Counted from the first letter of the stretch, positions 1 through 36,845 are shown. The stretch is 36,845 nt of DNA from an uncultured Eubacteriales bacterium (GCA_964640835.1 CAZXJE010000001.1:1-36845), one strand, 5' to 3'. Program-made: numbers and translations. The notes: generated by a model from the letters alone, not told the origin.

Positions 1-1418
1 GCGCTCACTCCTTGAGAGACCTGTTTCCTGTATATTTTGTAGTTTTTGACTTTTTCATTGTCATTAGAAGAGTTCTTTTTCCATGTAACGATATTCTTTT
101 TTTTGTCCGGCGAGCCATCCAGGGATGTGTTGATACGCACGTTGAGTGGAGGGTAGAGCACGCTGATGATCTCACCGAGCTCTCTGGTGCTGACATACCA
201 AATATTATAGCCACCCGACGAGTTATCTGAATACACTATATGAATCTCTCCCGACTGATCCACATAAACATCAGGAGTGACTGACTCGTGGGAATTCTTG
301 GTTATAGCTGAAGTTGCAGACCAGTTGCCGTCTTGAGAGTATGCGAAATAAATCTGCCATTTTCCACCAGTGCGTTCTTGCCACACAACATAGACATTTC
401 CAGAGTTTCTATCCACTGCGATCCGCGGGAGGTATGATTTCGTTGAAGTGTTCGAGACATTTCGTCTATCCCTCCACGAGCCATTGATTCTGCTCCTGAC
501 AAAGATTTCGCGATTGCCATCTTTATTTTGTATCCAGGCAATATGGACGTTTCCCTGATTGTCTACGGCCATATCGGGTTCACACCAATCCTCGTTGGAT
601 TCTCCGGATACGGAAATTGGCCCAGTCCATTTGTTGACGTCCGTAGGATTGGAATTGCTTGAATACCAGATCACAGAGGAATTTCTGCGGCGTTTGATCC
701 AAATCAGATGCGCTCTCCCTTGCCCATCAACGTCAATTTCTGGAGTGTATGTCCCGCTGCCGAGCGGTAATATCCTGGTGTTGCTCCAACCACTGCTGCT
801 TCGATAGTTAAAATGAAGCCGCCAATGATCTTGGTCGTTAAAATCATCATACCACACCACATAACAGTTGTTGTTCGTCGGGCTTGTCGCTATCGTCGGA
901 CAAGCTGACCCTCCTGATCCCTCTGTAGCAGTTCCCGAGACGTTAACACTGCTTTGCCATCCACTGCTGGAATGTTGTTTATAATAGATCTCGTAATTCG
1001 GATAGGGAGAGACTGCAGTCAGGACATAGTGCAATCTGCCGGCGGTGTCTATCGCAAAGTCCGGCCAGGGACCCGATCCACCGATTTTTATATCCGAAGA
1101 TGTATTCACTGGATTTCCCCAACTACCGCTCTTATTGGTGTTGTAAAAGACGCGTCCATTCCTGCCTGTCCCCTCTATCCAGATCACATGGGCAGCTCCT
1201 GCGGAATCTGCCACAACAAGTGGAGTTGCCGAATTTGCTCCAGAGTTGGAAATTTTTATGGGATTAGAAGGTCCATCGGCAGTTATTTTGGCTTGAGATG
1301 GCGTCAGGTTCTTTTCAGCAATTTGATCTTCAAAAAGAGCTCCTCCGAAGATTAGGGCAGGAACCAAAAACAGAATACTCAGGAGTATTAGCTTGATGTT
1401 CGTGTATCTAATCTTCAT
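1..1418 (-). CDS. Secreted/anchored beta-propeller protein with degenerate BNR/sialidase-like blades and the start of an Fn3-like domain. The 5' end is complete; the 3' end runs off the left window edge.
   Basis: Not in the supplied ORF track because there is no stop in the window. Manual reverse-complement translation from ATG 1418..1416 stays open for 472 codons down to position 3. AGGAG at 1427-1431 lies 8 nt upstream of the ATG. The translation begins MKIRYTNIKLILLSILFLVPALIFGG..., a hydrophobic N-terminus. Recurring blade motifs include AAHVIWIEG, CYVVWYDD, RAHLIWIKR, GNVHIAWIQN, GNVYVVWQER and GEIHIVYSDN. The end, YPPLNVRINTSL..NIVTWKKNSSND, aligns with YSPLNLELITHL..NSLTWDENPDNE of ORF 8584..10443. 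Confidence 0.8.
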   Translation of the reverse strand, partial: MKIRYTNIKLILLSILFLVPALIFGGALFEDQIAEKNLTPSQAKITADGPSNPIKISNSGANSATPLVVADSAGAAHVIWIEGTGRNGRVFYNTNKSGSWGNPVNTSSDIKIGGSGPWPDFAIDTAGRLHYVLTAVSPYPNYEIYYKQHSSSGWQSSVNVSGTATEGSGGSACPTIATSPTNNNCYVVWYDDFNDQDHWRLHFNYRSSSGWSNTRILPLGSGTYTPEIDVDGQGRAHLIWIKRRRNSSVIWYSSNSNPTDVNKWTGPISVSGESNEDWCEPDMAVDNQGNVHIAWIQNKDGNREIFVRSRINGSWRDRRNVSNTSTKSYLPRIAVDRNSGNVYVVWQERTGGKWQIYFAYSQDGNWSATSAITKNSHESVTPDVYVDQSGEIHIVYSDNSSGGYNIWYVSTRELGEIISVLYPPLNVRINTSLDGSPDKKKNIVTWKKNSSNDNEKVKNYKIYRKQVSQGVS

Positions 1419-1673
1419 TTTTACATCTCCTAAGTTTTTAGCGCAAAGGTTAATGTTATAGTTTACTATTGTTGTCAATTAAGTAAAGTAAAATTTAGCT
1501 TCATAGAAAGGTTAAGTTTTCTCCGCTGTATAGTCAAGGCTCCTTTAAGGTGAAATTGGAGATGATTTTTTCACCCTTTCCGATTAGTCGTTTTGGATGA
1601 GGAAGCTCGCCATGAGAGAAATAGGGGTGAATGGACCTAAATTGATCATAGAATGTGATAAGATAAATTCAGG

Positions 1674-1702
1674 TTGAAAATAAATATTCATATCAATACA
1701 AT
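1674..1702 (+). promoter_or_regulatory. Sigma70-type promoter candidate for the GT-C gene at 1721
   Basis: TTGAAA (1674-1679), 17-nt spacer, TACAAT (1697-1702). The ATG lies 19 nt downstream of the -10, giving a very short leader with no Shine-Dalgarno sequence. Confidence 0.45.
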
Positions 1703-1720
1703 AATGTCTCTTTATGATTT

Positions 1721-3877
1721 ATGCGTGAGGATAGGAGATTTGATTTGTCTCTGAAAAAGAAACACATCCCTTTGCTGATCAGCATTTTAATCGGGATATT
1801 CAGCATAATTTATTACCTATTGTATTATAAATATTTCAAAATTGATGTTGATGGAGGATTGCTCATTAATGGAGCAATGCGGGTCCTATCAGGGGAGCTG
1901 CCTCTGAAAGACTTCCATCAATACACATTGGGAAGATATTATTTACTAGCGGCATGGTTTCTTTTATTTGGAAAAAGTATTGCAGTGGAAAGATTGTTGT
2001 TTGTTGTCCTGCATACAATAAAGAACATTCTTGCCTTTCACGTTTCGAGAAAAATTATGCCCTTGCCCTTCAGTTTGATTCCATCAGCCCTGCTCCTGCT
2101 AATGCCTGGATTCTGGGTAAAGGCCTTTGTCAATTTAATTTTATTAGTCAATATCTATTTTATATTAAAATATATCGCGAATCCCAAAAAATTGAATTTG
2201 TTCCTCCTTGGATTATCCGTTGGGTTTTCCGTCTTTTTCCGAGAAGATCTTGCAGGCTATAGTTTTATCACGGTCTGTATCCTGCTGTTTCTTTTAGGAA
2301 TTTCAGAGAAATCCAAGTTTGCAGCTATACTGAATAAAGGGGTGTCTTTTGGCCTGTCGGTCTTTTTGGCTGTCCTGCCAATAATTCTTCTTTACTGGCT
2401 TAGAGATGGACTTGCTGAGTTTATCGAAGGAATCTATCAGACAGTTCAGTTAGGACATATAGAATCTTACGCCTTTAGGTCTCCTTTGGTTTTCTTAAAA
2501 TGGCCAATTGACATTAAAGATAGAGATCTTGGTCTGTCTTTTCCTTATCTTTGCATGGCACTTTTTTTTGTGATCGGTCTTATTCTTCTTTCACGGTTCT
2601 TTACAAAGCGGACTGATAAAAAAATCCAGAATTTTTCTCTTTTGAGTATCTGGATACTTGCTTTATTCTCATTCACTCACATATGGCATTGGACTCATGA
2701 ATCAAGAATTCCTCAAAGCGGGGCGTTGATCTATATTTTATTGGCATATTTGATATGTTTTGTCTATTCTCGACTGAAGCAGACGTGGAAAAGAAAAAAG
2801 TTTTTTTTCGATGTAAAAACTGCAGCATGGTCAGTTGTGTTTGTTATGTGTTTATCGATCCTGTTTTTTTACATCTATTTCAATTTCTTTAGTCATCCTA
2901 TGGTTCAGTATGACAGCGGAGGGATAGCTTTGCGAGGTGGGGTTCACCGAGAGATTTTAGGAACAGATAGGGCTGAGATTTATCCTCCTGCTCGTCAAGC
3001 GATGGTTTACAGCAAAATCCTGTCGTATATTGATAATAATACATCTTCAGAGGACCGCATCTTGTGCTTTGGAGAAAGCCCGCTTTACTTTTTATCCCAA
3101 CGGAAGAATGCAACTGAATTTGATAACGGAAGAATCCCTGGCTATTTTCCGGAAAAAAGGAAGAAGTTTCTATCACAAATCAAAAACAACAAGCCAAAGA
3201 TCATTGTTTTCAGACAATGGGAATTCAGATTTTGGTATCCTAAGATGCCGGACGTGCTTGATTTCATAACCTCCAATTATTTTTATGACACAAAAATTTA
3301 TAATTTCTATATTTTTTCCTCTATCGACAATTCCAATAAATACATCACAAAAGGTAACTCTTTTTTCTGGAATAACGAGATTGAGAAGTCTGCAGCGGCT
3401 TACTTAAAGGCCCTGGAGATACAAAACAAAAATCGCGATGTGCATAGAGTTTTGAGCAGGTTTTTTTCTAACAATAATATCTCAAAAAGGGCTTTGACTG
3501 TTCTTGATGGTTATTATGTGCAGAAGACCAAAGGTGTTTGGCGATTGAGATGGGGGAGTAAAGAAAAAAAGAGCTTTTCTGGCAAAATTATTGTCACTGA
3601 CACTGAAAAAATGGAGAGAGTAATCCTGGACGTCCAGCCTTACTCTCAGAGTGAGAAATCAATAATTCTTACTCAAACTGGAAATACCATTGAATATATT
3701 TCTAAAATTCCAAATAATATTGGCGGCCTTGACATGATCTTTTCCGAAACCCATCCTCCTTTTTCAGTACAGTTTGATTTGAAAAAAGATGGGGAAAAAA
3801 TTGAAAGAGTTTTTGTATCGAGGAGAGGATACGTTTATGTCGACAATTCATTTGAACTCAAAAAAGCAGCAAAATAG
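1721..3877 (+). CDS. Polytopic membrane glycosyltransferase, GT-C fold (ArnT/PMT_2-like), with a soluble C-terminal domain
   Basis: 718-aa ORF. About 11-12 hydrophobic segments occupy the first ~400 aa. The first loop is acidic (KIDVDGGLLINGAMRVLSGELPLKDF), as in polyprenyl-phosphate-sugar-dependent GT-C enzymes. The ~300-aa C-terminal region has one TPR-like stretch (AAAYLKALEIQNKNRD) and a beta-rich tail. The family call is less certain than for the other two GT-C genes. Confidence 0.7.
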   Translation: MREDRRFDLSLKKKHIPLLISILIGIFSIIYYLLYYKYFKIDVDGGLLINGAMRVLSGELPLKDFHQYTLGRYYLLAAWFLLFGKSIAVERLLFVVLHTIKNILAFHVSRKIMPLPFSLIPSALLLLMPGFWVKAFVNLILLVNIYFILKYIANPKKLNLFLLGLSVGFSVFFREDLAGYSFITVCILLFLLGISEKSKFAAILNKGVSFGLSVFLAVLPIILLYWLRDGLAEFIEGIYQTVQLGHIESYAFRSPLVFLKWPIDIKDRDLGLSFPYLCMALFFVIGLILLSRFFTKRTDKKIQNFSLLSIWILALFSFTHIWHWTHESRIPQSGALIYILLAYLICFVYSRLKQTWKRKKFFFDVKTAAWSVVFVMCLSILFFYIYFNFFSHPMVQYDSGGIALRGGVHREILGTDRAEIYPPARQAMVYSKILSYIDNNTSSEDRILCFGESPLYFLSQRKNATEFDNGRIPGYFPEKRKKFLSQIKNNKPKIIVFRQWEFRFWYPKMPDVLDFITSNYFYDTKIYNFYIFSSIDNSNKYITKGNSFFWNNEIEKSAAAYLKALEIQNKNRDVHRVLSRFFSNNNISKRALTVLDGYYVQKTKGVWRLRWGSKEKKSFSGKIIVTDTEKMERVILDVQPYSQSEKSIILTQTGNTIEYISKIPNNIGGLDMIFSETHPPFSVQFDLKKDGEKIERVFVSRRGYVYVDNSFELKKAAK

Positions 3878-3917
3878 AGGCTGAATCCTAACAATTCAAA
3901 AAAATCAGGGAAAGAGT

Positions 3918-5279
3918 TCATCTGTCTTTATAAAAAGAAAAAAGAAACCGGAACGCGGAAAGACCCATTGCAATAATTCGATTTATTCCAAACAGGGAGA
4001 TAAATCTTAAGACTTTTTTGGGCCTCAGATAAAACCGGAAATAAGCATTTTTCCTTATTCTTTTCAGGTCAAATTCATAATTATAGGGATCATAGTCGTA
4101 CCGGATATTGTTCCAGTTCAATTGGATGTCTTTCTGGACTGATTCAAACAGCCTGCTTCCTGGGAAGGGAGTGGCTATGTAAAATTCGGCAAAATCCGGG
4201 TCAATTTCTCTTGAAAATAGGATTGTTTGTTTGAGAGTCGCATCTGTTTCTCCAGGAAATCCTAAAACAAAATGTCCGATTGAAATTAATCCTACCTCAC
4301 GACAGATACGGATGGCTTTTTTTGATTGCTCTAGAGTGATTTTCTTTCCGCAAAGGTCCAATATTGTTTGGTTTCCGCTTTCGACTCCAAAAGAAACCAT
4401 CCAACATCCTGCTTTTTTCATGGCTTCAGCCATTTCTTTATCGAATGTATCAACCCTGCTGTTGCAGATCCAATGAATACCTAAATTTTCCTGAATCATT
4501 CGGGCGCACAACTCTAGCACGTATTCTTTTTTGAATGTAAAAAGGTCCGTGTGAAAAAAGATATCTTTCACATGTTTTGCAACGGCCTTCAGTTCTGCAA
4601 TGACTTCATTAACTTCCCGAAACCTTATTTTTTTTCCATAATAATAAGGGACCACACAGAATGAACAGTCATAAGGGCACCCGCGAGCTGTTGAGACCAA
4701 AACATAACTCTTCCGCTTAATAGGAATTTTATAATTATCAAGATCAATCAGATCCCAGGCGGGAACTTTGAAGTGGGATATTCCTGTCTTATTAGGTGGG
4801 GATAGAACAATTTTGTCCTTTGTTTTATAGGCAATCCCCTCCAGATTATTCATATCTCCTGATGCAATGCGGACTGCTGGGATTTCGGGATCGTTTAGAA
4901 TGACATAATCAATATAGTCCTCTCGAATGATATCTTCAGAGAAATATGTCGCATGCACTCCGAAAACGGCAATTTTTGCCTTTGATTGGTTTTTTATCTG
5001 TTTTAATACTCGGAGATCTTCGCTGACAGTAGGGGTGGAAATCGAGGAAATTATCAAATCGGCATTAAATTCATCGATTGTTTTCAAAATCGCATGTAGA
5101 TCTTTCTCCTCTGCAATTGCATCGATAATAATGACGTTGTGTTGCTCTCTCAAGAAAGATGCGATGGTGGCAAGAGAGAGTGGAGGATAAACAGAATCCC
5201 AGATCGCTGCTTCGTGTTGGCACCGTCCTTCTCTGACTACCTTGAAAAAATATGGGGGGTTTAAAAGAATGATGTTCAA
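3918..5279 (-). CDS. Cobalamin (B12)-binding-domain radical SAM enzyme (class B type)
   Basis: 453-aa ORF. The N-terminal MNIILLNPPYF...LSLATIASFLRE...IIIDAI region is typical of the B12-binding-type domain of this family. CxxxCxxC cluster motif: TARGCPYDCSFCVVP. The TTG start lies 2 nt after the stop of the upstream GT2 gene (TGA-AA-TTG). Confidence 0.88.
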   Translation of the reverse strand: MNIILLNPPYFFKVVREGRCQHEAAIWDSVYPPLSLATIASFLREQHNVIIIDAIAEEKDLHAILKTIDEFNADLIISSISTPTVSEDLRVLKQIKNQSKAKIAVFGVHATYFSEDIIREDYIDYVILNDPEIPAVRIASGDMNNLEGIAYKTKDKIVLSPPNKTGISHFKVPAWDLIDLDNYKIPIKRKSYVLVSTARGCPYDCSFCVVPYYYGKKIRFREVNEVIAELKAVAKHVKDIFFHTDLFTFKKEYVLELCARMIQENLGIHWICNSRVDTFDKEMAEAMKKAGCWMVSFGVESGNQTILDLCGKKITLEQSKKAIRICREVGLISIGHFVLGFPGETDATLKQTILFSREIDPDFAEFYIATPFPGSRLFESVQKDIQLNWNNIRYDYDPYNYEFDLKRIRKNAYFRFYLRPKKVLRFISLFGINRIIAMGLSAFRFLFSFYKDR

Positions 5280-5281
5280 TT

Positions 5282-5950
5282 TCAGATGAGATTTTTAATA
5301 AAACTCCAGATATACCTGAACCAAACCTTTTTCAAACGTATGACTGACTCTCCGTATTCTCTTTTATATTCGTGTGTTGGGACCTCATCCACTCGGAAGC
5401 CCTTCTTCAAACATTTCATCGCCATTTCTTGTTCGATAGTTGTGATGTTTTCCTTGAGGTTCAATTGCCGTGCAACTTCTGTTCTTATCGCCCTAAAACC
5501 GTTTTGGCTGTCTGTCAAATGAACCTTCCACCGCTTGTTGATACCGATTAGAATAATGTCGCTGCCGATCATCCGCAATAATTTTTCAACGTCGCCATGG
5601 AGTTCATCACTTCCTCCCATTCCGCGGGAGCCAACAACCAAATCCGCTTTGCCTTCTTGGATGGGCTTAACCAATCTGGGAATGTCCTCAGGGTCATGCG
5701 ATCCATCGGCATCTATGAACACAATGATGTCCCCTTTAGCCTCTTGAATTCCGACTCTGAGGCCGTCTCCTTTTCCCTTTCCATGGTCAAGAACAACCCG
5801 CACTCCTAGTTCCTCTGAAATTTTTCTTGTATTGTCTGAAGAATGTCCATCAATGATTAGCAACTCATCAGCATGTTTTTTACACCGGGTAATGATTTTT
5901 TCTATACTGCGTTCTTCATTTTTGGTCGGGATGATTACGGTTACTTTCAT
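5282..5950 (-). CDS. Family 2 glycosyltransferase, soluble, ALG5/DPM1-like (candidate polyprenyl-phosphate hexose synthase)
   Basis: 222-aa ORF. GT-A motifs: VTVIIPTKNEE, DGHSSDNT, GKGKGDGLRVGIQEAKGDIIVFIDADGSH (DxD). No TM segment. Confidence 0.85.
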   Translation of the reverse strand: MKVTVIIPTKNEERSIEKIITRCKKHADELLIIDGHSSDNTRKISEELGVRVVLDHGKGKGDGLRVGIQEAKGDIIVFIDADGSHDPEDIPRLVKPIQEGKADLVVGSRGMGGSDELHGDVEKLLRMIGSDIILIGINKRWKVHLTDSQNGFRAIRTEVARQLNLKENITTIEQEMAMKCLKKGFRVDEVPTHEYKREYGESVIRLKKVWFRYIWSFIKNLI

Positions 5951-6087
5951 TTGATTTTTTCAGAATAATAGCATTCCGTTCCCTCTTTGTCAAAGTTCCC
6001 TCGCATCTTTTTGCTATTCTCATTGTCAGACATGATATTTCTGATATCTTCAATGGTAGCCCAACTGGAGCCAGTCATATAAATAAC

Positions 6088-6116
6088 TTGACGGAGGGTG
6101 AAGTCTTATTTATATA
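6088..6116 (+). promoter_or_regulatory. Sigma70-type promoter candidate that would give a leaderless or near-leaderless mRNA for the GT-C gene
   Basis: TTGACG (6088-6093), 17-nt spacer, TATATA (6111-6116). The in-frame ATG at 6125 lies 8 nt after the -10. The track's GTG start at 6098 sits inside the spacer. Confidence 0.5.
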
Positions 6117-6124
6117 GTACTATT

Positions 6125-8527
6125 ATGTTCGCAAGTCTTGGTGATAGTTCCCACACAAAGAACATTTTTATCCTCATTGTTGTTTTAGCCATAGTGACTC
6201 GGATGGTTGGGATATCATTCGGCCTTCCTTATCTTTACCATGTCGATGAGGCACGATTTGCAAAAATCTCCATCACCTATTTTATCGGAGACTTGAATCC
6301 ACATTTTTTTCACGTCCCCTCATTGCATACATATATGGTTGCGGGCCTGTGGGGAGGGTATTATATCTGGGGAAAAATATCGGGAAAATTTTCATCCATC
6401 GCTGACTTCATGGAGTCGTTTGATGAAGGCGCCACCCCGTATGTGATTATCGCGCGGTTATTATCTGTCCTGCTGAGCATCGGGACCATTCTTTTGGTTT
6501 TCTACCTGGGGAAGAAGATGTATAACCCTAGAGTTGGAATCCTGGCATCCGTATTTCTCATATTCTCTCCTGTGCACAGCAAAATTTCTCATTATATGGT
6601 TCCAGATGTTCCTATGGTTTTTTTCATTTTAATCTCGTTTGTGTGTATATGGTTTATTTACACAAAAGGAGATACCAAGTTTTATATTCTGGCAGGGTTT
6701 TTTGCGGGAATAGCCACAGCCACAAAGTTCGGCGGCCAACTTCTCTTTCTACCGTTATTCCTCGCTCACATTTTCTATGTTTTGGGAAAAAAACAATCTG
6801 TCAAAAACATTTTCTTTAGCCATAAGCTCATACTGTCGGTAGTCTTTTTCTTCGGGGGTTTTTTGGCGGGCTGTCCTTATGCCATTATAGACTTCCCCAA
6901 ATTCTGGAATGATTTTAAATGGCAGTCACAACATTTGCTGCAGGTAGGGCACTATGGCTCTTCCACTGCTCAATCAGCTTGGTTGTTTTATATCCGGCAT
7001 GGATTGGCCGAGAACGTTGGAAAATTTATCCAGTATTTCGTCTATGGCGGAGTTCTTTATGGCTTAGCACACCGCAGAAAGAAAGACCTAATCTTGATTG
7101 TTTTTCCCCTTGTACTTTTTGTACTCATCGGGAGTTGGAAGTCAATGGCAGCAAGATATCTCCTTCCTTTAATCCCTTTCTTTTGCCTTATCGCCGCACT
7201 CTTTCTTGATGTGATCCTCTCCAAATTAAAAGCTTTTTTGGAAAGATACGACTCGGCTTCAATGTTTCATAAAAGAATGAATAAAATCCTCATTTGCTCT
7301 GTGGTGATGATCTTTCTTATTCCCAATGTCCTCAAAATAATGAGATTCAACTCTCTCCTCACTCAAGAAGACACCCGAACTGTGGCTAAGAAGTGGATAA
7401 ACGATAATTTGCCCAGAGGCTCTTCTCTTGCTTTAGAAAGTTATGGGCCGCCCCTATCGAGGGAGGATTACAGCCTGATTCGCCGACACACCTTGGGAAA
7501 TGTTCACCTGGATTGGTTGGCCCAACGCAAAGTTGAGTATGTGATTGTCAGTGACATAATGTACGCTAGATTTACACGTTATCCCTCAGAATTCCCAAAA
7601 CAGGCTAATTTCTATAAGTCTCTAGATGACCAAACGATGCTGATAAAGACATTCACGCCAAAATGGGACGAGTATCTGATTGATCTTCACAATCCAACGA
7701 TAAAAGTCTATCGGCTTAGTAGATATCCGAATTACACATTTCCTGGCAATTTTGTTCAGTATGCTCAGAGTGTTGATCTCATCAAAGGAGAACGTGAAGA
7801 ATGGAAGTTGAAGAGCGTAATCAAATACACCGGGCTAGTGGACGGGAGTGAAATTGTAAAAAATCCTTATGTAAAAATTGTCGATTCCGAGGGGGATGAA
7901 GTTTTCAAGCTTTTCGTCCATGAGGGAGAGATGGCCACATGCGATCGCTATTCCTCCATTGAAGCCAGTGAATCCTTCCCTCTATCAGAAGGGGATAAAA
8001 TATATATCGGTTATGAGTATGATATGTTGTCCGATACATCAGACTTTGATTTGAGTGACCCATTGATAAAAGAGTATCTTCTTGTGGATGCGGTAAAAGG
8101 AAGCTCTCTTGTGAAGAGGAAAAGCTTGAAATTCATTTTCCTTTACACCTGCTTTCCCAACACAAGAGGAGATGATTATTTCCAGGTTGTCACTCTTTCG
8201 AAAGACTCATCCGTTTGGAATCTCTTCAGCACTGTTTTTGGGGGGGAGCTTCGCATAGGTGATGATTTTGTACTCAATCCATTTGTTCAAATTACAGATG
8301 TGGATGGAAATGAATTCAAGAAAATGTCTATTTTTGAAGGCAGAGTCGGCTCTTATGAGGCAAAAAGAAGAGCGTTTAGCCGTAAATCACTCAGATTTTC
8401 TTTGCTCCCGAAGGACTTCAGAGTTTTTGTGGGGTATGACTCTTATTATGATAATCAATATCCAGCAAATGCTGGTGGGCCCACAGTGATTGAAATCGCT
8501 GTGCCCCAATATGGAGAGATAAAGTGA
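6125..8527 (+). CDS. GT-C membrane glycosyltransferase, family 39 / ArnT-PMT_2-like, with a large C-terminal extracytoplasmic domain
   Basis: The ORF track gives 6098..8527 (809 aa, GTG start). I prefer ATG 6125 because of the promoter geometry. First-loop motif: GLPYLYHVDEARFAKISITYFIGDLNPHFFHVPSLHTY (DE + PS-L), typical of COG1807-type transferases. More than 10 TM segments are present. The ~350-aa C-terminal region contains an internally duplicated beta-rich module. Confidence 0.85.
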   Translation: MFASLGDSSHTKNIFILIVVLAIVTRMVGISFGLPYLYHVDEARFAKISITYFIGDLNPHFFHVPSLHTYMVAGLWGGYYIWGKISGKFSSIADFMESFDEGATPYVIIARLLSVLLSIGTILLVFYLGKKMYNPRVGILASVFLIFSPVHSKISHYMVPDVPMVFFILISFVCIWFIYTKGDTKFYILAGFFAGIATATKFGGQLLFLPLFLAHIFYVLGKKQSVKNIFFSHKLILSVVFFFGGFLAGCPYAIIDFPKFWNDFKWQSQHLLQVGHYGSSTAQSAWLFYIRHGLAENVGKFIQYFVYGGVLYGLAHRRKKDLILIVFPLVLFVLIGSWKSMAARYLLPLIPFFCLIAALFLDVILSKLKAFLERYDSASMFHKRMNKILICSVVMIFLIPNVLKIMRFNSLLTQEDTRTVAKKWINDNLPRGSSLALESYGPPLSREDYSLIRRHTLGNVHLDWLAQRKVEYVIVSDIMYARFTRYPSEFPKQANFYKSLDDQTMLIKTFTPKWDEYLIDLHNPTIKVYRLSRYPNYTFPGNFVQYAQSVDLIKGEREEWKLKSVIKYTGLVDGSEIVKNPYVKIVDSEGDEVFKLFVHEGEMATCDRYSSIEASESFPLSEGDKIYIGYEYDMLSDTSDFDLSDPLIKEYLLVDAVKGSSLVKRKSLKFIFLYTCFPNTRGDDYFQVVTLSKDSSVWNLFSTVFGGELRIGDDFVLNPFVQITDVDGNEFKKMSIFEGRVGSYEAKRRAFSRKSLRFSLLPKDFRVFVGYDSYYDNQYPANAGGPTVIEIAVPQYGEIK

Positions 8528-8583
8528 TTTTATTCCCCTGGTTATTATCGGCTGTACTTTTCGATTCTATTTAGAGAAGGGAT

Positions 8584-10443
8584 TTATTCCTCGCTGACAG
8601 CTTCACTCGGTGCACTTTCGATGCCATCCACATCCACAATAACTATGAAGTAGCTGAAGCTTTCATCTAAAGCAAGACCACTGTCTCGGTACAGAAAAAC
8701 ATCTGCTCCAACAGAAGAAATTAATATATACTCTGAATCTGGCTGTGACGCTAATTTGCGGTAGATGTCATAACTGCCGACTGTAATCGCATCATTCAAG
8801 GGATTGGATGACCAAGTGATCGAGTTGATTTTTTCTTGATAGAAGAGAAATCTGTTGTAATTGGTTCCGAGCAGGGGATCAAGCGCCGGCCAAATCCAGT
8901 TTTCTGTCACGGCATTTGACGCCTCTTCGCTCTCTTCATCCCATTTAGAGAGGCAGGTCAATCGATAGAAATATTTTTTGTCGGTTGGTAAACCCATATC
9001 CTTGTAACTGAGCGTAGTATGAGGAACCGTAGCGATGGATTCGAACTGGCTGTCTGCCTGCCCATGTTCTTTTCGGTAGATTATGTGCTGAAATTCTGCA
9101 TGCCGTTCATTATCCGGATTCTCATCCCACGTCAGAGAGTTAATTTTCTTTAAAGTTGAAGCATTTAAATGCGTTATCAATTCCAGATTAAGAGGAGAAT
9201 ATATGGGAAAATCATATACCCCTTCTCTCATCTTATAATGGACGCTCCAATGGCCGATACGCTCCAAATAGACGAGGTGGATTCCACCGCCACTGTCACA
9301 AAAGAGATCAGCCCGGGCAGATGTGGAACCGGTTTTAGTGACATTCTGGATGTCCTTCCATTCATTCCCGTCAAATTCTCTGAACATAATTTCCCAATTT
9401 CCAGGAGTGTTGTCATGCCAAGCGACATACACTTTCCCAGTGACTCTATCTGCTGCGATCGTGGGCAGCTCTGAAACTCCTGATGTATTGGAAATATTTT
9501 CAATATTTTGCCAGACTCCGTTTATTCGTTTCCTGAAGAAAACCTCCCAATTCCCTCCTTGTGTTTGCATCCAAACGACATAGACATTTCCCTCATTGTC
9601 ACAGGCAATCTGAGGCTCTGCATCTTTAGTTCCCGTGGGTCCGGATAAGTTCAATACATTTGTCCACGTTGCATTTACTTTTGGAGTTTTATTTTCAACA
9701 AAATATACATTAGAGACACCACCATGACGGCTTCCCCAAACGGCATACATCTTCCCGTTGATGTCCATTGTCGCCTCAGGTCCGTAGTCTCGCCCGGATG
9801 CGTCTCCCACGGCGCCTGCCCCTGTCCATCTATTGCCTTCTCCCCCTTCTTTGTAACGGACATATGTTCTCCAGAACACTGATCCTTCATCTGGCCTGTC
9901 GATATCATCCTGCCAGTGCACGAAATAGTCATTATTCCTTACGTCAACCATAGGAGTCGCAGATACGGAGCCTGCTGCTTGTGTCTTTGAGACATTTTCA
10001 TGGGGGTCCCAGGTTTGTCCCTTCCGCCGTTTACACACAATTTCATAATTCCCATCTGTAACAGCTGTATAAACAATGAATACATTTCCTTTTGTATCAA
10101 GAGTGAGCTCGGGCCAAGCGCCTTCTTTAAGCCGTACTTCAGATTTTGTGATATTCTCTGGAGTTGCCCACTCTCCGGTCTCGTTTGTCGTGAAGCGCAT
10201 CATTCGTCCTTCTTCTTGCTTCCAAATTGCGTAAGCAAAACCCGAATCGTCAGCAGTGACCTTGGGGAAGGCACAGTCAAAATCGCCTTGAGAGATAGCG
10301 ACAGCTTCTGTCCATTCTGAATCATTTGCTTTTGCATAAGAATGATATGTCGCGGATTGTTTCTCAAGGGATCCGTCTGTCCCTGAGGAAATAGCCAAAG
10401 AAAGACAGATTAGAAATATGAATAAAGTTCCAGTTTTTTTCAT
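8584..10443 (-). CDS. Secreted beta-propeller (degenerate BNR/sialidase-like blades) protein with two C-terminal Fn3-like domains; paralog of the 1..1418 gene
   Basis: 619-aa ORF. AAGGAG lies 5 nt upstream of the ATG. Signal peptide: MKKTGTLFIFLICLSLAISSG. Six spaced blade motifs: GNVFIVYTA, DYFVHWQDD, GKMYAVWGS, GNVYVVWMQT, GKVYVAWHDN, GGIHLVYLE. Two repeats of the pattern INS[LI]TW..NP...YR[KR]..G/S...F/Y are consistent with an Fn3-like fold. Confidence 0.85.
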   Translation of the reverse strand: MKKTGTLFIFLICLSLAISSGTDGSLEKQSATYHSYAKANDSEWTEAVAISQGDFDCAFPKVTADDSGFAYAIWKQEEGRMMRFTTNETGEWATPENITKSEVRLKEGAWPELTLDTKGNVFIVYTAVTDGNYEIVCKRRKGQTWDPHENVSKTQAAGSVSATPMVDVRNNDYFVHWQDDIDRPDEGSVFWRTYVRYKEGGEGNRWTGAGAVGDASGRDYGPEATMDINGKMYAVWGSRHGGVSNVYFVENKTPKVNATWTNVLNLSGPTGTKDAEPQIACDNEGNVYVVWMQTQGGNWEVFFRKRINGVWQNIENISNTSGVSELPTIAADRVTGKVYVAWHDNTPGNWEIMFREFDGNEWKDIQNVTKTGSTSARADLFCDSGGGIHLVYLERIGHWSVHYKMREGVYDFPIYSPLNLELITHLNASTLKKINSLTWDENPDNERHAEFQHIIYRKEHGQADSQFESIATVPHTTLSYKDMGLPTDKKYFYRLTCLSKWDEESEEASNAVTENWIWPALDPLLGTNYNRFLFYQEKINSITWSSNPLNDAITVGSYDIYRKLASQPDSEYILISSVGADVFLYRDSGLALDESFSYFIVIVDVDGIESAPSEAVSEE

Positions 10444-10478
10444 ATTAACTCCTTAGCTATTGGTTGAAATAACGACCT

Positions 10479-10506
10479 ATTATACATGAGAAATCAGGAA
10501 TTGCAA
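10479..10506 (-). promoter_or_regulatory. Sigma70-type promoter candidate for the 8584..10443 propeller gene
   Basis: On the minus strand: TTGCAA (10506-10501), 16-nt spacer, TATAAT (10484-10479). This is followed by a ~30-nt leader with AAGGAG. Confidence 0.5.
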
Positions 10507-10627
10507 AGTGAGCAAAGCTGATGACCCTTCATTGTCTTTAAATCTTTTGCCAGCAATACGGCCAGACATAATGTGCTTCACAGTGACTGTTTTTGTGGAA
10601 AAACAAGAGAGAGCTTAAGGCAAAGAA

Positions 10628-11605
10628 TCAGGGCATTTTCTTCGTGATAAATTTCCAGAGGTACTCTTTGGGAATGCCAAGGAATTTACTCCTCCAGATT
10701 CGGTCACACTGGCTACATGTCTTGAGGTCCCCGATATCCTGATGGAGCGCTTTTTCCCGGAGCTGAAGCATTTTTTTATTATTCCAGATTTCCTTGATGG
10801 AGCTATCCCGGACGTTTCCTAAGCTGTAATAGCCGAAAAAATCCTGTGTGCAGGGCAGGACAGATCCATCCCAGAAAATAATCAGCGCATGCCAGAGAAA
10901 AGTGCAGGGGGCGTAATTTTTCTGGTTTCTTTTGCTTTGCACATCCCCTCCCCAGTTGTGAAATTCTTTGATTTCCAACCTGTTTAGCGGAAGTCCTTTG
11001 AATCTGTTGAGAAAATCTTTCCTTTGGGTCTTGTTGGATTTGATCCTGCGGTCAGGAAAATTAATCAACTCTAAAATTGTATAGGGCCTTTTACTTTTTA
11101 GTTTTTTCTTGATCTTTAAAAATTGCAAAATATTGCCTACAGTCTTATCGAAATCCCCATTGACCCGGATGTTCTCGTAGGTGTCTTTATCATATCCATC
11201 GAAGGAAAACGAGAATTGAGTAATTCCGGATTCAATGAGCTTATATGCTTTTTCCTCATCCAGTAGTGTCCCGTTAGTATGGAACTTGACGATCAGATTT
11301 TTATCATGGGCATATTTGGCCATTTTGAAAAAATCTGGATGGATGAGCGATTCTCCTCTATGGAGAAGATGAACATCAAAGGCGAATTCGGATACCTCGT
11401 CAATGACTTTTTTAAAGAGATCAAGTTCCATGAATCCTTTGTCTTCTTTTTTTAAATCCTTGTTCGGACACATCACACATTTCAGGTTACAATGATTTGT
11501 TGGTTCTATCCACAAACGCACTGGCATCTGCTTCAACTCGACCTTTTTTCTCTTGTAGCTCAGGAACAGTCCCAATAGTCTGTGATAATAGTGCAAGTTG
11601 ATCAT
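10628..11605 (-). CDS. Radical SAM protein with a C-terminal SPASM/twitch-type auxiliary-cluster domain
   Basis: 325-aa ORF. Cluster motif: EPTNHCNLKCVMCPN (CxxxCxxC). C-terminal CTFLWHALIIFWDGSVLPC matches C-x12-G-x4-C. A single CSQC follows, so only 4 Cys are present. This makes it twitch-like rather than a full 7-Cys SPASM domain. Confidence 0.88.
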   Translation of the reverse strand: MINLHYYHRLLGLFLSYKRKKVELKQMPVRLWIEPTNHCNLKCVMCPNKDLKKEDKGFMELDLFKKVIDEVSEFAFDVHLLHRGESLIHPDFFKMAKYAHDKNLIVKFHTNGTLLDEEKAYKLIESGITQFSFSFDGYDKDTYENIRVNGDFDKTVGNILQFLKIKKKLKSKRPYTILELINFPDRRIKSNKTQRKDFLNRFKGLPLNRLEIKEFHNWGGDVQSKRNQKNYAPCTFLWHALIIFWDGSVLPCTQDFFGYYSLGNVRDSSIKEIWNNKKMLQLREKALHQDIGDLKTCSQCDRIWRSKFLGIPKEYLWKFITKKMP

Positions 11606-11638
11606 GATAACAGGATTCTTATAGCATTATTGCAGGAA

Positions 11639-12457
11639 TCAATCAATAGAGGGTGAAGATGCCTTTAATGTTTCAAATAGAGATCGGAAACGGTTTATGT
11701 CCACCTGTTCTGGCCTGATCATTTTTTCCAATTCAAGACTTTGAAAAACACCATCCAAACGGGCGCGGCTGTGCCCACCCAGGGTAAGGTTATTGAATAG
11801 AGTTTTTCTTCTGCTCTGGAATGAAATCTTCAAGAAACGGTGGAACTCTCGCTCGTCCTTAAGAGGATAAAGCGGTTTTTCTCTTTTCTTAAGAGAAATC
11901 AGAGTTGATCTCACCTTTGGTGGTGGAGTGAAAGAATTGGGGCCGACTTGCGTGCAGATTTGTGTCTCGAAAACATTCTGGAAAAGGATCGTAATTGGAG
12001 CGAATTTCTTAGATCCCGGCAAAGAGCAAATTCTCTCCGCAACTTCTTTTTGAAGGAGGAAAATACAAACCGAAAAGAGATTTTTATATTCATAGATTTT
12101 GAACAAAATGGGTGAAGATATGGAGTATGGAAGATTCCCCACAATTTTCACAATTCCCTGAGATGAATTTTCTTTTTTGATGAGTTCTCTGAAATTAACA
12201 TAAAGTACATTTTCCTCAAGAATGAGGAGATTCGGGATGTTTTTTTCCCTTATGAAAGAAGCGAGCTCCCTGTCCCTTTCGATGGCCACAACCTTGCCTG
12301 CCCTTTCGGTAAGCGGGAAAGTCAAAGCGCCTTTCCCTGCGCCGATTTCGATAATGAAATCCTGACCTTGGGGAGAGATGCAGTCGATGATTTTCCTCAA
12401 TACATAAGGATTTTTCAGAAAATGTTGGCCTAAAGCTTTTTTCTTTCTTGATGTCAT
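11639..12457 (-). CDS. rsmA: 16S rRNA (adenine1518/1519-N6)-dimethyltransferase
   Basis: 272-aa ORF with hallmark KsgA/RsmA motifs: LGQHFL, EIGAGKGALT (SAM motif I), VGNLPYSISSPILFK. Confidence 0.93.
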   Translation of the reverse strand: MTSRKKKALGQHFLKNPYVLRKIIDCISPQGQDFIIEIGAGKGALTFPLTERAGKVVAIERDRELASFIREKNIPNLLILEENVLYVNFRELIKKENSSQGIVKIVGNLPYSISSPILFKIYEYKNLFSVCIFLLQKEVAERICSLPGSKKFAPITILFQNVFETQICTQVGPNSFTPPPKVRSTLISLKKREKPLYPLKDEREFHRFLKISFQSRRKTLFNNLTLGGHSRARLDGVFQSLELEKMIRPEQVDINRFRSLFETLKASSPSID

Positions 12458-12625
12458 GTTATTAAAAATGCCACAGATCCGAGTGAGAAACAGTAAATCT
12501 CTTCCTTATTGTATAGGTTTTGCTGCGTAATATATAGAGGAAACATGACTCACAAGGACAAGGCTGATCCTGTAGGCAATCCTACTTTCAATTTCATCCC
12601 TTCGTTTTGGGGATTATCCTTATCC

Positions 12626-12655
12626 TTGACAAGAGCCATCGATTTTATATAATAT
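12626..12655 (+). promoter_or_regulatory. Sigma70-type promoter candidate for the cysteine desulfurase operon
   Basis: TTGACA (12626-12631). Either an 18-nt spacer + TAATAT (12650-12655), or a 17-nt spacer + ATAATA. It lies inside the track's 12607-start N-terminal extension, which argues for the 12748 start. Confidence 0.45.
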
Positions 12656-12747
12656 ATAGGAAATATAATAAAAGAAAAAGAAAGTATCCCCTGAAAGAGC
12701 AACTCTATGTTCACCAAAAGTCAAAATCAACAGAAAGAAGGGCCGCC

Positions 12748-13971
12748 ATGCCGTTTGATGTCAACCAATTGAGGATGGATTTTCCGTCGCTGCAGAAGCT
12801 TCATAATAATAAGCCCATTATCTATTTCGATAACGCCTGTATGACCTTGAAGCCAAGGCAGGTCACGGATGCCATCATCGACTACTACCATAATTTCCCA
12901 GGATGTCACGGCAGAACGAACCATCTTTTTGGCGTAGAAACTACGAAGAAAATCGGAGAATCCCGGCGAAAAGTCCAGAGATTTTTCAATGCTTCATCCA
13001 AGGAAGAAATCATTTTTGTCCGCAACAGTACCGAAGCCCTCAACCTCCTCGCCAACACCATCGATTTCAAACCGGCCGATATCATTGTTTCCTCTGATAT
13101 CGAGCATAATTCCAACCTGAGGCCCTGGCAGATAATGGAGCGGAAAAAGGATATTAGCCGAGTCATTATACCGACCAACGAAGATACCACATTCAACCTA
13201 GAGAAATACAAGGAGACTATGTCCTCCAAGGTGAGGTTAGTCACAGTGCTTGCCACTTCGAACTTGACTGGAGTGTCTTTTCCCCTGGAAGAAATTATCC
13301 AACACGCCCACAAACATGGCGCCCTCGTCTGTATTGACGCTGCCCAAAGCAGCCTTTACCAACCCTTTGATGTTCAAAAGATGGATATTGATTTTTTGGT
13401 CGCCTCCATCCACAAAATGTGGGGGCCAACGGGATTGGGTATCCTGTATGGTAAAAAGAAGCTTCTGAACCAGCTTCCTCAGTTTCTGACTGGTGGGGAG
13501 ACAGTCGAGGACACGACCTACACCGGCGCTACTGTTGCTCAACTCCCAGATAAGTTTGAGGCTGGACTCCAGAATTACGCTGGAATTATCGGCGCTGGCG
13601 CAACAATCGACTACATCAGAGACATTGGACAGAAGAATATCTATGCACACATGCTTGAACTGAATTCCTACGCTTCGTCACAACTTTCCGAGATTGATGG
13701 CGTGAGGTTTCTCGGTCCGGAAAATCCAAAGCTTCGTTCTGGTGTTACAAACCTCCTGATGGACGGGATCAGTGCTGGAGATGTGTCCCGCATCCTGAAC
13801 GAATCGGAAAATATCATGACTCGCTTTGGGAAACATTGTGTCCATTCCTGGTATAACAGCCGGAAGCTTCCCGAATCGCTGAGAATTTCCTTCAGCGCCT
13901 ACAACACTTTTGATGAAATCGATGTAATGACAAAATCTTTAAATAACATTCTGAAATTCTTCAGGCACTAA
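12748..13971 (+). CDS. Cysteine desulfurase, class V aminotransferase, group II (SufS/CsdA-like)
   Basis: The ORF track gives 12607..13971. The first 47 codons are a Lys/Arg-rich low-complexity stretch that overlaps the promoter. ATG 12748 has AAGAAGG 6-8 nt upstream. PLP-lysine motif: SIHKMWGPTGLGILYG. Active-site motif: TRFGKHCVHSW (RxGxHC). Confidence 0.9.
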   Translation: MPFDVNQLRMDFPSLQKLHNNKPIIYFDNACMTLKPRQVTDAIIDYYHNFPGCHGRTNHLFGVETTKKIGESRRKVQRFFNASSKEEIIFVRNSTEALNLLANTIDFKPADIIVSSDIEHNSNLRPWQIMERKKDISRVIIPTNEDTTFNLEKYKETMSSKVRLVTVLATSNLTGVSFPLEEIIQHAHKHGALVCIDAAQSSLYQPFDVQKMDIDFLVASIHKMWGPTGLGILYGKKKLLNQLPQFLTGGETVEDTTYTGATVAQLPDKFEAGLQNYAGIIGAGATIDYIRDIGQKNIYAHMLELNSYASSQLSEIDGVRFLGPENPKLRSGVTNLLMDGISAGDVSRILNESENIMTRFGKHCVHSWYNSRKLPESLRISFSAYNTFDEIDVMTKSLNNILKFFRH

Positions 13972-13989
13972 TGGAGAGTAAAAGCAAAA

Positions 13990-14367
13990 ATGGCCTGCTG
14001 TGCACTTAAAAAACAAAAAAAACAACTCATGATCCTGCCTGTTTTCCTTTTTCTTCTGAGCATTATCTTTGGTGGCTCGATCATTCTTTTCCTTTCTTTG
14101 GGTGGCTTATTCTCTCGTAGACTGACTGAGAAAAGAGACAGAGTTTGGGATTTGCTCCAAGAGCTTCTCAGAGGCCTAAAGACCAAAATTCTAGGCCAGC
14201 CTTTTCTCTTCGATTCCAGCCTTCGCTGCAAGATCAGCGGAAAGATGATGCGGCGTTCCACGCTGTTAGCCGGAGCCGTCTATAGATATTTCAACCTGAT
14301 CGTTCTGGCTATTCTTATATTTTCTCTCTTCAGCTTAGTCCAGGGTGCAAGAGCTCTGGGAATCTAA
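13990..14367 (+). CDS. Small hypothetical membrane protein (two predicted TM helices)
   Basis: 125-aa ORF that fills the gap between the desulfurase and PP-loop genes on the same strand. Hydrophobic segments: ILPVFLFLLSIIFGGSIILFLSLGG and YFNLIVLAILIFSLFSLV. I recognise no family. The start is uncertain; an alternative ATG lies at 14029. Confidence 0.45.
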   Translation: MACCALKKQKKQLMILPVFLFLLSIIFGGSIILFLSLGGLFSRRLTEKRDRVWDLLQELLRGLKTKILGQPFLFDSSLRCKISGKMMRRSTLLAGAVYRYFNLIVLAILIFSLFSLVQGARALGI

Positions 14368-14418
14368 AAACATTTTTTCGACAAAAAATCTGCTATACTG
14401 TTTTTTCTGGAGACAACA

Positions 14419-15228
14419 ATGAAAAAAGAAATTATCGTAGAGTTTTCTGGAGGAATTGACTCTCTCTATGCCGCTCATTTTCTGATAAAGGAATACGAAA
14501 GGGTACACCTTCTCACCTTCAATAAAGGTTATATGCATTTTGGTCTGAAGACCAACCGGACCAATGTCGATCTATTAAAAAAGTTGCATGGAGAGGACAG
14601 GTTCGTGTATGAGATCATCAATATTAGAGATATTTTTAAAGAGATGGCCGTAAAAAGCTTTAAGGAGACAAGTAAGAATTATGGAAACGAAGTTGCCTGG
14701 TGTGTCCCATGTCGGGCGTCTATGGCAATCGGTAGCATCATTTACGCCCTTGAAAATGAGATCTCTGAATTTACGGACGGCGCCAACTGGGAGCAGGCTC
14801 CCGACGGAGAAAAACTCCTTGTGACGGCCGACAACTATCCGGAGTTCTTAGAGTCTGTTAAGAATTTCGCGAAGGAATACAATGTCCATTATCTTCCTGT
14901 CCTCTACGACTTGAACACCCGGCAAGAGCGGAGGGATGAACTCGTGAAGCTTGGAGCCAAAATCGACTTCAACAGCATGGACAGGAAGAAAAAATCCCTC
15001 TTAGACGTGTTCGACCGTGATTTTTACAGCAGAGTGCAGCCCATCTGTTTATCTGGTTACATCGTGCACTGGAAAAGAAACTTCTTCAATGTCAAGGAGG
15101 ATGTCACTCCCGAAAAGGTGATCAAATCCATCAAGCCGAAACTCGATGTAGTGGGAAAAAAAGTCATAGAGACGTACTTCGAGGAAAAGAGATTAAATCT
15201 CGAGGATATCCTCAGCAGGCGCAACTAA
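14419..15228 (+). CDS. PP-loop ATP pyrophosphatase superfamily protein (adenine nucleotide alpha-hydrolase fold), subfamily unassigned
   Basis: 269-aa ORF. GGAGA lies 6 nt upstream of the ATG. N-terminal PP-loop: IIVEFSGGIDSLYAA (SGGxDS). A CVPC pair is present (AWCVPCRASM). Confidence 0.8.
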   Translation: MKKEIIVEFSGGIDSLYAAHFLIKEYERVHLLTFNKGYMHFGLKTNRTNVDLLKKLHGEDRFVYEIINIRDIFKEMAVKSFKETSKNYGNEVAWCVPCRASMAIGSIIYALENEISEFTDGANWEQAPDGEKLLVTADNYPEFLESVKNFAKEYNVHYLPVLYDLNTRQERRDELVKLGAKIDFNSMDRKKKSLLDVFDRDFYSRVQPICLSGYIVHWKRNFFNVKEDVTPEKVIKSIKPKLDVVGKKVIETYFEEKRLNLEDILSRRN

Positions 15229-15475
15229 CTTTTCAGGCTAATGAATCTCTTCCCTCTTCATCCCCACACGCGCCTCCCTTTCTCTATTCTGTTTGGGGAC
15301 CTCTACTCTCTCCTAGCACGCCTTCGTTTTTTCCCTTTGTCTGCAGCTAGCTGGCCAATGCTATGGGATTCGAAATCGACGCCAGAGGAGAACCAATTCT
15401 GGCTGTATGATTGAGATTGTCGAACTTGCCGACGCCTTGTTTGCACAAAAGAGAAGGATCTTCACCTTTGTCAAG

Positions 15476-15504
15476 TTGAAACCCGCTGGTGCATTGATTA
15501 CAAT
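15476..15504 (+). promoter_or_regulatory. Sigma70-type promoter candidate, PD40 gene copy 1
   Basis: TTGAAA (15476-15481), 17-nt spacer, TACAAT (15499-15504). GAGGA lies 5 nt before ATG 15521. Confidence 0.5.
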
Positions 15505-15520
15505 AGCTACGAGGATCGAG

Positions 15521-16486
15521 ATGATAAAGAGACTATTATTCGTATTGATTTGTTTGTATTCTGTTTTACTTGTGTTTTGCCAATCACAGAATAACAATCC
15601 GCCTCCAGAGCAGAATATAGCAGGATTTCAGGACTATGTTCCCGAGGTGGAATTCAGAGGAAAAATTATCTTCCAATCGGATATGGATGGAGACCATGAG
15701 ATTTACCTCTTGACTAAGAAAGGTTTGAAAAAGCTGACGGATAATGAATGGAATGATGAAAACCCGAAATGGTCGCCAGATGGGGAAAAGATAGGATTCA
15801 CGGCCAATCCAGGGGGGAAGTACGAAATTTTTGTGATGAATGCAGACGGCACAGATCTGACTCAACTCACAACACATGTGCGGAATCCCATCGGCCATAC
15901 AGGGCATAACTGGCATCCGGATGGGAAGAGGATTGCTTATTCGATCGAACGCAGGCGGGGGATCCGGAAGAGCCACAGAATGGAAATGGTGGATATCCAC
16001 TCGAAGATCATTGAGGAATTTGCTCCTGAGTTAAAGGGGAAAACCGCGATTCCTGATTTTTCGCCGATCGAGCCATTGGTAGGCGTTACGTCCAAGGGTA
16101 CAATTGGCTGGGAAGTCGCTGTCTATCATCTCCAGACTAAAGAGCTCTCCTTTCTTACAGAGGGAGGAAAAAGCTGTCGCCCGCATTTTTCCTGGGATGG
16201 GAAAAAGATCGCATTTGTCTCAGCAGAAGCAGACGGGAAAGGAGATATCTGGTTAATGAATCCGGATGGAAGCGAAAAAACCAGATTGACCCATAGGGAT
16301 GAGTACCATGATTATTTTCCCGCTTGGTCGCCTGATGACATGTTCGTCGTATTCAGCTCAACGCTCAGCTATAAGAAAAAATTGAAAGGGGACTGGGCCC
16401 TTTTTCTAACCAAGGTAGATGACAAAAAAACCACTCTTTTGCTGGACACTCCTGGAGGGGATCTGTTTCCGGATTGGCACAAGTAA
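15521..16486 (+). CDS. Periplasmic PD40/TolB-like beta-propeller repeat protein with signal peptide (copy 1)
   Basis: The ORF track gives 15407..16486. That extension overlaps the promoter, so I prefer ATG 15521. N-terminus: MIKRLLFVLICLYSVLLVFCQSQ (signal peptide with a lipobox-like LVFC). PD40-type repeats: NPKWSPDGEKIGFTANPGGKYEIFVMNADGTDLTQLT, HFSWDGKKIAFVS..GDIWLMNPDGSEKTRLT, PAWSPDD. Confidence 0.85.
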   Translation: MIKRLLFVLICLYSVLLVFCQSQNNNPPPEQNIAGFQDYVPEVEFRGKIIFQSDMDGDHEIYLLTKKGLKKLTDNEWNDENPKWSPDGEKIGFTANPGGKYEIFVMNADGTDLTQLTTHVRNPIGHTGHNWHPDGKRIAYSIERRRGIRKSHRMEMVDIHSKIIEEFAPELKGKTAIPDFSPIEPLVGVTSKGTIGWEVAVYHLQTKELSFLTEGGKSCRPHFSWDGKKIAFVSAEADGKGDIWLMNPDGSEKTRLTHRDEYHDYFPAWSPDDMFVVFSSTLSYKKKLKGDWALFLTKVDDKKTTLLLDTPGGDLFPDWHK

Positions 16487-16613
16487 TTTTTTCTCTTGAA
16501 AGCCTTCATTAGAACGGGCAGGATTTGGTTAGTGTAACACAGAGGAGACATCACTCGGGCTGGTCTGGCTGACACCACTGGTAATTCTGCCTGGGATTAA
16601 GTTCCTTGTCCAG

Positions 16614-16642
16614 TTGAAAGCCGCTGGGGCATTATTTAAAAT
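16614..16642 (+). promoter_or_regulatory. Sigma70-type promoter candidate, PD40 gene copy 2 (duplicated with the gene)
   Basis: TTGAAA (16614-16619), 17-nt spacer, TAAAAT (16637-16642). It is positionally homologous to the copy 1 promoter. Confidence 0.5.
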
Positions 16643-16658
16643 AGCAACAAGGATGAAG

Positions 16659-17624
16659 ATGAAAAGAAAATTTTTATTCATATTGATTTGTTTGTATTCT
16701 GTTTTGCTTGTGTTTTGCCAATCGCAGAAAGACAGTCCGCCAATGGAGCAGGATCTGGCCGGACTTCAGGACTATGTGCCTGAGATAGAATTTATGGGAG
16801 AAATTGTCTTCCAATCGGATATGGATGGCGACCGTGAAATCTACCTCTTGAATAAGAACGAATTGAAGAAGCTGACGGACAACAAATGGAACGACGAGAA
16901 TCCGAAATGGTCTCCGGATGGGAAAAAGATTGGATTCACGGCCAATCCGGGGGGAAAGTACGAAATTTTTATGATGAATGCAGACGGCACAGATCTGATC
17001 CAACTCACAACACATGTGCGTAATCCTATCGGCCACTCAGGTATTATTTGGCATCCGGACGGGAAGAGAATTGTTTACACGATCGAACGTAGGCCCGGAG
17101 TCTTCAAGAGATGCAGGATGGAAATGGTGGATGTCCAGTCAAAGGTTATTGAGGAGTTTGTTCCGGAATTGAACGGCAGAGCCGCGATTACTGATTTTTC
17201 TCCGGTCGAGCCCTTGGTGGGCATCACCGCCAAGCGCACAATCGGCTGGGAGGTAGCTGTCTATCATCTCCAGACTGAGGAGCTTTCCTTTTTAACTTCC
17301 AGTGGAGGGATTAGTTGCCGCCCGCATTTTTCCCATGATGGAAAAAAAATCGCCTTTATCTCGGGAGTTGGGGGCGGGAAAGGAGATATATGGCTCATGA
17401 ATCCCGGCGGAAGCGAAAAGACCAAGATGACCCAGAGGGATGAAACCCTTGACTATTTTCCCTGCTGGTCTCCTGATGATAAGTTTATCATGTTCAGTTC
17501 AACACTCAAACACAAGAAATTGAAAGGAGACTGGGCTCTTTACCTGCTGGAAGTGAAAACCGGGACTATCACTCTTTTTTTGGATACTCCTGGGGGGGAT
17601 CTGTTTCCGGATTGGTACAGATAA
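16659..17624 (+). CDS. Periplasmic PD40/TolB-like beta-propeller repeat protein with signal peptide (copy 2)
   Basis: The ORF track gives 16614..17624 (TTG start). ATG 16659 aligns with the copy 1 start and has AAGGA upstream. The N-terminus MKRKFLFILICLYSVLLVFCQSQ and the PD40 repeats are as in copy 1. Confidence 0.85.
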   Translation: MKRKFLFILICLYSVLLVFCQSQKDSPPMEQDLAGLQDYVPEIEFMGEIVFQSDMDGDREIYLLNKNELKKLTDNKWNDENPKWSPDGKKIGFTANPGGKYEIFMMNADGTDLIQLTTHVRNPIGHSGIIWHPDGKRIVYTIERRPGVFKRCRMEMVDVQSKVIEEFVPELNGRAAITDFSPVEPLVGITAKRTIGWEVAVYHLQTEELSFLTSSGGISCRPHFSHDGKKIAFISGVGGGKGDIWLMNPGGSEKTKMTQRDETLDYFPCWSPDDKFIMFSSTLKHKKLKGDWALYLLEVKTGTITLFLDTPGGDLFPDWYR

Positions 17625-17683
17625 AATTTAGATCTAGTTGAAGCGGCATGTTTTTAATAGTCGAATACCCATCCGAGGTATTG

Positions 17684-17712
17684 TTGACAATAAATCAGTA
17701 TTTATTTATAGT
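17684..17712 (+). promoter_or_regulatory. Near-consensus sigma70 promoter predicted to give a leaderless mRNA
   Basis: TTGACA (17684-17689), 17-nt spacer, TATAGT (17707-17712). ATG 17719 begins 7 nt after the -10. No Shine-Dalgarno sequence is possible. Confidence 0.55.
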
Positions 17713-17718
17713 TTAATA

Positions 17719-19050
17719 ATGAACCAAAAAACAACTCTTCCCATTGTGTTAGTCATCCTAATTTCTGTTATTGTAGCGGGCTACTTTTTTGTTTTAAAAA
17801 AAGAAGAAACTTCCTTGGACTCCCCTCATGTTGTCATTATCGGTATAGACGGAGCGGGATGGAATCTGATTGATCCGCTCTTAGAGGAGGGATTTCTTCC
17901 CAATATCAAGCATTTGAAAGATAAGGGAGGCTCCGGCACACTGGAGACGGTCAGGCCTGTGAAATCATCTGTCATCTGGACCTCTATTGCTACGGGAAAG
18001 TCGATGGTGAAGCATGGAGTCGTCGATTGGACCTACATCAATAATAACAATATTGAAGTTCCCTATCGGCAGAGCGAGAGAAGGGTTAAAGCTGTTTGGA
18101 ACATTATCGGAGAGTTGGGATGGAAAGTGGGCGTAATTAACTGGTTTATCACTTTTCCTCCTGAAGAGGTTAATGGGTACATGATATCCGAAGAATTCAG
18201 GCATTTTGGCCGTAGGGATTTTTCGAAGGTCTCTGTGACCTACCCAAGGAACCTTTTAGGGAAACTCGAATTTGCCCGATTTAATCGGAAGGAATTCCAA
18301 ACCGTAATCGAAGAGGAGAATTTGCCTAACTTCAAAGACCGCCATTCTGGATACGGAGGCGAATCCAAGCTTGTCCAAAATTATGACAATTTTGTCCTCC
18401 AAGATAAGACCATTGATTTGACCAGTCTGTATCTTTACCAGAGGTTCCCTGTGGATTTGTTTCTGTCATATTTCCGTCTGATTGATGTAGTCAGTCATTT
18501 CGCATGTGCGTATATTGCACCTGAGCTGCTGGCTAAGGGCGTTGAGGAAGAAAAGAAAGGAAAGGTGACACCCGCTACCCTGGCACAAATCCACCGGGAT
18601 TTCAGTCGTGTTATGGAGCCGGTCTATTCCTACTCTGATAGAGTATTGGGGAAATTTCTTGAACGGTTAGGGCCTCAAAGCACAGTGATAGTCGTTTCTG
18701 ACCATGGTTTTGGGTATAACAAGGGGGGCTATGGGCATACAAATTTGCCAGAGATTCCTCATGGAATAATCTTGATTAAAGGTCCTCAAATAAAGAAAGG
18801 ACATCAGATTCAAGACGCTCATATTTATGATATCATGCCCACAGTTCTTTATCTGTTTGACCTGCCAGTTGCAGAAGACATGGATGGAAAAGTGTTGACC
18901 GAAGTCTTCGACAAGAAATTTTTAAAGGAAAGACCGATCCGATTTATAAAAAGTTATGAAGACAAAACCATTAAGATCAGAGGAAAAAAAGACGAGGCTC
19001 TGGATAAGAAAACGTTGGAAGAGCTTCGTGCATTAGGTTATATTAAATAA
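17719..19050 (+). CDS. Membrane-anchored alkaline-phosphatase-superfamily enzyme, type I phosphodiesterase/nucleotide pyrophosphatase-like
   Basis: The ORF track gives 17638..19050 (TTG start). I prefer ATG 17719, giving MNQKTTLPIVLVILISVIVAGYFF as an N-terminal anchor. Motifs: VVIIGIDGAGWN, SSVIWTSIATGKSMVKHGV (Thr/Ser nucleophile region), VVSDHGF. Confidence 0.85.
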   Translation: MNQKTTLPIVLVILISVIVAGYFFVLKKEETSLDSPHVVIIGIDGAGWNLIDPLLEEGFLPNIKHLKDKGGSGTLETVRPVKSSVIWTSIATGKSMVKHGVVDWTYINNNNIEVPYRQSERRVKAVWNIIGELGWKVGVINWFITFPPEEVNGYMISEEFRHFGRRDFSKVSVTYPRNLLGKLEFARFNRKEFQTVIEEENLPNFKDRHSGYGGESKLVQNYDNFVLQDKTIDLTSLYLYQRFPVDLFLSYFRLIDVVSHFACAYIAPELLAKGVEEEKKGKVTPATLAQIHRDFSRVMEPVYSYSDRVLGKFLERLGPQSTVIVVSDHGFGYNKGGYGHTNLPEIPHGIILIKGPQIKKGHQIQDAHIYDIMPTVLYLFDLPVAEDMDGKVLTEVFDKKFLKERPIRFIKSYEDKTIKIRGKKDEALDKKTLEELRALGYIK

Positions 19051-19204
19051 ATCTCAATTGTGCCTTTCGCCCAGTTCTTGAGCAATTTTAACAGAAAATA
19101 TTAATCGTGAAGCTTCAGGTGTCAAAGGTCAAGCAATTCAATTAAATCAAAGCCATATGCCTTACGATTTACGCATAACATAAGAAAAGTCTGAATTTTG
19201 AAAG

Positions 19205-21925
19205 TTATCGGATGTAACCGAGAGCTCTCATCGTTTCTTCAAAATCTTTATCCCTGGATTTTCTTTTTTGTTTTGACTTCGCTTGATAAACCTCAGGAAT
19301 TTTGCTTATCAAATCTCTGATGATTGCACCTTTCTGGTCAAAAAGATTATGCATCTCGGTTGGATCCTTTTTCATGTCATAGAGTTCGAACTTTGCAATA
19401 GGCGGTGGGACGGGGAGATAAAATTCGGGAGGACTGCCGAAATCATTGTTCATTATCAGTTTGTAGCCGTTCTGGAAAAGAGCGATTTTTACAGGCAAAA
19501 TATCGGGATTATTAGAGTCCACATCTGCGATAAGCATTTGCTCCTCTTTTTTGCCATTTCTAAGATAATTGACTAAGCTTACACCGTCAAAATCATACCC
19601 AGAAAGATCGACATCTATTTCATCTAGTATTGTGGGCATGATATCAACTATGCTGACAGTATTGTTAAGTCGTGTATTCTTATATTTGGATTGGGGAAAT
19701 TTGATGATCAGTGGAATGCGAAGGAGTTCGTTGTAAAGAGAGTGACCATGAAGCCAGGCCTTATGATCGAAGAATTCTTCCCCGTGGTCGGAGGTCAAGA
19801 TAATCATTGTGTTTTCATAGAGTTGGAGTTTTTTTAATTTCTCGATAAGAGGTTTGATCAAAATTTCGTCGGTGAACCTTATCTCTCCGTCGTAAAGTGC
19901 CACAATGTTTTCTCTCTCTAAAGGAGATAATGTATTGAAGGGGACTTTACTTTGAGGGCTTGATCCGAGGAGGATCTCCTCTATATCTCCCTCTGTCCAG
20001 GGCATTTTTTGATCGCTGAAAAAGAAAGAGTTGAAAGGAGACGGACAGATATAGGGTGCATGCGTTTGATAGGTGTGGAGGAAGAGAAAAAATCTTTTAT
20101 CTTTGTTTGCATTAAGCCATTGGTTGACATGATGATAGAGAATTTTTGCTGAATTTGGTTTGTGGCGGGATCGCATGAATTCTCTGTAGAAATCGAAACC
20201 CTTGGAGAATCCGAACCTCTGACCAACCAGCGCTCCTCCTGTCATTGCACACGTGAAGTATTCTTCTTTTCTTAACATATCAGCAAGAGTAACGATAGAG
20301 CTATCAAGATAGGGATTTGTTTTGTCAACTCCATGATGTCTGTTATCGAGAGATGTCAACATGGAAATGTGGGCGGGAAGTGTCCACGAGGTGCTGCTGA
20401 AAGCATTTGTGAATATGGCACCCTCTGCTCCCAACTGATCCATATGAGGGCTTGTCTCCCTACTATAACCATAACATTTCAGATGATCAGCTCTTAATGT
20501 GTCCAGAGAAATCAGTATGATGTTAGGTTGTATGCGCTCCTGGGAATTTGATAAAAATTTGCGATAGATGATGGGATTCTCCCAATAGGCAAACTCCATG
20601 TCGTCTGGGACAGAGGCCTTTGTTGGTTGGTGGTTGTGAGAGCCGGATGCAGAGATGGTGATAAATTTAATGATCACATTTTTGTTGACATAGCGAGAAA
20701 GATCAATTTTCTCCTTGAAAGCTTCATTGAAAAACTTTTTTTTGTACGGAGCCAAATTTTCCGAGAAGAGGGTTTCTTCATTTTGCCCTTCTTGGATCAC
20801 GACGCTGAAACTGACTTCTGCTTCTGGATCTTTCCAAAACGGGCTGAATATTCCATATCCAAATTCCAATACACATGCCTGGGGAAGTTTCAATTCGTAC
20901 TCGAACTGCGAATGCGGGGGGGCAAGGAGAACGTTTATGGCATCATCCAGGATTCGATGTGATAGATTTTTTGCAAAACCCATGACAACAAGTTTTTTTT
21001 TAAGATTGAATGGATTATCCTTTATGGACATGTCATGAAGTGGTGACATATGACTCATTCTTGCAAGGAAAGAGGAAGATTTGTCTTCAGGCTCAGCAAT
21101 ATATTCTGCTGAATAATCGACTGTTAGAAAAGATTTTTTATCTTGTGGTACGGAAATGAGGATGATATCCTTCAAAGACTTGACTGAAATTCTATCAATA
21201 AGGACTCCATTTTCAAGCTTGCCGGTGGTTCTTTCTCCGTTTTCGATGAAAAGAGAAATTTTATTCATTCCGAACTGAGCTTGTCCGGTCATTTTGTAAC
21301 AATCGTAAGACCCGATGGATATCGTGCCTATGGGTTGGTTGTTTAACTCAACTCTGAGTTTAGGTTGTATCAATGATTGACTTTTTCCTTCCGCCCAGAT
21401 TTGTAGTATGAAGTCCCCTTCTGGCAAAAGGATCTGTTTCTCAAGCAATTTCCTCTCGTCCAAAACAAAAATATCTCGATTTTCATTGATTTCCTTGAAA
21501 TCATCAAATTCATGCTCTCCTTTGAGGAAAGTCCAACTGGAAACATCAGATTCTACAGCGTTTTCGAAAGGAATTTCCTTTCCCTCAGAATCGATCTTTA
21601 TGACAGCTGGGGCTTGTTTTGTCTCCCACGCCATCACCGGCGATTGGGTGCATATCGCATAATATTTTCTCTTGTTTAAAAGAAGTTGTTCGAATTCGGT
21701 GCCCGACCATTGCTGCTTGATTCTGATCAGCCTTTTTGTCAAGTCCATAAAAGGTGAAGCAACGATGTTTTTCTCTTCTAAGCGATCGATGAATCGGTAG
21801 AGAGTAAACGTCTCCTCTTTATGACTGGAGCAAGCCGAAAGCTGGATAATGAGAGCAATGATTATGGAAATTTTTAGTGTTTTGACTTGTATGATGTGTT
21901 TCGTCCCCATTGCCCTCCTCAACAT
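19205..21925 (-). CDS. Lipoprotein with an uncharacterised ~450-aa N-terminal domain fused to a sulfatase-fold (alkaline phosphatase superfamily) hydrolase/transferase domain
   Basis: 906-aa ORF. Lipobox: LIIQLSAC. Sulfatase-fold motifs: IILISLDTLRADHL, TSDHGEEF. The nucleophile region reads SSTSWTLPAHISMLTS, i.e. T-x-P-x-H instead of the formylglycine motif C/S-x-P-x-R. An alternative start at ATG 21910 lies 3 nt after AGGAGG. Confidence 0.85.
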   Translation of the reverse strand: MLRRAMGTKHIIQVKTLKISIIIALIIQLSACSSHKEETFTLYRFIDRLEEKNIVASPFMDLTKRLIRIKQQWSGTEFEQLLLNKRKYYAICTQSPVMAWETKQAPAVIKIDSEGKEIPFENAVESDVSSWTFLKGEHEFDDFKEINENRDIFVLDERKLLEKQILLPEGDFILQIWAEGKSQSLIQPKLRVELNNQPIGTISIGSYDCYKMTGQAQFGMNKISLFIENGERTTGKLENGVLIDRISVKSLKDIILISVPQDKKSFLTVDYSAEYIAEPEDKSSSFLARMSHMSPLHDMSIKDNPFNLKKKLVVMGFAKNLSHRILDDAINVLLAPPHSQFEYELKLPQACVLEFGYGIFSPFWKDPEAEVSFSVVIQEGQNEETLFSENLAPYKKKFFNEAFKEKIDLSRYVNKNVIIKFITISASGSHNHQPTKASVPDDMEFAYWENPIIYRKFLSNSQERIQPNIILISLDTLRADHLKCYGYSRETSPHMDQLGAEGAIFTNAFSSTSWTLPAHISMLTSLDNRHHGVDKTNPYLDSSIVTLADMLRKEEYFTCAMTGGALVGQRFGFSKGFDFYREFMRSRHKPNSAKILYHHVNQWLNANKDKRFFLFLHTYQTHAPYICPSPFNSFFFSDQKMPWTEGDIEEILLGSSPQSKVPFNTLSPLERENIVALYDGEIRFTDEILIKPLIEKLKKLQLYENTMIILTSDHGEEFFDHKAWLHGHSLYNELLRIPLIIKFPQSKYKNTRLNNTVSIVDIMPTILDEIDVDLSGYDFDGVSLVNYLRNGKKEEQMLIADVDSNNPDILPVKIALFQNGYKLIMNNDFGSPPEFYLPVPPPIAKFELYDMKKDPTEMHNLFDQKGAIIRDLISKIPEVYQAKSKQKRKSRDKDFEETMRALGYIR

Positions 21926-22281
21926 CAGCCTGCCTTCAGCAAAGTGAAATTTGTGACCTTAAAAGACTCCGAGACTGGCGGCTTGCATTTCAATGAACTG
22001 TGAGTTTAATATTCAAAATATTTTCATCGTCAACACTTTGTGGACATACTATTCGCTAATAGCGTAACAAAGATCTCAACTTTGAGCAACTCATCGCTGA
22101 GCTTGCGATAAAGGATTCCACATGGCCGAGTGTATTCATCCCTGATGACCAGGGTATACAGTGGTTGGTCGTCTTTGGTCTAGCCCTTATCTCACTCCTT
22201 ATGTCAAGAAGGATTTTGGTTGAAATCTGAAACGATATCTGGGATACAGGTTGCCTGCCTGCTTAAATGGGTTGTGGGCAG

Positions 22282-23031
22282 TTAGACGGATCGCTTGACG
22301 TTAGTTTTCGTATAGCGTTTTTTGAATAGTAACGCCATGATCAGAGTTTCGAGAAGGATCAGGAAATTCAGTTTGGTCTCTCCTTTTCTCCTGTCGACAA
22401 ATTCGATAGGAATCTCCTTCATCGTGAATTCCAGGAGGTGGGCTTTATACAGGATTTCAAGAACGATAGAGGGATTTACTGAGATGAGATCATCCAGGTC
22501 AATTTCATCGAGAACCTTTCTTTTAAAACACCTGAATCCTGAGGATACGTCCCGTACAGAGATGCCGAATTTGCGTCGGATAAAACTTCTCACAAGGAAC
22601 GTTATAATCCTCCTCACCAGATTTCTGTCTTGGTCCTTCCCGCCTTTGACAAACCTTGAGCCGATAACGAGGTCGCAATCCTTACAGGCTTGAAGGAGTT
22701 TGGGAATAAACTTAGGCTGATGGGAGAAATCTCCATCCATTTCCACGATAAAATCAGGAGAGAGCTTGAGTGCTTCTTTGAACCCATCGATACCACCTGC
22801 GCCTCTTCCTCTGCGCTTTGTCCTGATGAGGGCGTGGATTCTGTTATTCTCCTCTGCCATTTGTTGGACGAGCTTGCCCGTCCCATCGGGCGAGTTGTCA
22901 TCCGCGACCAACACGGATAGGTCCACTTCCACATTTAACGCCAAGATCTCTTTGATAAGATCTACGATGTTTTCCCGCTCGTTGAAGGTGGGGATCATGA
23001 CGACAGCTTTTCTTTTTTGCGGGTCGTTCAT
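22282..23031 (-). CDS. Family 2 glycosyltransferase, polyprenyl-phosphate mannose synthase (Ppm1/DPM1)-like
   Basis: The ORF track gives 22282..23088. ATG 23031 (MNDPQKRKAVVMIPTFNE) avoids a 50-nt overlap with the upstream GT9 gene and gives a typical N-terminus. Motifs: VMIPTFNERENI, VADDNSPDGT, VEMDGDFSHQP, VIGSRF. Confidence 0.85.
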   Translation of the reverse strand: MNDPQKRKAVVMIPTFNERENIVDLIKEILALNVEVDLSVLVADDNSPDGTGKLVQQMAEENNRIHALIRTKRRGRGAGGIDGFKEALKLSPDFIVEMDGDFSHQPKFIPKLLQACKDCDLVIGSRFVKGGKDQDRNLVRRIITFLVRSFIRRKFGISVRDVSSGFRCFKRKVLDEIDLDDLISVNPSIVLEILYKAHLLEFTMKEIPIEFVDRRKGETKLNFLILLETLIMALLFKKRYTKTNVKRSV

Positions 23032-23038
23032 TAGACAG

Positions 23039-24133
23039 TCAAGCCAGTTTTTGGATTTCGTCAAAAACCTGTTCGGGAGTGATTTCATCCATACACTTCA
23101 TGTCGTCACACGTCTGTTTGTAACATGGGGAACAGTCCACTTCTGCATAAAGTTTGATCCCCAGACCGTAAAGATCGATCTCTTGGGGACAGGTCGGCCC
23201 AAAGAGAGCAACAACCTTTTTCTCCTGTGCAATGGCCAGATGCATTCCCAGTGTATCTGAACTGACGACGATATCCATCATGGAGATAAAACCGGCGAAT
23301 TCGACGAGTGAATTGTCGTTCCCCGTGTTGTAGACTTTGTGTTTTGAATTCTGTTCAAGAGAGCTGTTCAATTCGGTTTCTCTTTTGCCGCCTAGCAAGA
23401 ATATATTCGCCTCGAGCTTCTCACTCGTAATTTCGATGAGTTTTAAATATTTCTCGGCTGGCCACTGTTTTGTTTCGAATTTGATACCAGCACCCGTGTT
23501 CAAGCCGATGGCCAGAGTGTCTTCAGAGATGTTGTTTGTTTTGAAGAAGGCCTTAGCCCTTTTTTTGCTTTCTTTTTCCAGTTGGAAGACATAGGGATCT
23601 CTCTTGTACTCAATCTCTGCAGTTTTGGCCACGATCTCTTGGTAGGTCAGCGTATTTTGTCTGAACTTAAGGCCATCGTCAATACCCAGTTGGCAGGCAT
23701 ATTCTGCCTCTTTGTTGAATGGGATAAGGTTGCCGCAGTTATTCATCCCGAACCCAAATTTGTGGGGGGACTTCACAAGGGTGGCAATTGAAGTTGACGG
23801 AGGCTCTTTATCCAGGGAGATCAGAACATCAAACTCCTCGACCATAAGAGGCGCCAGATCTTCAAGTCTGTAGGTTAGGACTTTATCGATAAAAGGATTG
23901 TTGTCAAGAAGCTCGTAGCTATCTTCATCGACCAGCCAGGAGATATGGCTTTGGGGGTATTTCCTCTTTACACCGTGCAGTATGGCTGTAGTCCTTAAAA
24001 CATCCCCCTGCGCCCGGCATTTGATGATCAGAATTTTCTGTGGAAAAGGTTTGTAATGGGGGCACTCATCACAGAGAATCTTGAATTTACAGGGTTTATC
24101 TCCCTTGAAATACAAACAGTCTGATTGAATCAA
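23039..24133 (-). CDS. Family 9 glycosyltransferase (heptosyltransferase-like) with extra Cys clusters
   Basis: 364-aa ORF. The TTG start has GAGGA 7 nt upstream. GT9 motifs: ILIIKCRAQGDVLRTTAILHGVKRKYPQSHISWLV and VVSSDTLGMHLAIAQEKKVVALFGPTCP. N-terminal C-x8-C-x5-C-x2-C and C-terminal C-x2-C-x4-C-x4-C. Confidence 0.85.
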   Translation of the reverse strand: MIQSDCLYFKGDKPCKFKILCDECPHYKPFPQKILIIKCRAQGDVLRTTAILHGVKRKYPQSHISWLVDEDSYELLDNNPFIDKVLTYRLEDLAPLMVEEFDVLISLDKEPPSTSIATLVKSPHKFGFGMNNCGNLIPFNKEAEYACQLGIDDGLKFRQNTLTYQEIVAKTAEIEYKRDPYVFQLEKESKKRAKAFFKTNNISEDTLAIGLNTGAGIKFETKQWPAEKYLKLIEITSEKLEANIFLLGGKRETELNSSLEQNSKHKVYNTGNDNSLVEFAGFISMMDIVVSSDTLGMHLAIAQEKKVVALFGPTCPQEIDLYGLGIKLYAEVDCSPCYKQTCDDMKCMDEITPEQVFDEIQKLA

Positions 24134-24235
24134 TGCATTATCCTCTGGGCATAATTTGATTCTTATTTATGCCACAAATCCCGTATAAAAACAACATTCC
24201 CTCTTCTATCTAAACGATTCTTCTTTTTTGATGCT

Positions 24236-26122
24236 TTATTCCATGTAGTGATCATACCAAAACTGGAAAATAATCAGTGGCCACAACAATTGCCGGTGAT
24301 TGTGTTCACCGTGGAAGTGTTCCTTCAGGAGCTTTTCGATGTAAGCATGATTGAAAAATCCGTGATGATTCAAGTTCGCTGGAGAGAGGATATCCGTGAC
24401 GAAATCCTTCAATTCATTCCTGATCCAGACACCTAAAGGAATGTCGAAGCCAATCTTTTTCCGGGTCAAAATTTCTGGAGGAAGGATTGGGGCCATCGCT
24501 TTTTTCAGAATATGTTTGGTCTCAAGTCTTTTCAGTTTAAGAGAACTTGGGATGGATGCGGCGTATTCAACGAATGTGTGGTCCAGGAATGGCACACGAA
24601 TCTCAAGAGAATTGGCCATGCTCATCCTATCTGATTTCACCAAAAGGTCATCCTGAAGATAGAGTTTCATATCCAAATATCCCAACCTGCTGACGGTGTC
24701 ATCAGCAGAGCAATTGTTGAGATGAAATGTGATGGGTGCGAATAGGTCTTCCTTGGTTTTTTCATAGATGTCTGGAGAGAACAATTCTTTCCCCTCTGAC
24801 GGACTGTAGGCTCCCCACCAGATAAAATTGGATATCTCTGGGGGATAGTCGATCCCTGATATGAATTTTTTCGCTTTGAATTCAAAACTCAACCTTTTCC
24901 CGGAAGCGGGAAGAAGCGGAGCGATTTTTTTGATGATGCTGTTTCTTATGAACTTCGGCACTTTTCTGTAGAATTTTGCCACTTGGTAGGCCTTGTAGGT
25001 GTCATAGCCTGCGAAGAGTTCGTCTCCTCCCTCGCCCGCCAGGGCAACTGTAACGTATTTACGGGCTAAGTTAGAAATGATGTAGGTCGGGATTATCGAA
25101 GCGTCGGCCAGCGGTTCATCCAGATATTCGATTAGCCTAGGGACCAATTCTTTGACCAGATTCGACTCCACAACAAATTCCGTATGATCTGTCTGAAAAT
25201 GGTCGGCAACAATTTTGGCATACCTCAGTTCGTTAAAACTCTCTTCCTTGAAACCTATAGAGAAGGTCTTTATCTTGGAGACGGCCACTTCGCTCATCAA
25301 TGCTGTTATGGAACTGGAGTCTATTCCACCGCTGAGAAAAACTCCCAAAGGAACATCACTAATCAGGCGCCTTTTTACGGATTCTTTCAGCTTCAGATAA
25401 ATGTTCTCCTGGTAGGATTCTTCTCCATCGTGGTTTTCTGAGGCATTTGAGTGCGCCACGTCCCAATAGGAATTCACTTTGATTTTCTCGTTAGAGATCA
25501 CAATCATGTGGCCTGGGAGCAATTTCTTGATGCCTTTGAAGATTGTCTCCGGTGCGGGGATATACTCGAATGTGAAAAATTGTGACATGCTTTCGAAATC
25601 GAGCTCTCGCTGGTAATCAGCCTGAAGAATGGATTTTATTTCGGATGAAAAAACAAGATTATCTTCCGTCTGCCAATAATGGAGGGGCTTGATTCCCAGT
25701 CTGTCTCTGACGAGATAGAATGTGTTCGATTTTTTATCCCAGAGTGCAATAGCAAACATGCCATTTAATCGGGATACAAAATTTTCCCCTTCCTCCTCAT
25801 AAAGATGGACAATAACCTCTGTATCTGATTTGGTGAAAAAGGTATGTCCTTTTGCAATGAGCTGTTCCCGCAATTCAGGGAAATTGTAAATTTCGCCGTT
25901 GAGGATTACCCAAACGCTTTTGTCCTCGTTGGGAATAGGTTGATGCCCTGTGACCAGGTCGATGATGCTCAACCGGCGCATCCCCAGGGACACTTTTTTG
26001 TCGGAATAGTAGCCTTCATCATCCGGGCCACGGTGAGCCATCACAGAGCACATCTTTTTTGTAATGTTTTCTGCTTCTGGTCCCAGCCCGCTGAATCCGT
26101 AGATGCCGCAGATGCCACACAT
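24236..26122 (-). CDS. asnB: Asparagine synthase (glutamine-hydrolysing) family amidotransferase
   Basis: 628-aa ORF. MCGICGIYGF provides the Ntn Cys2 nucleophile. PP-loop: VFLSGGIDSSS. GAGG lies 6 nt upstream of the ATG. In a glycan locus it may act as a sugar or uronate amidotransferase rather than in housekeeping asparagine synthesis. Confidence 0.92.
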   Translation of the reverse strand: MCGICGIYGFSGLGPEAENITKKMCSVMAHRGPDDEGYYSDKKVSLGMRRLSIIDLVTGHQPIPNEDKSVWVILNGEIYNFPELREQLIAKGHTFFTKSDTEVIVHLYEEEGENFVSRLNGMFAIALWDKKSNTFYLVRDRLGIKPLHYWQTEDNLVFSSEIKSILQADYQRELDFESMSQFFTFEYIPAPETIFKGIKKLLPGHMIVISNEKIKVNSYWDVAHSNASENHDGEESYQENIYLKLKESVKRRLISDVPLGVFLSGGIDSSSITALMSEVAVSKIKTFSIGFKEESFNELRYAKIVADHFQTDHTEFVVESNLVKELVPRLIEYLDEPLADASIIPTYIISNLARKYVTVALAGEGGDELFAGYDTYKAYQVAKFYRKVPKFIRNSIIKKIAPLLPASGKRLSFEFKAKKFISGIDYPPEISNFIWWGAYSPSEGKELFSPDIYEKTKEDLFAPITFHLNNCSADDTVSRLGYLDMKLYLQDDLLVKSDRMSMANSLEIRVPFLDHTFVEYAASIPSSLKLKRLETKHILKKAMAPILPPEILTRKKIGFDIPLGVWIRNELKDFVTDILSPANLNHHGFFNHAYIEKLLKEHFHGEHNHRQLLWPLIIFQFWYDHYME

Positions 26123-26382
26123 GGTTTACCTCTGGTGTCCCTAATGTATCTAAACAGCGATAGAATATCAATCCCTGCTTTGTATCCAAGTAAACATTCA
26201 ACTCTAAACGGTTAACGGTTAGAACAAGGCCAACATCTTTAAGGCCTAAGAATTGATGAATGCAGCGGAAAAATAATTAGAGTGAAGTCTGTGCATTGTT
26301 TATCATTCAGTTTTACGAATGAGAACAATTATCAGTTCAAGGAGTTAGGAAAACAAAGTTGTGTATCAGGTATCGAGAGGTG

Positions 26383-26391
26383 TGTTATAAT
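26383..26391 (+). promoter_or_regulatory. Extended -10 promoter element candidate for the rSAM-YdjC-GT2-GT-C operon
   Basis: TGtTATAAT at 26383-26391. The -35 is weak. It lies inside the track's 26359-start extension, which supports the downstream GTG 26437 start. Confidence 0.3.
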
Positions 26392-26436
26392 TTTAGCCAA
26401 ATTTCTGTTTGGATTGGAGTATTGAACAAGGACAAT

Positions 26437-27804
26437 GTGATTTTATTGAATCCACCGGGTGATAAGCTATACATCCGTGATTATTACTGTAGCTTTTCAT
26501 CCAAGGCGGATTATTACTGGCCCCCACAGGACCTCATTTACCTCAGTGGGATTCTCGATCAGGAGTTTTCCGTTCAAGTCATCGACGCCATTATCAACAG
26601 AATGTCGGAGGAAGATGTTCTTTCGTGTGTTGAGGATTCCGGAGCGCGAGCTCTAATTTTTACAACAGGGACGGCCACGTTTCAGTCTGATCTTCGTTTG
26701 ATTCAAAAGGTCAAAGCAAAGACCGGAATTAAAATCATAGCCAGTGCTGGAATTTTAAAATTCATCGGTCATGAATTCCTGAATCGGTACGATTATGTTG
26801 ATGCACTGCTTCTGGATTTCACCGAACAAGACATTCTCACTTATATAAGAAACGATGGAGAGGCGCCGCTAAAAGAGATTATATACAGAAAGAACGGTAA
26901 TTTCATCGAAAGCAAAGCGAAAGCACCGCTCAAGTTCAGCGTTCCTGTCCCCAGACATGATCTTTTTGATTTTTACAAATACCGGATTCCTCATGCCCGG
27001 AGGCTTCCCTTTACAATCGTTGTCACGTCATTGGGATGCCCACACAGCTGTGGATTCTGTACGGCTGGCGCTTATGGTTATAGGACGAGAGATGTGGACG
27101 GAGTCATCGAAGAGCTTCGACTTCTTTCACGTTTGGGAGTGAAAGAGATTCTGTTCCAAGATCCCACATTCACGATCAACGCGAAAAGAGTTGTCGAGCT
27201 TTGCAGCAAAATGGTGAAAAACAATTTTGATTTCACATGGAGTTGTAACGCAGATATCAAATCGTTCACAGAGGAAAAAATCAAACATATGAAGCAGGCT
27301 GGGTGTCATACGGTGTTCTTGGGTATAGAAAGCGGCAGTGACGAAATTCTCGAGAAATACTCGAAGAAGATCACTACAGATGAGATCAGAAAGACCATCC
27401 GGATGCTGAACACATACAAGATCCGTGTTTTAGGCTATTTCATCCTCGGATTACCGGGTGAGGACAGGGATTCCATCCGTAAAACCATAGACCTTGCCAA
27501 ACAACTGGACATTGACTTCGCATCCTTTTCTACTGCCACCCCGGATTTGGGGACTCCCTTAAGGAGAGAAGCCCTGGAAAAAGGGTGGATGTGTGCCGAA
27601 GAGAGTGTGTTTGACAGTTCAGATTTTCCTGTTCTCGAGACGGAGACTCTTTCAAGAGAAGAAGTCTGGCAACTTCGTCGCCAGGCTGTCTTGGAATTTT
27701 ACCTCAGGCCTTCCTACTTGTTTAAAATGATGCGTCAGATTCGGAATTTTCGGGATGTGAAATTAGCTGCATCAAACGCTCTATCGCTTTTTCGAAAATC
27801 ATGA
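26437..27804 (+). CDS. Cobalamin (B12)-binding-domain radical SAM enzyme (class B type; HpnJ-like architecture)
   Basis: The ORF track gives 26359..27804 (TTG start). GTG 26437 has AAGGA 4 nt upstream. It gives (M)ILLNPPGDKLY, parallel to the MNIILLNPPYF start of the paralog at 3918..5279. Cluster motif: TSLGCPHSCGFCTA. The stop overlaps the next start (ATGA at 27801-27804). Confidence 0.87.
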   Translation: MILLNPPGDKLYIRDYYCSFSSKADYYWPPQDLIYLSGILDQEFSVQVIDAIINRMSEEDVLSCVEDSGARALIFTTGTATFQSDLRLIQKVKAKTGIKIIASAGILKFIGHEFLNRYDYVDALLLDFTEQDILTYIRNDGEAPLKEIIYRKNGNFIESKAKAPLKFSVPVPRHDLFDFYKYRIPHARRLPFTIVVTSLGCPHSCGFCTAGAYGYRTRDVDGVIEELRLLSRLGVKEILFQDPTFTINAKRVVELCSKMVKNNFDFTWSCNADIKSFTEEKIKHMKQAGCHTVFLGIESGSDEILEKYSKKITTDEIRKTIRMLNTYKIRVLGYFILGLPGEDRDSIRKTIDLAKQLDIDFASFSTATPDLGTPLRREALEKGWMCAEESVFDSSDFPVLETETLSREEVWQLRRQAVLEFYLRPSYLFKMMRQIRNFRDVKLAASNALSLFRKS

Positions 27805-28649
27805 AGAAAGTCATAATTAATGCCGATGATTTCGGTCTGGTCCAGGGGGTGAACGAGGGGATTATCAAGGCCCATCAAGAGGGTATCCTGACGAGCGCAA
27901 CCCTGATGGCCAACATGCCTGGGTTTAAGGAGGCTGTGGTGTTGGCCGGCGCCAATCCCAAGTTAGGCGTAGGAGTGCATCTCAATATACTCCGGGGTCA
28001 GCCCGTCTCACCCACAAAGAAAGTGGAGAGCCTTCTTTCGAAGGAGCTTCGATTTATTCCGAGCGTTTCGAGTCTTCTCCGACGAATTGTCTGGAAACGG
28101 ATCAACTTCGATGAGGTCGAAAGAGAGTTCAGAGCCCAAGTAGAGAAGGTGTTGGAAGTTGGCCTTGAACCCAGTCACATCGACAGCGAAAAGCACATTC
28201 ACTTGATCCGGCCTCTCTTCCGGATTGTCCTGAAGCTGGCGAAAGAGTACAAGATTGATAAGATTCGATTTATTCAGGAATACTGTGTCTCTCCCCGGTC
28301 GACACAGATATTCAAATCGATTTTCATTTCCCTATCCTCGACTTCTATGAAAAAGAGGATGGTCAAAGAGGGGATCCGCTCCCCCGACAACTTCTATGGC
28401 GTGTGTGACAGTGGCCTGATCACCGAGACAAAACTCCGGAAAGCGCTTCGAGGTGCCAAAGAGGGTGTCACAGAAATTATGGTTCATCCTGGATTTATCA
28501 CACAGGAAATGATAGAGTTAGAAAAACAGATCGGCCCTTATTACATCAATAAATACAGAGAGAAAGAGTTAAACGCACTGCTCGATGAAAAATTGCCTGA
28601 AGTCATCGCTGATCTGGGGATTCAGTTGATAAATTTTAATCACTTATAA
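27801..28649 (+). CDS. YdjC/ChbG/HpnK-family carbohydrate de-N-acetylase
   Basis: 282-aa ORF. Hallmark N-terminus: MKKVIINADDFGLVQGVNEGIIKAHQEGILTSATLMANMPGF, followed by LGVGVHLNIL. Confidence 0.9.
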   Translation: MKKVIINADDFGLVQGVNEGIIKAHQEGILTSATLMANMPGFKEAVVLAGANPKLGVGVHLNILRGQPVSPTKKVESLLSKELRFIPSVSSLLRRIVWKRINFDEVEREFRAQVEKVLEVGLEPSHIDSEKHIHLIRPLFRIVLKLAKEYKIDKIRFIQEYCVSPRSTQIFKSIFISLSSTSMKKRMVKEGIRSPDNFYGVCDSGLITETKLRKALRGAKEGVTEIMVHPGFITQEMIELEKQIGPYYINKYREKELNALLDEKLPEVIADLGIQLINFNHL

Positions 28650-28664
28650 ACGGTAAAAGATCCC

Positions 28665-29657
28665 ATGGATGAAAAAGATAAGAACCTGCAGATTTCAATC
28701 GTAGTCCCCTTTTATAATGAAGAGGACAACATCGAAGAGCTTTATGGACAATTGACCCGGGTGCTTAAAGGGCTGGGTGTGTCTTACGAGTTGATCTTTA
28801 TCGATGACGGCAGCACGGATAGAACCCACGACATATTGATGAGTCTCTTCGATTCTGACGAAACAGTCATGGTCATCATACTGCGCAAAAATTTCGGACA
28901 GACTGCTGCTCTGCAGGCTGGGTTTGACCATGCCAAAGGTGAGGTCGTCATCACCATGGATGGGGACCTGCAGCATGACCCCAAGGATATCCCCAAGTTG
29001 TTAGCTCCATTGGAAGAGGGCTTTGATATTGTCTCGGGATGGCGCAAAGAACGGAAAGATCATTTTCTTCTGAGGCGATTTCCCTCCTGGGTGGCCAACA
29101 GGATTATGAGGCTCCTCTCGAGAGTTAATATCCATGATTTTGGGACGACTTTTAAGGCCTACAGACGGGATGTCCTCGAGGGGCTTCGGCTATACGGGGA
29201 GCTTCACCGTTTTATCCCCGCTCTCATCAGCCGGACAGGAGTGAGGATCACTGAAGTCCCGATCACGAATGTGGTCCGTCAGAAGGGAAAATCGAATTAC
29301 GGACTTTCGCGCATCCGCCGAGTTCTCTTTGACCTGATGACCGTGAAGTTTATCATCAGTTTTATCGACCGGCCATTGCAGTTCTTTGGCCTTATCGGCC
29401 TAATCCTCGGCGGCGCCGGATTCACCATTGGCCTCATTCTGACTGTTGGGTTTTACTTTTTTGAATGGTCGATCAGAGAGAACCTGGGAAATTTAATTCT
29501 CAGTGTGTTCTTGATGATCATGGGACTTCAGTTCATTATGACCGGCTTACTGGCAGAAATCATATCTCGTATCTATTTCACTACACACGGAATGCGAATT
29601 TATTCCGTGGCAGAAATGAAATCCCATCAGTCCTCGAATAAGGAAGCGGGAAGATAA
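28665..29657 (+). CDS. Family 2 glycosyltransferase, ArnC/GtrB/DPM1-type polyprenyl-phosphate glycosyltransferase with two C-terminal TM helices
   Basis: 330-aa ORF. Motifs: ISIVVPFYNEEDNI, IFIDDGSTDRT, FGQTAALQAGFDHAKGEVVITMDGDLQHDP, IVSGWRKERKD. C-terminal TM helices: FFGLIGLILGGAGFTIGLILTVGFYFF and LILSVFLMIMGLQFIMTGLLAEII. Confidence 0.9.
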   Translation: MDEKDKNLQISIVVPFYNEEDNIEELYGQLTRVLKGLGVSYELIFIDDGSTDRTHDILMSLFDSDETVMVIILRKNFGQTAALQAGFDHAKGEVVITMDGDLQHDPKDIPKLLAPLEEGFDIVSGWRKERKDHFLLRRFPSWVANRIMRLLSRVNIHDFGTTFKAYRRDVLEGLRLYGELHRFIPALISRTGVRITEVPITNVVRQKGKSNYGLSRIRRVLFDLMTVKFIISFIDRPLQFFGLIGLILGGAGFTIGLILTVGFYFFEWSIRENLGNLILSVFLMIMGLQFIMTGLLAEIISRIYFTTHGMRIYSVAEMKSHQSSNKEAGR

Positions 29658-29681
29658 GACTGGGCCCAAGGTGAAGGAGGG

Positions 29682-31796
29682 TTGTTGAACAATATTTTAA
29701 TTAAAAAGGTTCAACAGAACGCCGATCTTTTGACATGGCTTGGGATTGCTCTTTTTTCAGTCTTTTTATTCCTAACTCTTGTTCAATCTCTGGATGTGCT
29801 TTCTCTCTGGATGGATGAGGGATTTTATTATCTAGCAACACAAAAAATTATTGAATTCGGCTGCCCCCTTTATCCCTCAGGTCACATCTATTTTAAAGCG
29901 ATTTTTTATGCATATGCGTCCGCTCTTTTCTCCATTATTTTTGGATTTTCAGTTTTTAATCTCAGGTTGATCAGTGTTTTTTCGACCATCGCTCTTTTTC
30001 CCGTTATTTATCTTCTCGGGAAGAGATTCTTTAACAGGTTGATTGGTTTGGGAGCTGTTGTCGTCTTTTCTTTAAATGTATGGGTTGCAGAGTACTCTCG
30101 GACAGACATTTATTTCGCTTCTCTCCAATTGGTGAGTTTCCTCGGCCTTTATCTTTTCTACAGAGGTTTTTTCGAAGAGAAAAAGAGATATAAGGTTTTA
30201 GCCACGGTTTCCTTCTTGATAGCGCCACTGGTGCACCAGCTGGGCATGGGCCTTTGGTTCTGTTTTCCTGCCTTTTTCTTTGTAAAAGGAGTGAAAAGAT
30301 TCTTTCGCAGGGATATATTACTGAGTTTTGCTCTGACAACCGTTTTTTATCTTTTTGTCCAGATTCATGAGTTTTTCTTTTGGAAAGTCGGATATGTGTA
30401 CTTTAAAAGCGATCTTAGCTTCCGTGGATTGATCCAGTATTCTTTCTCCAGTTTCTCTCTCAGCTATTTTTATGAGTTCTACCGAAGTTTTCCCTTAATG
30501 AGTCTGATTGTTTTTGCTGGGTTGTTCTCCCTCTTGGGGGCATGGTTCCTTGAGGGGAAGAAGGAACAGTCTGGTTCGCGTACATTTTATGTAAATTGGC
30601 TTTTTTTAAATTTGTGCTTGATCTTTCCACTCCTATTCCTTGGATTTTTCCGGACCCATGTCCAACCGAGGTATCTCTATCAGCTCTATCCTCTTTTTGT
30701 CGTTCTGTATGCCGTAAGCCTCTTTAAATTTTCCCAAATTCTTATCGAGACTCTAATAACGCCCTTTTCAACCAAGAGGACGAAAGCTCACTCGGCTGCT
30801 GCAGGAATTCTTTTTGTGATTCTGGCCTTTTTCAGTGCTGAAGGAGTTGGATTGGGCGAGGTTAAAAAGATTGTGAACAGGCAGTACGGTGATCCTATCC
30901 AAACAAATATTATCAATCGGTCGGGTAGGCAAGAGCATTACGATCATAGAGGGCCGGGCGAGTACGTCCGACACTTTCTCCAGGAAGATGATCTGGTCGT
31001 GGCCATCCATGTGGTCTTTCAGTACATCTATGCAGGACGCGTTGATTATTGGCTGTGGTCCGGGGGACCCGGGACTTGGGATGCATGGGAGGAAACATCT
31101 GAGGGGTGGAAGGATTTTTATACCGGTGCCAGGTGGATCAACAGCCTGGAAGGTCTGAAACAAGTGTTGGATGGGAATCCCAAAAAGAGGGCCTGGATCA
31201 TCGTATCTCCCTCCATCTTTCGCAGGGACCATATCAAGGAGAACATCGCTCAGTTCATAAAATCAGACCCAGAAAAACTTGTCTTCCGAGGTAAAGACGG
31301 CATGTCAGAAGTCTATCTGTGGAATGAAGAGGCAAAAGAACTGACCGGCCCCGCTCACACCATAGAGGGAGAATGGCTTCCTGCGTTCTTCGGAAAGACT
31401 GTATACGAAGAAGAAGCTTCCAGAGGGAGTGCCTTCTATGTTCCCAAATTGGAGAATGGAGGAAAAATCGGCTATTACACGACAGAACAGACATTCTCGC
31501 CCGGGCGTTATTCGGTTTCTTTGCGGTTAAAGTCGCAAGATTTCGAACGAGAGGACGATAGATTGTTCGGTATCGCTCTCTTGAATGGGCCAAAGGGCGA
31601 TCAAGTGGCGTCCTATATCGTGAAGGGAGATATGATTAAAAATGGAGCAGGTTACCAGGACTATCACTTTAACTATTATCAGAGCAAAGAGAGCCGGCTG
31701 TATCTGAAATTTTTATTCACGGGTCAAGGAAATGTATGGCTCGATTATGTGGATATTGAACCTGACATCGAGCCGCCTACAGATAAAATGTCTTAG
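29682..31796 (+). CDS. GT-C membrane glycosyltransferase (ArnT/PMT_2-like) with a C-terminal extracytoplasmic beta-rich (CBM-like) domain
   Basis: 704-aa ORF. TTG start(s) at 29682/29685 lie immediately after AAGGAGG. First-loop motif: LSLWMDEGFYYLATQKIIEFGCPLYPSG. About 11 TM segments. The C-terminal ~300 aa are soluble and end ...LYLKFLFTGQGNVWLDYVDIEP. Confidence 0.82.
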   Translation: MLNNILIKKVQQNADLLTWLGIALFSVFLFLTLVQSLDVLSLWMDEGFYYLATQKIIEFGCPLYPSGHIYFKAIFYAYASALFSIIFGFSVFNLRLISVFSTIALFPVIYLLGKRFFNRLIGLGAVVVFSLNVWVAEYSRTDIYFASLQLVSFLGLYLFYRGFFEEKKRYKVLATVSFLIAPLVHQLGMGLWFCFPAFFFVKGVKRFFRRDILLSFALTTVFYLFVQIHEFFFWKVGYVYFKSDLSFRGLIQYSFSSFSLSYFYEFYRSFPLMSLIVFAGLFSLLGAWFLEGKKEQSGSRTFYVNWLFLNLCLIFPLLFLGFFRTHVQPRYLYQLYPLFVVLYAVSLFKFSQILIETLITPFSTKRTKAHSAAAGILFVILAFFSAEGVGLGEVKKIVNRQYGDPIQTNIINRSGRQEHYDHRGPGEYVRHFLQEDDLVVAIHVVFQYIYAGRVDYWLWSGGPGTWDAWEETSEGWKDFYTGARWINSLEGLKQVLDGNPKKRAWIIVSPSIFRRDHIKENIAQFIKSDPEKLVFRGKDGMSEVYLWNEEAKELTGPAHTIEGEWLPAFFGKTVYEEEASRGSAFYVPKLENGGKIGYYTTEQTFSPGRYSVSLRLKSQDFEREDDRLFGIALLNGPKGDQVASYIVKGDMIKNGAGYQDYHFNYYQSKESRLYLKFLFTGQGNVWLDYVDIEPDIEPPTDKMS

Positions 31797-31864
31797 GGCC
31801 TGAAAAGGCAGAGAATGATTCTCCAAGAAGATGCTGAACAGAAAAGGGACAAAAGGAGGGTGGG

Positions 31865-32617
31865 ATGAAAGACGATTTTCGGGGGAGTGTACAGAAGGAG
31901 CTCATCGAAAAAAAAGGATCTTTTTTTTCGAAGTATTCCATTCTTTTTCTAGGGAAGAAAGGATTTTTTTTATTTCTCAAGTATGAGTGTTTGACCTTGC
32001 TCTTTTCAGGGATTCCTGGAGCGCTGGGTTTTTTCTTGCGCAAGCTCTTCTACCCGAGCTTATTCAAGAAGGTAGGAAAAGGCGTGATCTTTGGACGGAA
32101 CATCACTGTGCGGCATCCGAAAAAGATCTCGATCGGGGACAACACCTTCATCGATGAAAATGTGGTACTGGATGCTAAAGGAGAGGAAAACAAAGGGATT
32201 GCAATAGGTGCAAATGTCTACATCGGCCGGAACACCATTCTGAGTTGTAAGGAGGGATCTATCTTTCTAGAGGATTACTGCAACATATCTGCCAATTGTA
32301 TGCTCCTCTCAGAGACTGAGATCCGTTTGGGTTTGTACTGTTTTTTGGCAGGGCAATGCTATCTTGTGGCCGGTGGGAATCATGCATTCGATGACATATC
32401 GGTTCCGATCATGTTCCAGCCCTCCTATTCCAAAGGAGGGATCGCAGTCGGTGAGGATGTGTGGCTGGGAGCGGGAGTTATCGTTCTGGATGGAGCGAAT
32501 GTCGGGAAAGGAACCGTTGTAGGGGCAGGAGCAGTGGTCACCGAATCTCTTCCAGAGTACTGTATTGCAGTTGGGAGTCCCGCTCAAAAGATCAGAGACA
32601 GAAAGACCACCGTCTGA
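31865..32617 (+). CDS. Left-handed beta-helix (hexapeptide repeat) acyl/acetyltransferase, WcaF/sugar O-acetyltransferase-like
   Basis: 250-aa ORF with AGGAGG upstream. Hexapeptide-type repeats: ISIGDNTFIDENVVLD, IAIGANVYIGRNTIL, IAVGEDVWLGAGVIVLDGANVGKGTVVGAGAVV. The N-terminal stretch is hydrophobic. Confidence 0.85.
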   Translation: MKDDFRGSVQKELIEKKGSFFSKYSILFLGKKGFFLFLKYECLTLLFSGIPGALGFFLRKLFYPSLFKKVGKGVIFGRNITVRHPKKISIGDNTFIDENVVLDAKGEENKGIAIGANVYIGRNTILSCKEGSIFLEDYCNISANCMLLSETEIRLGLYCFLAGQCYLVAGGNHAFDDISVPIMFQPSYSKGGIAVGEDVWLGAGVIVLDGANVGKGTVVGAGAVVTESLPEYCIAVGSPAQKIRDRKTTV

Positions 32618-32631
32618 TTCAAGGTAAATTG

Positions 32632-33870
32632 TTAAGCCTTGTGCTTGTGGGTTTTTTCTTCCAGTTCCTGGATGACCACCGAACAGGCCATGTTTCCCAC
32701 GACGTTGACGCAGGTCCGGACCATATCGAGCAGCCTCTCCACTCCCAGTATAAGGGCGATCCCCTCTAGAGGAATGCCCAACTGCTTCAGGACCAAAGCC
32801 AGAGCGATGATCCCGGCCATGGGAACACCAGCTGCACCGATAGAAGCCATGACGGCCATGAGCACGATCGTGACCTGGCCGGTCAAACCCAAATTGATGC
32901 CGTATATTTGGGCGATGAAGACAGCAGAGACACCCTGATAGAGCGCCGTGCCGTCCATGTTCACGGTCGATCCCAAGGGAATCACAAAACTGGAATACTC
33001 TCGTTTGACGCCGATATGCTCTACGCTCTCCATGGCAATGGGGAGTGTGGCCATGGAGCTGGAGGTGCTGAAAGCGATGATGATGGCCTCTTTGACAGCT
33101 CTGAAGAAGTAGAGGGGATTGGTCCGTCCGAGGATGCCGACAGATAAGCTGTTGAAAGTGATTCCGTAAAAGATCAGGCCTCCGATGACGACAATGCAAT
33201 ACTTAAGCAGTGTCAGAAGGATATCCACACCAAAGCGGCCGATAACCGCTGCACTGAGGGCAAATACGCCGTAGGGAGCAACCTTCATTACGATGTGGAC
33301 GACTTGAATGAAGATGTCATTGAGCGCATCCAGCATCTTGACCAGGAACTCGGATTTCTCCACCGGGATGAGTGTGAGCACAATGCCGAAGAGGATGGCC
33401 ATAAATATGATCTGAAGCATGTTGCCATCGATGAACGCCTTGACGGGATTTGTGGGCACGATATTGACCAGAATCTCGATAATGGAAGGTTTTTCTTCCA
33501 TACGTTTGATCCCATCTTGAGCTCTGGCCTCGTAGTTTTCCATGAGTTGAGTTTGGACATTGTCGGGTAAACCCTCGCCGGGTTTGACGGTGTTGGCTAG
33601 GAAGAGGCCCACACAGATGGCAATGATCGTTGTGATGACAAAATAGAGGGAAGTTTTGGCGCCTATGCGGCCCAGTTTTTTCACATCACCGAGGCTGGCC
33701 GTTCCCAGCATCAATGAGACAAAAACCAGGGGAACGACGATCATGGTGATCAGGTTGAGGAAGACAGTTCCCACAGGTTCGATAAGCAGGACCTTTTCTC
33801 TAAATACAAGTCCAGCAATAATCCCCAGGATGAGTCCGAGGAAGATCTTGGTGTGTAATCTGATTTTCAT
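32632..33870 (-). CDS. Dicarboxylate/amino acid:cation symporter (DAACS / sodium:dicarboxylate symporter family, GltP/DctA-like)
   Basis: 412-aa polytopic ORF. Family signatures: AFSTSSSMATLP, IPLGSTVNMDGTALYQG, GAAGVPMAGIIAL. Confidence 0.92.
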   Translation of the reverse strand: MKIRLHTKIFLGLILGIIAGLVFREKVLLIEPVGTVFLNLITMIVVPLVFVSLMLGTASLGDVKKLGRIGAKTSLYFVITTIIAICVGLFLANTVKPGEGLPDNVQTQLMENYEARAQDGIKRMEEKPSIIEILVNIVPTNPVKAFIDGNMLQIIFMAILFGIVLTLIPVEKSEFLVKMLDALNDIFIQVVHIVMKVAPYGVFALSAAVIGRFGVDILLTLLKYCIVVIGGLIFYGITFNSLSVGILGRTNPLYFFRAVKEAIIIAFSTSSSMATLPIAMESVEHIGVKREYSSFVIPLGSTVNMDGTALYQGVSAVFIAQIYGINLGLTGQVTIVLMAVMASIGAAGVPMAGIIALALVLKQLGIPLEGIALILGVERLLDMVRTCVNVVGNMACSVVIQELEEKTHKHKA

Positions 33871-33891
33871 GGATACCGTCCGTTCACCGTC

Positions 33892-34650
33892 CTAATGCTT
33901 CCGGGCCTTGTATATAAAATTGGATGTACTGTCGAATCGACCGGATGCAGGGAGAAATTTTTCTATGGTAAATCCCTTCTCTTCCAGGAAATCCTTGATC
34001 TCTTCCGGATAGTAGTGATGTCTGATCGGAACAAAATACCAATCCATAATGAGCTCTTCCAGTTTTTCGCCCTTCCGGGATTTTTCTCTTTTTTTGAAAA
34101 AGAAAACAACAGGAGCGAGAAATACGGCAAGAACTTTGGATAGGAATTTCCACGACTTCCTGGGTGTCCGGATCAGCGTCTTCCGGATGATCTCGTGGAG
34201 AAAAGTGACTTTTGTTTTTGTATAGACCGCTAATAGTATAGATCCCTCTTTTTTCAAGACTCTGATCAGTTCTTTGATTGCACCAAAGGGATCTGTCGTA
34301 TGATGGACTGTCCCCCAGGCCCAGACTATGTCAAAACTCTCATCCGCAAAGGGAAGTTTCAGCATGTCCTCTTTTTGGAAAAACACTGTTTCGATACTGA
34401 ATTTGTCCTTCAAGCTCCTTGCGGTCTCGAGACTGCCCTCGCTGATGTCGATCCCGGTAACGTTTCCTGCACCGTTTCTGGCAAAAATAATACTGAATAT
34501 CCCCGTTCCACATCCGGCATCGAGGATTTTTTGTCCGGCAACCTCGGTGTCCGAATAGAAAATTTTCCAGTGATTTTCCGATGCTTCATATTCCGGTAGG
34601 TACTCCGTCCAAACGACATCATAAAATTTACTGACTTTTTCTTTGTCCAT
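33892..34650 (-). CDS. Class I SAM-dependent methyltransferase
   Basis: 252-aa ORF. Motif I: KILDAGCGTGIFSIIFA. Post-I: VTGIDIS. Then FDIVWAWGTVHH and LKKEGSILLAVY. The C-terminal extension contains one hydrophobic stretch. Confidence 0.85.
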   Translation of the reverse strand: MDKEKVSKFYDVVWTEYLPEYEASENHWKIFYSDTEVAGQKILDAGCGTGIFSIIFARNGAGNVTGIDISEGSLETARSLKDKFSIETVFFQKEDMLKLPFADESFDIVWAWGTVHHTTDPFGAIKELIRVLKKEGSILLAVYTKTKVTFLHEIIRKTLIRTPRKSWKFLSKVLAVFLAPVVFFFKKREKSRKGEKLEELIMDWYFVPIRHHYYPEEIKDFLEEKGFTIEKFLPASGRFDSTSNFIYKARKH

Positions 34651-34753
34651 TAGTCTTTTGACTCTGACTATTCTTACTATTGACTGGAATTCATTAAATA
34701 GAGGATATATTATAGGCTTCCATCCTTTAAGTCAATCTGGATGCGTACTCGAG

Positions 34754-34782
34754 TTGACACGCTTTGTTTTCAATGATATTCT
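34754..34782 (+). promoter_or_regulatory. Sigma70-type promoter candidate for the small zinc-ribbon gene
   Basis: TTGACA (34754-34759), 17-nt spacer, TATTCT (34777-34782). Confidence 0.35.
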
Positions 34783-34846
34783 TTCTGCGGATTGCAAAAA
34801 GGTGGTTACAGTGTCATTCGACACAGTTAGATAAATAAGGAGATCG

Positions 34847-35110
34847 ATGGTGATGGATATATTATTGGAGTTCTTGGCATATTTGGGGATCCGCGTGTTA
34901 AAGAAAAAAAAGAAAAAGGACACAGAACTGACATCTCCTGATACACTCGATCGAGATCAGGGAAAAGATCATTCCGGAAGAACTAGCCCGCAAGAAGTTC
35001 CTGTTTGTGCTGGTTGCAGTCGCATTATTGAAAAAGATGCTATCTATGAGCTTGGGAAATCTTGGTGTATGGACTGTTATAAAAGTAATGTCTTAAAAGT
35101 CCAAGAATAG
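34847..35110 (+). CDS. Small protein with a hydrophobic N-terminus, a hexa-lysine tract and a C-terminal CxxC...CxxC zinc-ribbon-like motif
   Basis: 87-aa ORF. A strong AAGGAG (34837-34842) lies 4 nt upstream of the ATG. Motif: CAGC-x17-CMDC. I recognise no family. Confidence 0.5.
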   Translation: MVMDILLEFLAYLGIRVLKKKKKKDTELTSPDTLDRDQGKDHSGRTSPQEVPVCAGCSRIIEKDAIYELGKSWCMDCYKSNVLKVQE

Positions 35111-35112
35111 CT

Positions 35113-36093
35113 TTAAAGCCAGTTATAGGCCTTGCACCACTCAACGGTTTGCGAAGTCCCCTCCGCAAAGCTGATTTTAGGAGCGTATCCCAGTTCTTTC
35201 TTGGCCTTTTGGATGGCAAGCGGTTTGGGATGAATGAAAAAGCTCAGCTTGCCCCGGGTTAAAGGGGCCTCTCTTTTTAGTAGGGCAAAGGATCTTTCTA
35301 GGGCTGATGCTGCCAGTTTTACTGGCCATAAGGGAAGTGAGATTGGCGGTATCTTAGTTCCCGTCGCCGATGCGATGGCAGTGACGATGTCTTTTACTGG
35401 CAGGACTTCATTCCCCGCAAGGTGGTAGATATGACCTCTTTGTCCCTTCTCTGCACACAGAAACACGCCGTTCACCAAGTCGTCGATGTGGACCGGGGTC
35501 TGCAATGTTTCACCCTTGGTGACAAGGATGAATCTTTTTTTGGCGATGGCTTTGAGGAGTTTGAATGTTCGCCGATCGCCCGGCCCATAGACCCATCCCG
35601 GCCTTACGATGACGATATCCATTCCCTCTTCGGCAAAGCGACGGGCGATATTTTCTCCTTCAAGTTTGCTGCGGTCATAACTGTTTTGGGGATTTAAAGG
35701 ATAGTCTTCGTTGGCCACCTCACCCTTTTCAACCAAACCTAAAACACCCGCAGAGCTGAAGTGAACGATTTTTGGGACACCGGCATTTTTTGCAGCTTGG
35801 AGGACATTTTTTGTCCCCTGGCCGTTAATACGAAAAAAATCACTTGCAGTCAAAATCGAGGCACCCAAGGCTGCTGCGCAATGGAAAAGAATATCTTTGC
35901 CTTCAAAGAGTCCTTCCAATGAACCGGGATTTGTGATATCCCCCTCAACAACGTCATACTTTTGTTCGGATGTGGTTTCTCCTGCCGGGCGGCGGTTGTG
36001 CTGGAGGACACAGACATCCCACTGCCTTTGAAAACATTCCTGCATCAACGCACGGCCGATGAATCCGGATGCTCCTGTGATAAACACTTTCAT
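35113..36093 (-). CDS. NAD(P)-dependent sugar epimerase/dehydratase (extended SDR)
   Basis: 326-aa ORF. MKVFITGASGFIGRAL is the GxxGxxG Rossmann motif. The catalytic YxxxK is present (SYDRSK). IVRPGWVYGPGD is also present. Confidence 0.9.
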   Translation of the reverse strand: MKVFITGASGFIGRALMQECFQRQWDVCVLQHNRRPAGETTSEQKYDVVEGDITNPGSLEGLFEGKDILFHCAAALGASILTASDFFRINGQGTKNVLQAAKNAGVPKIVHFSSAGVLGLVEKGEVANEDYPLNPQNSYDRSKLEGENIARRFAEEGMDIVIVRPGWVYGPGDRRTFKLLKAIAKKRFILVTKGETLQTPVHIDDLVNGVFLCAEKGQRGHIYHLAGNEVLPVKDIVTAIASATGTKIPPISLPLWPVKLAASALERSFALLKREAPLTRGKLSFFIHPKPLAIQKAKKELGYAPKISFAEGTSQTVEWCKAYNWL

Positions 36094-36105
36094 CGTGAGA
36101 AATCC

Positions 36106-36845
36106 TTAGCCCGCTGAATCCGTGGCCTTATCGAGAACCTGGTTAATTTTTTCCTTGTATCGGGGATATGTGTAGTCGCGATCGGCTTTTTGCTTCGCAA
36201 AATTTGCTCTCTCCTTGGCCCTGTCATCGAAAAGAGCGAAGGCGATTCCCTCGGCCATACACTCAGCATCGGGTTCAACAAGGACGGATATCTGGTTAGA
36301 AAGGACTTGGGTGTGTGTCCAAAGGTTTGTGGCAATGAGTGGTTTCGCTGATTTGAGAAAGGAGTAGATCTTGAGCGGGGTGTTCGTTCCTGAAAGACGG
36401 GGCGAGACCAGTACATCAGCCAGGCTGATGAAGAGTGGAATTTGCGAGGGTGGAACCTGTCCCGTAAAAAAGACTTTTTCGGTGATCCCCAATTCTCGAG
36501 CTCTATCTTTTTCTCTCTCCACTGCAACTGGACTCTCTCCCACAAGCACGAAGACGATTCGGTCGTTTTGTATCTGGGATGCTGCCTCCAGGAGGAGTGG
36601 AATCCCTTGGTAGGGTTGAAAGTTGCCCGCATAAAGCACGATCTTTTTATCCTCGGAGGCAAATTCTTTGCGTTTTTGCCTGATCTCCTCTGCGGTAAAT
36701 TCCCTGGTGTCGAAATCGATGAAATTTTCAAGGAGGATGGCCTTATCCGCATAACCCTCTTTTTCGACCTGTTTGAGAAGATCAAGACAGATTACGATGA
36801 TCGCGCTCGAATTCTTCAAGATGAACCGCTCCATTCCTAAAAATA
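36106..36845 (-). CDS. GT-B fold glycosyltransferase, family 4-like; the N-terminus lies beyond the right window edge
   Basis: The track ORF starts at Met 36834, but the frame stays open to the window end (..FLG upstream). The Met falls where GT4 enzymes are mid-protein. C-terminal-domain motifs: KIVLYAGNFQPYQGIPLLLEA, VFVLVGE, VFFTGQV, ADVLVSPR..GTNTPLKIYSFLKSAKPLIATN (E/K-x7-E-like region). Confidence 0.85.
   Translation of the reverse strand, partial: FLGMERFILKNSSAIIVICLDLLKQVEKEGYADKAILLENFIDFDTREFTAEEIRQKRKEFASEDKKIVLYAGNFQPYQGIPLLLEAASQIQNDRIVFVLVGESPVAVEREKDRARELGITEKVFFTGQVPPSQIPLFISLADVLVSPRLSGTNTPLKIYSFLKSAKPLIATNLWTHTQVLSNQISVLVEPDAECMAEGIAFALFDDRAKERANFAKQKADRDYTYPRYKEKINQVLDKATDSAG

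Follow-up and report, generated by a model that had tools for sequence, protein, structure and literature searches.

A putative operon for lipid-carrier aminosugar delivery with optional editing by a radical SAM enzyme

After analyzing profile, predicted-structure and gene-neighborhood data, we provide a putative function for a five-gene operon of an uncultured Aminicenantes bacterium, located in the window, that is, the whole analyzed stretch of 36,845 nucleotides. We lean toward the view, at somewhat better than even confidence, that the operon delivers an aminosugar from the cytoplasm to the periplasm in the manner of FlmF2-NaxD-FlmK, LgmABC or Arn, with an optional edit by a radical SAM enzyme, and we favor an edit that acts on the carrier-linked aminosugar and preserves its ring. 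To our knowledge, no lipid-carrier aminosugar pathway with an integrated radical SAM step has been characterized. No operon enzyme reaches any equivalog cut-off; therefore, we infer the sugar, the acceptor and the radical chemistry, as well as the order of the steps, from the observed families, folds, gene coupling and conservation.

The open reading frames and junctions agreed with the initial annotation, which had described five tightly packed genes on one strand, here the plus strand. The gene for the radical SAM enzyme rSAM_A (26437..27804, in a frame that opens at 26359) shares the ATGA at 27801-27804, as read in the sequence, with the gene for a YdjC-family carbohydrate de-N-acetylase (27801..28649). 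The ArnC/GtrB-type GT2 (28665..29657), the GT-C fold glycosyltransferase GTC704 (29682..31796) and a hexapeptide (left-handed beta-helix), WcaF/WbbJ-like acetyltransferase (31865..32617) follow after gaps of 15, 24 and 68 nt, respectively. The GT-C start codon is a TTG with AAGGAGG in front, and the acetyltransferase ATG is preceded by AAAGGAGGG. The start of rSAM_A is ambiguous, as the protein has 455 aa from the GTG at 26437 but 460 aa from an in-frame TTG at 26422; because the homologs measure 457-462 aa, the TTG is the better-fitting start. All motifs quoted earlier were found in the translations (VILLNPPG, GCPHSCGFC, INADDFGL, TSATLMAN, FYNEE, DDGSTD, MDGDLQHDP, SGWRKERKD and LWMDEGFYYLA). 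The operon diverges from the minus-strand gene of an AsnB-type glutamine amidotransferase (24236..26122), and the promoters presumably lie in the 314-nt region between them (26123..26436). In this region, no Rfam family was matched, cobalamin riboswitch included, and consensus promoter and terminator scans gave scores not above the shuffled expectation.

For four of the five products, profile, structure and synteny data support the family assignments. The GT2 (Pfam Glycos_transf_2, 125 bits) aligned over residues 9-318 with the ArnC structures 9HWJ, 9BHC and 8VXH at ~191 bits (GtrB 5EKP, 137), and its hydrophobic segments at ~230-300 correspond to two C-terminal transmembrane helices. ArnC was also its best NCBIfam model (199 bits against an equivalog cut-off of 529, not reached; PgfS, 172), and the HpnI model was absent among its 22 NCBIfam matches at E<=0.01. 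The proposed identity as an ArnC/GtrB-type polyprenyl-phosphate glycosyltransferase thus held. The YdjC assignment was likewise solid (Pfam YdjC, 223.6 bits, full length; PDB matches 2I5I, 7VI8 and 8JQE); the top NCBIfam model was HpnK (TIGR03473, 188.6 bits against a cut-off of 232.6, not reached), with ChbG nearly as good (175.7 against 227). At the sequence level, these data support a predicted deacetylase of the NaxD/HpnK/ChbG family, whose ATGA overlap would couple its translation to that of rSAM_A. NaxD, a YdjC-superfamily enzyme, deacetylates undecaprenyl-P-GalNAc (PMC11279074).

The GT-C product was assigned through its fold. Its PMT_2 match (22.4 bits) fell below the Pfam cut-off of 26.1, and a PDB sequence search gave no match. 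However, Foldseek with its AF2 model (pLDDT 86.7) returned ArnT 5F15 as the best match (E 2.1e-9, TMt 0.59), then Emb, AglB/STT3, ALG9, Pmt4 and PglB, so that all top matches were GT-C enzymes. The protein has at least nine hydrophobic segments, and D45 and E46 in the LWMDEGF of loop 1 are invariant in 34 homologs, in line with the earlier ArnT/PMT-type call. The periplasmic C-terminal end is modeled as a beta-sandwich like CBM6/CBM4 (Foldseek E ~2e-4, TMt ~0.62), which suggests a glycan as the acceptor. The last gene product matched Pfam Hexapep (43.7 bits), a WcaF-family subfamily model (90.8, cut-off 192) and WbbJ (74), and its gene always comes after that of the GT-C in the relatives, with or without the rSAM gene. 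Since NCBIfam places this acetyltransferase with the WcaF-like, O-acetyl type, re-acylation of a free amine, as had been suggested, is not indicated.

The initial annotation named a B12-radical SAM enzyme. The radical SAM part was borne out by Pfam (Radical_SAM, 96 bits), and C201, C205 and C208 of the CxxxCxxC motif are invariant. The B12 label fared less well, as the Pfam B12-binding match (27.2 bits, E 3.7e-6) lies below the cut-off of 32.1 and the nearest solved structure belongs to AprD4, which is a diol dehydratase rather than a methylase. A PDB profile search gave AprD4 6FD2 at 172.8 bits, and Foldseek with the AF2 model of rSAM_A (pLDDT 95.4) placed AprD4 on top, over the full length, at TM 0.78. 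Among NCBIfam models, the ring-contracting enzyme HpnJ (TIGR03471) ranked first, ahead of AprD4 (NF033070, 144.5 bits against an equivalog cut-off of 500, not reached); as its score is 192.7 bits where the cut-off is 577.6, rSAM_A is not HpnJ itself. Judged by these profiles and the model, rSAM_A is predicted to belong to the HpnJ/AprD4/BchE-like group and to carry an N-terminal Rossmann domain resembling the B12-binding domain. The order of Rossmann domain and radical SAM core is a class B architecture, which makes rSAM_A a candidate cobalamin enzyme. Both of its nearest characterized families, HpnJ and AprD4, use a glucosamine glycoside. The title of 6FD2 describes AprD4 crystallized with paromamine, and HpnJ acts after de-N-acetylation by HpnK (PMC13459092).

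Given this architecture, rSAM_A might instead be a genuine class B methyltransferase that depends on cobalamin and C-methylates the sugar within the same carrier-linked pathway. About half of the homologs have a precomputed PF02310 match, and Foldseek also finds the B12 methylases MgmA, TsrM, TokK and CysS at TM 0.64-0.69. Nevertheless, the methylase models (PhpK, HpnR, TsrM-type and KedN5) cover just the radical SAM core of rSAM_A, whereas HpnJ, AprD4 and BchE match along its whole length. The subthreshold B12-binding score, the non-methylating top structural match and the empty riboswitch search argue in the same direction, and related loci already hold ordinary SAM methyltransferases. We therefore regard C-methylation, one of the two chemistries first put forward, as unlikely.

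The five-gene order recurs in eight further Aminicenantes contigs at 44-94% protein identity; the loci named for it are L002 (near-identical to L088), L006, L007, L008, L009, L088 and L089. The ATGA overlap is kept in L002 and L006-L009, and L088 and L089 have overlapping rSAM/YdjC coordinates. Because the order and the overlap recur in these contigs, the arrangement is more than chance, and the rSAM-YdjC-GT2-GT-C synteny is conserved. The rearranged operons L010 and L090 keep rSAM-YdjC-GT2; across Aminicenantes, this trio survives in three or more distinct arrangements. Adjacent rSAM and YdjC genes, together with a GT2, also occur in Omnitrophota/Planctomycetota (L032, L039-L041) and in Minicystis (L065), and this adjacency persists in distant phyla at 31-39% identity. 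Across phyla, a GT2 is the commonest neighbor of the rSAM family (in 45 of 80 genome loci, one lies no more than 3 kb away on the same strand). In Geobacter (L036), GT2-SDR-rSAM forms part of a surface-polysaccharide cluster that also has Bac_transf, a PglF-like gene and Wzi.

However, the rSAM gene is an optional element of the operon, although its place in the order is conserved. L086 and L087 carry the YdjC-GT2-GT-C-acetyltransferase core between the same flanks without it. In other Aminicenantes, orthologs that share 55-63% identity are flanked by two GT-Cs and SAM methyltransferases, and neither a YdjC nor a GT2 gene occurs within 10 kb of them; therefore, a neighboring deacetylase is not strictly needed by the enzyme. 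Since the four-gene core exists without it, the rSAM is an add-on and the GT-C would accept both the edited and the unedited donor, which favors an edit that keeps the ring. Ring contraction, the other chemistry first considered, does not fit easily with a GT-C that also serves relatives in which the rSAM is absent.

This optional character could also mean that rSAM_A stands outside the sugar chemistry and, with a substrate such as the polyprenyl carrier, a different lipid or a peptide, simply shares its location with envelope genes. Besides the loci without the rSAM and the displaced orthologs, the size of the family (3753 representative clusters at E<1e-30) and its varied contexts are consistent with such an explanation. 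We nonetheless consider it improbable, as the conserved stop/start overlap with YdjC, the survival of the trio through its rearrangements, the adjacency in distant phyla and the frequent GT2 neighbors all argue against it.

The flanking genes may bear on the same pathway. The AsnB-type protein scored 362 bits with Pfam Asn_synthase and stayed below the cut-off of an XrtA/PEP-CTERM amidotransferase model (617.6 against 816.9). Its gene adjoins the operon divergently in every operon-bearing Aminicenantes locus, lies on the same strand inside the rSAM-YdjC-GT2 operon in L010 and L090, and is found inside GT2-AsnB-SDR-rSAM in Magnetovibrio (L034). On the minus strand at 35113..36093, the window encodes an HpnA-like NAD-dependent SDR (Pfam Epimerase, 143.7 bits; NCBIfam HpnA best, 169.3 against a cut-off of 367.65, not reached). 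This SDR is kept downstream in L002 and L086-L089, whether the rSAM is present or absent, and is a possible reductase or epimerase partner of the operon. Three loci elsewhere (Geobacter L036, Magnetovibrio L034, Falkowbacteria L024) have an SDR gene directly 5′ of the rSAM, and in L034 and L024 the two genes overlap by an ATGA. A second radical SAM enzyme in the window, rSAM_B, accompanies GT2_B and a PMT-type GT-C, and HpnJ is again the best NCBIfam model (205.9 bits). No flippase gene was evident, which counts against the delivery pathway.

In Francisella (FlmF2-NaxD-FlmK) and Bordetella (LgmA-LgmC-LgmB), hexosamine is attached to lipid A via undecaprenyl phosphate. The polyprenyl-P-HexNAc formed by an ArnC-like GT2 is de-N-acetylated, still on its carrier, by a YdjC-family enzyme, and an ArnT-like GT-C then transfers the resulting aminosugar outside the cytoplasm. 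By family and fold, the operon shares this gene logic, with an ArnC/GtrB-type GT2 bearing transmembrane helices, a YdjC gene in the same operon and an ArnT-type GT-C. It differs in two additions, a WcaF-like acetyltransferase and a radical SAM enzyme whose translation is coupled to that of the deacetylase, and its GT-C, which lacks similarity to ArnT in sequence, has a large periplasmic part with the CBM-like module. The ArnC-ArnD-ArnT pathway, which places aminoarabinose on lipid A, supplies the best model and structure for the GT2 and the best structural match for the GT-C, and there, as in our proposal, de-acylation takes place on the carrier before flipping. In contrast, the ArnC score of the GT2 is far under its cut-off, and the de-acylase is a YdjC protein here but the CE4-type ArnD in Arn. 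ArnA, ArnB and the ArnE/F flippase have no counterpart here, and formyltransferase, DegT aminotransferase and CE4 deformylase are absent among the window ORFs.

For the radical step, the closest solved structure points to AprD4, a 1,2-diol dehydratase that removes the 3′-OH from the glucosamine ring of paromamine and has AprD3 as its reductase partner (PMC5461906). The SDR genes placed before the rSAM in Geobacter, Magnetovibrio and the CPR bacterium recall this pairing of a dehydratase with a reductase. However, the AprD4 score of rSAM_A is far under its cut-off and the likeness is one of fold; the substrate here would be lipid-linked instead of an aminoglycoside, and no SDR lies inside this operon.

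The HpnI-HpnK-HpnJ system, which converts hopanoid glucosamine to a cyclitol ether, is built on the same trio of GT2, YdjC protein and radical SAM enzyme with a B12-like domain. In a comparable head-group route, the GT2 would put GlcNAc on a hopanoid or other membrane lipid, YdjC would deacetylate it and rSAM_A would produce a cyclitol by ring contraction, with the GT-C acting elsewhere. Hpn models are the best NCBIfam matches of both window rSAMs, the YdjC protein and the nearby SDR; GT2s paired with a deacetylase may act on membrane lipids directly, as GpgS/GpgD (gpgSDF) do on phosphatidylglycerol; and the trio has no adjacent GT-C in L010 and the Omnitrophota loci. Still, we judge this route very unlikely, because all four Hpn scores are under their equivalog cut-offs (HpnJ far under), the GT2 aligns with ArnC over its full length, transmembrane helices included, and lacks an HpnI match, the GT-C follows the GT2 by 24 nt in a conserved order, no SHC, HpnH or HpnG-like gene occurs among the ORFs of at least 150 aa in the 37-kb window, and a GTDB-wide survey found the HpnJ domain only where the genome also encodes SHC and HpnH (bioRxiv 10.1101/2025.07.29.667474). 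An hpnIJK hopanoid locus is disfavored on the same profile scores and gene content within the window.

Overall, the preferred carrier-linked pathway would proceed as follows. At the cytoplasmic face, the ArnC-like GT2 would load polyprenyl phosphate with HexNAc taken from a nucleotide sugar, and YdjC would take off the N-acetyl group, as NaxD does. The co-translated rSAM_A could then abstract a hydrogen from the carrier-linked hexosamine, altering ring substituents and sparing the glycosyl phosphate. The leading candidate for this chemistry is an AprD4-like 1,2-diol dehydration to a keto-deoxy aminosugar, with epimerization or C-methylation as alternatives; the SDR that such a route requires lies outside the operon and is present regardless of the rSAM, which counts against it. 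The WcaF-like transferase may acetylate the sugar, and after a flippase has turned the carrier over, the ArnT-like GT-C would hand the sugar on to an acceptor in the periplasm. The neighboring AsnB-type amidotransferase probably tailors the same product.

More broadly, we tentatively suggest, at somewhat less than an even chance, that a large uncharacterized clade of AprD4/HpnJ-like radical SAM enzymes edits polyprenyl-phosphate-linked sugars at the cytoplasmic face before GT-C export to envelope glycans. If so, radical edits of carrier-linked sugars would form a general layer, present in Aminicenantes, Omnitrophota/Planctomycetota, CPR bacteria, Chloroflexota, Desulfobacterota and Myxococcota, and the window would hold two independent examples of it, rSAM_A with YdjC-GT2-GT-C and rSAM_B with GT2_B and the PMT-type GT-C.

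The operon under study is real and conserved, and it lends itself to testing. Its five tightly packed genes lie on the plus strand exactly where the initial annotation had placed them: the radical SAM gene rSAM_A at 26437-27804 (in an ORF that opens at 26359), a YdjC gene at 27801-28649, a GT2 gene at 28665-29657, the gene for a polytopic GT-C of 704 aa at 29682-31796 and a hexapeptide-repeat transferase gene at 31865-32617. The rSAM_A stop and the YdjC start overlap as ATGA at 27801-27804, the later junctions are gaps of 15, 24 and 68 nt, and AAGGAGG-type sites precede the GT-C and acetyltransferase genes; these details, read from the sequence, and all of the protein motifs quoted in that annotation were recovered. 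The start of rSAM_A is ambiguous. A GTG at 26437 gives 455 aa and an in-frame TTG at 26422 gives 460 aa, of which the latter fits better with homologs of 457-462 aa. Scans for consensus promoters and terminators stayed at or near shuffled expectation and gave no usable sites, and no Rfam element, cobalamin riboswitch included, was found in the window or the upstream intergenic region.

Full-length alignments of the GT2, which take in its C-terminal membrane helices, score ~191 bits against three solved ArnC structures and 137 bits against GtrB, as expected from its previous assignment to the ArnC/GtrB type. In NCBIfam, the GT2 scores best with ArnC (199 bits against a cut-off of 529) and then PgfS, and the HpnI model gave no match to it in the same search. 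By its architecture, it is a predicted polyprenyl-phosphate glycosyltransferase, yet no ArnC ortholog. The YdjC protein is a full-length member of its family (Pfam, 223.6 bits), as had been proposed, and falls below the cut-offs of both nearest equivalog models, HpnK (188.6 versus 232.6) and ChbG (175.7 versus 227). The last gene matches WcaF/WbbJ-like acetyltransferases in NCBIfam and encodes an O-acetyl type enzyme.

The 704-aa protein has only a sub-threshold PMT_2 match in Pfam. Searches of PDB chains with its single sequence and its profile gave no match, and its fold was resolved by structure prediction alone. The AlphaFold model is confident (pLDDT 86.7) and best matches ArnT (E 2.1e-9, TMt 0.59), followed by Emb, AglB/STT3, ALG9, Pmt4 and PglB, and D45-E46 of the LWMDEGF loop is invariant among 34 homologs. 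The modelled fold thus identifies the protein as a GT-C and bears out the ArnT/PMT type suggested earlier. At its C-terminus, a beta-sandwich resembles carbohydrate-binding modules (CBM6/CBM4) in model comparison, and this CBM-like domain suggests that the acceptor could be a glycan.

rSAM_A carries a CxxxCxxC core with C201, C205 and C208 invariant, preceded by an N-terminal Rossmann domain whose B12-binding match (27.2 bits) lies below the Pfam cut-off of 32.1. The HpnJ (192.7, cut-off 577.6), AprD4 (144.5, cut-off 500) and BchE (114.9) models cover the entire protein. AprD4 is the closest solved structure, both by sequence profile (172.8 bits) and by fold, where the rSAM_A model (pLDDT 95.4) superimposes on it over the full length with a TM of 0.78. 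HpnJ works after deacetylation by HpnK (PMC13459092), and AprD4, which was crystallised with paromamine, is a diol dehydratase acting on that compound (PMC5461906). The two nearest characterised relatives therefore both act on a glucosamine glycoside, which agrees with a hexosamine on the carrier as substrate.

Overall, homology and gene context suggest that the operon works like a NaxD/Lgm-type pathway with additions. FlmF2-NaxD-FlmK and LgmABC comprise a GT2, a YdjC deacetylase and a GT-C, and the four-gene core shares this order of GT2, YdjC and GT-C steps; unlike those pathways, the operon adds a radical SAM step and an acetyltransferase. The ArnC-like GT2 would load HexNAc onto polyprenyl phosphate, and the YdjC enzyme would de-N-acetylate it there, the lipid-carrier reaction described for NaxD (PMC11279074). 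rSAM_A would edit the carrier-linked hexosamine and leave the glycosyl phosphate intact, and the ArnT-like GT-C would pass the aminosugar on in the periplasm. No flippase gene was identified for this pathway.

We scanned genomes, one per species, with an rSAM profile built from a 12-sequence alignment, and each protein of the window was then mapped to 80 loci; a reciprocal synteny test started from GT-C homologs. Homologs with named sources belong to Candidatus Aminicenantes/Acidobacteriota, which places the window in this uncultured lineage. Within Aminicenantes, the locus was found in several states. The five-gene order of the window recurs in L002 and L006-L009, where the ATGA overlap was read directly, and in L088 (near-identical to L002) and L089, where the rSAM and YdjC coordinates overlap, which upholds the expectation that the gene order is kept in relatives. 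L086 and L087 retain the YdjC-GT2-GT-C-acetyltransferase core and the same flanking genes and have no rSAM within 8 kb. In L016, the rSAM gene has changed sides of the divergent promoter and belongs to the AsnB operon, while L010 and L090 have a rearranged rSAM-YdjC-GT2-(methyltransferase)-AsnB order with the GT-C divergent or absent. The L090 operon (Candidatus Aminicenantia GCA_046760445.1) is headed by a DUF362/4Fe-4S ferredoxin-domain gene (L090:6741-7880, minus strand), whose product might supply electrons to the rSAM. Further rSAM orthologs (55-63% identity) at other loci lie between a paralog of the 704-aa GT-C and an ortholog of a second, 809-aa PMT-type GT-C of the window, accompanied by SAM methyltransferases and without YdjC or GT2.

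Related arrangements occur in other phyla. Same-strand neighbours within 3 kb of the rSAM gene include a GT2 at 45 of the 80 loci, a hexapeptide transferase at 16 and YdjC at 10. Omnitrophota and Planctomycetota have the order GT2-(methyltransferase)-rSAM-YdjC-rSAM-rSAM, and in L039 the rSAM and YdjC ORFs overlap by 4 nt; a neighbour-joining tree without support values, taken as a rough guide, places this YdjC-linked clade beside that of Aminicenantes. In the MAG loci L039 (8578-17816), L040 and L041, GT2, SAM methyltransferase, rSAM and YdjC are followed by two B12-type rSAMs and an 887-aa membrane protein without a family match, so that three radical SAM enzymes stand in a row around one YdjC. 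In Minicystis rosea DSM 24000, a cultured carrier of a related cluster, a GT2 lies close to rSAM-YdjC. The order GT2-(AsnB)-SDR-rSAM occurs in Geobacter, Magnetovibrio and a Falkowbacteria genome, within a polysaccharide cluster (Bac_transf, PglF-like dehydratase, Wzi) in Geobacter and with an SDR-rSAM copy adjoining a PMT_2 GT-C in Falkowbacteria, and many Chloroflexota have acetyltransferase-GT2-rSAM. The rSAM is optional, yet several rearrangements have left it together with YdjC and GT2, and the association is also seen in distant phyla, which speaks for its membership in the pathway.

Regarding the chemistry of rSAM_A, orthologous GT-Cs occur in operons with and without rSAM; therefore, an edit that spares the glycosyl phosphate is more plausible than a carbocycle. 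The ring-keeping candidates would be epimerisation, AprD4-like dehydration/deoxygenation and methylation. AprD4-like dehydration is possible and the leading single reaction, and epimerisation and other edits, taken together, are rated slightly higher. Ring contraction, as catalysed by HpnJ, is unlikely: its carbocyclic product could not serve as a donor in glycosyl transfer. It was weighed as the leading chemistry and placed lower because orthologous GT-Cs occur in the rSAM-less operons L086 and L087. Methylation, for which NCBIfam models cover just the radical SAM core of rSAM_A, is less likely still. Reading the operon, with its HpnJ- and HpnK-like proteins, as an ordinary hpnIJK locus is disfavoured, as every comparison with hpnIJK made within the window failed: rSAM_A and the YdjC protein score below the HpnJ and HpnK equivalog cut-offs, the GT2 gives no HpnI match and, in agreement with the initial annotation, the window ORFs of at least 150 aa include neither a squalene-hopene cyclase nor an HpnH or HpnG-like gene. 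The proteins also stay below the ArnC and AprD4 equivalog cut-offs.

A second, independent rSAM/GT2/GT-C set lies at 1721-8527. Its paralogous B12-type rSAM_B (3918-5279, minus strand) is 32% identical to rSAM_A, scores 205.9 bits with HpnJ and passes the Pfam B12-binding cut-off. A TM-less DPM1/AglJ/PpgS-like GT2 (5282-5950, minus strand) directly follows rSAM_B along the window, flanked by the divergent 809-aa PMT-type GT-C (6098-8527, plus strand); a 718-aa protein with ~10 TM segments and no family match (1721-3877, plus strand) is convergent. In other Aminicenantes, orthologs of this 809-aa GT-C flank rSAM_A orthologs. The product of 8584-10443, 619 aa long, has a weak GH43-like match and recurs beside GT-C genes in other Aminicenantes; in L090 (10159-14232), the GT-C ortholog is immediately followed by two copies of it.

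An AsnB-type amidotransferase gene is divergent from the operon, with GT9 and GT2 genes beyond it; downstream, on the opposite strand, are genes for an SDF symporter, a SAM methyltransferase, an HpnA-like SDR and a GT4. Only ~100 nt (24134-24235) separate asnB from the GT9 gene, where relatives carry a gene for a SAM methyltransferase of 214-224 aa (L002:7232-7897) that is missing from the window. In L086-L089, a second full-length ArnC-like GT2, 46-50% identical to that of the operon, follows GT4 (e.g. L088:15763-16821); the window probably stops short of this gene. A 325-aa radical SAM/SPASM protein without an equivalog match is encoded beside the rRNA dimethylase RsmA (10628-12457), and the pair is kept beside GT9-GT2 genes in L002, L008, L009, L016, L086 and L087. 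A 906-aa protein with a C-terminal sulfatase/phosphodiesterase domain (19205-21925) may be an LtaS/EptA-like envelope transferase; a type I phosphodiesterase and a tandem pair of PD40 beta-propeller proteins are encoded upstream (15407-19050), and parts of this block recur close to the operon in relatives.

Full-text literature searches found no description of a system combining rSAM, YdjC, polyprenyl-phosphate GT2 and GT-C, and gave nothing relevant on radical SAM or hopanoid biology in Aminicenantes. Polyprenyl-phosphate-monosaccharide pathways decorate lipid A, cell-wall glycans and proteins, and to our knowledge those of the Arn, Lgm/NaxD, Gtr, PpgS and GacI types involve only simple on-carrier steps such as de-acylation. 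If our reading is true, a radical SAM step on a carrier-linked sugar would be new chemistry for envelope biosynthesis, with a deoxy, branched or epimerised aminosugar formed after commitment to the carrier. Moreover, the unannotated proteins named 'B12-binding radical SAM', a very large family that includes rSAM_A (3753 representative clusters at E<1e-30), would gain a function, and the relation of HpnJ and AprD4 to a wider group of glucosamine-acting enzymes would become clear.
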